From Desulfomonilia bacterium (GTDB taxonomy: Bacteria > Desulfobacterota > Desulfomonilia > UBA1062): a stretch of DNA of 64,000 bases. The translations under genes and the position numbers were made by a program. The notes beneath the pieces were generated by a model. It saw nothing but the letters and a program-made list of their open reading frames with translations. It had not been told where the DNA came from and searched no databases. Shown in pieces: positions 1 to 64,000 of this stretch (the first letter of the stretch is position 1; every line of letters begins with the position of its first letter). Location: positions 160,001 through 224,000 of the forward strand of contig CAXXDQ010000007.1 of NCBI GenBank assembly GCA_963664325.2. The letters are read 5' to 3'.

Positions 1-1
1 G

Positions 2-478
2 CTTACAGGCAACATGGGCCAGGTCATGCAGGAATCCGCGAGGATTGCCATCGGATACCTCAAGAGCAGGATTGGCGACCTCATATCCGGACACATTGAT
101 TTTTCAAAAATCGATATACATATACATGTGCCGGCAGGGGCCATATCCAAAGATGGTCCTTCCGCAGGGCTTGCAATCCTCTGCGCACTCCTTTCCTATT
201 TCCAGGCAAGACCGGCCAGGAGCGATACGGCCATAACCGGCGAAGTAACACTGTCAGGGCGCGTGCTTCCCGTAGGCGGCATAAAGGAAAAAATTCTGGC
301 CGCGGAAAGGGCCGGCATAAGCAGGGTGATACTTCCGGGGAAGAACGAAGCGGATATAATAAAATTGACCGCAGATGCGCAAGTCAATCTGGAAATCATA
401 TATGTGAACAGCTTCATCGATGCCGCGCCGTTTTTATTCAGAGAAGAGGTAAGTTCAATACCTGTTTCCGCTCAGTAA
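2..478 (+). CDS. lon: Lon protease, C-terminal proteolytic domain (partial, cut by window edge)
   Basis: HIHVPAGAISKDGPSAG (catalytic Ser), TGEVTLSGRVLPVGGIKEK (catalytic Lys). Confidence 0.95.
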   Translation, partial: LTGNMGQVMQESARIAIGYLKSRIGDLISGHIDFSKIDIHIHVPAGAISKDGPSAGLAILCALLSYFQARPARSDTAITGEVTLSGRVLPVGGIKEKILAAERAGISRVILPGKNEADIIKLTADAQVNLEIIYVNSFIDAAPFLFREEVSSIPVSAQ

Positions 479-498
479 TAATCATGGGGGACTGTGCC

Positions 499-1311
499 AT
501 GGAAAAGGCCGTAATCCTTGCACGGGGCCTCGGCACCAGAATGAGGAATGCGGACAGCGGCGCCTTAGTTAAACCCGAGCAGAATTCTGCAGCCGATACC
601 GGGATAAAGGCGATGATTCCGATCGACAGGCCGTTCCTGGATTATGTAATGAGCGCCCTGGCCGATGCCGGCTTCAAAAAGGTCTGCCTGGTAATAGGCC
701 CAGGCAGGGAATTCGACCCGTTAAGGAATTATTACGATTCCATCAAAGCCCGAAGGGTGACAATCGGTTACGCCATACAGGAAAAGCCTCAAGGGACTGC
801 GGATGCCGTTGCCGCTGCCCGGGAATTCGCGGGAGATGATGAGTTCGCGGTGATAAACTCGGATAATTATTATCCGGCCGAGGCGCTGGGCATCCTCAGG
901 AAGCTCGATTCATGCGGCACCATCGCCTTCGAACGCAATGCACTTGCCGAGCGCGGCAATATCCCAATTGAGCGTATATCGAAATATGCCCTGCTGGAAC
1001 CCGATGATGATTTTTATCTGAAGAGGATCATGGAAAAACCATCCGTGGAGTACATTTCCTCTCTTGGCGGCGACGTGTATGTAAGCATGAACTGCTGGAG
1101 ATTCTCACGGTCCATATTCGAGGCCTGCCGCTCTATAAAGCCCTCTGTAAGGGGTGAATACGAGATTGCATCCGCTGTCGAATATGCCATGAATCATCTG
1201 GGAGAAAAGTTCAGGATGATGCCTGTCAGGATGGGCGTTCTCGACATGACGGGGCGGTCCGACATAAAGTCGGTTGATTCCATCTTAAGGGGCAGGGAAG
1301 TAAATCTTTAA
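499..1311 (+). CDS. Sugar-phosphate nucleotidyltransferase (glucose-1-phosphate thymidylyltransferase-like)
   Basis: KAVILARGLGTRM, QEKPQGTADAV, INSDN, EKP, PSVRGEYEI motifs; start chosen at ATG 499 after GGGGG. Confidence 0.85.
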   Translation: MEKAVILARGLGTRMRNADSGALVKPEQNSAADTGIKAMIPIDRPFLDYVMSALADAGFKKVCLVIGPGREFDPLRNYYDSIKARRVTIGYAIQEKPQGTADAVAAAREFAGDDEFAVINSDNYYPAEALGILRKLDSCGTIAFERNALAERGNIPIERISKYALLEPDDDFYLKRIMEKPSVEYISSLGGDVYVSMNCWRFSRSIFEACRSIKPSVRGEYEIASAVEYAMNHLGEKFRMMPVRMGVLDMTGRSDIKSVDSILRGREVNL

Positions 1312-1369
1312 ATCAAATCATAAGTCTTTTTACTTATATAATCTTTTTAAAGATTTTGATTGACTGCTT

Positions 1370-2908
1370 TTAACTGTTTTTCTCTTTGTCTCTTATAAAA
1401 AGGATTTCGTAAAGTTTCATGATGCCGAACCAGAGCATCAGGAACGGTTCAAACCTCGTGCCGGAATCTATTCCGCTCTTTTTCATGCTGTTTGAGAGGG
1501 CCTGCATCCTGGGCTTGAAACGTTCGTAATTTCTGTTTTGTTTTTGTGTCCAGCAGACCTCCGCATGGGCAAACATTCTCGGGAAGGCCCTTTTGAAAAG
1601 CCTTTCCGGCGTTATCCATTCCCCCCACAGGTTGGCCTCGGTCCCCAGGATGTGGCCTGTAAGATTATCCGGGAGATCATGGGGGACGGGCTCGAATGAA
1701 TACACCTTCTCAATAGGCGTGATGATATGGGGGTAATCATAGTAGCAATGCGTTGTGGGTGACACAACCGTATCATGCCCCATCCCGGCGGCGATGGCCG
1801 CGAACTTGTGGTTTCTCCATGCCTGGATAACTGCTCCTTCAGGCATGAAGCGCGTCGCTTCATCCCAGGCGATCATCTTTCTGTCGTGCTTTTTCAGGAT
1901 ATCATTCACGCGCATGACGAAACGGGCATGAAGGCCTGTTTTGTCTTTTATCCCCGACTTTTGCATAAGGCCGATGCATGCATCATGGCTGAGCCAGTCG
2001 CCTGCAAGGACCTCATCGGAGCCGATGTGAATGTAAGGAAACGGGAACAGGTCCGCAACCTCAGCGATGAGCCTGTCGATGAAATCATATACCGCTTCGT
2101 TCGAAACGCAGAGGGCCGAGGGGAAAATACCCGGCCGCTGCCTTATCTGAACAGGTTTTCCCGTACAGGACAATTCCGGGTAGGCTGCGAGCAGGGCGGA
2201 CGTATGGCCCGGCATGTCGATTTCCGGCAGGACCATGACATTGCGGGCTTCTGCATAGGTGATGATCTCGCGGATCTGCTCCCGGGTATAGTATCCCCTT
2301 TCGCCCCCGATCTGGTGCAGTTTCGGAAAGGCCCTGCTCTCGATGCGCCAGCCCTGGTCGTCTACAAGGTGCCAGTGCAGGATGTTGAGTTTGAGTTCCG
2401 AGATGCAATCGATATACCGTTTGACCGTGCCGACCGGCAGGAAATTCCGTGCAGGGTCGATCAGCGTCCCGCGCCATGAAAAACGCGGGCTATCTTCGAT
2501 ATCCGCCTTTGGGACAATGACCGAGTTTCCATTTTGAGAAAAAAGCTGGAGCAGCGTCATAAAGGCATTGTGAAGGCCTTGATGCGTATTTGTCCGGATG
2601 CGGATTATCTCTCCAACCGATAATTCGTATGCCTCGTCCGGGTTTGAGTTTCCTGAAATCGGCTCAAGGCCGCCTGAACGTTCAACAAAAATTGAACAGC
2701 CGGCCTCACTCTCATTGGGCGTTAAAAATGTCTCTGCATCAATACCGAAGCGCTGCCTCAATTTTTCTTCAAAAACAGATGCCCTGGTTTTCCAGGCATC
2801 ATCTGCTTCTTCCGGCAAAGATATCCTGATAATGCCCTTGAAGCTCAGGTGTCCTTCCTTCACAGCAATTTTTTCAGGCCAGGGTATAAGATTTATTTGG
2901 TTATTCAT
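1370..2908 (-). CDS. Beta-N-acetylhexosaminidase, GH20
   Basis: PRFSWRGTLIDPARNF, HWHLVDDQGWR, PEIDMPGH, HIGSDE catalytic pair, LWGE; no signal peptide. Confidence 0.93.
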   Translation of the reverse strand: MNNQINLIPWPEKIAVKEGHLSFKGIIRISLPEEADDAWKTRASVFEEKLRQRFGIDAETFLTPNESEAGCSIFVERSGGLEPISGNSNPDEAYELSVGEIIRIRTNTHQGLHNAFMTLLQLFSQNGNSVIVPKADIEDSPRFSWRGTLIDPARNFLPVGTVKRYIDCISELKLNILHWHLVDDQGWRIESRAFPKLHQIGGERGYYTREQIREIITYAEARNVMVLPEIDMPGHTSALLAAYPELSCTGKPVQIRQRPGIFPSALCVSNEAVYDFIDRLIAEVADLFPFPYIHIGSDEVLAGDWLSHDACIGLMQKSGIKDKTGLHARFVMRVNDILKKHDRKMIAWDEATRFMPEGAVIQAWRNHKFAAIAAGMGHDTVVSPTTHCYYDYPHIITPIEKVYSFEPVPHDLPDNLTGHILGTEANLWGEWITPERLFKRAFPRMFAHAEVCWTQKQNRNYERFKPRMQALSNSMKKSGIDSGTRFEPFLMLWFGIMKLYEILFIRDKEKNS

Positions 2909-3374
2909 TGTATCCTCTCTTTATATGAAGACATACTGCTGTATGGCTAATTACCAGCCTTTCTAATGCTGTGCACATCAGGTCTGGGATTCCTGTGACC
3001 AGGTGGCTTAAGCAATTGGAAGGCTTACCGATGATTGTTGCACTCCCCCACCATATAAGAGGAAAAGGAGAATCATCCAAGCCTGATTCTGTGACCGGCT
3101 CCCATATCGGATTGTAAAAATGATTGTAAGCCCTGTTACCAAGGTCTTCGTTTGTGCTGCCGTCTTGGATTAACCTTGCTATATCTATTCCATTAATTGT
3201 ATTTTCCAATCCTTTTTGAATATCAAGCATATTTTTTAAATAATTATTTAATACAGATTTCTGAACAGAAACCTCTGTCAAATCCCTATGAGTTTCTTTA
3301 TCATTATATGTAAAAGCAGTTATTGGATATGATACCACGATTAGAAGAATTACAAAGAAACGTATTATTCTCAT
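2901..3374 (-). pseudogene. Probably truncated secreted protein; N-terminus resembles Zn-dependent phospholipase C/P1-nuclease-like proteins
   Basis: AGGAG RBS, signal peptide, then THRDLT...GSTNED...RAYNHFYNP; after ~codon 115 the sequence looks non-coding and runs into the GH20 start; AT-rich. Confidence 0.4.
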
Positions 3375-3384
3375 GATACTTCTC

Positions 3385-3981
3385 CTATTTAATCTTTGAA
3401 GGGTATTTTTTTTCAAGCTCCTGCATAATACCTAGCCCTTCAGATTCAAACGCTTTGATAAATAAAGGTGTTTCAGAAATGGAGTAGTCTCCATTGGTAA
3501 CATTACGTTTGAAAGCTGCATGTTCTTTAAATGAAAAACCTTCAGGCCATTTTTTAAGCCTGACTGTTCTGTTGTCTTTGTCAAAATCAGTCCGGTTTTT
3601 CCATTTCCATTTCGGTTCGAATATCTTTTTCTGATCCCAGCAGACATATCCGAATTTATAGACCGTAAGCCGGGGATACCTGTCAGGGCCAAGATGCCAG
3701 TCCCAGAAATCCTTGATAAAGATTTTACCTTCCTTGTCGGAAACCGTTTCTTCAATCCTCAATGCGCCCCAGCACCCGCCTTCAAGGCCCTGTATAAGAG
3801 TGCAGTCTTTTTTTGGTCCTCTCCAGATCGCTATGGCAACTGCCCCTTCAATGGGTTCACCAGTTTCATCATCGATGATAATCGCATCAGGTTTGGGAGA
3901 TCTGTCCATGCCGGAAACCGCGACCGGAAAAATTACAAGTATAACCGGGATTATTATCAATATAATGAAATTATTTTTCAT
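3385..3981 (-). CDS. Secreted hypothetical protein with carboxypeptidase-regulatory-like (prealbumin-fold) N-terminal domain
   Basis: Signal peptide; IIDDETGEPIEGAVAIAIW...ETVSDKEGK...VYKFGY pattern. Confidence 0.6.
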   Translation of the reverse strand: MKNNFIILIIIPVILVIFPVAVSGMDRSPKPDAIIIDDETGEPIEGAVAIAIWRGPKKDCTLIQGLEGGCWGALRIEETVSDKEGKIFIKDFWDWHLGPDRYPRLTVYKFGYVCWDQKKIFEPKWKWKNRTDFDKDNRTVRLKKWPEGFSFKEHAAFKRNVTNGDYSISETPLFIKAFESEGLGIMQELEKKYPSKIK

Positions 3982-4017
3982 CCATATTAACCGGCAGTAA
4001 AAAAACCGGGACCATGC

Positions 4018-5322
4018 CTATATAAGATACTCGCGTTCACTCGATATGATCTCCGCCACCTTTATTGCAGATGAAAAGCTGATATCGCCCGAGCACCCGT
4101 CTCCTTTTACCGTGTCTCCCGCGAAATAAAGCCCCTTGACCGTATCGCACACAATCCAGGGCCTGTTTGGTTTTGACTGCCTGGGCGTGAGCACGTTGCC
4201 GTTCATAATATTTGCGACGACCTTTCTCTCCTTGACGACATTCGGAAGGAAACCGGGAAGGATTTTTGAAATAGTATCCTTCATTTTCTTTTCGGTTTTT
4301 TCAATGGCAGCAGGATCGCCGTCAAATTTCCACGGCAGCATTATTCCCCAGGTCGAGAGGTACTTGTCCCTGGGCGCATAGGAGGGATCGGAGTTCGACT
4401 GAAATTTCGCCCATATCGGGATATCAACGCCCAGGATGCTGCCTTTAATGTCGCTTACCGGGCCCTGCGTAATGAAATCAATTGTTAGGCCTGAGCTGTT
4501 TTCCAGATTGTTGATATATGAAACAAGACTGGTGGAAAGCAGGCTCCTGTCCAGCAGTTCCAGAACAAGAGGCAGCCTGGCTGCGAAAACAACCCTCTTT
4601 GCCTCGTATTTCCCGTTCTTTGTCGTAACCCCCTTGACCTGCTTGTTTTCAATAATGAGGGATGTGACTTTTTCCCCGAGCCTCACTTCGCCCAGTTTGT
4701 CTATATGCTTTTTCAATTTTCTGAACAGCTGCCCGGACCCGCCTGCGGGTTCCCCGACACCGACACCTGCCGTAAGCACCCTTTGAAGAAAGTCTATCAC
4801 CTCTCCGGCGCTGACCTTTGTCGCGTCAGGGCACATGACGGTCATGCCGAAAAACGAGATAAACCTTTCGACTTCCCTGTTATTGAACCATGTACGGTAG
4901 AATTCAAGCAGGGTCCGGTTATACCAGTCATGATGGTTCGCCTTTTTCAGTTTTATTAAAAAGTTCAGAAGCGTGAATCTGGCCTTTAATGACAACATTG
5001 GGGTCGTGAAGAATCCGACCGGACCCTGCGGCCTTTCCCAGAGCCTGCCTTTGAAAATAAGTTTGGAATCTCCCGATTCCGGAATGAATTCTATCTCCTC
5101 ACCGAGCTTTTTAAACACCTGATTAGCAATGCCTTTGTGTGCAAGCCTGTGCGAGTGGGCGCCATATTCCCAGGTGTAGCCTTCACTGTCCCTGAAAGCC
5201 GCGGCCCTGCCTCCCACAAGTGCCGAACCGTCAAGGACAAGGACTTTCTTACCGTATTTGGTAAGCAGTGCCGCTGTACTCATGCCGCCGTAGCCGGCAC
5301 CGACAACAATGACATCAGGCAT
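4018..5322 (-). CDS. FAD-dependent oxidoreductase, phytoene dehydrogenase-like
   Basis: VVGAGYGG dinucleotide fold, VGGRA, EYGAH, GLYFAGD. Confidence 0.85.
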   Translation of the reverse strand: MPDVIVVGAGYGGMSTAALLTKYGKKVLVLDGSALVGGRAAAFRDSEGYTWEYGAHSHRLAHKGIANQVFKKLGEEIEFIPESGDSKLIFKGRLWERPQGPVGFFTTPMLSLKARFTLLNFLIKLKKANHHDWYNRTLLEFYRTWFNNREVERFISFFGMTVMCPDATKVSAGEVIDFLQRVLTAGVGVGEPAGGSGQLFRKLKKHIDKLGEVRLGEKVTSLIIENKQVKGVTTKNGKYEAKRVVFAARLPLVLELLDRSLLSTSLVSYINNLENSSGLTIDFITQGPVSDIKGSILGVDIPIWAKFQSNSDPSYAPRDKYLSTWGIMLPWKFDGDPAAIEKTEKKMKDTISKILPGFLPNVVKERKVVANIMNGNVLTPRQSKPNRPWIVCDTVKGLYFAGDTVKGDGCSGDISFSSAIKVAEIISSEREYLI

Positions 5323-5529
5323 AATTCATTCCTCCATGATAATAGATAATATCATTATTCCATGAGAAGCAATCTGAATATTGCCAGTTAAAAAAACTGA
5401 TGAAAGACTGCAGAATTAAAAACAGTTATCCGAGACAGAAAACAGGATGCACTGTGAAGGTCCCGGGATTATCTGATAGACTGCGCTAGCAGGCATTGAA
5501 AGATATCCGGGCCTGATCTTTGAGATAAA

Positions 5530-5574
5530 AACGGGGTCATGTCTCAAGAAAAGAAACAAGATCATGGCCCCGTT
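5530..5574. repeat. Inverted repeat (REP-like / terminator after thiolase)
   Basis: AACGGGGTCATG (5530-5541) pairs with CATGGCCCCGTT (5563-5574); A-tracts on both sides. Confidence 0.6.
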
Positions 5575-5584
5575 GTAAAAACTA

Positions 5585-6841
5585 TCAGATTATTTCTATC
5601 GCCGTGGCCATTCCCACGCCGCCGCCGCCGCATATGGTGGCAAGGCCCAGGGTTTTGTTCCGTTTCCTGAGTGCGTACATGAGGGTCAGTATTATCCGGC
5701 ATCCTGTCGAGCCGACCGGATGGCCAAGACCAATACCCGAACCGTTGACATTCGCAATGTCCCTCTTGAAGCCGAGGTCCCTCTCGCAGCCTATATACTG
5801 GGCAGCAAACGCCTCGTTGACTTCGATCAGATCGAAACTGTCAATGCTCAGCTTGGCATCTTTCTTCAGGAGATTCTTGACTGCAGGGGTAGGGCTCAGG
5901 CCCATTACTGAAGGATGGCATCCGCCGCGGCCGACCGAGCGTATTCTTGCCAGAGGCTTGATGCCGAGCTCCTTGGCCTTGTCTGCGCTCATGATGACCA
6001 TCGCCGAGGCGCCGTCATTAATTCCCGACGAATTGCCGGCAGTCACTTTGCCGGTTTTGGGAATGAATGCGGGCGGAAGGTCAGCAAGTTCCTGCATCGT
6101 GAGTCCCGGCCTGAAATGCTCGTCCTTGTCGAATATCACGGGCGGCTTGCCTTTCTTCTTGTTCGGGATCTCGACAGGGACGATCTCTTCGGCAAAGTCA
6201 CCCTCTTTGTTTGCCCTCTCCGCGCCGTTATGGCTTTTGAGTGCGACTTCATCCATTTCTTCGCGGCTTATGTTGTAAAGAGATGCGATGAATTCGGCTG
6301 TCTGGCCCATTATGTAGGGTTTTCCCTTGAACATGTCGAAGAGCGGACTTGCCTTTACAGGGCTGTCATCGGAAAGAGGCTGGACATATGAACCGCAATG
6401 GAGTCCCCTTATGATGCAGTCAACCAGAACCTTATCCTGCAGCCTGCATCCCCAGCGGGCCTCAAGGGATGAGTAGGGTACGCCGGACATGTGCTCCATA
6501 CCGCCGACAAGCACTATGTCAGCCATGCCGGCCTGTATCATGGCCATTCCGCTGGCAGTCGCTTCCATTCCGGAAGGGCACACCCTGTTGATTGTGACTG
6601 CCGGTACGGTAACCGGAATACCGGCCAGAAGCGCTGCGGTCCTTGTTACATTAAGGGTGTTCACATGCTCCATGCAGCATCCGAAACGAACGTCATCAAT
6701 AGTCGAGGGATCAATTCCCGCCCGTTTTACCGCCTCTTTCATCACGGTTGCCCCGAGGTTCGCAAGTATCACATCTCTTAGCGTTCCGCCGAATGTGCCG
6801 ATAGCGGTTCTGCATGCCGAAACAATAACTACATCTTTCAT
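5585..6841 (-). CDS. Acetyl-CoA C-acetyltransferase (thiolase)
   Basis: INRVCPSG, NEAFAAQ, GHPVGSTG, TICGGGG motifs. Confidence 0.97.
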   Translation of the reverse strand: MKDVVIVSACRTAIGTFGGTLRDVILANLGATVMKEAVKRAGIDPSTIDDVRFGCCMEHVNTLNVTRTAALLAGIPVTVPAVTINRVCPSGMEATASGMAMIQAGMADIVLVGGMEHMSGVPYSSLEARWGCRLQDKVLVDCIIRGLHCGSYVQPLSDDSPVKASPLFDMFKGKPYIMGQTAEFIASLYNISREEMDEVALKSHNGAERANKEGDFAEEIVPVEIPNKKKGKPPVIFDKDEHFRPGLTMQELADLPPAFIPKTGKVTAGNSSGINDGASAMVIMSADKAKELGIKPLARIRSVGRGGCHPSVMGLSPTPAVKNLLKKDAKLSIDSFDLIEVNEAFAAQYIGCERDLGFKRDIANVNGSGIGLGHPVGSTGCRIILTLMYALRKRNKTLGLATICGGGGVGMATAIEII

Positions 6842-6904
6842 GAAATCTCCTTTCTTCCCATCTGTGTTTTATAGGTTGAGGTCGGCGCGAGCCTCCTCAA
6901 GATC

Positions 6905-6926
6905 AAAATGAATTGATATTCATTTT
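6905..6926. promoter_or_regulatory. Palindromic operator upstream of thiolase (TetR/FadR-type candidate)
   Basis: Perfect inverted repeat AAAATGAAT-TGAT-ATTCATTTT about 65-85 bp upstream of the start. Confidence 0.6.
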
Positions 6927-7185
6927 AAAACTTATAGCTTAAATGGTTTTATGGGTAAAGCAATATTTAACCGGTGACAACCCGTTGTCATCTCCATAAG
7001 GCCAGCAAGGGAGCAAGCATAGAGACTGAGTTGAACGTCAGGCTATCCTTTATTAAAAGGTCTTCGACATTTTGAACCGGGCCGGGGAAGGGAGCGGAAA
7101 TTCAATTCACATGAAGAGCATGATAACAAGTTTAATACATTATCTCGGGTTTATCATATCCGTCATGTTTTCCCGCATTGCCTGT

Positions 7186-7272
7186 CTACATATTTATAAG
7201 AAGGAAACCATATTTAAAGGAAACTTCCACGATAAGCTTTGCATACGATCTGAAGTTTATCTTGTTCAACAT
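7186..7272 (-). CDS. Candidate 28-aa small protein MLNKINFRSYAKLIVEVSFKYGFLLINM
   Basis: AAAGGAG Shine-Dalgarno 6 nt before ATG in an otherwise unexplained 630-bp intergenic region. Confidence 0.35.
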   Translation of the reverse strand: MLNKINFRSYAKLIVEVSFKYGFLLINM

Positions 7273-7474
7273 GTTTTACTCCTTTGCCTGTCTGCAGATT
7301 CATGAGCTGGAAATTATTTTTCAAGGAGATTCCTTACCCGCTCTAATATTAATATCGGAATAAAGGCGATTTAGTTTACACTAATAGTTGATATTATCTT
7401 AAAATACAGGCATATCCGGCCGGCAGCATGAACTGCCGGGCGGCTTTTGAGGGGATTACAACAACTGGACTGCC

Positions 7475-9547
7475 TTAATGGACAGGTGAATACATGTTTT
7501 CAATGTCGTTCTTGTACTTTTCATAGACGACACGCCGTTTAACCTTCATTGTCGGGGTCAGTTCGCCTGTTGTCACGTCAAAAGGCTTTTCAAGAATATT
7601 GAAAGTCCTGATCTGTTCGAATCTTGCAAGTTTTGAATTAACGAAATCGATTTCTTTCTGTATCAGCGAAATGATTTCAGGCAGAACTACAAGCTCCGAA
7701 ATGGAATTATATGAAAGGTTCTTGCTTTTCGCGTATTTTTCCAGCTCGTGATAATCAGGAATTATAAGCGCGGAAATAAACTTTCTGTTATCCCCGACGA
7801 GGCAGACCTGCTCGATATAGGGTCTGGCTATGAGAGACACCTCGATCGGGTGAGGGGCAATATTTTTTCCCCCCGTTGTCACGAAGAGCTCTTTCTTCCT
7901 GTCAGTGATCTCAAGGAATCCGTCCGGGTCGAACCTGCCGATATCTCCCGTCTTAAACCATCCGTCATCCGTGAATACCGCTTCAGTCTCTTCAGGCATG
8001 CGCCAGTAGCCCTTGAATATCTGGGGTCCCCTGACAAGGATCTCTCCGTCATCCGCGATCTTTTCTTCCGTATTGACCACGGTCCTGCCGACAGTACCCG
8101 GCTTGACCCTCATCTTGCATACCAGCGTCAGATAGGTAAGCGTGAGCTTCGGCATCAGTGAAATCCTGCCGTACGGTGAGATACCCTGTGACTGGTACAC
8201 GACCATAAGTTCCGTCAGCATACCGACCAGTTTTTTTCTTAGTAATTTCCCCATGGGTGTGGCGGGAGGTTCATCCATGAAGGCAGGCTCGTTGAAGTTT
8301 ATGACCGGGCTTGTTTCTGTCAGGCCGTAGCCTTCATTGAGCTGTATTCCCAGGGAACGGAAGAATGTGCAGACCTCCTTCGACAGTTTGCCGCCGCCCG
8401 AGAGCGCCATCACCAGCCGGTCAAGGCCCATCAGCTCGCGAATTTTATTGAAGACGAGCTTGTTTGACTGAGAGAAGGCGACCATCTGGAAGATGTTCAT
8501 CTTCTTTCCCGTAACCATGCTGTCGCAGTAGAGCTCCCCGCATTTAAGGGCCCAGTCGAACATCAAGCGATAGGGTTTCTTCTGTTTCGCGGCTGCAGAC
8601 CTGACCCTTTCAAAAGATTTTTCAAAAAACATCGGAATAGAGGTTATGACATTCGGCCTTACATCAAGAAGGTCTTCCTGCAGGGTTTTATAGTCCCTGG
8701 CAAAGGTCAGGACGCCGCCAAGGTATAATCCTGAGACATGGTAGTCGCTTGTTCTGGCGTATGAATGGCACAGCGGAAGGTGGACCAGGGATACAAGGTG
8801 CAGTTCCAGCTCCTTCTGGGCCTGCATCATCTCGGAATTCGTGCACTGGTATATATTGGAAACCCAGTTGTCCTGGGTCAGGATGACTCCTTTCGACCGG
8901 CCTGTCGTGCCTGAAGTATATATTATGGATGCTATATCGCCTGGGACGACCCGCTGGATGCTTTCTTCAATCTCTCCGATATCTATTTTATCGCCCAGTG
9001 CGAACACCTCGGCAAATGTATACGAATTGCGCGGCCTTTCTCCGTCCGCGGGTGTCATAAGTATTACAGGCATCTCCCTGTAGGTTCTGCATACGGCATT
9101 GATCTTTTCGAGCTTGTCACGGGTTGAAACAACGGCAAGGCAGGGTTCGCAGTTGTTTATCATATGTTCAAGTTCGTCCATTGAAACGGTCGGGTAGAAA
9201 GGGACCCCGACTGCACCGCATGCCTGGATTGCCTGGTCGGCAATAACCCAGCGGGGCCTGCTCTCTGAAAAGATTACGGCCCTGTCACCCTTATTCAAGC
9301 CCAAGGCCCTTAGTCCCCTGGCAAGTGCCAGGACTTCATTCCTGGCTCCTTCCCAGGTAATTGACGAGTAGGTGTCGGAAGGGTTGCCGTCGGCGTCGAA
9401 TTTACCCCTCAGAAAAACATGCCTATTGCCATAATGCAGTGCCTGGGAATGAAACAATCCGCAAAGAGTATCGTTTCTGTAAGACAATGACGGCCTCCTC
9501 GTTTCGATTATTATTTTAGCATCAGCTTTTTCTGTTCTCTCAGCCAT
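7475..9547 (-). CDS. Long-chain fatty acid--CoA ligase (AMP-binding)
   Basis: IIYTSGTTGRSKG, EGYGLTETSP, GWFKTGDIG, ITDRKKE, ELTPTMKVKR. Confidence 0.93.
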   Translation of the reverse strand: MAERTEKADAKIIIETRRPSLSYRNDTLCGLFHSQALHYGNRHVFLRGKFDADGNPSDTYSSITWEGARNEVLALARGLRALGLNKGDRAVIFSESRPRWVIADQAIQACGAVGVPFYPTVSMDELEHMINNCEPCLAVVSTRDKLEKINAVCRTYREMPVILMTPADGERPRNSYTFAEVFALGDKIDIGEIEESIQRVVPGDIASIIYTSGTTGRSKGVILTQDNWVSNIYQCTNSEMMQAQKELELHLVSLVHLPLCHSYARTSDYHVSGLYLGGVLTFARDYKTLQEDLLDVRPNVITSIPMFFEKSFERVRSAAAKQKKPYRLMFDWALKCGELYCDSMVTGKKMNIFQMVAFSQSNKLVFNKIRELMGLDRLVMALSGGGKLSKEVCTFFRSLGIQLNEGYGLTETSPVINFNEPAFMDEPPATPMGKLLRKKLVGMLTELMVVYQSQGISPYGRISLMPKLTLTYLTLVCKMRVKPGTVGRTVVNTEEKIADDGEILVRGPQIFKGYWRMPEETEAVFTDDGWFKTGDIGRFDPDGFLEITDRKKELFVTTGGKNIAPHPIEVSLIARPYIEQVCLVGDNRKFISALIIPDYHELEKYAKSKNLSYNSISELVVLPEIISLIQKEIDFVNSKLARFEQIRTFNILEKPFDVTTGELTPTMKVKRRVVYEKYKNDIENMYSPVH

Positions 9548-9568
9548 CCCGGAAAAGGGTTGTTGTCC

Positions 9569-10777
9569 TTATTTTCCCTTCATCAGTTTATTGTATAGAA
9601 TCCTTGAAAATCTCTGGTGGCATCTGTTTTCAGCCATGGCAAACTTGTTCTCGTCGGGATTCATGGCCAGGATTTTTTCCAGTATCCTTATGGCCTCCTC
9701 CTTCTTCCCCTTGTAGGCAAGTACGTCGGCTTTTGCATACGGTATGTAGATATAATCAGGGTACAGAACCTCAGCCACTTCAAGGGATGTCATTTCATTT
9801 GAAAGCGATACGCCGGCAATGCCCATTCCTTTTTCAGCAAGCCATCCCGCATTTGTAATCATGGTCCCGAGTGTCAGGTTGGGTCCGAAATAAAAATACA
9901 GGGCATTCTCATATGAGCAGAAGAGAAGGAGGCCTACAAAGGTTTTCAGATACTTGGCCTGCGTAAAGATGTTTGCGAACTGCAAAGACCTGGCAAGATT
10001 GAGCTGATACCAGTAAGTGGCAGGGACACTGTGCGGCAGCAGCTTTTTGGCCTTGATGCCGTACTGTATGCCTTTTTTATAATAGGGCATTGCCTTTGTA
10101 TCGTGCTGGTTCATGGAAGACCAGTATTCGCCGATATAGTAATTCCCCCTGCATGCCCAGACCTGGGCCATTCCGTCGCCTGGATTTGAAGCGGCCATTT
10201 CATCGAGCATCTTCACCGAAGCAACGGCCTTGTCGATCTCATGCCGCTCCTTCCAGAGCTCATAGAATTTTTCCCATCCAGGTTGGCCGGTCATCGGCGG
10301 CAGAGCCTCTCCGACAGGAAGAGGGGCCACGGATTTTATCCATTGTCCGTATTTTGCGGTTATCTCTTTATAGCTGTAAAGGTTGGGAACCGCATCGATT
10401 AAAAGCTTGAATGCGACGAGGTCGTTCCTGTCTATCTCATGCGCCTTGACGGCGTATTTTTCGGAAAGCCTGTAATCGGCATTCTTGTTTGTGCGCTTTC
10501 CCTTAAGACAGTATACCTTTGAAAGCCAGAGATTGACCTCAAGATCGTCCGGTTTTTTTTGTTCAATGCCCTTCAGGCATGCAATAATCTGATCGATATT
10601 TTTTCCGCTGTAGTGCTTATCCCAGAGTGTCCTGAATGTCGCCCATCCGGGGTCGTTATTCGGAATCGGTACGTCCATATCCCATACACCCGCATAGGAG
10701 ACTGGTGATAGGCAGATAAACATGACAAAGAATATAACGGTTGTTTTCAACAGTACAGATGCTGAAATAAACTTCAT
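9569..10777 (-). CDS. Secreted TPR-like protein with an internally duplicated helical domain (TatT-like)
   Basis: Start at ATG 10777 after GAGGAGG; signal peptide; two PGW..F..LW..H repeats; TPR-like C-terminus. Confidence 0.6.
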   Translation of the reverse strand: MKFISASVLLKTTVIFFVMFICLSPVSYAGVWDMDVPIPNNDPGWATFRTLWDKHYSGKNIDQIIACLKGIEQKKPDDLEVNLWLSKVYCLKGKRTNKNADYRLSEKYAVKAHEIDRNDLVAFKLLIDAVPNLYSYKEITAKYGQWIKSVAPLPVGEALPPMTGQPGWEKFYELWKERHEIDKAVASVKMLDEMAASNPGDGMAQVWACRGNYYIGEYWSSMNQHDTKAMPYYKKGIQYGIKAKKLLPHSVPATYWYQLNLARSLQFANIFTQAKYLKTFVGLLLFCSYENALYFYFGPNLTLGTMITNAGWLAEKGMGIAGVSLSNEMTSLEVAEVLYPDYIYIPYAKADVLAYKGKKEEAIRILEKILAMNPDENKFAMAENRCHQRFSRILYNKLMKGK

Positions 10778-10986
10778 AAACAAAATACCTCCTCGATATT
10801 TAAAAGACCTTTTACAGGCCTGATGGTATATCAATGAAGATCGCTCTTTATCAAATAATAAATAGTTGAAGAATTTCGTCAAGCATGTAATCGTAAAAAA
10901 ACACAATTTTATTAATACATTACAGCAAATATTGATTAACAAAATTTACATTGATTGTAATAACGCAGTCAAGTCGGAGGTAACTA

Positions 10987-12192
10987 ATGAGTGTTCTTGA
11001 AGGAATCAGGGTGATAGAACTTGCACAGTTCATATCAGGTTCGCGCTGCACCCAGCTGCTTGCAGATATGGGTGCGGAAGTTGTCCATGTCGAACCGCCG
11101 GAAGGTCAGACTCTGAGGATCATATTCAGCCTGGTGCCCGGAGCGGAAAGGGGCTTCTCCGTGTTCAACAGGAACAAGTACGGACTGGCAGTCGATTTCA
11201 GAAAACCTGAAGGCAGGGATATAATCAGACGGCTTGCCTCGATATCGGATGTGTTCGTCCATAACCACATACCCGGCTCGCTTGAGAAATACGGGCTTGG
11301 ATATGAAGACCTGAAAAAGATAAGGGAAGATATAATTCATATATCCATTTCAGGATTCGGCGAGACAGGGGTATGCCCTGAAAGGGCCTCTTTTGACATC
11401 ATAACCCAGGCCACATCCGGACATTTCTGGAACGACCAGAAAGGCCTCAGGACACCGACCAATTACTGGGCAGACCTTACAGCAGGCGCCTATGCCGCCA
11501 ATGCCGTGCTGCTGGCTTTGATTCACCGCATGAAGACAAAAAACGGACAGCATATTGATATGTCGATGCAGGACGTGCTTTATTTCTCAAATTACAGGGC
11601 CATGCTCGACAGGGCTATAGGACCGTCAATTGATGATGCAAGCAGAACGCTCGGCAGGATGCCCAAGGATGTCCTTAATTCCGATGACCGCATGCCTTTT
11701 TATGGCTTTTTCAGGACTTCGGACGGAAAGGTTGCAATAGTGTCCATAACATCGAGACAGTGGAATGACCTGGCGGAAATCGTGGGCAGGCCTGAGCTGA
11801 AGAATGACCCGGAATACAACAACCTGATTTCCCAGATACATAATCACGATGAAGCGGTTGCAATGATCGAAGGATGGACCATTCAGCATACTTCAGCGGA
11901 CGTCGTTGCCGCGCTTGAAAAGAGAAAAGTACCCTGCGGCATGGCATATACTTCCGAGCAGGTGAACCGGGACGAAAACCTGAAGTCACGCGGGATGCTG
12001 GCCTCAATAGCCCATCAGGATTTCGGTGAAGTCGACATACCGGGCATACCCTATAAATTTTCGAATATCTCCGGTTCCCTCAGGATGCCGGGACCGGGCC
12101 TCGGTGAACATAATCACCTGATATTAAAAGACTGGCTGGGCTATTCAGAGGAGGAACTGGAAGAACTCAGGAAAAAGACGATAATAAAATGA
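10987..12192 (+). CDS. CoA transferase family III (CaiB/BaiF)
   Basis: LEGIRVIELAQ, LLADMGAEVVHVEPP, NRNK, WADLTAG catalytic Asp, PGLGEHN. Confidence 0.95.
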   Translation: MSVLEGIRVIELAQFISGSRCTQLLADMGAEVVHVEPPEGQTLRIIFSLVPGAERGFSVFNRNKYGLAVDFRKPEGRDIIRRLASISDVFVHNHIPGSLEKYGLGYEDLKKIREDIIHISISGFGETGVCPERASFDIITQATSGHFWNDQKGLRTPTNYWADLTAGAYAANAVLLALIHRMKTKNGQHIDMSMQDVLYFSNYRAMLDRAIGPSIDDASRTLGRMPKDVLNSDDRMPFYGFFRTSDGKVAIVSITSRQWNDLAEIVGRPELKNDPEYNNLISQIHNHDEAVAMIEGWTIQHTSADVVAALEKRKVPCGMAYTSEQVNRDENLKSRGMLASIAHQDFGEVDIPGIPYKFSNISGSLRMPGPGLGEHNHLILKDWLGYSEEELEELRKKTIIK

Positions 12193-12196
12193 TACA

Positions 12197-12766
12197 TCAG
12201 TTATCGAGAACATAATGGAAACCGACTTCTATCTTGATACTGTCATCACGGGGCTCGAACGGACTTGCGTCGAGCACGGCCTTTGACGACACATGATCAA
12301 GAATTTTATAGCCCGAGCTTTTTGTCACTTTTAGGGAAGAGACATTGCCTGAACTGTCTATAATGAATGTTACCTGTACATATCCCTGCACGCCTTCATC
12401 TATGGCTTCCCGGGGATAACTGTAGTTGACCAGTATTTTCCCTTTGACCCTGCCGTAATAGCTGAAGTCGGCTTTGTTGCTGAGCTCAACCGGAACCCCG
12501 TTTACTTTGTCCGTCTTCTCATCCGGATATTCGGAATTGTCCGGTTTCTTCTGAACTTCCTTGGTTTTCTGATAGCTGATGTCAAAATCGGGCTGAGTTG
12601 TTTTTTCTGTTTTGAGCGGTTTTGTGTCAGATGGAGAATCGACCAGGGCCACTTTAATTACCTGGGGGATTTTATACAGTCCGTGATTCGCCATGAGCTC
12701 GAATGGAATAACGGCTGCGATATGCAGGAGTATGGACAGGGCAAGACATGCATAGAACCTTTTCAT
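12197..12766 (-). CDS. tonB: Energy transducer TonB
   Basis: N-terminal TM with SILLH; C-terminal YPREA...GVQG...KSSGYKILD. Confidence 0.8.
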   Translation of the reverse strand: MKRFYACLALSILLHIAAVIPFELMANHGLYKIPQVIKVALVDSPSDTKPLKTEKTTQPDFDISYQKTKEVQKKPDNSEYPDEKTDKVNGVPVELSNKADFSYYGRVKGKILVNYSYPREAIDEGVQGYVQVTFIIDSSGNVSSLKVTKSSGYKILDHVSSKAVLDASPFEPRDDSIKIEVGFHYVLDN

Positions 12767-12887
12767 ATATTTTCAATTTACTGTTACGTCATTTCAGAGT
12801 CAAGGAGTGTTAATGAGATTTTGACTGCCGGATGGACCCGATCCCGCGAGGGCCGTGAACTTGCCTTTCGGCGGTTTGTTTGCTGTC

Positions 12888-14873
12888 CTAGTTTAGAGCT
12901 TTTGCAACGATTTCGGCAATATCCATGACAGCAACCTTTTCAGCCTTCATATCCTTGATGCCGTCATCGAACATGGTCATGCAGTAAGGGCAGGTTACGC
13001 AAAGAGTGTCGGGGTGATATGAAAGGGCCTCGGCCACACGGTTAAGATTGATGCGTGTTCCCAGGTGCTCTTCCATCCACATCCGTCCTCCGCCTGCACC
13101 GCAGCAGAAGGATTTCTCGTGGTTGCGTTCCATTTCAACGGGTTTTCTCCCGGTGACACTGCCGATGACCCTGCGCGGCGGATCATATATGTTGTTATGA
13201 CGGCCGAGATAGCAGGAATCATGGAATATAACCCTGCCCATATCCACCGGTGTTTTGAGCTTCAGCCTGCCCGCTGCAATCAGCTCATTTATAAAATCGG
13301 AATGATGAACAACTTCAGCGTCCATACCGTACTGCCTGTAATCGTTATTGAGCGTCGAATAACAGTGCGGGCACATGGTTATGATTTTCTTTACACCTTT
13401 TTCAGAGAAGAGCTTGACATTGCGCTTTGCCATAACATCGAAGACATACTCGTTGCCAAGCCTGCGGAGGCTGTCACCGCAGCATGCCTCATCCCTGCCG
13501 AGTATGCCGTATGAAACACCTGCCGCATCCAGTATACTGGCCATCGCAATGCTGACCTGCTTGCTCCGGGAATCGAACGCCCCTGCGCATCCCACATAAA
13601 AGAGGTATTCCATGGAACTCTCAAAGGTCTTGACATCAACCTGTGAACACCATTTTGTCCTTTCGGTCGGGGCTATTCCCCACGGATTGCTTCTCTGTTC
13701 CATGTTCTCGAACAGGTTGAGGAGCTCTTCGGGAAACTGCGATTTCATCTCCACGAGATTGCGCCTTAACAGAAGGATCTTGGGCATCTGCTCGATGAAC
13801 ACGGGACAGACCTCCATGCATGCCCCGCAGGATGTGCATGACCATATCTGGTCCTCGCTTATGCAGCCTTCGCCTGCGTCACCGATAAGCGGAAGCTGGG
13901 GCTTTCCGCCTGCCTTGATGGGCGGGCCGTTAACCAGAAGGTTTACCTTGAGGTCATGAATGACCTGCCTGGGGTTTAACGGTTTGCCGGTAACGGATGC
14001 CGGGCATGCCATCTGGCACCGGCCGCATTCGGTGCAGGAGTATGAGTCGAAAAGGTCTTTCCATGTAAAATCTTCAAGGGTTTCGGCTCCGAACCTTCCA
14101 CCTTTCACAAAAGTCTCCAGCGGCAGGGTATTGGCCTTTTCAAAGCGCCTTAAATAGCAGTTCGGAATGGAAGACAGGATGTGCATATGTTTGCTGTATG
14201 GCAGATAGTTTAGGAAAAAGAGGAATATTAATGCATGAAGCCACCACCAGAATTCTATTAACCGGTGTGCCTTTTCAGGGCTTATATTAAAATAAAACAT
14301 GGAACAGACTGCATGCGAGACAGGCATCAAGGCTTTTTCTTCGCCGACTGCAATCTCGAGGCCGTGTAGGTTGAAATAGGCAATCATAAGGCCTGCTATC
14401 AGGGACAGGATTATGTAGGCGTCGAAGGTCATGGAACCGGGGTAGGGCGGCGCTATCGCCCGCCTGATGCCGGCAATGATTACACAAGCAAACGCCAGCA
14501 GCGAGAATAGATCGAAGATGAAATATAAGGGGTTGCTGATTACTGCCGGCAACATCCTGAAGCTGACGGCCGGAAAGAGTCCTCTCAGTACGAATTCGGC
14601 ATTTGCGAGCAAGAGGACCATGAATGACCAGAACAATATGAAATGATTGAGCCCGAACGGTTTCTGCAGCACCCTTTTCTGGGCAAACGCATATATGAAT
14701 GTATCCCTGAGCCTGATTCCGGGCCTGTTGAAACGGTTTTCAGGCCGGCCGATGGATATCAGCCCGAAACGGCGGAAACAGCTCCACAGGAATACAAGCA
14801 TGGCAGCCAGAAAAACGAAAGCAAATATGACTGGCTTAGTTATCATTTTTTCAATAATCATTATATCTGACAT
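12888..14873 (-). CDS. Membrane FeS oxidoreductase (FadF/DUF224, ETF:(methyl)menaquinone oxidoreductase-like)
   Basis: N-terminal cytochrome-b-like TM domain with His ligands (LPYSKHMH), two CxxCxxCxxxCP motifs, two CCG domains; follows etfBA. Confidence 0.9.
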   Translation of the reverse strand: MSDIMIIEKMITKPVIFAFVFLAAMLVFLWSCFRRFGLISIGRPENRFNRPGIRLRDTFIYAFAQKRVLQKPFGLNHFILFWSFMVLLLANAEFVLRGLFPAVSFRMLPAVISNPLYFIFDLFSLLAFACVIIAGIRRAIAPPYPGSMTFDAYIILSLIAGLMIAYFNLHGLEIAVGEEKALMPVSHAVCSMFYFNISPEKAHRLIEFWWWLHALIFLFFLNYLPYSKHMHILSSIPNCYLRRFEKANTLPLETFVKGGRFGAETLEDFTWKDLFDSYSCTECGRCQMACPASVTGKPLNPRQVIHDLKVNLLVNGPPIKAGGKPQLPLIGDAGEGCISEDQIWSCTSCGACMEVCPVFIEQMPKILLLRRNLVEMKSQFPEELLNLFENMEQRSNPWGIAPTERTKWCSQVDVKTFESSMEYLFYVGCAGAFDSRSKQVSIAMASILDAAGVSYGILGRDEACCGDSLRRLGNEYVFDVMAKRNVKLFSEKGVKKIITMCPHCYSTLNNDYRQYGMDAEVVHHSDFINELIAAGRLKLKTPVDMGRVIFHDSCYLGRHNNIYDPPRRVIGSVTGRKPVEMERNHEKSFCCGAGGGRMWMEEHLGTRINLNRVAEALSYHPDTLCVTCPYCMTMFDDGIKDMKAEKVAVMDIAEIVAKALN

Positions 14874-16210
14874 GCCCTCGCCATCCCCCTGGCAGCCTTC
14901 AACTGCCGAATATGCTCGGTTATCGCGGGTACGATCTGGAACAGATCGCCGACGATTCCGTATGTTGCCACCTCGAATATCGAAGCTTCACGGTCGCGGT
15001 TGATGGCAATTATCAGGTCGGAATCCTGCATGCCTACAAGGTGCTGGATTGCGCCGCTGATGCCGCAGGCGATATATATCTTTGGACGTACAGTCTTGCC
15101 TGTCTGCCCGACTTGACGCTCTACCGGCATCCATCCGGCATCAACCGCGCTTCTTGAACAGGCCACGACGCCGTTCAGTTCCGTGGCCAGTTCCTGGAGT
15201 ATTTTGAAATTTTCAGCAGCCATCATGCCGCGGCCCCCCGATACGATGAATTCCGCACCCGAGATGTCTATGTTCTCCTTGTTTGATGCATCGGTTATGA
15301 CCTCAAGAACCTTTGAAAAGACATCTTCTTCCCTGATTGAAATATTCTCGCGGACTATTTCTCCCGAGGCATCATCAACTCTTGCCGGCATCGGCATGAC
15401 ATGAGGGCGCACCGAGGCCATCTGCGGACGGCGCTGTTCGCATAAGATAGTCGCCATTATGTTTCCGCCGAATGCGGGACGGGTCTGAAGAAGCTGTCTT
15501 TTCTCATCTATGCCGAGGCCTGTACAGTCTGCGGTGAGGCCCGTTTTAAGACGTGTTGCAACCGCGCCGGCAAGATCTCTGCCCAGTCCCGTTGCGCCCA
15601 TAAGTATGACTTCCGGCCTGTACTTATCTGCAAGTGATGTGAATGCCTCAAGGTATGTAGCCGTACGGTAGTCATGAAGAATGGCGTTATCAATCAGATA
15701 AACCTTGGAAGCCCCGTAAGTGAATGCTTCATGACAGATATTCTCCACATTATGACCGATTACAACGGCGCAAAGCTCTACCTTAAGCGACGACGCAAGC
15801 TGTGAACCCACACCCAGAAGTTCCCAGGACACCTTTGCAGGAATACAGTCCGTCTGCTCGACAAAGACCCATACGCCCCGGTAGCGCGCAAGAAATTTGT
15901 TAAGCCTGTCTTCTTCGGTTTCCTCTGCAAATTCAGGCGTTGTCCGGGGTTTCTCATTGGCGAACTGTTTGAGAGTTTCAAGCTCCTCGGGTGTGAAGTA
16001 CAACTCAAGGGCTTCCGCCGGACAGATCTTTATACATTTCTGGCAGCCGATGCATTTTTCTGCGTTGATCAGAGGCTCACCTTTGGCATCCATGACGATA
16101 GCATCCGTAGGACAGGAACTTTCGCAACGGCCGCCGCAGGCGATGCATTTATTGGGGAGAAGGATTACCCCGCCCCTTGGTTTTTTTAATTTTTTCGGTT
16201 TTTCATCCAT
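14861..16210 (-). CDS. etfA: Electron transfer flavoprotein alpha subunit with N-terminal 2[4Fe-4S] domain
   Basis: CIACGGRCESSCP and CIGCQKCIKICP; GLTADCT, RPAFGG, QVGQTGK, GISGAIQH. Confidence 0.95.
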   Translation of the reverse strand: MDEKPKKLKKPRGGVILLPNKCIACGGRCESSCPTDAIVMDAKGEPLINAEKCIGCQKCIKICPAEALELYFTPEELETLKQFANEKPRTTPEFAEETEEDRLNKFLARYRGVWVFVEQTDCIPAKVSWELLGVGSQLASSLKVELCAVVIGHNVENICHEAFTYGASKVYLIDNAILHDYRTATYLEAFTSLADKYRPEVILMGATGLGRDLAGAVATRLKTGLTADCTGLGIDEKRQLLQTRPAFGGNIMATILCEQRRPQMASVRPHVMPMPARVDDASGEIVRENISIREEDVFSKVLEVITDASNKENIDISGAEFIVSGGRGMMAAENFKILQELATELNGVVACSRSAVDAGWMPVERQVGQTGKTVRPKIYIACGISGAIQHLVGMQDSDLIIAINRDREASIFEVATYGIVGDLFQIVPAITEHIRQLKAARGMARACQI

Positions 16211-16253
16211 CCCTGATTCATCTCATCAGCCATATTCGCTAACCGTCTCAACA

Positions 16254-17066
16254 TCACAAGGTAAGCAGCTCTTTCTGGACAAGCCTTTCAACCAGTATCT
16301 TTGCAGCACCTTCCGGGTCATTGGCACCGTCACCGAGTATCTCGCCCTGTTCACGCTCAGGTGAAAAGATCCTTCTTACCGTCGTGGGTGAACCTTTCAA
16401 TCCGATCAGGCCGGCATCAAGGTTCATTTCCGAGTTGTCCCAGGTGGCAACAGGAAGGTCCATGGCTTCAAGCCGCCCGGGCACAGTCGGATAGCGCGGT
16501 TTGTTGATCTCCCTGACAAGGGTCAGAAGCGCTGGCAGCCTGGATTCCACAATTTCGTGACGGCCTTCGAGCTTTCTGCGTACAATGATCCTCCTGTTTT
16601 TCAGATCCAGTTCTTCAATACGGTCAACCAGGGTCAGGGGAACAAGGTCGAGCCGGATCGCAATGCCGGGTCCAACCTGGGCTGTATCTCCGTCGATGGT
16701 CTGCTTGCCGCAAACAACAAGGACAAGCTCATCCTTCAGGGCAAGCTTCCTGATTGCTTCTGAAAGTACCATGCTGGTGGCCAGCGTATCGGCCCCGCCG
16801 AAAGCGCGGTCCGATAAGAGGACTGCTTCATCTGCACCCAGTGACAGAGCCTTGCGGAGCGTCATTTCGGCATTCGGCGGTCCCATTGAAATTGCGGCAA
16901 CACGAATACCGAACCGGTCCTTCAGACGCAGCGACTCTTCAAGCGCGTGAGTGTCAAAAGGATTCATGATGAAGGGGATGCCTTCACGGATAAGAGTGTT
17001 TGTAACCGGGTCTATCTTTACCTGGGTCGTGTCGGGCACCTGTTTTACGCATGCGACTACCAGCAT
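16254..17066 (-). CDS. etfB: Electron transfer flavoprotein beta subunit
   Basis: CVKQVPDT, NPFD, GADTLAT, GKQTIDGDTAQVGP. Confidence 0.97.
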   Translation of the reverse strand: MLVVACVKQVPDTTQVKIDPVTNTLIREGIPFIMNPFDTHALEESLRLKDRFGIRVAAISMGPPNAEMTLRKALSLGADEAVLLSDRAFGGADTLATSMVLSEAIRKLALKDELVLVVCGKQTIDGDTAQVGPGIAIRLDLVPLTLVDRIEELDLKNRRIIVRRKLEGRHEIVESRLPALLTLVREINKPRYPTVPGRLEAMDLPVATWDNSEMNLDAGLIGLKGSPTTVRRIFSPEREQGEILGDGANDPEGAAKILVERLVQKELLTL

Positions 17067-17360
17067 ATCTCAGCCATTCCTTTTTCCATGCGCTGTGCAA
17101 AAACCGACGTAATGATTGAGCATAAAAAATGTAGTTTCCGTTTTACAACAATAAAGATGCGCCCTCACGGCGGTAATCTGCCCCGAGCCGTTGGCAATAA
17201 GATTAAATCTTATTAAATTCAAATCCGCATTCTCCTCGGAAGCTGTATCCGCAAGATTTTAATAACTGCCTTTCTTATCAATGTTCTTTAAAAAATTATT
17301 GGTTCCCTTGTTCGGTTCTCACCCAGCGTTGATAAGAAGCAATTAGTTAATTACGATATG

Positions 17361-17375
17361 GCAAATATGATACCA
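17361..17375 (-). promoter_or_regulatory. Sigma54 -24/-12 promoter for etfB-etfA-EMO
   Basis: Minus strand TGGTATCATATTTGC (GG-N10-GC); IHF-like TATCAGTCAGTTG just upstream. Confidence 0.75.
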
Positions 17376-17440
17376 TCGTTCCAACTGACTGATATTATAA
17401 TAATAAGATTGTTATGATGACTTCAGTAACTGGTCTTTAA

Positions 17441-17478
17441 TGGGGTATATTTACCCAGCAAAGGGGTATTTTACTCCT
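17441..17478. promoter_or_regulatory. Tandem palindromic activator (EBP) boxes
   Basis: TGGGGTATATTTACCCA (17441-17457) and AGGGGTATTTTACTCCT (17462-17478), 21 bp apart. Confidence 0.75.
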
Positions 17479-17718
17479 TCTTGCAGATACTCAGGCTTTT
17501 CTTAAATCAAGAAGTCCTGAGTGTAGATTGCCATGAGGCTTGCAATTGAAAAAATCAGCCGGAATATTCCGGAACAAAGCTGATCGCGGGCGATATCTCC
17601 TTGTTTACAGAAATAAGCGACAGAAGGGTAGGATTTATCTTCCTGAAGTGAAATGAATTTCAACTGAAATTATTTCAATATTGGTTAAGGCGCTTTTTTA
17701 TGATAACTGTATTTTCTT

Positions 17719-17931
17719 ATGAAATGCAGATTCGGCGATGAGCACATGTATGAATTACATGAGGGTGACTCCAAAAACAGGTGTTTCTTGTGTAAGGAAT
17801 CCTGTGAAAAGACATTCACTGTAAGGGAAATCAAGTCCCAGAAAATGGTTCATTTATGCAAAGACTGCATGGTCAATAATATATCCGACTATATTCTTGA
17901 CAATACGAGACCGTGGGAAGAATCTGATTAA
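17719..17931 (+). CDS. Small Cys-rich hypothetical protein (zinc-ribbon-like)
   Basis: CFLCKESC...HLCKDC; alternative start at 17746. Confidence 0.55.
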   Translation: MKCRFGDEHMYELHEGDSKNRCFLCKESCEKTFTVREIKSQKMVHLCKDCMVNNISDYILDNTRPWEESD

Positions 17932-19034
17932 TTCTGTCTTGGGAATTTCAGCAGAAAAGTGGTTCCCTCTCCTTCTTTGGAGGACACTTCAATCTGGCCG
18001 TTATGGGCATCCATGATTTTCTTGCAGAATGTAAGTCCCAGTCCGGAACCCTTGTAAGGTTCCCTCTTGCCAAGAACACGGTAAAAAGGCTCAAATATGA
18101 ATTGAATCTTGTCGGCGGGTATGCCTTTGCCGGTGTCGGTTATCTCAACAGTGACATAATATTCATCATAGGAAATTTTTGAAGTAATGCTGCCGCCGGG
18201 GTCCGTGTATTTGGTTGCATTCCCGATAATGTTGTTTAATACGCGCAGCAGGCTTTCAGCGTCTCCCAGAATTTCAGGAATGTTGTCAGGAGGAGGTTCA
18301 AGCGTAACGTTGATTTCCCTTTTTTCGGAAATCGGGGACATGTCTTCAATGGCGACCTTAATAAGTTCGGGAAGATTGACAGGCTCCTTTGATATTGAAA
18401 AGGATTCGCCTGCGACCCTGTCGATATCCAGCCAGTGATTGACCAGTTCTTCAAGGCTTTTGACGCGCTGGGTGCATTTGTTCAATATTTCGTCACACTG
18501 GGAATCAAATTTGCCGGCATAAAGCACCTTCATCGTCTCCAGGTACTGAAGAACCGCTACCAGGGGTGACCTCATTTCATGGCTGACAAATGTTATGAAA
18601 CTTTTTTCGAAGAGTTCCTTATCCTCTCTGAGCCTTCTGGCCTCTATTTTGAGGCTCCGGTGCTCAAGCCCGCGCTGGGCCAGGACCCTTAACTGGTCCG
18701 GAATAAAGGGCTTTGGAAGATAATCATAAGCCCCTTTTTTCATCGCCTCCACTGCCGAGACAATAGTGGCATATCCTGTTATAACCACAAGGACAATATC
18801 CGGGATGTCTTTTGAAAGGACTTCGAGAACTTCCATGCCGGTCATGCCTGGCATTTTGAGGTCCAGAAAGACCATGTCAGGCTTTCTTTCCCGGGCAAGT
18901 CTGATGCCGTCGGTTCCCTCCGGAGATGTAATCACCTCAAAGCCTGATTTCAAAAGGGTTTGAGAGCACCCGTCCCTGATGGATTCCTCATCGTCGATAA
19001 TCAGGATGAGTGCAGGTTTTCCCGGTTCCGTCAT
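17928..19034 (-). CDS. Hybrid receiver-histidine kinase
   Basis: N-terminal REC (IDDE, LDLKMPG, LPKPF), HisKA VSHEMRSPL, HATPase boxes. Confidence 0.95.
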   Translation of the reverse strand: MTEPGKPALILIIDDEESIRDGCSQTLLKSGFEVITSPEGTDGIRLARERKPDMVFLDLKMPGMTGMEVLEVLSKDIPDIVLVVITGYATIVSAVEAMKKGAYDYLPKPFIPDQLRVLAQRGLEHRSLKIEARRLREDKELFEKSFITFVSHEMRSPLVAVLQYLETMKVLYAGKFDSQCDEILNKCTQRVKSLEELVNHWLDIDRVAGESFSISKEPVNLPELIKVAIEDMSPISEKREINVTLEPPPDNIPEILGDAESLLRVLNNIIGNATKYTDPGGSITSKISYDEYYVTVEITDTGKGIPADKIQFIFEPFYRVLGKREPYKGSGLGLTFCKKIMDAHNGQIEVSSKEGEGTTFLLKFPRQN

Positions 19035-19040
19035 TTAAGG

Positions 19041-19430
19041 CTATCCGACCAATGCGTTTACCTGGGTAATCAGGTCATTTGCCATTATCGGCTTTGTGAG
19101 AACCCTCTCTACTTTCGGTGCATCATCCGTCGGCTGGTTCGGCTCGTCATAGGGGCCGTGAAGGTCGACGGCGCTCAACATTATCAGCTTTATATTCTTG
19201 GTGGCGTCTGAACCCCTTAATCTCGATACGACATTAAAACCTTCACTCCATGTCTCCATCATCATATCGACGATAGCAAGGTCCGGGTGCAGCTTGGTCG
19301 CAAATTCAACTCCGCTTCTTCCATCTTCCGCAACAAATACTTCATATCCCGCGTTTTCAAGAATAAGCTTGGTTGCAGTGCAGAAATCATTATCATCATC
19401 GATAATAAGGACTTTTTTCTTTGAGCTCAT
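19041..19430 (-). CDS. Single-domain response regulator
   Basis: IIDDD, VDMMME, TKP. Confidence 0.92.
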   Translation of the reverse strand: MSSKKKVLIIDDDNDFCTATKLILENAGYEVFVAEDGRSGVEFATKLHPDLAIVDMMMETWSEGFNVVSRLRGSDATKNIKLIMLSAVDLHGPYDEPNQPTDDAPKVERVLTKPIMANDLITQVNALVG

Positions 19431-19463
19431 CTTTTACCTCCTTAAGTATAATAAATTATGAGA

Positions 19464-19478
19464 GCAAATGGGATGCCA
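19464..19478 (-). promoter_or_regulatory. Sigma54 -24/-12 promoter for the 19430 response regulator and hybrid kinase
   Basis: Minus strand TGGCATCCCATTTGC(T). Confidence 0.8.
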
Positions 19479-19539
19479 ATATGTATTATAGCGATATTAT
19501 TAAAATAAATAGGATTGTTACTGATTCAACAGTTGTTGA

Positions 19540-19577
19540 TGGGGTGAATATACCCATATTTGATTCACTTTTACCCA
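19540..19577. promoter_or_regulatory. Tandem palindromic activator (EBP) boxes
   Basis: TGGGGTGAATATACCCA (19540-19556) and half-degenerate TGATTCACTTTTACCCA (19561-19577), 21 bp apart. Confidence 0.7.
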
Positions 19578-19585
19578 CTATCTTG

Positions 19586-20923
19586 TCACTCCTTGGTTTT
19601 TATTCCGTAATTTCTTATTTTGAGCCTTAAGGTTTTCCTGTCAATCCCCAGGAAACAGGCTGTTTTAGATATCTGGAAATTGAAATGGTCCAGGGCCTTT
19701 TCGATATGTTCCTTCTCGACTTCGACAAGAGTCATCCTGCCGGAAACAGAGTCAAAAACCGGGGTTTTAGGCTCTGTTTTCTGTCCGTAATACAGGATAT
19801 CGGACAGGGATATCTCTTCGTTGTTGCAGAGCACGCAGAGCCTTTCTATGGTATTCTTCAGTTCCCTTACGTTCCCGGGCCAGGTGTAAGAAACTATGGA
19901 TTTCTTTGCTTCCTCGGAAAGGAAAAAAGTTTTGTCGCTGTGTTTTTTGCTGAAAAAGTCCAGGTAATATTCTGCAATGGGCAGAATATCGGATTTGTGT
20001 TCTCTCAAGGGTTTGATATGAATGGGCACCACCGATATTCTGTAGAAAAGGTCCTCTCTGAATTCTGATCTGTCAACCATTGCACGAAGATCTTTGTTTG
20101 TGGCGGTTATAAGGCGGACATCCACTTTTTCAGGCACCGAACTGCCGACCCTTGGCACTTCCTGCTCCTGAATGACCCTGAGCAGCTTTGCCTGGACGGA
20201 AAGGCTCAGATTGGATATCTCGTCGATGAACAGTGTCCCCTTGTTAGCCATCTGGAAGCGTCCGTCACGTGTTTCCGTCGCCCCGCTGAATGAACCCTTG
20301 ACATGGCCGAAAAGCTCTGTTTCCATAAGATTTTCTACCAGGGATGAACAGTCCACAGGCAGGTATGGCTTGGATGATCTTGTACTTAACTTGTGTATTG
20401 TACTTGCAATGAGCTCTTTGCCAGTGCCGCTCTCACCTGTCAGGAGCACTGTGCTGTTTGTTCTGGCTACCCTTTTTATGGTGTCCTTGAGTTCTTTCAG
20501 ATATTCGCTGTTACCGATCAATGTCCTTATCGGTTCGTCTGCAGGTTCGTTATCTTCTGTATTGATGGCACTCTGGACAATGTTTTTTATCTCCTGAGTC
20601 GTAAAGGGTTTTGTCAGGAAGTCGAATGCACCGAGTTTCATAGCTTCAACGCTCAATGAGATGGTGCCATATCCTGTTATTACGATTATCTTGCTTTTAA
20701 TATGGCCCTTGACCTTTTTAAGGATTTCCATGCCGTCCATCCTGGGCATGCGGAGATCAAGCAGAATCACATCATAAATATCCTTTAATGACATCTCCAG
20801 GCCATGCAGTGCGTCACCTGTTGAATCAGTAATATAGCCGGCCTTGCTCAGTGTCTGGTGACAGCCGTCCCTGATGGATTCTTCATCATCAATAATCAGG
20901 ATTCTTTTTTTATCGCTCACCAC
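19586..20923 (-). CDS. Sigma54-dependent response regulator (NtrC/AtoC family)
   Basis: REC domain, GESGTGKE, ELFGHVKGSFSGA (GAFTGA variant), FREDLFYR, WPGNVREL, Fis-type HTH. Confidence 0.96.
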   Translation of the reverse strand: MVSDKKRILIIDDEESIRDGCHQTLSKAGYITDSTGDALHGLEMSLKDIYDVILLDLRMPRMDGMEILKKVKGHIKSKIIVITGYGTISLSVEAMKLGAFDFLTKPFTTQEIKNIVQSAINTEDNEPADEPIRTLIGNSEYLKELKDTIKRVARTNSTVLLTGESGTGKELIASTIHKLSTRSSKPYLPVDCSSLVENLMETELFGHVKGSFSGATETRDGRFQMANKGTLFIDEISNLSLSVQAKLLRVIQEQEVPRVGSSVPEKVDVRLITATNKDLRAMVDRSEFREDLFYRISVVPIHIKPLREHKSDILPIAEYYLDFFSKKHSDKTFFLSEEAKKSIVSYTWPGNVRELKNTIERLCVLCNNEEISLSDILYYGQKTEPKTPVFDSVSGRMTLVEVEKEHIEKALDHFNFQISKTACFLGIDRKTLRLKIRNYGIKTKE

Positions 20924-20940
20924 TTAATGCTGCTCCTTAA

Positions 20941-22917
20941 TCACAGCTTCTGGCCATGAGGCAGGACAGGGAGTGTAATGATAAAAGCAGTTCCCTTGCC
21001 AGGTTCGCTTTCGACCTCGATAATGCCATTGTGATTCTTAATAATACTATAAACGATTGAAAGTCCAAGTCCAGTTCCCTGGCCGGGGTCCTTCGTCGTA
21101 AAGAACGGTTCGAAGATATGTGATAAGTTTGATTTTTCAATGCCGTAACCTGTATCGGCAACCCAGATTCTTACAAATGCACTGTCGGTATACCTGGTTC
21201 TGATGGTCAGCCTGCCGGATCCTTTCATGGCATCAGAAGCATTTGTAAAGATATTGATAAACACCTCTTCAAGCCTGAGACGGTCGCCATAAACCTCCGG
21301 GAGGTCCGTTCCCAAATCGTCGATTATCTCGATCTCGTTGAAAACAGGCTGGACTTTTACAAGATCAAGTGTCGTTAAAATTATCCTGTTTATATCAAGC
21401 GGTATCATTTCAGACTGGGGTGCGCGCGAAAAGCTGAGAAGCTCCTGGACAATCCCTTTGCACCTGTTCGTCTGGTATATTATTTTTTCCAAGTTGCTGC
21501 GGTTAGGGTCCGTTTGCGGAAGGTCTTCCAGCACGAGACTGGAATAAAGCAGAATTCCTCCTAGAGGGTTGTTGATCTCATGTGCCACACCGGCAGCCAT
21601 ATGCCCTATCGCGGCAAGCCTTTCGGCTTTAGTTATCTGTATAAAAGCCTTTTGCAGCCTTTCGTCCCTTTCTTTAAGGGATTTGGCCATGTTGTTCAAC
21701 GCCTCCTCAAGCATGTTGAAACCTGAAGTTTTGTCTGGCTTTACCTGATAAGCAAGGTTGCCTGAACCGATTGCCTCGGTGGCCTCTTTCAGGATGCGCA
21801 TTCTTTTTACGATTGAATGGCCCAATGTGTAGGACAGGAAGAACGCAACTAGCACCCCTGCTACGGTTATTCCAAGAAATATCATAATGGTTCTGTGTTG
21901 CTGGTCCATGAATTTCTCTTCAAGGATGCCCGTGTAGATAATGCCTATGATAATATTGTTGGGATCCCTGATGGGTATATATGTACTGAAATACCAGTTG
22001 TTTACAACGAATGCACGCCGGCCGGTCCATTCTTTTCCGGACTTTATCACCTTGTTGTAAACCTCTTCCGATAGTATTGTTCCGACGGCCCGTTTAGCTT
22101 CAGATGTAAGGACAGTGGTCGAAACCCTTACACCTCCCAGAAACAGGGTTGCATATCCCAGGTCCTTGCCTTTGTATAGTTCGTGGTGATAAAGCGTCTC
22201 GCTGATCTGGTCAACGATGGAAAAGTCCCTGTTTATGAGAACTCCTCCGACAAGGGCGCCAAGCAGTTTGTTGTTGACGTCGAATATCGGGAATGCCGCA
22301 CGGAGCACCAGGCCGTCTTTTAAGACGGAGTAGGGGTAATTTATGGAATGCGGGGTGCTGACCAGCGGAACCCTTATCCTGTTTGCCAGTCTGGGATTTT
22401 CCTTGTTTACTGATTCAAAGGACATCAGGATTGTTCCGGAAACAGGACTGCCGTTATCAAGGCATCTTTTTGCAACAGGATCCCAGCGCAGGCTGTTTCC
22501 TTGGGCTCCGGGATTTGAAGCGCTGTAGAGAACCTTTCCTGAAGTGTCGGTTACGGAAAGCATGTCCAGACCCGGCATGTTCTCAGAGGTTCTTATCCCG
22601 TCCTTCAACATTGTCCCGAGCGCTTCATGCAAGTCGATATTTTTGTCTGAAAAGGCTTTCTGCAAAGGAAATTTCAAGGATAAAATCTGCAGTTGAGTCG
22701 AGAGCTTTTCGAGCTGGTATTCATATATCAGTCTAGCAGTACTTATATTCTGCTTGATCTCCCTTTTGAGCAGGTCGTTCGTGTTCGAGTTGATTATCCT
22801 GATGCCGACTGCAGAAGTAATTAAACCGGTAAGGCTGGTGGCGATTAAAAACACAATAAACAGCCAAGTTCGAAGACTGAAGGGTTTTTTTAAGAGCATG
22901 TCTTTATAGAATATCAT
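20941..22917 (-). CDS. Membrane sensor histidine kinase (Cache/HAMP/HisKA/HATPase)
   Basis: Two TMs, periplasmic ATLFLGGVRVSTT Cache-like segment, AHEINNPL, FEPFFTTK, GTGLGL. Confidence 0.93.
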   Translation of the reverse strand: MIFYKDMLLKKPFSLRTWLFIVFLIATSLTGLITSAVGIRIINSNTNDLLKREIKQNISTARLIYEYQLEKLSTQLQILSLKFPLQKAFSDKNIDLHEALGTMLKDGIRTSENMPGLDMLSVTDTSGKVLYSASNPGAQGNSLRWDPVAKRCLDNGSPVSGTILMSFESVNKENPRLANRIRVPLVSTPHSINYPYSVLKDGLVLRAAFPIFDVNNKLLGALVGGVLINRDFSIVDQISETLYHHELYKGKDLGYATLFLGGVRVSTTVLTSEAKRAVGTILSEEVYNKVIKSGKEWTGRRAFVVNNWYFSTYIPIRDPNNIIIGIIYTGILEEKFMDQQHRTIMIFLGITVAGVLVAFFLSYTLGHSIVKRMRILKEATEAIGSGNLAYQVKPDKTSGFNMLEEALNNMAKSLKERDERLQKAFIQITKAERLAAIGHMAAGVAHEINNPLGGILLYSSLVLEDLPQTDPNRSNLEKIIYQTNRCKGIVQELLSFSRAPQSEMIPLDINRIILTTLDLVKVQPVFNEIEIIDDLGTDLPEVYGDRLRLEEVFINIFTNASDAMKGSGRLTIRTRYTDSAFVRIWVADTGYGIEKSNLSHIFEPFFTTKDPGQGTGLGLSIVYSIIKNHNGIIEVESEPGKGTAFIITLPVLPHGQKL

Positions 22918-23080
22918 TCCGGGAATACAAAATCAATTTGCAAGAATAAATAGTCTGCACCATTTGGGAACCTCGGGTTGTCCTTGATCACGGGGCAACC
23001 CGTGCTGTTTGTCAAACCGATTTGTTAAGAGACTTGTCTTCGCACGCATCGGGAAATGCGGGAGCCTTTGAGCTTTTGTC

Positions 23081-23485
23081 CTAAGCCTTTGCGGCTGCCG
23101 CATTGAGCAGCCTTTCCGCCTTGTAGATAAGGTCGGAAAAGGAAATCGGCTTTGAAATATAATCATCCGCCGGCAGATATTCGCTGTCTTCCTCTAAGGA
23201 ATATTTAATTCCGGTTTTGTCTGTAATCGCAGTAAGCATGAGTATGGGTATCGGGCATAATGCAGGGTTTGCCTTTAATTCCCGGCAAAGGTCAAAGCCG
23301 TCGGTCATTTTTTCCATCATGACATCGAGTATGATCAGCTGGGGTTTTTCATTGAGGATGGAAGCCTTTCCTTCTCTTATGTTATATGCCTGCTCAACCC
23401 TGTAGCCTCGGGATTCAAGCATGAGTTTAAGCGATTCACTGTAATCTTCATCATCATCCACAATCAATATTTTTCCTTTTATCAT
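23081..23485 (-). CDS. Single-domain response regulator
   Basis: IVDDD, LDVMMEKMTDGF, SKP. Confidence 0.92.
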   Translation of the reverse strand: MIKGKILIVDDDEDYSESLKLMLESRGYRVEQAYNIREGKASILNEKPQLIILDVMMEKMTDGFDLCRELKANPALCPIPILMLTAITDKTGIKYSLEEDSEYLPADDYISKPISFSDLIYKAERLLNAAAAKA

Positions 23486-23564
23486 GTGAATCCTCCTGAA
23501 ATTCTTTTATTATTAGCCCTCTAGCAGGACAATCATTGTCACCGGATCTATTAAAGTTAAGAAA

Positions 23565-23579
23565 GCAAGATTGATACCA
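23565..23579 (-). promoter_or_regulatory. Sigma54 -24/-12 promoter for the 23485 response regulator
   Basis: Minus strand TGGTATCAATCTTGC(T). Confidence 0.75.
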
Positions 23580-23641
23580 TTTCAGAACTTGCTGAAATTG
23601 TGGCATATATGATTGGCCCTTTCAGGTAAAAGGCATGTTTA

Positions 23642-23677
23642 TGGGGAATTGTACCCCATGTGGGGAATTTATACGCA
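23642..23677. promoter_or_regulatory. Tandem palindromic activator (EBP) boxes
   Basis: TGGGGAATTGTACCCCA (23642-23658) and TGGGGAATTTATACGCA (23661-23677). Confidence 0.75.
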
Positions 23678-23888
23678 TGGCATTCGAACGGGCACTATCT
23701 TTTAAATCTCTGGTCAACAAGCCGAATGCAAATAAAAGTTTATTTTCTCAGACGGTCAGGCATTCAGCCGGATTCCCGCCGACCGGCAATTGAGCGTTTC
23801 GAGAAATCACCGGCATGGCTGAAAGGCAAAGACAGGCATATGTCTTCATGCCTTGCCATGCTTTTCAACCCGGTCTTAAATTTTTTAG

Positions 23889-24290
23889 CTAATCGGATTT
23901 ATCAATAAGTTTTTTTATACGTAAGACCAGTTCGGATACAGGGACGGGCTTCTTTACATAATCGTCAGCCTGCAGGTATTCACCGTCCGTTTCCGGAGAG
24001 AATTTAAAGCCGGTCTTGTCCGTTACTGCGGTTACCATGAGAATGGGAATGGTATTGCAGGTCCTGTCATTCTTGAGATCCGAACAGAAATTGAATCCAT
24101 CAGTCATCTTTTCCATCATGACATCCAGGATGATCAGGTCGGGACGCTCTTCTTCGATAAAGGCTCGGCCGTCGCGGATGTTCAATGCGTGCCTGATGCG
24201 GTAGCCCTGGTTCTCCAGAACGATTTTCAATGCCTCGCCATAATCCAGATCGTCATCGACAATCAGGATACTGTTCTTTTTCTCACTCAT
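23889..24290 (-). CDS. Single-domain response regulator, last gene of the FDH operon
   Basis: IVDDD, LDVMMEKMTDGF, KKP; GGAGG RBS; overlaps the upstream gene. Confidence 0.92.
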   Translation of the reverse strand: MSEKKNSILIVDDDLDYGEALKIVLENQGYRIRHALNIRDGRAFIEEERPDLIILDVMMEKMTDGFNFCSDLKNDRTCNTIPILMVTAVTDKTGFKFSPETDGEYLQADDYVKKPVPVSELVLRIKKLIDKSD

Positions 24291-25329
24291 TTTTCCCTCC
24301 GGTATTGTCATTCCGGGACTTAACGATAGCCAGAGCTACTTCCAGCGTTCCGATATGCACAGGGCAGTAATCCGAGCAGCGGCCGCAGCCCACGCAGCCG
24401 CATAATGCGCCATCGACATCTGTGGCATTAAAGTAAAGCAGCTTGTGTTCATGCCTTCGCTGAAGGCGTGATGACTGCGTCGGGCGGGGGTTGTGTCCGG
24501 ATGCCTCACGCGTGAACCCGTTATACAGGCATGCGTCCCAGGCTTTGATCCGTACTCCGTTTGACGGGTCCTGTGCCTGGTCATATACGTTGAAGCATGT
24601 GCATGTGGGGCACACGAAGGCGCATCCGCCGCATATTATGCACTTGTTGCCCAGTTTATCCCATACCTTGGTGCAATCGGTCCCGGCTGATAATTCCGCC
24701 ATGGTGTCGCTAATATCATTTACTACCGGGATTGCTCCGGCAGCGTTGTTCCGGAAATTCGCAACCAGCTCCAAGGCTTCTTTTTCTTCCATATCGGCAA
24801 ACACCGGTGATTGTACAAGACCGGCGCCGGTATCGCTGCCAATCTCCACCAGAAAACTCCCGCCTGAATCATAGAACTGCAGGTCAAAGCCGCCTGCAGA
24901 TACGGGGCCGCTCCTGGTGGTCGTACAGAAGCATGTCGCGTTCTGCGGTCCGGGGCAGGCAATAACAACCGTAATGACGGCGTCGATACGGGTCTGATAG
25001 TAAGGGTCCGTGTTATCCCTTGTCATGAAGCTCCTGGACTGGATGAGACCCGTCATGTCGCATGCGCGTATTCCGAATATGAGAGTTTTTTCAACAAGGT
25101 TCCTTTCCTCATAGCGCCCGTCATTGATTTCGAAGATTACCTCGCTTTGAGGCAGGAAAAATGATTTAGGGGGCAGGGGAGGCTTTCCGTAGTCAACGGT
25201 AAAAGTCTTTTCATCAAAGGTGTCGAAAATAATGTCTCCCTGAGGCTTGACGCCCGGACAGACAACTTTGTAGTTTCTGGTCCATTCCTTTAGCACGCCA
25301 GGCAGGTCGGTTTTGGCAAGCCGTTTCAT
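24283..25329 (-). CDS. 4Fe-4S protein, AsrA/HydB (sulfhydrogenase beta)/FlxB-like
   Basis: GIRACD, TCFCT, CIICGGCAFVCPTCTCF, WDAC, CVGCGRCSDYCPV. Confidence 0.9.
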   Translation of the reverse strand: MKRLAKTDLPGVLKEWTRNYKVVCPGVKPQGDIIFDTFDEKTFTVDYGKPPLPPKSFFLPQSEVIFEINDGRYEERNLVEKTLIFGIRACDMTGLIQSRSFMTRDNTDPYYQTRIDAVITVVIACPGPQNATCFCTTTRSGPVSAGGFDLQFYDSGGSFLVEIGSDTGAGLVQSPVFADMEEKEALELVANFRNNAAGAIPVVNDISDTMAELSAGTDCTKVWDKLGNKCIICGGCAFVCPTCTCFNVYDQAQDPSNGVRIKAWDACLYNGFTREASGHNPRPTQSSRLQRRHEHKLLYFNATDVDGALCGCVGCGRCSDYCPVHIGTLEVALAIVKSRNDNTGGKNE

Positions 25330-27359
25330 GATATCCTCCTGATTTTGACTGCACAGCCCTTATATTCAGGAATCTTCGAAACCGGGTCAACGGCCGGGCT
25401 TGTGAGGACATTCACCGGGGATTCATGGAAATGGAAAGTTGTGAAGAGGACCTTGCGGGGTACGCGTTTCGTGATCTCGGCACTTGCCGTTATCGTGCCA
25501 CGCCGGCTGGAAATCTCCACAAGGTCTCTGTTCCCGATGGCGAGACGGGAGGCATCATCGGGATTGATAAGGACAAGGGCATGAGACGCCTCCCTCTCAA
25601 GAAGATTCGACCTTCGCGTCATCGTTCCTGTGTGGTACTGATAATAGATGCGTCCCGTGGTGAGGAGAAAATCATATTCTTCATCCGGGGATTCGGCCAG
25701 GGGTTTGAAACCGCAGGGAAGAAAGAGTCCGAGGCCGCGGGTGAACTTGTCCTTGTGCAGGACGGGTGTTCCCGGGTGCTCGGGATTGGGGCAGGGCCAC
25801 TGCAGGCCGTGGCATCGGGAAAGCCTGCCGAATGTAATCCCGGTATATGACGGGGTCAGTTTGTTGATTTCGGCGAGAATATCCTCGGGTGAGGCATATT
25901 CCATGTTGAAACCTGCACTGCGTGCTACTCCGCAGATGATTTCAAAATCCGTACGCGCCTCTCCCGGCGGTTCAACTGCTTTGTAAGCAACCTGGACGCG
26001 GCGTTCGGTGTTGGTATATGTGCCGGTCTTTTCTGCAAAAGATGCGGCCGGAAGCACGACATCGGCCAGCCGTGCCGTTTCAGTCAGAAATATATCCTGA
26101 ACGACCAGAAAGTCCAGGTTGGAAAGCGACTGTTCCACATGCGTGCTGTCCGGGTCGCTCAGTATGGGATTTTCTCCCATGATGTACATGGCCTTGAGGT
26201 CCCCTTTATGTGCGGCCGCCATCATTTCGGTCATGGTAATGCCGGGAGTGGCGTTCAGATCAACTCCCCAGGCCGTTTCAAATTTCTTGCGCGCATCGTC
26301 ATTGGTAACAGGCTGGTAGCCGGAAAAAACATTAGGCAGCCCTCCCATGTCACAGGCCCCCTGAACGTTGTTCTGTCCCCGGAGGGGGTTCACACCTGTA
26401 CCGGGCCTGCCGAGATGGCCGGTGAGCATTGCCAGGTTTGCAATTGACTTGACGTTGTCCGTACCGGTGGTGTGCTGTGTTATGCCCATTGCATAGGCTA
26501 TCATGGCCTTGTCGGCCGCAGCATACATGCGTGCAGCTTTTTCAAGATCATGTATCGGAATGCCTGCTATGGCCTTCACAACCTTCGGCGTATACCGGCA
26601 GACAACCTCCTTAAGGTCGTCAAAACCCTCGGTGCGAGTCTCAACGAATTCCCTGTCATAAAGACCTTCTGCAATAATGATGTTCATCATCCCGTTAAAA
26701 ACTGTGACGTCCGTTCCTATGTTCTGGCACAGGTGCACGTCGGCGTATTCCGCGAGCGGGATCGTGATGGGGTCGATGACGATAAGACTGGCCCCGTTTT
26801 CCTTTGCATTCAATATACGTGAACCGATTAACGGGTGCTGTGATGTCGTATTGCTTCCGGTTACAAGGATAAGGTCGGCCTCCTCGAATTCATTGATCGA
26901 GTTTGTCATGGCGCCGGAACCGAATGTAGCGGCCAGACCGGCCACTGTTGCGCTGTGTCAGAGCCTGGCGCAATGATCGACGTTGTTGGTCTTGAATACC
27001 GCCCTGGCAAGCTTCATCAGAAGATAGTTCTCTTCGTTGGTCACCTTGGCCGAGCAGAGGAAGCCGAGCGCCTCCGGGCCCGAATGTGCTGAAATATCCA
27101 GTAGCCTTCCGGCAACCAGGGACAGCGCCTCATCCCACGATGTCTCCTTAAGCTCTCCGTCCACCCTGACAAGGGGCAGCTTGAGCCTTTCAGGGGCGTT
27201 AACAAAGTCGTAGCCGTTCCAGCCTTTTGCGCACAGCATGCCTTTATTGATGGGATTATCAGGGCAGGGCTCCACTCCTGTTACACGGTTACCTTCACTG
27301 ACAAGATAAAAATTGCACCCGCAACCGCAATAGGGACAAACGCTCAAGGTCCTGCGCAT
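25326..27359 (-). CDS. fdhA: Formate dehydrogenase alpha subunit, selenocysteine-containing (in-frame TGA at 26958-26960), cytoplasmic FdhF-type, 677 aa
   Basis: The two predicted ORFs are in one frame: CPYCGCGC...NNVDHCARL-U-HSATVAGL...PLRGQNNVQG...PEYK; SECIS hairpin follows the TGA. Confidence 0.96.
26928..26946 (-). other. Bacterial SECIS element of fdhA
   Basis: 11 nt after UGA: AGTGGCC-GGTCT-GGCCGCT stem-loop, same placement and GGTCT core as E. coli fdhF SECIS. Confidence 0.9.
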
Positions 27360-28192
27360 CAGATGGCCTCCTTTATGTGCTCGATCTCGGGGTAAGGGAA
27401 AACCGGACCGTCCATGCAGCAGTATGTGCCTCCTATTGCACAGTGGCCGCATTTACCCACACCACATTTCATCATGCGCTCAAGCGACATGTATATGCGT
27501 TCTTTGCTGAAACCGAGGCTCAGGAGTTTTTGAAGGACAAAACGGTACATGATCGGCGGCCCGCACAGCACGGCATAGGTGTCAGACGGAGAGAGAGGTG
27601 TGTGATCGAAAAGGCCCGTCACCACACCGACATACTGTCTCCATATCCCTTCCTCGTCGCGGTCCACGCTGTAAAGATAGCGGAGATCGTCACGGTCGAA
27701 AAAGCTCAGAAGTTCATACTTGAATAATACGTTGTCCGGGTTGTTGGTGCCATACATCAGGATGACGTCTTTGAAGTCGCCGCGCCTGTCAAGAACGTAA
27801 AGCAGCAGGGATCGAAGCGGGGCAAGCCCGAGACCTCCGGCCACCAGCAGGAGATTATGCCCCTTGAATGTGTCGACAGGAAAACCCCGTCCGTACGGGC
27901 CGCGTACTGACAGCGCTGAGCCTTTGCCCAATTCGAAAAGCGCATCGGTAAGAGTTCCTGTCCTGCGCACGCATATTTCAAGAGAGTCGGGGCGTGTGGG
28001 AGGTGAGGAAATGCTGATCGGCGCCTCGCCTTTGCCGAAGATGGAGACCTCGATGAACTGGCCGGGCTGGTGTCCGAACTTTTCCCATGAGGAACCGTCC
28101 GTATGTGCAAGCTGGAAGAGCCTGTGGTCTTTAATTTGGGGGAGTGTCCTCGCGATCTGAACAGGATGCGGCATATATATGTTTGTGCCCAT
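27359..28192 (-). CDS. FAD/NAD(P)-binding 2Fe-2S subunit, AsrB/HydG (sulfhydrogenase gamma)/FlxA-like
   Basis: PGQF, GEAPISISS, RGPYGRGF, AGGLGLAPLRS, CGPPIM, ERMMKCGVGKCGHC...CMDGPVF; TGATG overlap with fdhA. Confidence 0.92.
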   Translation of the reverse strand: MGTNIYMPHPVQIARTLPQIKDHRLFQLAHTDGSSWEKFGHQPGQFIEVSIFGKGEAPISISSPPTRPDSLEICVRRTGTLTDALFELGKGSALSVRGPYGRGFPVDTFKGHNLLLVAGGLGLAPLRSLLLYVLDRRGDFKDVILMYGTNNPDNVLFKYELLSFFDRDDLRYLYSVDRDEEGIWRQYVGVVTGLFDHTPLSPSDTYAVLCGPPIMYRFVLQKLLSLGFSKERIYMSLERMMKCGVGKCGHCAIGGTYCCMDGPVFPYPEIEHIKEAI

Positions 28193-28228
28193 TATCCCTC
28201 CATAGAGCATGGGGTTTTAAATATTAAA

Positions 28229-28243
28229 GCAAGAATAATACCA
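28229..28243 (-). promoter_or_regulatory. Sigma54 -24/-12 promoter for the FDH operon
   Basis: Minus strand TGGTATTATTCTTGC(T). Confidence 0.75.
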
Positions 28244-28304
28244 TTCTACATGTTAATGATATTGCTAATGGAATTGCCTTAACTGTATCCGGGCTGCATT
28301 CAAG

Positions 28305-28344
28305 TGGGTAATTCTGCCCCATGATCCTGAGTAAAATTGCACCG
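28305..28344. promoter_or_regulatory. Palindromic activator (EBP) box plus weaker second copy
   Basis: TGGGTAATTCTGCCCCA (28305-28321) and TGAGTAAAATTGCACCG (28328-28344). Confidence 0.65.
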
Positions 28345-28417
28345 GACGTCATGGTAAACAAACCGGTATCCGGCAAATAAATATCCAATCCATTCCCAAA
28401 GAGAATGTCTGCCTGAA

Positions 28418-29101
28418 CTAATCTCCCGGATAAGGTGTAGTTGTCAGTATGGTCTCTGCGTCTTTGTATGGTGAGAGCTTTGAAAGCTTCCTGATGTTTT
28501 TGAGAGTTGTTACCCCGAGATTTTTTACAAGCATGCTTACAACGGAGGACGGGAGATTGCCGCCCGGGTCTGCCAGAAGCTGGTATGTAAGAAGGGTTTT
28601 TTCCCCGCCCTGGGGTTTGAGCGTCCATCTGACATCTCCGACGGGCATTTCCACCATGCCTGTTTTCGGGAGTTTGTAGTCCGCCTTTATTGCAATCCCG
28701 CGGACAATGATTCTGCCGGTGACGCTTTCAATCATGAAGTTGATCCTTCCGAGACCGTAACGGTCAGACAATGGCCAGGGGAGCCCCTGTTCAAAGTATG
28801 TGCTGAAACTGTCGGGGGTGTTGGCGTATTCCGGCAGTTCAATCTTCCGGGCTTCATCGCATAGGAACATGAATTTTTTCTGTGCAGGGACATCCCTTAA
28901 AATTGCCTCGACGACAGGAACCGGGGCGTCAATTATCCCCTCGGCCCTGACTTCATCGACACTGCACCTTGAGTTTGTCCTGGCCCAGCCTGTGATTCCC
29001 TCGGATTCCCTGACCTTTTTCCAGGGGCCTGTCTTGACTGCCGACTGAAGGCAGGCGGCCATCATCAGGATGATTATAAAGGCACTGCTAAGATGTTTCA
29101 T
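28418..29101 (-). CDS. START-domain (lipid-binding) exported protein
   Basis: Signal peptide; WKKVRESEGI, LPWPLSDR, ADPGGNLP typical of bacterial START; ATGA overlap with upstream gene. Confidence 0.8.
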   Translation of the reverse strand: MKHLSSAFIIILMMAACLQSAVKTGPWKKVRESEGITGWARTNSRCSVDEVRAEGIIDAPVPVVEAILRDVPAQKKFMFLCDEARKIELPEYANTPDSFSTYFEQGLPWPLSDRYGLGRINFMIESVTGRIIVRGIAIKADYKLPKTGMVEMPVGDVRWTLKPQGGEKTLLTYQLLADPGGNLPSSVVSMLVKNLGVTTLKNIRKLSKLSPYKDAETILTTTPYPGD

Positions 29102-30576
29102 CTGATAAACAGCCTTTTTAAAATTTTTACTCCTGCCCATACAGCCATCAGAGCACCTGCATATATCGACGGCCGGAGAAAAGGGGTCAGGCCTCTGGAG
29201 GGGGCGAATTCGACATTGAGCTCAAGACGTTTGTTGAGCTTGTCCATAATGATCAGCTCCGAACAATGGTTGGCAGTCCAGATGGCCGCCTCCATGCCGC
29301 CCGAGCTTACGTGTGTTTTTGTATAATCTCCTGTTAGATAAAGATTGGGGTAGGGCGTGCGCTGGTAAGGCCGGTGTTTTTCCATACCGGGCAGAGGCCG
29401 GTAAACGCCCTGCCTTTTTCTTACTACCCTGAACTTTTTGACCTTGGCATCGCGTGCGGCCGGAAAAAGCCTCCTGATGTCCTCAACCGCCTTTTCGCAA
29501 ATCACCTCGTCCGGAAGAAAACGAACGGCGTCGGCAGGGGCTATGACCATCTCGAACATGCTGCCGCCCTTGAATATATGAGGCAGGACATTAGCGAGAT
29601 CCGCGTAGGTGTTGAATATGCAGTCTATCGAGAAGAATGTCACATCGACATCAGTAAGCTTCTTGTCGAACCACAACTGAATGGATAGCGACGGAGATTC
29701 CTCGAAATAGGCCAGGTCCTGGAAATACTTGAATCTGAAAGATTCCTTCGGGATAACCCTCCTGAGGGAATAAGGGCTCATTGCTGAAACATAGATGTCC
29801 GCGGTTTGTTCGTCCTTGCCGTTTACCATCACATTTTTTATCCTGCCGTTTTCGATATTTATCGAAGTAACAGACTTGCCTGTTTCAAAGCGGCCGCCTT
29901 TGGATTTTATATAGTCAAGACAGCTCCCGACCCAGATTTCGCCGAGACCGCCGTTTGCAAATCCCACCCGGGACGTTTCTGCTGACGCTGAAACCTTTTT
30001 AAACCAGTTTACCATTACCTTGGCCGATATCGCATATTCCGGTGTAAAAGTAAGTCCGTGTATAGCAGGGCTCATTGGCTTGAAAGAGCCCCTCGGTCCG
30101 CGCCGGGAAGTCCATTCCGACCAGGACTGGTTGTCGAATTCGTCCATTTCCTTTTTTGAAGCGCCCACGGAATAGGCCATTGCCGGCAGACTTGCAAGCA
30201 TTTTCCATTTTGGGATGCCCTTGAAACTTTTGATCAGATTCCAGTATGCGACGGCAGTGTGCAAGGGCGCAGGATAGTTTTCGAAATGAAGCACCGGCTG
30301 GTTTCCGCCATCCTGGGCAAAGAAAAAATCCGTGCCTTTCCAGGTGATGTTTTTTTCTATGCCCATTTTTTTAAAGAAGTTTATAAGGTTGACGTAATAG
30401 GGAAAGAAAACATGAAGTGCGTTGTCAATCATGTCCCCGTCATCATCAAGCCACGAATTGGCCCGTCCTCCGAATATCTCGTCCGCTTCTATAATTTCGC
30501 ATTCAATACCTGCATCAAGCAGGTTGATTGCCGTTGCAAGCCCTGACATACCGCCACCCATGATCAATGCTTTCAT
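29098..30576 (-). CDS. FAD-dependent oxidoreductase, carotene desaturase/HpnE-like
   Basis: GGGMSGL, FGGRANSW, DNALHVFF, RPYQRTPYPNLYLTGDYT, MEAA. Confidence 0.85.
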   Translation of the reverse strand: MKALIMGGGMSGLATAINLLDAGIECEIIEADEIFGGRANSWLDDDGDMIDNALHVFFPYYVNLINFFKKMGIEKNITWKGTDFFFAQDGGNQPVLHFENYPAPLHTAVAYWNLIKSFKGIPKWKMLASLPAMAYSVGASKKEMDEFDNQSWSEWTSRRGPRGSFKPMSPAIHGLTFTPEYAISAKVMVNWFKKVSASAETSRVGFANGGLGEIWVGSCLDYIKSKGGRFETGKSVTSINIENGRIKNVMVNGKDEQTADIYVSAMSPYSLRRVIPKESFRFKYFQDLAYFEESPSLSIQLWFDKKLTDVDVTFFSIDCIFNTYADLANVLPHIFKGGSMFEMVIAPADAVRFLPDEVICEKAVEDIRRLFPAARDAKVKKFRVVRKRQGVYRPLPGMEKHRPYQRTPYPNLYLTGDYTKTHVSSGGMEAAIWTANHCSELIIMDKLNKRLELNVEFAPSRGLTPFLRPSIYAGALMAVWAGVKILKRLFIR

Positions 30577-30697
30577 AAACCCTCCGGTTATAAATTCTGA
30601 CCATCATATCATGCCTCTTTCAGATAATGGCAATAATTTGTTAAATATAAATCCATCTGATTGACAATAATTTTCAAAACCTATACCTCTTAAGTTG

Positions 30698-31462
30698 ATG
30701 AACGACGGGACAATTCAATCACTTGAAAGAGGGCTTAATATACTGACCATCCTTTCAAAAGCAGGTTCACCGATGACTCTTAATGATATTGCCACAAATT
30801 TCAAGATGGACCGTTCCAGTGTTTTCAGGCTTCTCAAGACAATGGTCAAGGCCGGGTTCATCTATCAGGACAACGATACGAAACGGTATTCACTCGGGTT
30901 CAAGGTGCTGGAGCTTGCAGGGTCTTTTTCGGATAACCTGCATCTCGAAGAGTTTTTAAGGCCGATCATGAAAGATATCTGCCTGCATACGAATCAGAAC
31001 ACGCACCTGGCGATCCTTGACAGGGGAGAAGTCGTTTTCATCGCAGTCGAGCAGCCAAAGGATGCAATTACCATAAGCATATCCATTGGCACGCGCGAAT
31101 CTGCAACGCAGACCGCACTCGGCAGGGCGATACTCGCATTCATGGAAAAAAAATCAATTGATGAAATCGTCAGGAAAGCGCCCATGAAAAGATATACCCC
31201 GAAATCACTCATCTCAAGACCGGCCCTTTACGAAGCCCTTTCCGGCATAAGAAATACAAGGCTGGCTGTTGACAATGAAGAATATAAATCCGGCGTCATA
31301 TGTTTCGCCTCTCCTGTCCTCAATCACAAGGGACAGGCTGTTTGCTCAATCGGCATTTCCGGCCTGGACAGGCTCATAATGCCTTGTTACGATGAATACG
31401 GTGAAATAATAAGACAGGCGGGCCTCAAGGCCTCGGCCCTGCTCGGACTGCCTGTTCTGTGA
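30698..31462 (+). CDS. IclR family transcriptional regulator
   Basis: IQSLERGLNIL, RSSVFRLL HTH, TALGRAILAF, DNEE...GVICFASP. Confidence 0.95.
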   Translation: MNDGTIQSLERGLNILTILSKAGSPMTLNDIATNFKMDRSSVFRLLKTMVKAGFIYQDNDTKRYSLGFKVLELAGSFSDNLHLEEFLRPIMKDICLHTNQNTHLAILDRGEVVFIAVEQPKDAITISISIGTRESATQTALGRAILAFMEKKSIDEIVRKAPMKRYTPKSLISRPALYEALSGIRNTRLAVDNEEYKSGVICFASPVLNHKGQAVCSIGISGLDRLIMPCYDEYGEIIRQAGLKASALLGLPVL

Positions 31463-31511
31463 AAGAAATTTCAGAAAACTATTCCAAGACTGTCCTGCTG
31501 TCTCTTGACTT

Positions 31512-32411
31512 TTAAATCCCGCCCGGTTCGGCATCGGCAAGCTTGAGCTTTACGAAGACCCAGGGTGCGGCAAATGATCCCCACAATCCTATCAGCAGAT
31601 ATCTCGCAAATCTGAACGCCAGAGCAGGCTCAAGGCCTTTGAAAGCCATCTTCAAGCCGATCCACAGGCCGATTATCACGGCAATGCCGAGGATATAGCG
31701 CAGCACCCTCATTGGTACCGTGCCGTCAGAGCTGAAGCCTACGAATTTTCTTTCAAGGACAAAACCAACAGACATGCCCATCAGGGTTGATGCGGCCGTG
31801 ATGCAGTCCTGATCGAGTCCCGGTGAAACGGCAATCATTACTACCGGGATTATGATCGCCGTTGCCAGCAGAAAAGCAAGGCTTTTCCCATAAAGCCATC
31901 TCTCTGCAATGGGTTCAAGCCATACATACAAGACAAGCAGGACAAATCCTGTAATATAACCGCCGATAAGGTCAGGCAGGTCGTGAACGCCCAGGTAGAG
32001 CCTGGAAAGAGGTACAAGGATCATCATTATGACTGCAAATATCCAGAGCCACTTCTTTTTCATTGCCGTCGCGAAATAACCCCAGACTACAACCGAACCC
32101 TGTGTATGGCCGCTTGGAAATCCTCCGCCTCCTGCCTGCTGTATTGCCCTGACCCTGCTGTCATACTGGTAGGGGCGTTTATCACCGGCAATGACCTTGG
32201 CAAAGGAATTAATCCATGCGGAAAAAAGGAAAAGGATAAGCAGCCTTGCACCCGCCGATCTGCTGATGCTCCAGTAGATCAAGGGCAGGAAAATCAGAAA
32301 AAACAGTTCTTCTCCGCAGAATGTTATGGCCTTGAAAGGCAGATCAAGCGTGGGGCTGAACTTCTGAAGCCATAAGTTTATGTCGACACCGAAACTGAGA
32401 AATTCATTCAT
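31512..32411 (-). CDS. PAP2 family membrane phosphatase
   Basis: K...RP, FPSGH, SRLYLGVH motifs; multiple TMs. Confidence 0.93.
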   Translation of the reverse strand: MNEFLSFGVDINLWLQKFSPTLDLPFKAITFCGEELFFLIFLPLIYWSISRSAGARLLILFLFSAWINSFAKVIAGDKRPYQYDSRVRAIQQAGGGGFPSGHTQGSVVVWGYFATAMKKKWLWIFAVIMMILVPLSRLYLGVHDLPDLIGGYITGFVLLVLYVWLEPIAERWLYGKSLAFLLATAIIIPVVMIAVSPGLDQDCITAASTLMGMSVGFVLERKFVGFSSDGTVPMRVLRYILGIAVIIGLWIGLKMAFKGLEPALAFRFARYLLIGLWGSFAAPWVFVKLKLADAEPGGI

Positions 32412-32434
32412 GTTTTACTCCCCATTTTTATCTG

Positions 32435-33715
32435 TTATGGAAGTTCCTCGATAAACAAATCAAGAAACAATCCTATTTTTGCCTTTTCCGCTGGAATCAT
32501 GGGTACCCCTGCCGAAACGGTTATTTCTCCCCTGTAGCTTGAAAATGCCGGACTGAATCCCGGTGTCATGGCAATAGGAGTGAGGATCCAGGCTTTGACC
32601 GGCGCCCTGTCGAAAGTGAGTTTTTCTTCATCAATCGAACTGTAGTTTGAAATCTGACTCGGTGTATTACCTGATCTTATTCCATAAGGCACCAATTTTG
32701 ACCATATTAATTTTGTCCAGGCATAAGGGATTGAAGAAAATAACATAACCCCTAAAGCCTGATTTAGTCCGAAGAAGTTGCTCTTACGTTTTCTGATTAT
32801 TCCGTTTATAACTGCCACCGTCTCTTCAAGATTGCCGTTAAAAGGCGTGTCAATTTTTATTAATTCAAAACCGCTGAGACTGCATATGTTTTCAGCAGAC
32901 CCCTTCAGAGACCATATCCTGTGGTCAACCGTAAAGGCTGTCCTTACTGAGCATCCGGGTTTTAGTATCTGGAATCTTAAAAGGGCCTTATTAAAAGCTG
33001 CCAGAAAGACATCGTTAAGGGTCGCGTCATGTTTTTTCCCGTATGATAATATACCCGACACTCGTTCGGCCGGGATATTCTTTCTTATGAATTCAAACGG
33101 TCTTAAAGGGACTTCTTTTAATGGCAGGGTGTGTGTGAACCTGGGCACGATAAGATTCTTCATTTCAATTAGGCAGTTCAAAAATATTTTGGGATATGCC
33201 AGCAGGGGAAGCTGCCTGAAAACCTGGTCAAAGCCGCGTGAGCCGTCAACCTCAGCAGGGACGTAACTCCTGTCAGATTCAAGCCTGCGGTAGATTCCGG
33301 CAACAGCTGCGGTCAGTTCTTTTAGGCCACCCACATCGCAAAAGACATGAGATGCCTTTATCGCAAAACGATCGCCATCAGGCGCTTCATCAAGGAAAGC
33401 ATGAATCAGTGGTCCGGTTTCAGGGTATACCGGTTCATTGATGAAGGCATGATATTCTTCAGCAGAGCCTGTCCTGAGAATTTCCTGAACCTCGGGCAGT
33501 GTTTCAAAATATGGTTTCTTTTTATCCTCGACAAACCTGCAGCCGGCTATCGGATATTTGACAAGGATAAGTTCAAGCGACCTTCTGAGCCGTTGCCTGT
33601 CAAGATTGCAATCAAACTTCATCTCGATCTGTATAAGGTTCTCGAAAATATGTTCACTGTTTAATATGAACATGACTGAATCTGCAGTTTCAGCGTGATA
33701 TCTTTTTGTTCTCAC
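32435..33715 (-). CDS. Condensation-domain / CoA-dependent acyltransferase-like protein
   Basis: SHVFCDVGG (HxxxDG-like), ATLNDVFLAA, TVDHR. Confidence 0.75.
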   Translation of the reverse strand: MRTKRYHAETADSVMFILNSEHIFENLIQIEMKFDCNLDRQRLRRSLELILVKYPIAGCRFVEDKKKPYFETLPEVQEILRTGSAEEYHAFINEPVYPETGPLIHAFLDEAPDGDRFAIKASHVFCDVGGLKELTAAVAGIYRRLESDRSYVPAEVDGSRGFDQVFRQLPLLAYPKIFLNCLIEMKNLIVPRFTHTLPLKEVPLRPFEFIRKNIPAERVSGILSYGKKHDATLNDVFLAAFNKALLRFQILKPGCSVRTAFTVDHRIWSLKGSAENICSLSGFELIKIDTPFNGNLEETVAVINGIIRKRKSNFFGLNQALGVMLFSSIPYAWTKLIWSKLVPYGIRSGNTPSQISNYSSIDEEKLTFDRAPVKAWILTPIAMTPGFSPAFSSYRGEITVSAGVPMIPAEKAKIGLFLDLFIEELP

Positions 33716-33918
33716 TGATACCGTTTAACAGCACCCGGGAAAATAAGTAAAGCCGGATGTTTATATGCCGGAAGCGCACATGCATTATCCGGAAGAATAT
33801 AAAAATCCCGTGCGATTCAGTATGGACAGAAATACCTCTTTATACTAATAATTATTCCCCCGGTGTCTGGTGATCGTCTGACATTTCCGGGCGCAATTAA
33901 ATTTATTCGGAGGATAAC

Positions 33919-35619
33919 ATGGCAAAGAAGAATCCCGAACTCTATCACGAGCAATACCGCAAGCTTCTGTCAAACCAGGCGGACTATGTTGAAAAACATG
34001 CAAAGAGCAAACCTGGTGATATTGCGATCATTGAACATAACACCGGTGAAAAAATAACGTGGAAGCAGTTTAACACATCGGTATCTGCTTTTGCTGCAAA
34101 ACTTCTGTCAATAGGTATAAGGAAGGGGGATATTGTCGCCACTTCCCTGCCATTGTTAAAAGAGCACGTTTATTTGATCTATGCCTGCTACCGCATAGGG
34201 GCGATTGTAGCGCCGCTCGACCTCAGGCTGAAGGCGAAAGAAATCCAGTACTGCATGGACAAGATGAAACCCAAGGCCTATTTTTTCCTGGGCAAGACGC
34301 CCATTGCCGATTTCAGGCCTATGATTGCAGAAGTCATGAAGAACTCGCCCTTTATCAGGCACTGGGTCCAGTTCCAGAAGGAACAGGACATGATAATGGA
34401 GGGGGCTGTAGGCATTACTGAATTTGTGAAAGACATAAAAGCGGTTTATATAAAAAGTCTTATTTTAGGAAGAGTCAAGAAGGCAAGAAAGCTTGTCAGT
34501 AACAGAGATGCATGCCTTATAATTTTCACTACAGGGTCAACCGGGTCACCGAAACCTGCTCTTCTCTGCCATGAAAACATACTGATTCAGAATATAGGCC
34601 TTGCCATATCCTTTGAACTTCAGGAAGGCGACAAAATGCTCATCAACCTCCCGCCGTCCCATGTCGGGTGCATAACGGAGCAGCTTGCAACGACCATATT
34701 CGGCGGGGGGGTAAGTATAATCCTCCATATTTTTGACCCGGTCAAAAGCCTTGAGGCGGTGCAGGAGCACAAGATAAATAACTTGGGCCAGATACCTGCG
34801 CTCTTTAACATGGAGTGGAGACTTCCCGACTACAGCAAGTATGATCTCTCATCACTCAAGTTTGCAATATACGGCGGTCAGGCGGTCACCCGTGAATTCC
34901 TCGAAAAGATGTCAAAGATGGCCTCCCGTATAGGAACCGGACTCGGCCTTACCGAGACAGCGGGCTTCTGCACGTATACCGATGTAAATGCGGGTGTGGA
35001 CGACCTTGTAAAAGGAATAGGATTTGACATGCCTTTATGCCCGATATCGATCCGGGAACCGATGCAGGCGGACGGTGAGGCCGGAAAGGAAAAAGCCAAA
35101 GGCGAAGTCGGTGAGATATGCTTCTCCGGACCCCAGATATTCCTTGGCTATCTCGGAGATGAGGAAAACACACGTAAGACAGTTTCAAAAGATAGAGTCT
35201 GCTATACCGGAGACCTCGGCTATTATGATGCCGACGGCCTGCATTTTGCCGGCCGGTCGAAACTTGTCATAAAACCAAAAGGATACCAGGTCTTCCCGGA
35301 TGACATTGAAAGCCATATTTCAGGCAGGCTTAAGGGAAGGGTAGGCGCAATAGCCGTGATCGGAGTTGAGCATAATATCTTCAGCGAGGGGATCATGGTG
35401 TTTGCCGAAAATATCGACAGTGCGAGCGCAATAACTCCAGATGATGTTTTAAAGGCATGCGATGACATAGCGTCATATTCAAGACCGTCCCATGTGGAAG
35501 TGATCAACCAGGGTGAAATGCCTTTAAACAGGGTGGCAAAAACGGATTATATGGAGCTCAAGAAAAAAGCGAAAGAGATAGTTGAAAAGCTGCGTTCACA
35601 GGGCAAGTGGGACGTCTGA
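33919..35619 (+). CDS. Acyl-CoA synthetase (AMP-binding)
   Basis: FTTGSTGSPK, GLGLTE, YTGDLG, AGRSK, PLNRVAK. Confidence 0.92.
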   Translation: MAKKNPELYHEQYRKLLSNQADYVEKHAKSKPGDIAIIEHNTGEKITWKQFNTSVSAFAAKLLSIGIRKGDIVATSLPLLKEHVYLIYACYRIGAIVAPLDLRLKAKEIQYCMDKMKPKAYFFLGKTPIADFRPMIAEVMKNSPFIRHWVQFQKEQDMIMEGAVGITEFVKDIKAVYIKSLILGRVKKARKLVSNRDACLIIFTTGSTGSPKPALLCHENILIQNIGLAISFELQEGDKMLINLPPSHVGCITEQLATTIFGGGVSIILHIFDPVKSLEAVQEHKINNLGQIPALFNMEWRLPDYSKYDLSSLKFAIYGGQAVTREFLEKMSKMASRIGTGLGLTETAGFCTYTDVNAGVDDLVKGIGFDMPLCPISIREPMQADGEAGKEKAKGEVGEICFSGPQIFLGYLGDEENTRKTVSKDRVCYTGDLGYYDADGLHFAGRSKLVIKPKGYQVFPDDIESHISGRLKGRVGAIAVIGVEHNIFSEGIMVFAENIDSASAITPDDVLKACDDIASYSRPSHVEVINQGEMPLNRVAKTDYMELKKKAKEIVEKLRSQGKWDV

Positions 35620-35626
35620 GATTTTT

Positions 35627-35664
35627 AAAAAAGGGATAGCCATCCATCCGGCTGTCCCTTTTTT
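35627..35664. terminator. Bidirectional intrinsic terminator
   Basis: AAAAAAGGGATAGCC-loop-GGCTGTCCCTTTTTT between convergent genes. Confidence 0.85.
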
Positions 35665-35708
35665 CGCACTATATATTTTGGAATAAACACATCTAAGGCT
35701 GAACCAGG

Positions 35709-37301
35709 TTATTTGGGGAAGACCCCGTCAAATATTTGCGATTTATTCACTTCACCGATATTACTCAGTATGAAATCAGATGAGCTGTATATCTTTGCTC
35801 CCGACGATGTTGTCTTTTTAATGCCGACAAACAGCGACTTGAACTCTCCCGGCAAATCGGATGATGTGCCTATTCCATGCATATTGAGCGGTTTGCTGAA
35901 TGTGTATGATGCAATTTCAGTCCAGGTCCTGCCGTCAAAAGAACCTGATGCGGAAAATGTCCTGCATCCGTTCGATATGTCAAGGCGGACAAATGGCGCA
36001 TCATGCCAGGGGATGCCTGAAGGGGTTGCTTCAAAGCCCGGAACAAGTCTGGGCAGCCTGTATCCCCCGGTGCGTATAAGAACGGATAGCGGAAGCAGCG
36101 ATGAAGGCCTGATAATTGCGAAATAAGGAGAATATGGAGAAGAGCTTTCTCTCGCCATGATAAATGCATTTGCGCCCGAATGCGTGAAGCTGTCAGGCAC
36201 TGAAATTATGCAGGACCAGCTTGAGTCTTCATCAGGGGCTTCTTCGTAAAGATAGGTGAATGAATCCGAAAAACAGATGCCGAGTCCCCGGGAATCGGAT
36301 ATCATTCCTATTGTATCCGACTTTTCGGCATACCCAGCAGGTATCCTTTCAGGGTTGTCGATGCATTCGAAGGGATATCCCGCTGCATTAAAGGTGTTGC
36401 TCCAGGGATACTTGATGTAATTTATCTCGTTGATGGCTATCAGGTTCGCCTTCTGGTTTTCCGCATCGGCAAACATCTCTGCACTGTCCGCATAGTAGAC
36501 GCGGCTTACATATCCGGCGTTATAGACCCTTGCGGGTTCGGGATCGTTCTCCTTGTACTCCATATTGAAGAAGACGGAGTCCGCATCATCAAACCCGCCG
36601 GTCACGAAACAAATCATATTTTGGGCATCTTTCCTGTTTTCGCCTGCATATGAACCTTCTGTAGGGACGAATATGAATTTACCCCGAAGTTCATCAAGAT
36701 AAGGCCATCCGCACATATTGACGGATTCCTTGAGCGTTGATGCCTCAGGGCACCTGAGCATAAGATCTGCCGGGGTAAGTATCCATTCCTTCGGTATGTA
36801 AGAGGTGATAAGGGCGTCAAAATCCTTTGGCGTGTGCTTTGCGTCAAAGGTTATATCAAAAAAAACGGTTACGACCTCGTGGTCCGGTATTGCCTCATGA
36901 AAGCCTTTAAGCTGGGAGAGCGCCTGGGAGAAGAGTTTGAAGTTTGTATGCATATCGGCTACATGGTGGTAGACAAGCCAGTCGCCGTCAGGCGCCGCCT
37001 GGAGCTTTAACACAGGCTCTCCATAATTGGTGTGAAGATCATATTCTATGGTTCGCACCCTGTGGTAAATGAGCTGGTCAAGTATGCTCTCATCACGCTG
37101 ATAGGCGTTATGGGAGGCCTTCTGCCTGACCTCGTTATATCTTACATCGATTGACGGTTCCTGTTCTCCTGCTGTTTGAGCAATGGTTTGATTCTCCGCG
37201 TAGATTATAGGGTCATTGATGGTCTTGGTGGATTCCGTCGAGGAACAGCCCGATATTAATAAAAACATGGCCGGAAAAAATATTATAACAAACCTTTTCA
37301 T
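35709..37301 (-). CDS. Lipoprotein with PI-PLC-like phosphodiesterase domain and C-terminal beta-sandwich
   Basis: Lipobox LISGC; KASHNAY, RTIEYDLH, VYH, WPYLDELRGKFIF. Confidence 0.75.
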   Translation of the reverse strand: MKRFVIIFFPAMFLLISGCSSTESTKTINDPIIYAENQTIAQTAGEQEPSIDVRYNEVRQKASHNAYQRDESILDQLIYHRVRTIEYDLHTNYGEPVLKLQAAPDGDWLVYHHVADMHTNFKLFSQALSQLKGFHEAIPDHEVVTVFFDITFDAKHTPKDFDALITSYIPKEWILTPADLMLRCPEASTLKESVNMCGWPYLDELRGKFIFVPTEGSYAGENRKDAQNMICFVTGGFDDADSVFFNMEYKENDPEPARVYNAGYVSRVYYADSAEMFADAENQKANLIAINEINYIKYPWSNTFNAAGYPFECIDNPERIPAGYAEKSDTIGMISDSRGLGICFSDSFTYLYEEAPDEDSSWSCIISVPDSFTHSGANAFIMARESSSPYSPYFAIIRPSSLLPLSVLIRTGGYRLPRLVPGFEATPSGIPWHDAPFVRLDISNGCRTFSASGSFDGRTWTEIASYTFSKPLNMHGIGTSSDLPGEFKSLFVGIKKTTSSGAKIYSSSDFILSNIGEVNKSQIFDGVFPK

Positions 37302-37340
37302 ATCGATCTCCGAACTGTCTGGGATTTATTAGATTTACCA

Positions 37341-37355
37341 GCAATCACTGTGCCA
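37341..37355 (-). promoter_or_regulatory. Sigma54 -24/-12 promoter for the PLC-like lipoprotein
   Basis: Minus strand TGGCACAGTGATTGC(T), near-consensus, 40 bp before ATG. Confidence 0.75.
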
Positions 37356-37479
37356 GCAAAGTCAAATAAACAACCTCATGTAATAATGGAAAGTATTCAC
37401 ATGTTAAGCAGTCGGTCTGCAAATCAGGGAGAAACTGTTTCCATTAATAAAGCATGAAACTTCCACTATTCATGACCTG

Positions 37480-38400
37480 TCACAATCTCCTGAATTTGAA
37501 GTAGGATATCACAATCCCCACAGAGACTATTGCCGTTGCCATGATAAACCAGAAGGCCAAAGGATGGTCGTGGGGGATGGGCATTTTTACGTTCATTGAG
37601 AAAATGCTGACAACAAGTGTAGGAATCATTATGCCGATAGTGATAAGGGTGAGCGTTTTCATCAGGATGTTGAGGTTATTGCTTACTATGGAAACCCTGG
37701 CATCCATGAGGCCTGCGAGAATGTTCGAGTAGATTTCGGCCTGTCTGAAGCACTGGTTGTTTTCAACCAGTATGTCATCCAGGAATTCGGCTTCCTCAGT
37801 CACAAACCCTATTTTTGAGGATGAGTTTTTGATTTTTTCGATAACAACCGTATTGGAATGAATTGCATTGAGATAATAGACAAGGCTTTTTTCCAGTGTG
37901 AACAGGTTGATGAGATATTTGTTCTCCATGGATTCGTTTATTTTGTCTTCGATCTCATCCGTCAGCATGTTTATTATTTTGAGGTGCTCCATGAAGTGAT
38001 ATGCGCTCCTGTTCAATATTTTCAAGAAAAGGCTCCTGAGTGAAGTGACCTTCATGAACTGCTTGCCTTCGAAAAGCGAGACATCTTCTGAAACAACTAT
38101 TACCAGCCTGTCCTCGAACAGGAACGCGCCGGTTGAGGCCACCCTGAACAGCAGCTGGTCATTTCCGGAATAGCTCTTGGGCATTTTAAAGATTACAGCA
38201 AGGTGGTTCGGTTCAAATTCGAGACGGGAGATTTCATCAGGATCGAGTGCGGAATTGAGTGTGTGTTCATCAACCTTGAGTTCATCTATAAGATAACGTT
38301 TTTCCTCGGGGTCAGGATTGATAAATACCTGAATACGGCAATCTCTTGTTGTCTCACCGTTTGTAATTTTACATTCACTGAGCTGGTATCCTTTCATCAT
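37480..38400 (-). CDS. corA: CorA family Mg2+ transporter
   Basis: ALDPDEISRLE, SNNLNILMKTLT, two C-terminal TMs with FSMN (GMN variant). Confidence 0.92.
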   Translation of the reverse strand: MMKGYQLSECKITNGETTRDCRIQVFINPDPEEKRYLIDELKVDEHTLNSALDPDEISRLEFEPNHLAVIFKMPKSYSGNDQLLFRVASTGAFLFEDRLVIVVSEDVSLFEGKQFMKVTSLRSLFLKILNRSAYHFMEHLKIINMLTDEIEDKINESMENKYLINLFTLEKSLVYYLNAIHSNTVVIEKIKNSSSKIGFVTEEAEFLDDILVENNQCFRQAEIYSNILAGLMDARVSIVSNNLNILMKTLTLITIGIMIPTLVVSIFSMNVKMPIPHDHPLAFWFIMATAIVSVGIVISYFKFRRL

Positions 38401-38567
38401 GGCAAGCCACCCATATGTTATTTTTTTTGGATTGACTCTTTACCAGGCTTGCTTTCGGGCCGGCACGGTCATCCTTCCCCACCCCGGGACAAGGATTTCC
38501 CATGCCTGGGGTGCAACTCACATGCATCTATTACCGGTACTGTCTTCGTTATCCATAATGTGGCTTG
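38401..38567 (-). promoter_or_regulatory. Structured corA leader with uORFs (MDNEDSTGNRCM at 38518-38556; MTVPARKQAW at 38440-38472)
   Basis: Acidic uORF, GC-rich hairpin CACCCC/GGGGTG (38480-38513), 8-bp complement of the corA RBS region. Confidence 0.5.
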
Positions 38568-38867
38568 GCTAGCACAAGATGATAATGGAAGTCAAAGAAA
38601 AGATGGCATAAAAAATAAAAATATTTGATTAAAAGATCATATTGAAAATATAACCGGCAGCAAGAATTCCTGCTGAAATAACCCCGATGAAAACGGCAAT
38701 AAGACCCGGTTTGAGGACTTTATTAAGTTTTGTACTGGGGTAGGCTCCGCCGTGGCATTTATTATATATGAATTCCTCCTAAGACATGCAGTTTCAAATT
38801 GCGGCCGGTTTCTTTGGAAACATTACCGGCCTGTTCACATCCGGGGCAAATCAGGTTTTTATACTGT

Positions 38868-39926
38868 TCAGCCACTCACAGCTCCCGGGAAATATTTTTT
38901 ACCAAGCTTCAAGGCTACCACCACAAGGCCTATCATTACAGGCACTTCGACAAGAGGCCCGATAACGGCCGCAAACGCCGCTCCATGGCTGATTCCGAAG
39001 GTTGCTATGGCCACGGCGATGGCCAGCTCGAAATTGTTGGACGCTGCTGTGAAGCTGAGTGTCGTGGCCTGGCCGTAAGTTGCATGAACCTTTCCGCTCA
39101 TGAAGAATGATATGAAAAACATCAGGACAAAATATATCAGCAGAGGGATTGCAATTCTCAGAACATCAAGCGGCAGGCTGATTATATACTGACCCTTGTA
39201 CGAAAACATCACGACAATTGTAAACAGCAGTGCAATGAGCGTTACCGGGCTGATTTTAGGTATGAACTTTTCATGATACCATTTCCTGTCTTTGATATGA
39301 ATCAGTGTGAACCTGGTAATCACGCCTGCAATGAACGGAATGCCGAGATAGATAAATACGCTTTTTGCAATCTGGGCTATGGTTATGCTGACCGCAACTC
39401 CTTTAAGTCCGAAGAATGTCGGCAGAACCGTTATGAAGATATAGGCATAGACCGAGAAAAACAGCACCTGGAAGATCGAATTGAAGGCTACTAGCCCGGC
39501 GCAGTATTCGCTGTCGCCATGAGCAAGGTCATTCCAGACAATGACCATTGCGATGCAGCGGGCAAGGCCGATCATGATGAGGCCTATCATGTACTCCGGT
39601 TTGTCGTGCAGGAAGATGACGGCCAGGGCGAACATCAGGACCGGTCCAATAATCCAGTTCTGAGCAAGTGAAAGACCGAGCACCCTAAAATTCCTGAATA
39701 CCTGGCCCATCTCCTCATAGCGCACCTTGGCCAGAGGCGGATACATCATGAGGATAAGACCGATGGCCAGCGGCAGGTTGGTTGTGCCAACATTGAAACG
39801 GTTCCAGAAAACGCTTACACCGGGGTATATATAACCCATGCCGACGCCCAGTGCCATGGCGACGAAAATCCATATTGTCAGATAACGGTCAAGAAACGAA
39901 AGCCTCTTTGAAATGTGCTCGCTCAT
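38868..39926 (-). CDS. acr3: ACR3 family arsenite efflux transporter
   Basis: [42 protein letters not shown]. Confidence 0.97.
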
Positions 39927-39941
39927 GAATGATCTCCCCTT

Positions 39942-40622
39942 TTAAATTATCTTGATTGTGTACATCAGGGCATAATAGCCACCGACCAGAACGAAGATCG
40001 AACCTGTCGCATACCTGGCCCATTTTTCAAACTGTGTGATGCCTTTGAAAAAGACGCTTATGGATTTTATCCCGAATAAAATAAGAAACGCAAAAAATAT
40101 TACCGGAGCGCCGGTTCCCAGGCCGTACAGGGTCGGGAACACCAAGGGAGAGCGGGCAGCCAGCACGACCGTAATGAGGCTGCCGAAAAAGAGCGCGGCT
40201 GAAACCGGGCAGAAGGCCAGCGAGAAAATGAAGCCATGAAAAAAAGGTCCTGACACCGCGCCTGTACCTGCCAGTTTTATAAACCTTCCGGTATCGGACC
40301 CGGGCATATTGAAACCTATGAACCCGAGCAGGATTATGCCTGTTATAAACAAAATGAATCCTAAAACGGCATTCATGTATTTTTGCAGAAATTTGGCGAT
40401 ATCCGGCACGGATGACAGCCCTGATCTTAACAGCCCTCCGATCACCGCATAGGTGAAAATCAGGCCCAGGGTATATGCAATTCCTGATATGAAGACCCTT
40501 ATCTGGGATGATACAACCTTATCCGTATATGATATGGATGCAATATTCATAGCAAGAGGACAGTGGCTTACCGAGGTAAGAATACCCAGCCAGAGTGCTG
40601 TCCATAAATCCAGGGTGTTCAC
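39942..40622 (-). CDS. DsbD/CcdA-like membrane protein (ArsG-type)
   Basis: TSVSHCPLAMNI and LAFCPVSA Cys pair in TM helices; ars context. Confidence 0.8.
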   Translation of the reverse strand: MNTLDLWTALWLGILTSVSHCPLAMNIASISYTDKVVSSQIRVFISGIAYTLGLIFTYAVIGGLLRSGLSSVPDIAKFLQKYMNAVLGFILFITGIILLGFIGFNMPGSDTGRFIKLAGTGAVSGPFFHGFIFSLAFCPVSAALFFGSLITVVLAARSPLVFPTLYGLGTGAPVIFFAFLILFGIKSISVFFKGITQFEKWARYATGSIFVLVGGYYALMYTIKII

Positions 40623-40945
40623 TTGCCGCCTTTCATGAAATCGCCGGTTTCCTGTCTGATATAAGCCGGGTAGTCATTTTTGTCGCGCACTTTAATCCAT
40701 ATCCTGTCGGGGTTCTTCCATTTTATTTCCTTTCAGTTCTTTACCTCCGAGATAACAACGGACTTTAGGCCTTCAATGCCTCATCCGTGTACTCTTCCAT
40801 TTTGAGACAGGTCGGACATCTGCCTGTTGTGTGGAAACAGTATACAATGGATCTGCGGTCATATTATTTTGCTGTGCCGCACCGGTGCGGAAAGAGGCTG
40901 CCAGTATTAACAGTTTTGAAAGAAAAGGTGTTTTCATTTATTCAC
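40619..40945 (-). pseudogene. Disrupted thioredoxin-fold ArsF-type gene
   Basis: Fragments IVYCFHTTGRCPTCLKMEEY and KSVVISEVKN*KEIKWKNPDRIW...DFMKGGK with frame breaks, internal stops and an apparent internal deletion. Confidence 0.75.
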
Positions 40946-41184
40946 CTTGTTTCCCCTATCAGTTTTCTTATTTAATTCGTTTTCAATGCATTTCCTGAAC
41001 TCATCACTTTACCGTCGACCGTAAAGACGGGAGTAGACATGACACCGAAACCCATGATTTCCTTGATATCGGTTACCTTTAAAATTTCGGCCTCGATGCC
41101 GAGCTCTTTGACAGCCGATAACGTATTTTTCTTAAGCATCTGGCATTTGGGGCAGCCGGTACCCAGAACCTGTATCTTTTTCAT
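40942..41184 (-). pseudogene. Small redox-active disulfide protein (MTH895/ArsE-type) with premature TAA near the C-terminus
   Basis: KIQVLGTGCPKC...GVMSTP...VDGKV; frame continues *IRKLIGETR to a TGA overlapping the next GTG. Confidence 0.7.
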
Positions 41185-41186
41185 AT

Positions 41187-41510
41187 TCAATCCATCTTAT
41201 TTTTCATGATTGATTCCTGTTTTCTGTGCCTGTCCATGAGGACATTTTCAGCGCATCCTATCGCATCCAGTATGCAGGGCGTTTGAAGGTGATGCATGAC
41301 TCTCATCCCTTCACGTCTTTCACTTACGATGCCCGCCCTTTTGAGCTGTGCAAGATGCCGTGAAACGCTTGACTGGTCAACATCAACCAGGGTGTTCAGA
41401 TCGCAAACGCACATATCCCTCTGCCTGAGGGCATCTACAAGGATTATTCGAATGGGATGAGCCAGGGCCTTTAATATCTCCGATTTGATTTTTGCCTGAT
41501 CAACTGTCAT
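41187..41510 (-). CDS. arsR: ArsR/SmtB family repressor
   Basis: KALAHPIR, MCVCDL, QSSVSRHL; probable near-leaderless start at 41510. Confidence 0.93.
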   Translation of the reverse strand: MTVDQAKIKSEILKALAHPIRIILVDALRQRDMCVCDLNTLVDVDQSSVSRHLAQLKRAGIVSERREGMRVMHHLQTPCILDAIGCAENVLMDRHRKQESIMKNKMD

Positions 41511-41520
41511 ATATTGGGAA

Positions 41521-41538
41521 TATGCACATATATGCATA
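41521..41538. promoter_or_regulatory. ArsR operator overlapping the promoter
   Basis: Near-perfect palindrome TATGCACATATATGCATA between a minus-strand TTGACC and the arsR start. Confidence 0.7.
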
Positions 41539-41675
41539 AGGTCAAGACGCAATCGCTAATCGAATGATTTCGTTGACCCGAATCAATGACATTTAAAGGT
41601 CTGGCGGTGTATTCATTGTAATATTGAAACGGCGATATTATAAAAAATGAAAAGAACTCGGAAGGAGAAATTGTT

Positions 41676-42014
41676 ATGGAAGCAGAAAGCCTGGTAAAAC
41701 ACGCAACAGACAGCAACTTCGATTCATTTGTCAGGAAATCGGAAATCCCATCGCTTGTTGATTTCTGGGCGCCGTGGTGCGGTCCGTGCAGGGCAATAGC
41801 GCCTGTTCTTGAAGATCTCGCCAAGGATTACATGGGGAAAGTAAACATAGTTAAAGTCAATGTCGATGAGAATCCGAAGACAGCCCAGGAATATTCCGTC
41901 AGGAGCATCCCCATGCTGATGCTTATTGAGAAAGGCGAAGTCAGGGAAACAATGCTGGGCTTAAGGCCCAAAGAGCACCTTGCGGCAATGATTGATAGGG
42001 GTATGCCGAAATGA
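41676..42014 (+). CDS. trxA: Thioredoxin
   Basis: VDFWAPWCGPC, KVNVDEN, VRSIP. Confidence 0.97.
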   Translation: MEAESLVKHATDSNFDSFVRKSEIPSLVDFWAPWCGPCRAIAPVLEDLAKDYMGKVNIVKVNVDENPKTAQEYSVRSIPMLMLIEKGEVRETMLGLRPKEHLAAMIDRGMPK

Positions 42015-42172
42015 CCGAGACCCTTATTTTTATAGGCGTAACAGCTGCATGGTTTATCCTGCAGCTGTTCATCCTGCCCCGGTTCGGCATACAGACCTGA
42101 ATGAGCAGCGCCTGTCAGTTGGACAGGAAAGATGAAGACAGGAAGAGCAAAGGGCCTGCAAAAGAAGGATGA
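42011..42172 (+). CDS. Candidate 53-aa membrane selenoprotein MTETLIFIGVTAAWFILQLFILPRFGIQT-U-MSSACQLDRKDEDRKSKGPAKEG (29-aa peptide if TGA 42098-42100 is a stop)
   Basis: ATGA overlap with trxA stop; single TM helix; in-frame TGA followed by SECIS-like hairpin; U-x4-C. Confidence 0.65.
42111..42127 (+). other. Candidate SECIS element
   Basis: CCTGTC-AGTTG-GACAGG, perfect 6-bp stem; loop begins 16 nt after UGA and has G in position 2. Confidence 0.6.
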
Positions 42173-42206
42173 ACATAATGGATGTCGCATGGGGAATGCG
42201 TAATTA

Positions 42207-42233
42207 CAGGCTGCCCTCAACTGCGGCAGCCTG
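42207..42233 (+). terminator. Hairpin downstream of the trxA/micro-ORF pair
   Basis: CAGGCTGCC-N9-GGCAGCCTG; T-tract not adjacent. Confidence 0.45.
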
Positions 42234-42263
42234 ATCAGCCAAGTGGTTTTGATTTTATTTCTA

Positions 42264-42298
42264 TCTCCTGTCTCCTGACTCCTGTTTCCTGACTTCTC
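42264..42298. repeat. Heptamer tandem repeat, about 5 copies of (A/T)CTCCTG
   Basis: TCTCCTG TCTCCTG ACTCCTG TTTCCTG ACTTCTC. Confidence 0.7.
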
Positions 42299-42353
42299 AA
42301 TAATTGAACCTTTCTATTGAAAGCTCAGGCATTCTGTGGCTTCATCTCTGTTT

Positions 42354-42818
42354 ATGAATGCTCTCGATAAGATCGATAAAGACATATTAAGGCTTGCTCA
42401 GGGTAATCTGCCTATCTGTGAAGAACCTTTTGCCCTCTGGGCCAATGAGCTTGAAATCCCGCAGGAAGAACTTCTTGTCCGATTGAAAAGGCTTAAGGAA
42501 GCCGGCATCATCCGGGATTTCAAGGCGATCCTCAGGCATCAGAAGGCAGGGATCTCGGCTAATGCTTTGGTGACCTGGGCGGTTGAAGAAGCCAGGGCGG
42601 GAGAGGCTGGAATAGAGCTTGCCGGTTTTGACGTCATAACGCATTGCTATGAACGACCGGATTTCGGCAGGTATAATATCTTCACCATGATTCACGCTAA
42701 AACAAAAAAAGACCTGCTGAAGATGATAAAAGAGATCTCTGAGAAGACCGGCCTGACGGATTATGAAATCTACTGGAGCAAACAAGAATTCAAAAAATCA
42801 TCAATGCAATATTTTTAA
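42354..42818 (+). CDS. ahbB: Siroheme decarboxylase beta subunit (AhbB/NirH-like, Lrp/AsnC fold)
   Basis: LPICEEPF, AILRHQKAG..ANA, THCYERP, YNIFTMIHA, EFKKSSMQYF. Confidence 0.85.
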   Translation: MNALDKIDKDILRLAQGNLPICEEPFALWANELEIPQEELLVRLKRLKEAGIIRDFKAILRHQKAGISANALVTWAVEEARAGEAGIELAGFDVITHCYERPDFGRYNIFTMIHAKTKKDLLKMIKEISEKTGLTDYEIYWSKQEFKKSSMQYF

Positions 42819-42998
42819 ATACCGGAAAAAGGGATTCCGGGAAAAATCAGTTTGGCTGCACCGCCATAACCATAAAAATTATTTTTCCCAGACATTGACC
42901 TTATTACTGTCAGTATTAATATTATAATTGTTAATGAGCCACAGGAACGTCAAAACTGCGATGCCATGAGGAACTGTTCTTCGGGAAGGGGGAAAAGG

Positions 42999-45900
42999 AT
43001 GAGATCCTGGCTGTCGGGTTTGCGTTTTCGCTTCATGCTGCTCGTTGTCATAGCCATGATACCGGTAACTCTGCTCATGTTTATCCATATCCTGAATGAC
43101 AGGGATGAAAATATTTCAAACATCAAAAAAGACGGGATCAAGACAGGAAGCCTTTGCGCCTCAAACTCTGCCAGTGTTGTAGAGGGATGCAGGCAGCTGC
43201 TTACATCACTCGCATATTCGAATCCGTTCATGGTTCAGGATCTTCAGATTGAAACCGAACTGCTTCAAAATATCAAGAAAACAACACCGGATTATCTGAT
43301 GATAGGCATATGCAGCCCGGAGGGCCTTGTCGTTACGAGCTCTGTCCCGACTGGCATGGCTGTATATGCCAATGACCGCCAATGGTTTAAGAGGTTGCAG
43401 GCTTCAAGGGATTTTGCGGTGGGCGATTATCAGGTCGGCAGGATAACGGGAAAGCCGGGAATAACGTTCGGCTTTCCGATCAAAGGAAAGCCTGGCGAAA
43501 AGCGGTCTGCTTCGGTTTATGCCACACTTGATCTTGATGTCATAAGTGCCATGTTCAAAAAGGTAATTCTCCCCGAAGGCTGTTTGGTCAACCTGATTGA
43601 CAGAAACGGCACCATTATCGTCAGCAACCCTGACAACAGGAATATCATCGGCAAACCGAGTAAAGGCATGATGGAATTCAGGAAGGCAGGCAAAAGGCAG
43701 GGGGAATATCTGGAGGTCGTCGGGTCAGACGGCGTGAAAAGGCTTTACACATTCACATATGTACCCGGAAGCGATGACGGATTATATGTCGGAATTGGCC
43801 TGTCTTTGGAACAGATATACGCCAGCACCCGCAAGGAAATGGTCGAAGGGTTTATGTGGCTCGGTTTGTCAATAGCGATTGCTTTTGCATTAGTATGGCT
43901 TATCACTGGAGTTTCTATCATCAGGCATGTCCGGTACCTTGTCAATGCGGCCAGAATGCTTGCAGGCGGAGAAAAAAAAGTAAGGGTTGAGCTTAAAGGC
44001 GGTACAAAGGAACTGAAAGAGCTGTCCGTGTCATTTAACGATATGGCTGACTCGCTTGAAAACTACAGCAGGAATCTCGAAATGCTGGTTGCCGAAAGGA
44101 CCGCAGCACTTGAGAAAGCCAACAGAACACTTTTTGAAAGTGAAGAGCTTTTCAGGATGTCATTCGAAAACGCCAGCATCGGGAAATCCCTGACAAGGCC
44201 CGATGGAAGTCTAGCAAGGGTCAATCAGGCCATGTGCGACATGCTGGGCTATACACGTGAAGAGCTTCAAAACATAAACTTTGCTGACATCACACACCCC
44301 GACGACATCGTTTCGAACAAAGAAGCTATCGACAGCCTTTTTTCTGGAAAAATCCCTGCCATCCGCTTGGAAAAACGGTATATCGGCAAAAATGGACAGA
44401 TTGTCTGGGCCGAACTTTCTTCCGTTCTGCTGTGCGACAAGGAAAACAAACCGCTTTATCTGATCACGCATATTATTGACATAACTGATCGCAAGCGGGC
44501 GGAGAGGGAATTGCAGGATCGTGATGAACGGTACAGGAAGTTATCCTCCCATGTCCCGGGTATGATCTATGAGTTTATGAAGAAAACTGACGGTACCTAC
44601 TGCGTACCGTTCACTACAGAAGCCATCAGGGATATTTTTGGCTGCTCACCGCAAGATGTGCGTGATGATTTTTCTCCCATAGCCAGAGTGATACTGCCCG
44701 AGGACTTGGATAAAGTGATCGGCTCTATTGAATATTCGGCCGAGCGCCTGACCACCTTCCTCTGCGAATACCGGGTGCAGATCCCGGGAAAAACGATCAG
44801 ATGGATGCTGGGCCATTCAACACCTGAAAAATTACCTGATGGCAGCGTTATCTGGTACGGATTCAATACCGACATCACAGAGCGGAAGTTATCGGAAGAG
44901 GCCCTGAAAATCTCGGAAGAAAACTACCGCACTATCTTCGATGCGGCGAACGACGCAATTTTCCTGCATGACCCTGATAGCGGAAGGATCCTGGATGCCA
45001 ACAAAAAAGTCTGCGAGATGTATTCCATCACCCGTGAGGAGGCATTAGGGCTTGATATAGAAGCAATAAGCGAAGGGCAGCCGCCTTACTCGCATGAGGA
45101 AGCCGTAAAAAAAATACGCGCAGCTCTTCTGGAGGGTCCTCAACTGTTTGAATGGAAGGCTAAAGATGCATCCGGAAGAATATTCTGGGTGGAAGTAAAC
45201 CTCAAATTTACGGTTCTGGCTGGAAAGAAAACAGTAATGGCTATTGTGCGCGATATTTCCGAACGGAAAAAGGCCGAGGACGAAAGACGGAATCTTGAAA
45301 TAAGGCTGAACCAGTCTCAGAAATTCGAAAGCCTTGGCATTCTTGCGGGCGGAATAGCGCATGACTTCAACAACATACTTATGGCCATACTTGGAAATTC
45401 CGAGTTGGGGCTTATGAATATTCCCGATGATTCGCCCGCCCGTCCCAGGTTTGAAGAGATTAATGCAGCATCAATCAGGGCCTCGGAGATATGCAAACAG
45501 ATGCTCGCTTATTCGGGCAAGGGCCGCTTTATTATCCAGATAATAGACCTGACTGAAGTGATCGAGGAGATGAGGCACATGATCGAGGTGTCAGTGAGCG
45601 GAAAGGTCCGACTGGATTACAGGCTTCAAAAGGGCCTTCCCCGATAGAAGCTGATCTTCTGCAGATCCATCAGGTCATCATGAACCTGATCATCAATGCC
45701 TCAGAATCGACAGGCGAGAAGGGAGGGACGATCAATATTACGACAGGTCTAATGGAATGCGGCAGGGAATATCTGAATGATGCCCAAGCGGAAACCGACT
45801 TAAAGGAAGGCGACTACGTGTTTCTTGAGATCACGGACACCGGATGCGGAATGGACAAGGCCACATTGTCAAAGATTTTCGACCCGTTTTTCTCTACAAA

Positions 45901-46489
45901 ATTCACGGGCCGGGGACTGGGCCTGGCTGCGGTGCACGGGATAGTACGCGGCCATAAAGGCTTCATGAAGGTTTACAGCGAGCCGGGCCATGGCACCACA
46001 TTCAAGGTGCTGTTCCCGGCAGCCAGGTACTCGGTCGTTGAAGATTCATCCCTGAGAGCGGCAGCCCAGAAAAAGGAAGAGGAAATTTTCAAAGGGAGTG
46101 ACACGATCCTGCTTGTTGATGATGAGGAACCGATAAGGACGCTCGGCAGGACCATGCTCGAAAGAATGGGATTCAGCGTGTTTTCTGCCGCCAACGGGAT
46201 TGAGGCCGTTGAAATTTTCCGCAAGTACAAAAATCAGATAGCCTGTATCATCCTTGACCTTACGATGCCGCATATGGACGGCGATGAGACATTCAGGAAA
46301 ATGCGGTTTATAAGGCCGGATATACCGATAATCATGAGCAGCGGCTATAATGAACAGGATGTTGTCAACCGCTTTTTGGGCAAAGGCATGTCGGGCTTTA
46401 TCCAGAAGCCATACCACCTCAGCACCTTGGCGGAGGCGTTGAAAAAAGTTATCACCGGCAGCAAGTCTGGTGACGAAGAAAAAAGATGA
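42999..46489 (+). pseudogene. Cache/HAMP/3xPAS hybrid histidine kinase split by a 1-nt frameshift at 45639-45643
   Basis: ORF1 ends RLQKGLPR*; the shifted frame continues IEADLLQIHQVIMNL, matching the neighbour RLAKELPSIEADVSQIQQIIMNL. Confidence 0.9.
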
Positions 46490-46569
46490 ATGCCCGATGG
46501 TAAAGAGATACAACTGCAACAGATCGCATGAATCTGAAGGCGAGAGCCAGGGAAAGGAACAAAGGAAAA

Positions 46570-49500
46570 ATGGAAAATAATAAAAACTCAAAGGAAAAAT
46601 CAGATAAGAAATTCAGATATATCCTTACTACAATATTCGTCCTGCTCGTAATCGGTATTAGTATTACCGGCTGGCTTTATATGGTAGGGCTGAGGGATGA
46701 TGAGGCCCACAGGCTGAATCAGGATTTGAAGGCTATTTCCGAGCTCAAGGTGCAGCAGATTTTGAACTGGCGCAAAGAAAGGCTGGGAGATGCAAATTTA
46801 ATATCCAGCTCTAAATCAATAGCCGATGCCGTAAAGTCTTATCTGTCGAATCCATACTCCACTCAGGCCCAGGAGGAAATGCTCGACTGGATGACAGTCA
46901 TGCAGAAAAGCAATAACTATAAGGCTCTCATTCTATATGACCTGAATTTCAAACCCCGCATCTCGGTTCCTTCAAAACCCGATACGGCCGACAAGTCTAT
47001 AAGGAACATCATTACTGACACATTAAATTCAGGAAAGCCAACCATATCGGACCTTCACTTCAATGATTCAGGAAAAATCGTCATCGACCTTGTAGCGCCT
47101 GTTTACAACCCGTATTCAAAATTGTCAGACGGCGGCGGCACCCCGGTTGCAGCCATGCTGTTTGAAATTGACCCTTACACTTTTTTATACCCCCTGATAC
47201 AGTCCTGGCCTACAACGAGCAGGACCGCCGAGAGCCTGCTTGTTGAAATGAAAGGCAATAATGTTTTTTATCTTAATGAACTCAGGCATATAAAAGGGAC
47301 GGCACTCAGGTTTGAAAAACCCCTTGATGAACCCAGACTGCCGGCGGCCATGGCGTTGAGAGAGATCAAAGAAGTTACAGAAGGTATTGATTACCGCGGT
47401 GTTCCAGTAATAGCGGCTTCAAAGTCAATCTCAGGCACCCCCTGGATAATAATAGCGAAAGAGGACAAGTCGGAAATTTATAAACCGCTGTACAGAAGGC
47501 TTGTCATGACAGGCATAATAATTGTCATCGTCCTGATTGCATCAATGCTTGTTATGGGTGTTATCTGGTCACAGTACAAAGCTAATATACTCAAACAGAA
47601 CATCAAGGAACGCGAGCGGACGGAGTCGGTCCTGCGGGAATCGGAAACAAAGTTCCACCTGCTGGCTGATTTTACACAAGACTGGGATTACTGGATTGAT
47701 AACGATAACCGCTTTGTCTATACTTCGCCGTCTTGTGAACGGATAACCGGTTATACCCCGGAAGAGCTCATTCAAAATCCCGCATTGCTGATCGACATGG
47801 TCCATCCTTACGACCAGGAAAAAATGGCCGGTCATGTGAAGGATAATCACAGGTCCGATCGGATAAGCGAAATTGAGATCAGGATCATACATAAAGACGG
47901 TTCAATCAAGTGGATGGAACACCACTGCAAACCGATATATAATGCAGAGTCGGTCAATATCGGCAGGCGGGCCAGCAACCGTGACATAACCGACCGCAAA
48001 CAGACCGAGGAATTGCTTGAACGGGAGCGTGAGCTGTATATCGACCTTGTAAACACCCAGCCTGCCGGGATATACAGGCTCAGGGTTTTTCCGCCCGAGA
48101 AATGGGAAAACGACGCATGGAACAGCTCCAGGACGGCGCCCTATTTAATTGAGATGGTAAACAAAAATTTCTGCGACATTCTGGGCATCGACCAGGAGGT
48201 TTTCAAGGCTAATCCCGGCATAATTTTGGATCTGGTCCATAGCGAAGACAAAGCAGAATTCACAAGAAAAAATGAAGAGGCAAATGTCAGGCTGGCACCG
48301 TTTTTATGGGAGGGCAGACTTAATATCGAAGGCAAGACCATATGGGTTCATTTTGAGTCCATCCTGAGACAGGTTGAAAACGGAGACGTGCTCTGGACAG
48401 GCGTCCTTTATGACATCACCGGGAGAATACATCAGGAGGAAGAGCGCAGAAAGATCGAAGAGGGACTTCAACAGACGCAGAGGCTTGAAAGCCTGGGTGT
48501 ACTTGCAGGCGGCATCGCGCATGATTTCAACAATATTCTGACGGCCATTCTCGGCAATGCAGAGCTTGCGCTGATGGACATGTCCGAATCCGCTCCCTCA
48601 AGGCCCAGGCTCGAGGCCATAAACAAAGCCTCGCTGAGGGCGGCCGGCCTCTGCAGGCAGATGCTTGCATACTCGGGGAAGGGGCGCTTTGTAATCAGGC
48701 CGGTTGACCTTTCGGAGGTCGTGGAAGAAATGAGCCGCATGCTTGAGGTCTCCATATCCAAGAAGACCATTTTGAACTTCAGGCTGGCAAAGGAGCTGCC
48801 TTCGATAGAGGCCGATGTTTCCCAGATTCAGCAGATTATCATGAACCTCATTATAAATGCATCCGAGGCCATAGGAGAGGAAAATAACGGGGTGATCTAC
48901 ATTGCGACAGGTCTTATCGAATGCGACAGGAAATACCTCCAGGAGGCGCAGCTGACAAAAGACCTCGAAGAGGGGTATTATGTATACCTTGAAGTAGCGG
49001 ATACCGGCTGCGGAATGGACAGGGAAACAATTGCAAGGATATTCGACCCGTTTTTCTCGACCAAATTTACGGGCAGGGGGCTTGGCCTGTCAGCGGTGCA
49101 GGGAATCGTCCGCGGCCACAAGGGCGCCATGAAGATTTACAGCGAACCCGGCAAAGGCACCACATTCAAAGTGCTGTTTCCCATGACCGATACCCTGCCC
49201 GAATCAATATCCGGGGAGCAAACGGAAGAAAAATACTGGAAAAGCAGCGGCACTGTCTTGCTGGTTGATGACGAAGAGCCCATAAGGATTCTAGGAAGGA
49301 TTCTGCTTGAACGCATGGGCTTTGATGTCCTGACCGCTTCCAACGGGAAAGAGGCCCTTGAAGTGTTTTCAGCCAACAAGGATAAAATACGGTGTATCAT
49401 CCTCGACCTTACCATGCCGCATATGGATGGAGAGCAGACATTCCGTGAATTGCGCCTTATGGAACCCGGTATACCGGTAATCATGAGCAGCGGTTACAAC

Positions 49501-49608
49501 GAGCAGGATGTTGTACAGCGCTTCCTGGGTAAAGGGATTTCCGGTTTTATCCAGAAGCCTTACCGCATAAACAGCCTGATGGAAACCCTGAGGAAAGTAC
49601 TTCGATGA
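46570..49608 (+). CDS. Membrane PAS hybrid histidine kinase (HisKA-HATPase-REC)
   Basis: Two TMs, PAS domains, AHDFNN, FDPFFSTK, REC LVDDE/LDLTMP. Confidence 0.95.
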   Translation: MENNKNSKEKSDKKFRYILTTIFVLLVIGISITGWLYMVGLRDDEAHRLNQDLKAISELKVQQILNWRKERLGDANLISSSKSIADAVKSYLSNPYSTQAQEEMLDWMTVMQKSNNYKALILYDLNFKPRISVPSKPDTADKSIRNIITDTLNSGKPTISDLHFNDSGKIVIDLVAPVYNPYSKLSDGGGTPVAAMLFEIDPYTFLYPLIQSWPTTSRTAESLLVEMKGNNVFYLNELRHIKGTALRFEKPLDEPRLPAAMALREIKEVTEGIDYRGVPVIAASKSISGTPWIIIAKEDKSEIYKPLYRRLVMTGIIIVIVLIASMLVMGVIWSQYKANILKQNIKERERTESVLRESETKFHLLADFTQDWDYWIDNDNRFVYTSPSCERITGYTPEELIQNPALLIDMVHPYDQEKMAGHVKDNHRSDRISEIEIRIIHKDGSIKWMEHHCKPIYNAESVNIGRRASNRDITDRKQTEELLERERELYIDLVNTQPAGIYRLRVFPPEKWENDAWNSSRTAPYLIEMVNKNFCDILGIDQEVFKANPGIILDLVHSEDKAEFTRKNEEANVRLAPFLWEGRLNIEGKTIWVHFESILRQVENGDVLWTGVLYDITGRIHQEEERRKIEEGLQQTQRLESLGVLAGGIAHDFNNILTAILGNAELALMDMSESAPSRPRLEAINKASLRAAGLCRQMLAYSGKGRFVIRPVDLSEVVEEMSRMLEVSISKKTILNFRLAKELPSIEADVSQIQQIIMNLIINASEAIGEENNGVIYIATGLIECDRKYLQEAQLTKDLEEGYYVYLEVADTGCGMDRETIARIFDPFFSTKFTGRGLGLSAVQGIVRGHKGAMKIYSEPGKGTTFKVLFPMTDTLPESISGEQTEEKYWKSSGTVLLVDDEEPIRILGRILLERMGFDVLTASNGKEALEVFSANKDKIRCIILDLTMPHMDGEQTFRELRLMEPGIPVIMSSGYNEQDVVQRFLGKGISGFIQKPYRINSLMETLRKVLR

Positions 49609-49703
49609 AAAACAGGGACAAAGATGAATGTCCGGTATCCGATCTTACCCGGGAACCGGCTACTTATTGCCCGGGCATTCGGAAAGGCGGGTAGGCCAGA
49701 GCA

Positions 49704-52700
49704 ATGATGGGATATGCCATGAAAAGAACAACAAATTATCTGCCCTTTATCGCCATATTTATACTGCCTTTACTGTTTTATCCTGTAGTTGATTCATCGC
49801 TCTGGCAGAGCAGCAGCGATGTACACGCCTTTTTTGAATTTGCATCATCCCTGCTCGCCATAACGGCAGGGATAATGGTCCTGCTTCATTTCTTTACAAC
49901 AGGCCGCCTGTTCTTTCTGATTATTTCAATCGGATTCGTCCTGATAGGTACAGAAGAATTTGTCCATGCAATATTCTCTTTCAGCAGGACCTGGCCTGAA
50001 ACTATCCCCACCTTTAAACTGGCTATTTCCACGACCTGGCTGACCGGACACCTAGTCCTGTTGGCATCGTTCTTCTTCGCCCTTGTTTACGGGAAAAAGG
50101 AAATCGTTCAGGTTAAAAGGATACCGGATGCTGTTGTATATAATATTTTAGGCCTTATTTTTGCGGTCGTCGCAGCATTAATGATTTTCAATTCCCCGTT
50201 TCTTCCACATTTTGTTCAACTGGGTTCGATTACGAAGAAGATTACAGAACTTTCTCTGGCGTTATTATACTTTATCGCTTTTTTATTATACTCGAATGTC
50301 TACTTTAAACAGCAACACCGCAGCCCGCTTCTCTGGAGCATCGTCGCCTTCATTATCTTCCGGGTTCTGGCTCACATCTATGTGTTTGACGCACGGAATT
50401 TCTACGATTCACACTGGGACACAGCCCATCTGATAGTGTTTTTAAGCTATTTTTTCCCGATCTTCGGTGTCTGGGGTGAAACCTATAAATTGCACAGTTC
50501 ATCTCAGGCTCAGCTAAACAAACTCGGAATAGAAATGAACGAGCGAAAACAGGCCGAGGAGGCCCTGCATAAGAGCGAAGAACGGTTTCGTCTTTTATCA
50601 GAAGCCGCGTTTGAGGCAGTTGTCATTCATGAGGAAGGTGTCCTCATCAATGCGAACAGCCAGTATTTTAAAATGTTCGGGTATGAGCCGGAAGAAACGC
50701 TCGGCAAAGATATGATGTCCGTGACAATTGCCCCTGAAGCCCTGGAGTTTGCGAAAAATCAGACAGACATGGACAGCTCCGGACCTTACGAATCTATCGG
50801 GCTAAGGAAGGATGGGACAAGGTTTCCAATGGAGTTGCGCGGACGAAAGATGGAATACAAAGGACGCAGTGTCAGGTTCGGAGTTATCATTGACATTACT
50901 GAGCGTAAGCGTGTGGAGCAGGCTCTGCGGGAGAGCGAAGAGAAGTACCGCGAACTTGTCAGATATGCGCCGGCCGGGATTTACGAACTCGATTACGAGA
51001 CAAACCGGTTAACGAGCGTTAACGATATTCTCTGTGAATACACCGGATACACAAGAGACGAACTGCTTGGAATAGATTTTATCAACTTTCTCACAGAAGA
51101 GAGTCAGAAGCTTTTACATTCGCGCATTGAAAAGATTAAAGCCGGAGAAAAAATAGAACCTACGGTCGAGTTCTGCATCAGGACAAAAAACGGAAACAGT
51201 TTTTGGGGCCTTTTCAACGTCAGTCACATTTATGAATCCGGTAAATTGAAGAGTGCGACAGGTATCATCAATAACATTACAGACCGCAAATTGGCGGAAG
51301 AACAACTGCGCAGGGCGAATGCGTTCCTGGACTCGATAGTGGAGAATATCCCGGATATGATTTTTCTAAAGGACGCAAGATACCTCCGGTATCTGCAGTT
51401 CAACAGGGCGGGAGAGGATCTGCTCGGTTATTCCAGAATAGATATGATTGGAAAGAGCGATTATGATTTCTTTCCGAAAGAACAGGCGGATCACTTTAAT
51501 GAAAAGGACAGGGAGGTTTTAAACGGCAAGAAGGTTCTGGATATTCCGGAAGAGAATGTTCAGACGCTCAATAAGGGGGTGCGGATACTTCACACGAAGA
51601 AGGTTCCGCTGCTGGATGCGAACGGAGAACCCGAGTTCCTGCTCGGGATATCGGAGGACATAACCGAGCGCAAAAAGGCGGAGGAGGCGCTGAGGGAGAG
51701 CGAAAACCAGTTCGGTAAAATGATTTCCTGGGTGCCCGGGATGATTTACAAGTTTACGAAAAGGCCCGATGGAACTTATTACGTTCCATTCAGTACTCAG
51801 GGCATCAGGGATATTTTCGGATGTTCCCCTGAAGATGTAAGCGGGGACTTTTCTCCAATAACCAGGGTAATACTGCCCGAGGATCTGGATAAAGTAATCA
51901 GTACCATTGAATTCTCGGCCGGACATCTGAGCATCTGGGAATGTGAATATCGGGTACAGATTCCCGGCCAGCCGGTCAAATGGCTGCTGGGCCAATCGAC
52001 GCCTGAGAGAATGGATGACGGCAGCATAACCTGGTATGGCTTCAATACGGACATAACCGGGCGCAAACAGGCGGAGGAGGCGCTCCTGGAAAGCGAGTCG
52101 CGATACCGCCTGCTGTCTGAGCATACAACTGATACTGTTTTTATGATGGATATGAACCTCAAGATGACCTACCACAGCCCCTCGGGGGAAAAGCTTCGCG
52201 GTTTTACTGTAAAGGAGATAATGGAAATGCCGCTGGAGCGACAGGTCACACCCGAGTCTCTTAAACTGGTATCTGAGTTGTTCCTTAACGAGATACCAAA
52301 AGTGATTGCGGATCCGGGCTATAATCCAATCCGTTTATTGGACCTCGAGTATTCCTGCAAGGACGGTTCGACTGTGTGGGCTGAAAGCAAGTTCAGCATC
52401 ATAAGGGACGAAAAAAGCGGCAGGCCGGTGTCCATCCTGGGCGAAGGAAGGAATGTTACCGACCGGAAGCGGGCCGAGGAAGAAAAGGTCAAGCTGGTTG
52501 CCCAACTACAGCAGGCCCAGAAGATGGAGTCTGTGGGAAGGCTGGCAGGAGGCGTGGCACACGACTTCAACAACATGCTGGCCGTTATTCTCGGGCATGC
52601 AGAGCTGGCCCTTATGAAGATCGACCCGGCTCAGCCCCATCATGCCGATCTCCAGGAAATCCGGATGGCAGCGGAACGCTCCGCCGAGCTTACGAGGCAG

Positions 52701-53651
52701 CTGCTGGCGTTTGCACGCAAGCAGACCGTTTCCCCCATAGTGCTCGACCTGAACGAAACAGTTGAAGGCATGCTCAATATGCTGCGGAAACTTATCGGAG
52801 AAGACATTGACCTTGCATGGCTGCCTGGGGCAGGGGTATGGCCGGTCAGGGTGGACCCGTCCCAGATCGACCAGATATTGGCCAATCTGTGCGTCAATGC
52901 CCGCGATGCCATTGCTGGTGTCGGCAGGATAACCATTGAAACGGGCACAAATGTCTTTGACAGGGATTACTGCCTGGCTCACCCTGACTTTATGCCCGGT
53001 GAATATGTACGGATGACCGTCATCGACAACGGCTGCGGCATGGACAGGGAAACACTGGCTAATGTCTTCGAGCCATTTTTTACCACCAAGGAAGTAGGGA
53101 AGGGTACCGGTTTGGGTCTGGCCACCGTATACGGAATCGTAAATCAGAACAATGGCTTTATCGATGTATACAGCGAACCTGGACAGGGCACGACATTTTC
53201 GATCTACCTGCCGCGGTATGAGAGCCGGGTCAAGCAGCCACAGTCAGAAGATTCGTCCAAAAAGCCAATGGGCGGTCATGAAACCATCCTGCTCGTGGAA
53301 GACGAGCCGGCCATCCTTAATATGACCAGGATAATGCTTATCCGCCTGGGTTATACTGTTTTGGCCGCATCCGGTCCGGGAGATGCCATCAGCCTGGCCA
53401 AGGGGCATGACAGCGATGTTATCCATCTGGTCATGACCGACGTGGTCATGCCCGAGATGAACGGTTCTGACCTTGTCATGAGGCTGTCGTCTCTTTATCC
53501 TCATATAAAGAGCCTGTTCATGTCGGGATATACGGCCGACATCATAGCCCATCACGGCGTTCTTGATGAAGGGGTGTGCTTCATTCAGAAGCCGTTCTCC
53601 TTACTGGAGCTGGCTTCCAAAGTCAGGCAGGCGCTTGACGGTAAATTATGA
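49704..53651 (+). CDS. Multi-TM (MASE3-like) multi-PAS hybrid histidine kinase
   Basis: About 8 N-terminal TMs with His residues, five PAS repeats ending (D/N)(I/V)TxRK, AHDFNN, REC. Confidence 0.93.
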   Translation: MMGYAMKRTTNYLPFIAIFILPLLFYPVVDSSLWQSSSDVHAFFEFASSLLAITAGIMVLLHFFTTGRLFFLIISIGFVLIGTEEFVHAIFSFSRTWPETIPTFKLAISTTWLTGHLVLLASFFFALVYGKKEIVQVKRIPDAVVYNILGLIFAVVAALMIFNSPFLPHFVQLGSITKKITELSLALLYFIAFLLYSNVYFKQQHRSPLLWSIVAFIIFRVLAHIYVFDARNFYDSHWDTAHLIVFLSYFFPIFGVWGETYKLHSSSQAQLNKLGIEMNERKQAEEALHKSEERFRLLSEAAFEAVVIHEEGVLINANSQYFKMFGYEPEETLGKDMMSVTIAPEALEFAKNQTDMDSSGPYESIGLRKDGTRFPMELRGRKMEYKGRSVRFGVIIDITERKRVEQALRESEEKYRELVRYAPAGIYELDYETNRLTSVNDILCEYTGYTRDELLGIDFINFLTEESQKLLHSRIEKIKAGEKIEPTVEFCIRTKNGNSFWGLFNVSHIYESGKLKSATGIINNITDRKLAEEQLRRANAFLDSIVENIPDMIFLKDARYLRYLQFNRAGEDLLGYSRIDMIGKSDYDFFPKEQADHFNEKDREVLNGKKVLDIPEENVQTLNKGVRILHTKKVPLLDANGEPEFLLGISEDITERKKAEEALRESENQFGKMISWVPGMIYKFTKRPDGTYYVPFSTQGIRDIFGCSPEDVSGDFSPITRVILPEDLDKVISTIEFSAGHLSIWECEYRVQIPGQPVKWLLGQSTPERMDDGSITWYGFNTDITGRKQAEEALLESESRYRLLSEHTTDTVFMMDMNLKMTYHSPSGEKLRGFTVKEIMEMPLERQVTPESLKLVSELFLNEIPKVIADPGYNPIRLLDLEYSCKDGSTVWAESKFSIIRDEKSGRPVSILGEGRNVTDRKRAEEEKVKLVAQLQQAQKMESVGRLAGGVAHDFNNMLAVILGHAELALMKIDPAQPHHADLQEIRMAAERSAELTRQLLAFARKQTVSPIVLDLNETVEGMLNMLRKLIGEDIDLAWLPGAGVWPVRVDPSQIDQILANLCVNARDAIAGVGRITIETGTNVFDRDYCLAHPDFMPGEYVRMTVIDNGCGMDRETLANVFEPFFTTKEVGKGTGLGLATVYGIVNQNNGFIDVYSEPGQGTTFSIYLPRYESRVKQPQSEDSSKKPMGGHETILLVEDEPAILNMTRIMLIRLGYTVLAASGPGDAISLAKGHDSDVIHLVMTDVVMPEMNGSDLVMRLSSLYPHIKSLFMSGYTADIIAHHGVLDEGVCFIQKPFSLLELASKVRQALDGKL

Positions 53652-53782
53652 AACAGAAGGGAACAGACAAAATCAAGCGACAACAATAAATTTATTATTG
53701 AAGACAGATTATCTGATATTCACGTTTTCCCTTGAAATTCCATTAATGAAAAGCAAAGATGAATCTGACAGGGAGAATTCAA

Positions 53783-55063
53783 ATGACGAATATAGAACTC
53801 TTTGAAAAGGCCAACAAGGTTATTCCGGGCGGGGTTGACTCGCCTGTTCGCGCATTCAGGAAAGTGGGCGGTACACCGCGGTTCATTTCCTCGGCGAAAG
53901 GTGCATACATAACTGATGCTGAAGGTAAAAAATACATCGATTTCGTCCTTTCATGGGGGCCTATGATCCTGGGTCACTGCCATGAGGAAGTCGTGGAGGC
54001 GGTCCGGAAACAGGCGGCTACCGGCATGAGCTATGGGGCACCCACCGAGCTTGAGGTTATTATGGCCGAGACCGTATGCGGTGCCTTCTCCTCAATACAG
54101 AAAGTGCGCTTCGTAAATTCCGGCACCGAGGCTACAATGAGTGCGATCCGCCTTGCCCGGGCTTTCACGGGCAGGAATATCACCGTTAAATTCGAGGGAT
54201 GTTATCACGGCCATGTGGACAGCCTTCTGGTAAAGGCAGGTTCAGGCGCGTTGACTCTGGGAATAGCCGATACCGCCGGAATACCCGAAGGTATCGCCTC
54301 TACGACTGCTGTGATCGATTATAACGATATCGACGGGTTCAGGGCTTTCATGGCTGCAATGGGCGACCAGGTGGCGGCGGTTATTGTCGAGCCGGTAGCC
54401 GGGAATATGGGCGTAGTGCTGCCTGGGCCGGGATTTCTGGAAACATTGAGAGAGGAAACATTAAAAGCCGGAAGTCTGCTCATTTTTGATGAAGTCATAA
54501 CCGGTTTCAGGTTCAGGTTCGGGGGTTATCAGGATGAGATCGGAATCAAGCCTGACCTGACCTGTCTTGGAAAAATCATAGGAGGCGGCCTCCCTGTTGG
54601 AGCTTTCGGGGGCAGGGCGGACATCATGGATATGCTCGCACCGCTGGGCCCTGTTTACCAGGCGGGCACCCTTTCGGGAAATCCGCTTGCCATGGCGGCC
54701 GGACTGGCAACTCTGAAAATACTTAAAAATACAAATCCATATTCTGTGATTGAAAAATCCATGGGCAGGTTCCTTGACGCCATCGAATACGAGGCTGCAA
54801 GGTCCGGAAAATCTGTTGCCATTAACCGGATCGGATCTATGGCCTCCGTATTTTTTAATGATAATGATGTGAACGGCTTCGAGAATGTCATGGCCAGCGA
54901 TGCAAAAGCGTATACAAAATTCTTCCATGCATTATTGAATGAAGGTGTTTATCTTGCACCTTCACCTTATGAGGCCATGTTCGTAAGCACGGCACACGGT
55001 GAAGACGAAATCTCCAGGGCAATTGATGCAGCCGGCAGGGCGCTGAAATTGGCCCATGCCTAA
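53783..55063 (+). CDS. hemL: Glutamate-1-semialdehyde 2,1-aminomutase
   Basis: IPGGVDSPVRAF, NSGTEATMSA, FEGCYHGH, LGKIIGGG, YQAGTLSGNP. Confidence 0.97.
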   Translation: MTNIELFEKANKVIPGGVDSPVRAFRKVGGTPRFISSAKGAYITDAEGKKYIDFVLSWGPMILGHCHEEVVEAVRKQAATGMSYGAPTELEVIMAETVCGAFSSIQKVRFVNSGTEATMSAIRLARAFTGRNITVKFEGCYHGHVDSLLVKAGSGALTLGIADTAGIPEGIASTTAVIDYNDIDGFRAFMAAMGDQVAAVIVEPVAGNMGVVLPGPGFLETLREETLKAGSLLIFDEVITGFRFRFGGYQDEIGIKPDLTCLGKIIGGGLPVGAFGGRADIMDMLAPLGPVYQAGTLSGNPLAMAAGLATLKILKNTNPYSVIEKSMGRFLDAIEYEAARSGKSVAINRIGSMASVFFNDNDVNGFENVMASDAKAYTKFFHALLNEGVYLAPSPYEAMFVSTAHGEDEISRAIDAAGRALKLAHA

Positions 55064-55450
55064 GTTATTCAGGAAATGAATTAAATATTTAATAAATGAC
55101 GTCATAACATATTGATATCAATAATATAAAAACAACATGGCTTTAATTTGGCCTATACGCGAAGATTTTTGGAAGCCCTTTATGATTCATCATCCAGTTT
55201 TAAGGCCGAAGGGGCAATTTATCATTTTTAAGTAAAAATCACAGGAAGAATATGTCCGGCAAGAATCCATATATTGAACAATAACTTTTCAGATAAGATT
55301 AAATAAAATATTTTTTAAAATTATTTCTTCTCCGGTTTATTCGCAACCGGAGACAACCTAAAAAAAGCCCCTCATAATTTTATTATTATCGATTATAAAT
55401 ATTTCAAAAAGGGAAGTGACTCTTTAACCGTAGAGACCGGTATATTTAAT

Positions 55451-55478
55451 ATTTAACATAATATATATTATCGGCCAA
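55451..55478 (-). other. dif site (XerC/XerD recombination site)
   Basis: Minus strand TTGGCCGATAA-TATATA-TTATGTTAAAT; XerD arm identical to E. coli dif; in AT-rich gap between convergent genes. Confidence 0.9.
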
Positions 55479-55630
55479 ATAGGTATCTCATATCCATATG
55501 TCTGGTTCTTTATATCAATATCTTATCTGTTCTTGTCGACGTAATCAGTGAAAGCTTATTGACTTTCAGAAGACAGGAAATTTTTGATAGTTCCAATGCT
55601 GCCTGTAATAATTATTTTGAAGCAATCACT

Positions 55631-56860
55631 CTAGGATGCCAAAAGTTTTATGGGCAGATCCGGATTACCTCCGGCAAAATGTTTGAGCATGACAATCGGA
55701 TCGCTCCGGGAAAGATTCTCTATAATGACTCCTTCCTTTGCTGCACGCTCGCTGACGAAATATTCATCATAGGTATGCTGGCCATATCGGATGAGCACCG
55801 GGGTTTCGATGTTCCAGATACCCATGTTACCGTGGCCCTGCACCATAATCATGCCATAGGCCGCATTGTCTCTTATTATCACCTTCCTTCCCGGCATCAC
55901 GGTCAATTCCTTGGCACTGAAGGCATCGGATCTATAGCAGATCCATTTTTCGCAATAGCCGTCTTCCTTCATTTGCCGCAGATCCCCCGCTAGAACAGGA
56001 GGCATGAAGTGTTTCTTCTCAAAGTATGGATCGAGGTTGGCTTTCCAGTCGAGCACTTCTAATAGATATTCATAATCGCCCTTCTTTTCCTCCGGCGTAT
56101 CCTTCCATAAAAGATCTTCGGAGACGATCTGATTGTCAGTAAGAGACTGGTACATTGCAAAGACATCGGATGCCTTTTGCGGTTCATACGTGCACAGGCT
56201 TCCAGGCGCATGAAGTATCCCTGCAGGCACGTCCCAGCCAGTGCCGGTCCAGAGGCGATAGGCCTTCGAGAGTGAAGTTATCCTGTTGTCGCCTTTCGTA
56301 AAATTCATCAGGCATTCCTTGACGGATTCCCTGGTGGTGCCTGGATTGAGTCCGAAAAAGGTATATGGAAAGCGGCCTAAATGATTGTTCATTTGAGGAG
56401 AAAAGTAATAGGCCTCCGGTTTGCCGAGCTGTCCCACACGAGCCGCATGTGTATCATCATGATGGACGTGGTGAGGAAGCGGCCCGAGATTATCGAAGAA
56501 TTTTGAATAGACGGGCCATCCCCTGTTTTTTTTCCATAGCCGTGTGCCGATTATCTCTTCATGTGTCTCCTCGATGGCGTCCCTGAGACGAAAGATGAAC
56601 TCTTTTGACCCGTCTTCAAATATCACGAAGCTCTGGCCCTCGTCCGGGGATGTCAGAGGTCCGTTGTCTGCGGAAATAGTGGAAGACAGCCATCGTTCGT
56701 CGATACCGCCGCGCAGTCCGCCAAGTGCGTAATAGTCGTCAGGGTGAAGTTTTATCCTTCTGCCGGGGATGCAGAACGAGCGGGGAACCCAGTTCGGAGC
56801 CAGTCTCAATATCCCCCTTCCCTGCTCAAGCGCTTTTTCAGCAAGCGGTTTTATTGACAT
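55631..56860 (-). CDS. Cupin-fold sugar-phosphate isomerase-like protein (type I PMI-like)
   Basis: KFFDNLGPLPHHVH, KPEAYY, VPAGILHAPG metal-binding pattern. Confidence 0.65.
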   Translation of the reverse strand: MSIKPLAEKALEQGRGILRLAPNWVPRSFCIPGRRIKLHPDDYYALGGLRGGIDERWLSSTISADNGPLTSPDEGQSFVIFEDGSKEFIFRLRDAIEETHEEIIGTRLWKKNRGWPVYSKFFDNLGPLPHHVHHDDTHAARVGQLGKPEAYYFSPQMNNHLGRFPYTFFGLNPGTTRESVKECLMNFTKGDNRITSLSKAYRLWTGTGWDVPAGILHAPGSLCTYEPQKASDVFAMYQSLTDNQIVSEDLLWKDTPEEKKGDYEYLLEVLDWKANLDPYFEKKHFMPPVLAGDLRQMKEDGYCEKWICYRSDAFSAKELTVMPGRKVIIRDNAAYGMIMVQGHGNMGIWNIETPVLIRYGQHTYDEYFVSERAAKEGVIIENLSRSDPIVMLKHFAGGNPDLPIKLLAS

Positions 56861-56893
56861 TGCTGTCTCCTTTAACTCCGCAAAACGTAATTT

Positions 56894-58231
56894 TCAGGGT
56901 ACAACAGGCTTTGCATCTTTTTTTACATCACCGCTCATCTCGCCCGCCCTTTCTTCCAGCAATCTGTGCAGTATTTCCCTGTCGCCCACGATATATTTAG
57001 CAACGAACAGAAAAAGTATGCCGCAGAGCACCCACCAGGAGACTGCGAAATTCATCACGAAAAGATAGCCGAACGGTATGAGCAGGCCTCCGATGGCCGG
57101 GCCCACACCGTTGCCCAGGTTGCCTGTTATATTCAGCACTGAAAAGACCGTTCCCCTGTGTTCCGGACGGTTGACATTCATAATCATGGCCGGGACGTTC
57201 GCAGTGGCTACAGCAATGAGAAAGCCGGTTACGAAACCCAAAACCATGTAGAGCTTTATATTGGCCACCGGCAGGTTGATAAGTATAGCTGTGGGTATGA
57301 TGCCGAGTAGCACGACGATGCCGCACAGCATAGGCATGTATTTGGGTGACCTCTTGTAGAGCCATTCGCCCACATAGGCAAAGAATATACCCCCCAGAGT
57401 GCTGCCGACTCCGAGTACAAGGAATATGGTCGTGGCCATTTCCTTGCTGACATGCCTGTAAACCTGGAAAAACGTGATGGCCCAGTAGGTGAGGATTCCC
57501 CATGGTATCGTGCCCGGTATTCCCTGAAGAAAGATGTAGACGTTTGTCCTTATTCTGAGGATTATATTAAAATCTTTCAAGTTGATCTTCTGCCTGTATA
57601 CAAGGCCCTTCTGAATGAGGTCTTCCAGCGCTTCTTCAGTCCTTCCCCTGGCAGGTTCCTTTGCGTAAAGGGCGAAGAACAGCGCTATAGGGATGTTTGG
57701 TGCACCTATAAGGATGAAGGATATCCTCCAGCCGTATTTGTTGGTAAGGTAGCCGGCCAGCACGACCCCCAGCACGGTGCCTACAGACCATGCAGTATTC
57801 ATCCATGCCGCTGCAGTCGAACGGTGCTGCTCGCTGAAATAATCAGCAAGCACGGAATACGAAACCGGATATACGCCGCCCAGGCCTATGCCTGAAAGGA
57901 GCCTCAGAGCTGCGAATGCCCCGATTGTCTGTGTGAAAAAGGGAATCCCGGTCATTATGCAGGGGATCTCGCCGATCATGATGACCAGGACCAGCATGGC
58001 CTTGCGCGAGCCCTTGTCCGAAATATAGCCGAACAGGATGCTAACAAAGGCGCCTGTCAGGGTGAATGCAGACCCGATAAGCCCGAGCGTGGTCTCGCTC
58101 GCCCCGTACTCTTTTGAAAGCTCGGGGAGTATGGCCGACATTATCATCTGGTCGGCAAACAGCAGCGTTGTCATCACAAACAGAGTAGAAAGCGTTATGA
58201 TATCCCGCCCGCTCATTTTAACTTTGGACAT
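56894..58231 (-). CDS. MFS transporter
   Basis: GYISDKGSRK motif A, 12 hydrophobic segments, GWR. Confidence 0.93.
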   Translation of the reverse strand: MSKVKMSGRDIITLSTLFVMTTLLFADQMIMSAILPELSKEYGASETTLGLIGSAFTLTGAFVSILFGYISDKGSRKAMLVLVIMIGEIPCIMTGIPFFTQTIGAFAALRLLSGIGLGGVYPVSYSVLADYFSEQHRSTAAAWMNTAWSVGTVLGVVLAGYLTNKYGWRISFILIGAPNIPIALFFALYAKEPARGRTEEALEDLIQKGLVYRQKINLKDFNIILRIRTNVYIFLQGIPGTIPWGILTYWAITFFQVYRHVSKEMATTIFLVLGVGSTLGGIFFAYVGEWLYKRSPKYMPMLCGIVVLLGIIPTAILINLPVANIKLYMVLGFVTGFLIAVATANVPAMIMNVNRPEHRGTVFSVLNITGNLGNGVGPAIGGLLIPFGYLFVMNFAVSWWVLCGILFLFVAKYIVGDREILHRLLEERAGEMSGDVKKDAKPVVP

Positions 58232-58258
58232 ACATCCTCCTCAAATATTATCAGGCTG

Positions 58259-59566
58259 CTACCTGTATTTTGCCGCTACATCCATCGCTACTTCAGCCGT
58301 TTCCCAGAGGCGCACATGTTCTCTGCATACAGTACTTATGTCCTTCATAATTATCTCGACCGAACAGCCCTTTGTCTTTTCAAAGACATCGATCAGATAA
58401 TTCCTGAACCTGGCAGGTTCCCATGAGACACCGGCGAACATGGCGGGATTGGGCTTCACAGAAAGCACATAGTCATTGCCTACCTCCCTGACTCCCTTTT
58501 CAAGGTCTGCCCACGGGCCCATGGATATCTTGCGGAGGTTGGGGATCCTTCTCAGCATTTTTATTCTGTCGTGAAGGGACTCGCAGCAGCCATAATACTG
58601 CAGACCCATCCTTTCCATTAGCGGCAGTTCGTAGTTGAGCGCGAATTCCTCGTGCATCTTTGGGGAGACCGAGCCGAAAAGCTGGGCCGTGCAATGGCCC
58701 CATACATTTTTGAGCTTCACATGATTCGGATCAAAATCCTTTCCTGGAAGACTGTTCGTATATCCATATCCTCCGGCTCCCGTGGGCAATGTCTCGTCCC
58801 ATGTAAGGACGCCGAGGTCTTCATAAATGCTCAGTCGTTTAGAGCAGGCCTCGGAATACCTTTTGATCGCCATATGTACAAGCTCGGGCCGTTCTATGAG
58901 GTCTATCAGAAGTTCCTGAGAACCCCATAGCGTTACCAGATCATCCCAGAGGGCGAAAACGGGGTTGTCCAGCCCGCATTTTCTTAGTTCGAGGATGTCT
59001 CCGACGAATATGCTTCGCGCCTCGTGCAGTGCGTCGCTGACCTCCCTGTTGTATGTAATCTGGGGATCTCCGATCTTTTCGACATCCTTTTCATCCTTGA
59101 TCTGCGGAGTGTAATGGTGTGAGCTTACAAACCCGGCTTCTCCTGTTTCCACGTTCACGCCCTGAGGGATCAGCTCTTCCTGCACGTTGAGGCCGAACCC
59201 GAGATCGATGACGGCAAGCCATGAGAGGAGCCTCGGCTCAACAACCATGTCGCAGCGCATATGGTCCCACTGGTATAGAATGCACCGCATCTGATTTTCA
59301 ATGGACTGGGCGAACCTGTCGGTGCATTTAACGTCAAGCTCTCCGTTCACGTTCATCTCTGTCCACGGGACCTCGTCATGCTTGATGAGAATGGTGGTCT
59401 TTTTTTCAAGGTCGTTCACGCCCCGCCAGAGTTCCTTTTTTTCTTTCTGGACAGGCAGTGCAGCGATTTCAGCAATACGCTCCGCAAGCCCTCTAAGAAT
59501 GGAGACGTCATTATCGTCAATGTTAATATAAAAGTCTGGTCCAAGGGGTATTTTCTTTATAATCAT
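58259..59566 (-). CDS. Uroporphyrinogen decarboxylase/MtaA-like TIM-barrel protein of unknown function
   Basis: ELLIDLIERPELVH, VSPKMHEEF, YYGCCESLH, KISMGPW; start at ATG 59566 after AAGGAG. Confidence 0.6.
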   Translation of the reverse strand: MIIKKIPLGPDFYINIDDNDVSILRGLAERIAEIAALPVQKEKKELWRGVNDLEKKTTILIKHDEVPWTEMNVNGELDVKCTDRFAQSIENQMRCILYQWDHMRCDMVVEPRLLSWLAVIDLGFGLNVQEELIPQGVNVETGEAGFVSSHHYTPQIKDEKDVEKIGDPQITYNREVSDALHEARSIFVGDILELRKCGLDNPVFALWDDLVTLWGSQELLIDLIERPELVHMAIKRYSEACSKRLSIYEDLGVLTWDETLPTGAGGYGYTNSLPGKDFDPNHVKLKNVWGHCTAQLFGSVSPKMHEEFALNYELPLMERMGLQYYGCCESLHDRIKMLRRIPNLRKISMGPWADLEKGVREVGNDYVLSVKPNPAMFAGVSWEPARFRNYLIDVFEKTKGCSVEIIMKDISTVCREHVRLWETAEVAMDVAAKYR

Positions 59567-59582
59567 GTCTATCTCCTTCTCC

Positions 59583-60965
59583 TTATCGGACCCTGAGGAT
59601 GGTATCGACCGGGTCGAGTTCTTCGCCGACCGTGACCCTGAACCCTTTCCAGACCCTTTCAACCGGAAGCTCCCTTCCTGAAGGCTCCGTCGTTATCCTG
59701 CGCACTTTATTCCAGATGCCTTCCCTGAAAGTGACTTTGACCGGCCGGGTGCTTCCTTCCATGTTGATGAGGTGGATCAGTATGTCGTCTTCGTACCGGC
59801 AGGCTATTATTTTCATGCATTTCGGGTTGTCGACCTTTATACCCCGGGGTTCCCTTCCCCTGTACGGAAGGGGGACAGATTCATTAAAGAGCCTTTTTCT
59901 TGGAAGGTACCATGCCCCGAGCCTTTGAAGCTGCTTTACCTGATCCGGATAAACGCTGCCATCCATTTGCGATGTCACTCCAAGGGAGTGTTTCATTCCG
60001 CTCGCCATGACGATAGCGCTCATGCGCAAAAGCGTATCAGGGTCATTTCGAAGTGTCGGGTCCGACCACCATCGACCTGCCGGCGATATGATCTCCGAGG
60101 AATGGGACTGGAACCGGCGGTAGAAAGTAGACCATTTCCATGCACTGCAACAGACCGGCAGATATTTATTGTCGGATTTGAGCAGCTTTATATAAGGCCC
60201 TGTAAGGTCATGTGCCTCGCCTGCAGTGAAGTCGAGCCTTTTGTAGGAGCTGGGGAAGTAGCTCGCAAAGTTGAAGGCCAGAGCCTTGTCCGGGTAATTT
60301 TCCCTGAAAAAGTCAATGCTTATCTCGGTTGAACGATCCGGCCAGTACCAGTCAAGCCATATGCCGTCAGGATCGCACTGTTCCATGATCTCGCGGTATT
60401 GCCCTAGAAGGTGTTCCTCATATAAAGGCTGAGCGCCCAGTGCGATGTATGATTCAGTCTGATGAGGGTGCGGCTGAATATCGTCGAATCTGGGGCTGTG
60501 GTCGAATACCGAAGAGTAATAGTATATGAACGGGATGCCTGCCTTGCGGTTTTCTTCGGCAAACAGACGGGCGTAATCCGGCCCTGTCTTCCAGTCGGTG
60601 AGCCTGGTGTTGAAATAGCATATGCCGTCGTGCCACTTGATTTCCATGGAATGGTAGTCCAGCCCGATCTCTTTGCTCAGTTCCACCCATTCATTAACCC
60701 TTGGGAACGGTCCGTTGAACTTAATGCTGCCGTCCTCGTTGCTCATGCTCCGGTTGAATTCGGTCCAGTCCCTCTGCCATTCCCAGCCCGGCCTGAACTC
60801 GATCTGATACTGGACAGCCAGGCCCGGTTTCTGCCACCATTTGGCGTTTCCTAATAATTTTCTTTCGGCAGGAAACATCATGCGTGCGAAAATCGTCGGA
60901 ACCGTAATGCATATTTCCCGTCCAATGGCCATTGCAGCTCTGATCTTGGGATTCAGATCACCCAT
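59583..60965 (-). CDS. Alpha-L-fucosidase-like glycoside hydrolase (GH29-like)
   Basis: KWHDGICYF, YYYS, DGIWLDW nucleophile region. Confidence 0.7.
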   Translation of the reverse strand: MGDLNPKIRAAMAIGREICITVPTIFARMMFPAERKLLGNAKWWQKPGLAVQYQIEFRPGWEWQRDWTEFNRSMSNEDGSIKFNGPFPRVNEWVELSKEIGLDYHSMEIKWHDGICYFNTRLTDWKTGPDYARLFAEENRKAGIPFIYYYSSVFDHSPRFDDIQPHPHQTESYIALGAQPLYEEHLLGQYREIMEQCDPDGIWLDWYWPDRSTEISIDFFRENYPDKALAFNFASYFPSSYKRLDFTAGEAHDLTGPYIKLLKSDNKYLPVCCSAWKWSTFYRRFQSHSSEIISPAGRWWSDPTLRNDPDTLLRMSAIVMASGMKHSLGVTSQMDGSVYPDQVKQLQRLGAWYLPRKRLFNESVPLPYRGREPRGIKVDNPKCMKIIACRYEDDILIHLINMEGSTRPVKVTFREGIWNKVRRITTEPSGRELPVERVWKGFRVTVGEELDPVDTILRVR

Positions 60966-61052
60966 TAAACTCCTCCCTTTGTATAAAATATTTCCAGCGG
61001 TTATGGTGTTTTAAAAATAATCACAAAAGTTGAAATTGAGCCCGGCGCATTC

Positions 61053-62210
61053 TCAGCATTTCAGGAGTATCTCGCGAGCTTTAGCGGCATTGATGTCGCC
61101 ATCCTCCCCCAGGGCGACATCACCGCGGCCCATAAAGCGTTCATAAACCTTTCCGGCCGCTTCCTCGCCATTTATACCATAGTCAGACAGTTTCGTCTTC
61201 ATTCCGAGTGAATGAAAAAAGTCTTCGGTCTTTGCAATGGCCGCCCTGGCGGCCCTGGAGTCAGACTTTTCCTTCACGTTAAAGACCCGGCGGGCGAACT
61301 GTGCCAGTTTACTTTCTTTAGAATGCATGTTGATCCGCCACAGTTCCGGCATCACAACAGCCAGAGACTGAGCATGGTCCAACCCGTAAAAGGCTGTAAG
61401 CTCATGTCCGATCATATGCGTGGCCCAATCCTGGACACAACCGCAGCTGCACCATCCGTTCAGGGCGTTGGTAGCGCACCACATTATGTTCGCACGTGCC
61501 TCATAATCTTTCGGATCCGATAGAATCTTCGGAGCCTCTTCAATGAGTGTTGATATTATCGATTCGCAGAGGCGGTCCTGCAGGGGTGTTCCGGAACCGC
61601 TGGTTATGTATTGTTCCGTAACGTGAGCCAGGGCATCAACTACCCCGTTGACGCTTTGTCTGACGGACAGCGAATATGTGGTTTCAGGGTCCAGAATCGA
61701 AAAAACGGGATATACAAGAGGATTGCTGAATGGAAGCTTTTCACATGTCGAAGCCCTAGAAATTACAGCCGTCATGTTCATTTCGGAGCCTGTCGCCGGA
61801 AGGGTCAGTATTGTACCAAGCGGCAATGCTGATCTTACCGGCGCATCGCTGGCAAGTATATCCCACGGGTCTGTACCGGCAAACTCAATGGCAGCAGCAA
61901 TGAATTTTGCTGCATCGAGGACTGAACCGCCGCCGACTGCAAGAATGAATTCCGTCCCGTTCTTCTTCGCAGCCTCAACGGCTTTCATGCAGGTTTCATA
62001 CAAGGGGTTCGGCTCGATGCCTGCAAATTCAATGAAATTGCAGCTGGACAGGCCTGCCATGACCTTGTCATAGACGCCGTTATTTTTTATCGAGCCTGCA
62101 CCATAAAGCATCATGATTTTCTTCCGTTCGGGAAGAAGTTCCGGAAGCTTTGATATTGAACCTTTGCCGAAAGCTATCTTTACAGGATTAAGGTAGCTGA
62201 AATTGTTCAT
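61053..62210 (-). CDS. Iron-containing alcohol dehydrogenase (YqhD/BDH-like)
   Basis: GIEPNP, AVGGGSVLD, TLPATGSEMN, DWATHMIGHELTA..GLDHA. Confidence 0.95.
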   Translation of the reverse strand: MNNFSYLNPVKIAFGKGSISKLPELLPERKKIMMLYGAGSIKNNGVYDKVMAGLSSCNFIEFAGIEPNPLYETCMKAVEAAKKNGTEFILAVGGGSVLDAAKFIAAAIEFAGTDPWDILASDAPVRSALPLGTILTLPATGSEMNMTAVISRASTCEKLPFSNPLVYPVFSILDPETTYSLSVRQSVNGVVDALAHVTEQYITSGSGTPLQDRLCESIISTLIEEAPKILSDPKDYEARANIMWCATNALNGWCSCGCVQDWATHMIGHELTAFYGLDHAQSLAVVMPELWRINMHSKESKLAQFARRVFNVKEKSDSRAARAAIAKTEDFFHSLGMKTKLSDYGINGEEAAGKVYERFMGRGDVALGEDGDINAAKAREILLKC

Positions 62211-62662
62211 TTTGGTTACTCCCCTGTTATTTAGCAAAGCACGTCTTCAGCGTGACTCCGTGTTTTGTCTTTTCAGGATTCAACCGGCAATTTCCGCCGG
62301 GTTGTACTAAAATTGCCGTGACAGTATTTGAGGATATCGGTCTCACTGCATGGAGTAATAAATTACCGGCCATACTGTTTATTGACCGCAGCAAACTTCA
62401 TGCCGCTTGCATAGAAATCGGCTGTAAGCAGGCTGTCGTTTAGCCATTATCGATTTTCCTTCAAGCTATATTCACTGATTTGAACATGAACAAGATAATA
62501 TAAATATTACCTGTTTTTTAAGACATTGACAATAATCAGGATGAGGTGATTTAAGGGCAGATCTTTACAATTTCACTGAGCGACCGAAGACTGTTGCCTT
62601 TGTGTCCGCTCTGGTCTTACAGGAGCAGACACGCTGTATTGAGCCTCTATACTCCAATCCTG

Positions 62663-63817
62663 CTATGTCCGGTAATCCGCATTTATTTTAACATAGTCAT
62701 AGGATATATCGGTAGTCCATGCTGTGAACGTTCCTTTACCGATATTCAGGTTGATCTCTATGGTGATTTCCTTTTCCCTGAGCGCGAGATGAAGTTTCTT
62801 TTCATTAAAGTACTTTGACTGGATTCCCTGCTCCACAACATCGAGTCCGTTGATCTTTATGGAAATCTTGTCAGGGTTGACATCGGCACCGCTGTAACCG
62901 AGGGCGCATACGATTCTGCCCCAGTTTGGATCAGCTCCGAACAGTGCTGTTTTTACGAGAAGTGAATTGGCGACGGCCATTGCCGCGGTTTTTGCGTTCC
63001 CCCTTGAAACCGCGCCGTTGATGCAGATTTTGACAAGTTTTGTTGCGCCCTCTCCATCCCTGACGACCATCATAGCCAGTTCAGTTATCACTTCCCTGAT
63101 TACCTCTTTTATCTCATCGACTGAAGATTCAATTCTGCCCGATGAGAGTGCAACAAGTGTGTCATTGGTCGACATGTCGCCGTCTACTGTTATTACATTG
63201 AAACTGTTGTCCGTCGATTCAGTTACAATATTTTTCAGCTGGGCAATATTAATCTTGGCATCGGTCAGTATTACCGAAAGCATTGTAGCCATGTTGGGGG
63301 CAATCATACCCGCTCCTTTGGCAAAACCCAGAACCGTTGCATCCCCGGATTTTTTGGATACTATTTTGGGAAATGTGTCAGTCGTCATTATTGCAGTTTC
63401 AAATGGTTCAGGATCGCTACCAAGGGATCCTGCAAGCAGGCCGATTTTTTCGAGCATTCTGTCGACAGGGAGCCTCAATCCTATTACGCCTGTTGACATA
63501 GGCAATATCTCTTCAGGACCGATATCAAGGCGTTCAGAAAGAGCATTCATCAAAGCCCTTGCATCTTCAATACCTTCGGGTCCGGTACAGGCATTGGCAT
63601 TCCCCGAGTTTGCAAAAATAGCCCTGATTGTCCCTTTCTTGATGTTATCCATGCCGATTTGAACCGGCGCCGCCTTGACTTTGTTCGTTGTGAAAACACC
63701 CACGGCAGTAGCAGGAGAATCGCAAATAATAAGCCCCATATCGAGTTTCTTTGTTTCCCTGCTTTTTACCCCTGCATTAACTGCAGCAAATTTAAATCCA
63801 ACCGGTACGGCTATCAC
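62663..63817 (-). CDS. argJ: Bifunctional ornithine acetyltransferase/N-acetylglutamate synthase
   Basis: [53 protein letters not shown]. Confidence 0.97.
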
Positions 63818-64000
63818 TCATTCCTCCCGCAACACTGTTTATATTTTTTCCCTGACCCGCACGGACACGGTTCGTTTCTTCCGATCTTTTTACCCTGCCT
63901 TCTAACGGTTTCAGGTTTGATTTCAGGTCCCCGGGTCATCATCATTCTCTGCCGGCGCTCCCTCTGCGATATGCGTTCAACATCGCTCTCCCTCTGAAGC
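63814..64000 (-). CDS. secA: SecA C-terminus (partial)
   Basis: [33 protein letters not shown] motif; stop overlaps the argJ GTG. Confidence 0.8.

Follow-up and report, generated by a model that had tools for sequence, protein, structure and literature searches.

SELENOS and SELENOK are single-pass selenoproteins of the eukaryotic ER membrane, in which an N-terminal TM helix is followed by a disordered cytosolic tail that carries selenocysteine (Sec). In SELENOS, Cys and Sec form a selenenylsulfide that is reducible by thioredoxin. The consensus for bacterial Sec insertion elements (bSECIS) places a loop 16–37 nt after the UGA, with a G within the first two loop positions (PMC13188914). Selenoprotein genes of the fdhF type contain such a small stem-loop inside the ORF, downstream of an in-frame UGA; they have Cys homologues, and their hosts encode selA, selB, selC and selD. 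Thioredoxin-linked proteins with a membrane anchor and a redox cysteine pair are found in the TlpA/ResA/CcmG relays with CcdA or DsbD. Short or membrane proteins with Sec near Cys, often in a metal or sulfur context with ArsR-type regulators, include five families of a 2026 selenoprotein inventory: TsoA (LULAxC), KCU-star/DUF466, a dual-CXXC small protein, and the MerT-like and SO_0444 transporters (PMC13188914).

Here we analyzed a short reading frame (the micro-ORF) that overlaps a thioredoxin gene in a 64,000-nucleotide stretch of DNA from a Desulfomonilia bacterium (hereafter the window). It shares with fdhF-type genes the in-frame UGA, the stem-loop geometry, the Cys homologues and the host machinery, but the predicted protein is membrane-anchored, its family members are mostly 45–70 residues long and have no Pfam or NCBIfam model, and the partner cysteine's codon forms part of the hairpin. 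Like SELENOS and SELENOK, it has one near-N-terminal TM helix and a disordered tail, and the SELENOS cycle is the model that we propose for it. It differs from them in that Sec, as residue 30 of 53, would lie at the membrane interface rather than at the C-terminal end, in its U-x4-C spacing and in the bacterial SECIS within the ORF. Some members of the family are fused to thioredoxin; unlike the TlpA/ResA/CcmG proteins, however, the micro-protein has no thioredoxin fold (unfused, it gave no thioredoxin match), carries C/U-x4-C instead of CxxC, and is predicted to face the cytoplasm. None of the five inventory families has the motif T-U-M-S-x-x-C in Table 1 of PMC13188914.

The Micro-ORF in the Window

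The features of the window on which the analysis draws are the following.

25290..27452, minus strand: fdhA (Fdh-alpha, 872 bits), with the Sec of ARLUHS encoded at 26958-26960
41187..41552, minus strand: ArsR-family regulator with a CVCDL motif (NF033788, 83 bits), divergent from trxA and the micro-ORF
41676..42014, plus strand: trxA, 112 aa, WCGPC active site, TGA stop at 42012-42014
42011..42172, plus strand: predicted micro-selenoprotein gene, 53 codons plus stop, translated with TGA as U
42011..42013, plus strand: its ATG start codon, sharing ATGA with the trxA stop
42098..42100, plus strand: in-frame TGA, predicted Sec residue 30, kept as TGA in homologues and TGC/TGT in Cys forms
42111..42127, plus strand: SECIS-like hairpin with the loop AGTTG, which begins 16 nt after the TGA, on a 6-bp stem CCTGTC/GACAGG
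42113..42115, plus strand: TGT codon of Cys35, the U-x4-C partner, within the 5' arm of the hairpin
42170..42172, plus strand: TGA, the true stop of the micro-ORF, from the translated frame

The product of trxA matched the thioredoxin model TIGR01068 above cutoff (122.7 bits) and Pfam Thioredoxin with an E value of 1.7e-33. The start of the micro-ORF overlaps the trxA stop codon, as the original prediction had it (ATG at 42011-42013 over TGA at 42012-42014), and the ATG is preceded, at a distance of 9 nt, by an AGGGG stretch. The frame reads MTETLIFIGVTAAWFILQLFILPRFGIQT, the TGA at 42098-42100, MSSACQLDRKDEDRKSKGPAKEG, and a second TGA that serves as the stop. This translation agrees with the layout that had been proposed: one N-terminal hydrophobic helix (approximately residues 4–22), the motif LPRFGIQT-U-MSSAC and a charged tail. 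The helix is followed by Pro23-x-x-Gly26-x-x-Thr29, Sec30 and Met-Ser-x-x-Cys35, and Cys35 is likely the resolving cysteine of the U-x4-C motif. In an alignment of the family (A1), W14, P23, G26, T29 and U30 are invariant and position 18 is conserved as Gln or Asn, one turn from the tryptophan within the helix.

The presence of a Sec-containing fdhA had been taken to imply that the host decodes UGA. Indeed, the genome encodes selA, selB, tRNA-Sec (selC) and a selD that itself contains Sec; selB seems to be split over two reading frames in this assembly. The geometry of the fdhA hairpin is similar to that of the micro-ORF, with the loop 18 nt after the UGA in the former and 16 nt in the latter.

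Conservation of the TGA and of the Sequence Beyond It

The TGA was expected to recur near codon 30 in homologues. Among 61 related genomes, all 48 matches at E<1e-3 contained exactly one in-frame TGA. In a phylum sample (Thermodesulfobacteriota), 143 of 301 genomes had a match, and TGA was present in 143 of the 150 matches listed, the remaining seven spanning positions 1–31 only. A DNA pattern permitting TGA, TGC or TGT found TGA at 80/80 loci fetched from about ten phyla; in the sets that the two pattern scans yielded, the positions specified by the pattern are invariant by design. Because the genomes are related, the counts overstate the independent support. The codon falls at position 29–32, and in 30/30 relatives a start codon lies 28–31 codons 5' of it. 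In the same 30 relatives the internal codon was always TGA, while the terminal stop varied (TGA in 12, TAA in 12, TAG in 6); TAA or TAG as often as TGA at the internal position, the outcome named at the outset as speaking against Sec, was thus not what the homologues have.

A profile search of a protein library returned 1466 matches (representative clusters). Cys stands at the Sec position, giving C-x4-C, in 110 of the best 150 of these, and Trp in 24 of the same 150; we take the Trp forms to result from a source gene caller that translates TGA as W. The codons of the Cys forms are truly TGC or TGT in 80 metagenome loci. The two further expectations, Cys in some homologues and conservation downstream of the TGA, are thereby both borne out. 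In A1, conservation is 90% or more at Met+1 and likewise at Cys+5, which is present in 27/30 relatives and 103/111 Cys-form representatives, and Ser+2 is encoded by AGC in 27/109 and by TCN in 49/109 sequences. Met+1, Cys+5 and a serine kept in two codon families indicate selection at the protein level after the TGA. Protein libraries also contain 29-residue forms, as gene callers end at the TGA. A word-indexed protein search with the single query had as its sole match the window's own 29-residue truncation, and a word-indexed search with alignment for longer proteins gave no match, a result that is weak as evidence. As judged from the sequences collected, the micro-ORF belongs to a large U/C-x4-C family with Sec and Cys forms across many phyla, whose Thermodesulfobacteriota members are essentially only of the Sec form. 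Carriers include a cultured bacterium, Geomobilimonas luticola JCM 17780 (L052), and Kuenenia (L062), which is available in enrichment culture.

We also compared the distribution of the family with that of selA, which was found in 279/301 genomes of the phylum sample. By a comparison made by hand, selA is present in about 94% of the genomes that carry the micro-ORF and in 91% of those that do not; since it is almost ubiquitous in the phylum, restriction to Sec-decoding genomes gives no discrimination there. The five selA-negative carriers all have selB.

The SECIS-like Hairpin

The perfect hairpin CCTGTC-AGTTG-GACAGG, described originally with its loop 16 nt past the TGA and a G in the first two loop positions, is present in the sequence. 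The G occupies loop position 2, and the downstream stem-loop, the loop distance and the loop G all agree with the bSECIS geometry. Taken alone, the window hairpin is weak: the 61-nt fold has an energy of -13.8 kcal/mol, and folds of equal stability arise in 11 of 200 shuffles (z -1.84). Rfam at gathering thresholds gave no match across the whole window, which is uninformative because the fdhA SECIS was likewise unreported. It is the relatives, and not the single sequence of the window, that show the feature to go beyond chance.

Among family members, bSECIS-like criteria are satisfied in 90/108 Sec forms versus 13/75 Cys forms, a contrast that is confounded by taxon and G+C content. When a fixed 8-bp helix was scored, 61% of cells paired, compared with 35–43% when the partner was slid. 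Stem covariation was 0.411 versus 0.182 in shuffles, and none of 500 shuffles reached 0.411. The hairpin covaries, as had been predicted.

Relation to Described Families

We scanned 18 Sec- and Cys-form sequences against NCBIfam 20.0 and obtained no family, only one chance-level row (E 0.049); the models cited in the inventory, NF045695, NF033934, NF041197 and NF033936, did not match any of the 18. Scans of family members against Pfam-A 2025 likewise gave no family, the best row being DUF7220 at E 0.18, below cutoff. In these Pfam scans PF02411, the model cited for MerT-like proteins, had no match, and no SELENOK or SELENOS family was returned. A profile search of PDB sequences produced 0 matches at E up to 1, the queried family sequence was absent from the ESM Atlas, and a string search of the literature for the family motif returned nothing relevant. 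CydX-type, FeoB-associated Cys-rich and MerE/MerF-type small membrane proteins were compared with the family and rejected; Pfam scans supported none of them.

The family is also not among the 119 of the 2026 inventory (PMC13188914). The view that this is not a recognized named selenoprotein family thus held against Pfam, NCBIfam and that inventory, and the micro-ORF apparently represents a real, unnamed selenoprotein family that has so far gone undescribed. It was overlooked because inventories use annotated proteins and the first 29 codons are too short for gene callers.

Gene Neighborhood and Thioredoxin Fusions

The micro-ORF had been placed next to an arsenic/thiol-redox locus. The arsenic part of this description is local to the genus: the window has ACR3, ArsG-like and ArsE-like genes nearby, a same-genus locus (L011) has ArsP in their place, and most loci have no arsenic genes. 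The thiol part extends further, as thiol, sulfur and oxidative-stress contexts recur elsewhere in the family. Neighbors include persulfide-dioxygenase-like/rhodanese fusions with TauE, DUF302 and YgaP-like proteins, ArsR regulators, ZAS anti-sigma factors, TlpA-like proteins, rubrerythrin, hybrid-cluster protein and MsrA. The ArsR-family gene at 41187..41552 possibly regulates the trxA/micro-ORF pair; the same divergent arrangement is seen at L011.

Linkage to trxA, also predicted to recur, does so in part of the family. In three sets of loci, 7/30, 6/80 and 20/80 (33/190 in total) have a TrxA-like gene no more than 1.5 kb away, and thioredoxin is missing from the 3-kb neighborhood in 157/190. 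We saw the ATGA overlap only in this genome; where Trx is linked elsewhere, its match ends 5–59 nt upstream. In addition, five natural fusions (L196, L199, L239, P0121 and P0130) combine the TM helix, C-x4-C, a linker and thioredoxin in one chain, with a separate PF00085 domain at residues 60–170; their sources were the metagenome loci and the HMMER protein library. Thioredoxin is the only partner that we found fused to the micro-protein module. Gene linkage and fusions together suggest a redox partnership with TrxA, and we lean toward thioredoxin being the direct reductant of the micro-protein.

Discussion

The ORF at 42011-42172 is, in our judgment, very probably a genuine selenoprotein gene. 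We assign a probability of roughly 0.8 to the reading as a whole, in which a Sec-containing micro-protein is made with the help of a recoding hairpin and its putative cytoplasmic redox motif is recycled by thioredoxin. The UGA would be recoded by SelB and tRNA-Sec, aided by the in-ORF hairpin whose 5' arm holds the Cys35 codon. The helix would anchor the protein N-out/C-in, so that the U-x4-C motif faces the cytoplasm and is followed by a disordered, charged tail. Sec30 would act as a nucleophile on an oxidized sulfur or oxygen species (persulfide, polysulfide, sulfenate or hydroperoxide), Cys35 would resolve the adduct to give an intramolecular selenenylsulfide, and thioredoxin, presumably co-transcribed here and fused in some Cys forms, would re-reduce it. 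The selenenylsulfide cycle is inferred, as are the topology and the substrate, and the choice of any particular substrate class is tentative. The proposed placement of the motif at the cytoplasmic membrane face draws on the flanks of the helix: Lys+Arg is higher after the helix than before it in 100/110 sequences, the N-flank being neutral or acidic (mean Lys+Arg 0.15) and the C-flank and tail Lys/Arg-rich.

Several other explanations were weighed. If the TGA were an ordinary stop, the product would be a 29-residue hydrophobic peptide and the hairpin a regulatory or terminator element; gene callers do end there, the 29-residue forms do occur in protein libraries, and the window hairpin by itself is weak. 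We regard this as very improbable, since the frame stays open and conserved beyond the TGA, with Ser+2 kept through both codon families, homologues with TGC or TGT at exactly this codon read on in frame, and the internal codon is TGA throughout the 30 relatives although true stops vary. Moreover, a terminator-like scan of the plus strand reported nothing at the hairpin. The protein could instead be a real selenoprotein in which U/C-x4-C, with Met+1, forms a soft metal or metalloid site that senses, buffers or passes on arsenite, mercury or copper at the membrane, and not a catalytic redox couple. The divergent ArsR with CVCDL and the ACR3, ArsG-like and ArsE-like neighbors fit such a role, as do ArsR-like genes within 1.5 kb of 29/190 family loci and the recurrence of RND/HlyD efflux genes, a cation-efflux gene and NikR. 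We consider it unlikely: the arsenic genes are not kept beyond the genus, the ArsR family also includes non-metal sensors (matches to the BigR model were below cutoff), and the thioredoxin fusions and ZAS anti-sigma/ECF contexts indicate thiol redox.

The helix might also be inserted the other way (N-in, C-out), so that a periplasmic motif would cooperate with CcdA-type electron conduits and with TlpA/ResA-like oxidoreductases that are exported. In 10/30 relatives the gene immediately upstream is TlpA/ResA-like, and its product has a CxxC motif and what we read by eye as a signal peptide; CcdA/DsbD_TM-thioredoxin fusions follow the micro-gene at L193 and L208, and DsbD_TM genes lie near L052 and L111. 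A neutral or acidic N-flank with a Lys/Arg-rich C-flank is unlike a signal anchor, however, and the linked TrxA (WCGPC, 110–112 aa) leaves no room for an N-terminal signal sequence, with the two genes overlapping here, which makes this orientation rather improbable. We are still more doubtful that the micro-protein is a structural or regulatory subunit of a membrane complex such as a TauE-type exporter, cytochrome bd or an efflux pump, to which it would bind by the helix face of conserved Trp and Asn/Gln, the Sec/Cys pair serving as a redox switch instead of a catalyst. The polar residue and invariant Trp one turn apart would suit such docking, the micro-gene adjoins or sits between a Lactamase_B-rhodanese gene and TauE at L062, L172, L177 and L190, and Cyt_bd_oxida_I is adjacent at 5 loci. 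Yet the family as a whole has no one membrane partner that recurs, and the sole fused partner found is thioredoxin.

The thioredoxin-recycled redox protein thus remains our preferred reading, and it admits an extension that we put forward only as a possibility, and a doubtful one: the helix-anchored U-x4-C peptide and thioredoxin may together reduce persulfides, polysulfides or lipid hydroperoxides at the membrane surface, as a minimal reductase; the peptide would then be the smallest self-contained selenoenzyme known and among the most widespread bacterial selenoproteins. Were this so, roughly half of the Thermodesulfobacteriota genomes in the sample would carry it, with Sec in essentially every case, as would many Acidobacteriota and Planctomycetota.

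If the family is real, it would be a very widespread addition to the known selenoproteins (143/301 genomes of one phylum, about ten phyla among the fetched loci and 1466 clusters), and a small one of simple architecture. The selenoproteomes of sulfate reducers, syntrophs, Geobacter relatives, anammox bacteria and soil Acidobacteriota would be larger than thought. The family would also offer a natural system of about 50 residues, with Sec, Cys and thioredoxin-fused versions, for asking why selenium is used over sulfur. For the anaerobes that carry it, it would point to a redox site on the surface of the inner membrane that is linked to thioredoxin and has yet to be studied, in a gene context of sulfide, persulfide and oxidative stress.

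A TGA-containing micro-ORF overlaps the trxA stop codon

The original prediction placed a hidden micro-selenoprotein directly behind trxA in the window, and its elements (the ATGA overlap, an in-frame TGA and a hairpin) are all seen in the sequence:

41676..42014, trxA, 112 aa (TIGR01068, 122.7 bits, above its cutoff)
42011, ATG start of the micro-ORF, overlapping the TGA stop of trxA (ATGA)
42011..42172, micro-ORF: MTETLIFIGVTAAWFILQLFILPRFGIQT, TGA (42098-42100), MSSACQLDRKDEDRKSKGPAKEG, stop TGA (42170-42172)
42111-42127, hairpin CCTGTC/AGTTG/GACAGG, loop starting 16 nt past the TGA, G at loop position 2

From the comparisons described below, we consider it very probable (about 0.9) that the micro-ORF encodes a real selenoprotein.

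A 9-bp inverted repeat (CAGGCTGCC ... GGCAGCCTG; 42207-42233, plus strand) is found 35 nt beyond the end of the micro-ORF, and a T-rich stretch lies further 3'. The repeat may serve trxA and the micro-ORF as a shared terminator; a terminator consensus scan made no call there. The gene directly 3' of the micro-ORF encodes AhbB, the siroheme decarboxylase beta subunit (42336-42818, plus strand; NF040707, 155 bits), as it does in the same-genus loci L011-L013. Reading through TGA also yields long ORFs at 12888-15443 (minus), 20785-23166 (minus) and 46528-53795 (plus), of 793-1363 aa with 3-6 in-frame TGAs each, which are most likely neighbouring genes fused by read-through and not selenoproteins.

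The host carries the machinery for selenocysteine

The host genome encodes selA (507 bits), selB (275 bits), a selD with its own in-frame TGA (context GSGUACK) and a tRNA-Sec with anticodon tca. The window itself contains a selenocysteine-encoding formate dehydrogenase gene:

25290..27452, minus strand, fdhA (Fdh-alpha, 872 bits)
26958-26960, Sec codon of fdhA (context ARLUHS), followed by a hairpin with its loop 18 nt past the UGA

Gene content thus indicates that the host reads UGA as Sec, as had been anticipated from fdhA alone. The first 45 residues of selB are in a different frame: outside the window, at G000:C4:883195-885037, profile positions 1-45 map to 884903-885037 and 45-579 to 883195-884904, a split that may be an assembly frameshift or a broken gene. 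Among 301 genomes sampled evenly from the phylum, selA is nearly universal (279/301), in carriers and non-carriers of the family alike, and selB was present in all five selA-negative carriers checked.

The internal TGA and the residues beyond it are conserved

When 61 related genomes were searched in six frames with the read-through product carrying Cys for Sec, every one of the 48 matches (E < 1e-3) had exactly one in-frame TGA. In all 30 loci extracted from relatives a start codon (ATG in 28) lies 28-31 codons 5' of the TGA, in most with a GGAG- or AGGA-like stretch, judged by eye, within 18 nt 5' of the start. The internal codon was TGA in 30/30, and the terminal stops were mixed (TGA 12, TAA 12, TAG 6). 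In the alignment of these relatives (A1), Trp14, Pro23, Gly26, Thr29 and Sec are invariant, and Leu17, Leu22, Met31 and Cys35 are each conserved at 90% or more. A Cys occupies position +5 in 27 of the 30 and +6 in two; L038 has neither, its sole later Cys being far along the tail. An A1 profile matched 143 of the 301 phylum genomes. TGA was present in 143 of the 150 matches listed and the remaining seven align to positions 1-31 only, so that none of the 150 is a full-length match without TGA; these counts are drawn from related genomes.

We also scanned one genome per species with the DNA pattern LPR-x-G-[VI]-x-T-(TGA/TGC/TGT)-ATG-x3-TGY. Of at least 119 matching stretches (a lower bound), 80 loci were taken, and each combines TGA with a start codon 28-32 codons 5' of it and a hydrophobic stretch at the N-terminus. 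The pattern itself guarantees conservation at the positions it fixes; it left +2 free, and Ser occurs there in 78 of 109 distinct sequences. It is written with both AGC (27) and TCN (49), which argues that selection acts on the amino acid and not on the RNA.

Cysteine forms are common. A HMMER search of 1.84 billion representatives with the A1 profile gave 1466 matches with E no higher than 1e-3, 82 of them no higher than 1e-10. Among the best 150 of the 1466, the Sec position is held by Cys in 110, usually as T-C-M-S-G-x-C, and by Trp in 24, which we read as TGA rendered W by the source gene caller; six have another residue (R 3, L 1, G 1, S 1); and 10, some of them truncations of 29-31 residues, fall outside the motif pattern. 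The Cys at +5 is retained in 103/111 Cys forms. A metagenome scan with TGY at the Sec codon found at least 120 stretches, and all 80 loci taken carry TGC or TGT.

A covarying hairpin follows the UGA in Sec forms

Taken singly, the window hairpin is unremarkable (z -1.84; equal or better folds in 11/200 shuffles), and Rfam had no match anywhere in the 64-kb window, the fdhA hairpin region included. It is therefore the relatives that carry the case. Of the Sec-form sequences, 90/108 have a perfectly paired stem (5 bp or longer) whose loop lies 16-37 nt past the codon and carries a G at position 1 or 2; the figure for distinct Cys-form sequences is 13/75. This contrast is tempered by the relatedness of the genomes, which makes them non-independent, and by the Cys forms being drawn mostly from other taxa. 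Most often the stem has 8 bp and a GUC or GGA triloop 23 nt past the UGA. In A2, an alignment without gaps, 61% of cells pair, versus 35-43% after sliding the 3' partner; both sides change in all eight pairs, and covariation is 0.411 versus 0.182 in shuffles, with 0/500 as high. Stem sequence thus differs widely among lineages with the structure kept. The window hairpin is a shorter version displaced toward the 5' end, its 5' arm including the Cys35 codon. The predicted bacterial SECIS geometry, and its likeness to that of fdhA (16 versus 18 nt past the UGA), were borne out.

The family is widespread and apparently uncatalogued

Judged by sequence matches, the family is very widespread. By hand count from record labels, the 80 Sec-form pattern loci (among at least 119 stretches) comprise 26 Acidobacteriota, 26 Thermodesulfobacteriota or "delta" lineages (including Geobacter relatives, Syntrophobacter, Smithella and the cultured Geomobilimonas luticola), 13 Planctomycetota (Kuenenia among them), four unclassified bacteria and 11 single taxa: Myxococcales, Verrucomicrobia, Armatimonadota, Spirochaetes, Fibrobacteraceae, Rokubacteria, KSB1, Zixibacteria, Margulisbacteria, one "Pseudomonadota" record and one "Heliomicrobium" record. 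In the last (L089), the micro-protein and its neighbours (DUF302, OEP) are nearly identical to those of Acidobacteriota locus L088, and the contig may be mis-binned.

The family, which the original prediction did not recognise as a named one, is apparently uncatalogued. NCBIfam 20.0 (June 2026) has no family for 18 Sec- and Cys-form sequences (one chance-level match, E 0.049), Pfam-A none for the members scanned (best DUF7220, E 0.18), and PDB sequences do not match the family profile. Among ten clusters looked up, the only source names were two "hypothetical protein" variants, both on a single Planctomycetota entry. A T-U-M-S-x-x-C or U-x4-C single-helix micro-protein is absent from the 119 prokaryotic selenoprotein families tabulated with motifs in a 2026 review (Table 1, PMC13188914), as is any equivalent among the Haft and Tolstoy 2025 families as given in that table. 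The deep-Sep paper (PMC12013277) describes three new hypothetical families with other motifs or, for one, without TGA-containing homologues. No description of the family was found in the accessible portions of the full-text literature, Haft and Gwadz (bioRxiv 2022.07.06.499078) included.

Thioredoxin genes and fusions accompany the micro-gene

We searched 190 oriented family loci (about 1.5 kb each side) by tblastn with the window's TrxA. A TrxA-like gene was found near the micro-gene in 7/30 relatives (each time immediately 5' of it on the same strand), in 6/80 Sec-form loci of other lineages and in 20/80 Cys-form loci (the sets of 80 being taken among at least 119 and at least 120 stretches). 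The two are also naturally fused in one ORF in three metagenome loci and two library proteins (163-208 aa):

L196:1429-1950, fusion ORF
L199:989-1507, fusion ORF
L239:563-1051, fusion ORF
P0121 and P0130, library fusion proteins

In each, the helix and C-M-S-G-x-C come first, and a thioredoxin domain (WCGPC-type or WCSPC; PF00085, E between 3e-26 and 4e-32) follows after a 20-40-residue linker. These fusions strongly hint that the two parts work together directly and share one side of the membrane. Three Cys-form loci (L201, L215, L248) have two thioredoxin genes; in L201 they flank the micro-gene, which is separated from the upstream one by a ZAS-type anti-sigma gene.

Pfam scans of neighbours (30 relatives, 80 other Sec loci, the first 38 Cys loci) revealed a recurring thiol, sulfur and oxidative-stress theme. 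In L062 (Kuenenia), L172, L177 and L190, spanning Sec and Cys forms, a persulfide-dioxygenase-like Lactamase_B-rhodanese fusion (at least 420 aa) lies upstream and a TauE/SafE sulfite-exporter gene downstream. Ten loci have DUF302 nearby, six have YgaP-like membrane domains and five cytochrome bd subunit I, and 7 of the 38 Cys loci have ZAS-type anti-sigma (zf-HC2) genes; rubrerythrin, hemerythrin, desulfoferrodoxin, hybrid-cluster protein, OsmC, MsrA, DsbD_TM-thioredoxin fusions and pyridine-nucleotide disulfide oxidoreductases are single cases.

ArsR-family genes adjoin the micro-gene in 13/30 relatives, 12/80 Sec-form and 4/80 Cys-form loci. The order UvrD-like helicase, TlpA/ResA-like CxxC oxidoreductase, micro-gene, small ArsR-like gene, NikR characterizes one related family (10/30 relatives) and was noted in L019, L024, L025, L027, L028, L029, L032, L037, L038, L039 and L076. 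The arsenic setting of the original prediction holds for the window, where ACR3, ArsG-like, ArsE-like and ArsR (with CVCDL) genes adjoin this copy, but is not conserved beyond the genus, and same-genus L011 has ArsP instead.

A proposed redox role at the membrane

The C-flank of the helix is richer in Lys/Arg than the N-flank, which is neutral or acidic, in 100/110 sequences, so the motif is predicted to lie on the cytoplasmic face. A periplasmic orientation, with the protein working with TlpA and CcdA, is quite unlikely. It would fit the TlpA/ResA-like oxidoreductase of the UvrD...NikR loci, which is apparently exported, from its N-terminus read by eye; the flanking charges speak against it. 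That the Sec/Cys pair is a metal or metalloid site is unlikely: ArsR and NikR genes recurring nearby speak for it, and the thioredoxin fusions against it. More doubtful still is a micro-subunit of a membrane complex.

From gene linkage and the natural fusions, on which the predicted TrxA partnership also rests, we infer a thioredoxin-linked redox role. The protein would be a membrane-tethered Sec/Cys-x4-Cys redox couple cycling via a selenenylsulfide, for which eukaryotic SELENOS, with no homology to it, is presumably the closest analogy. Thioredoxin would reduce the oxidised couple, and is somewhat likelier than not its direct reductant. At the membrane surface, the couple itself would act on an oxidised species of sulfur or oxygen.
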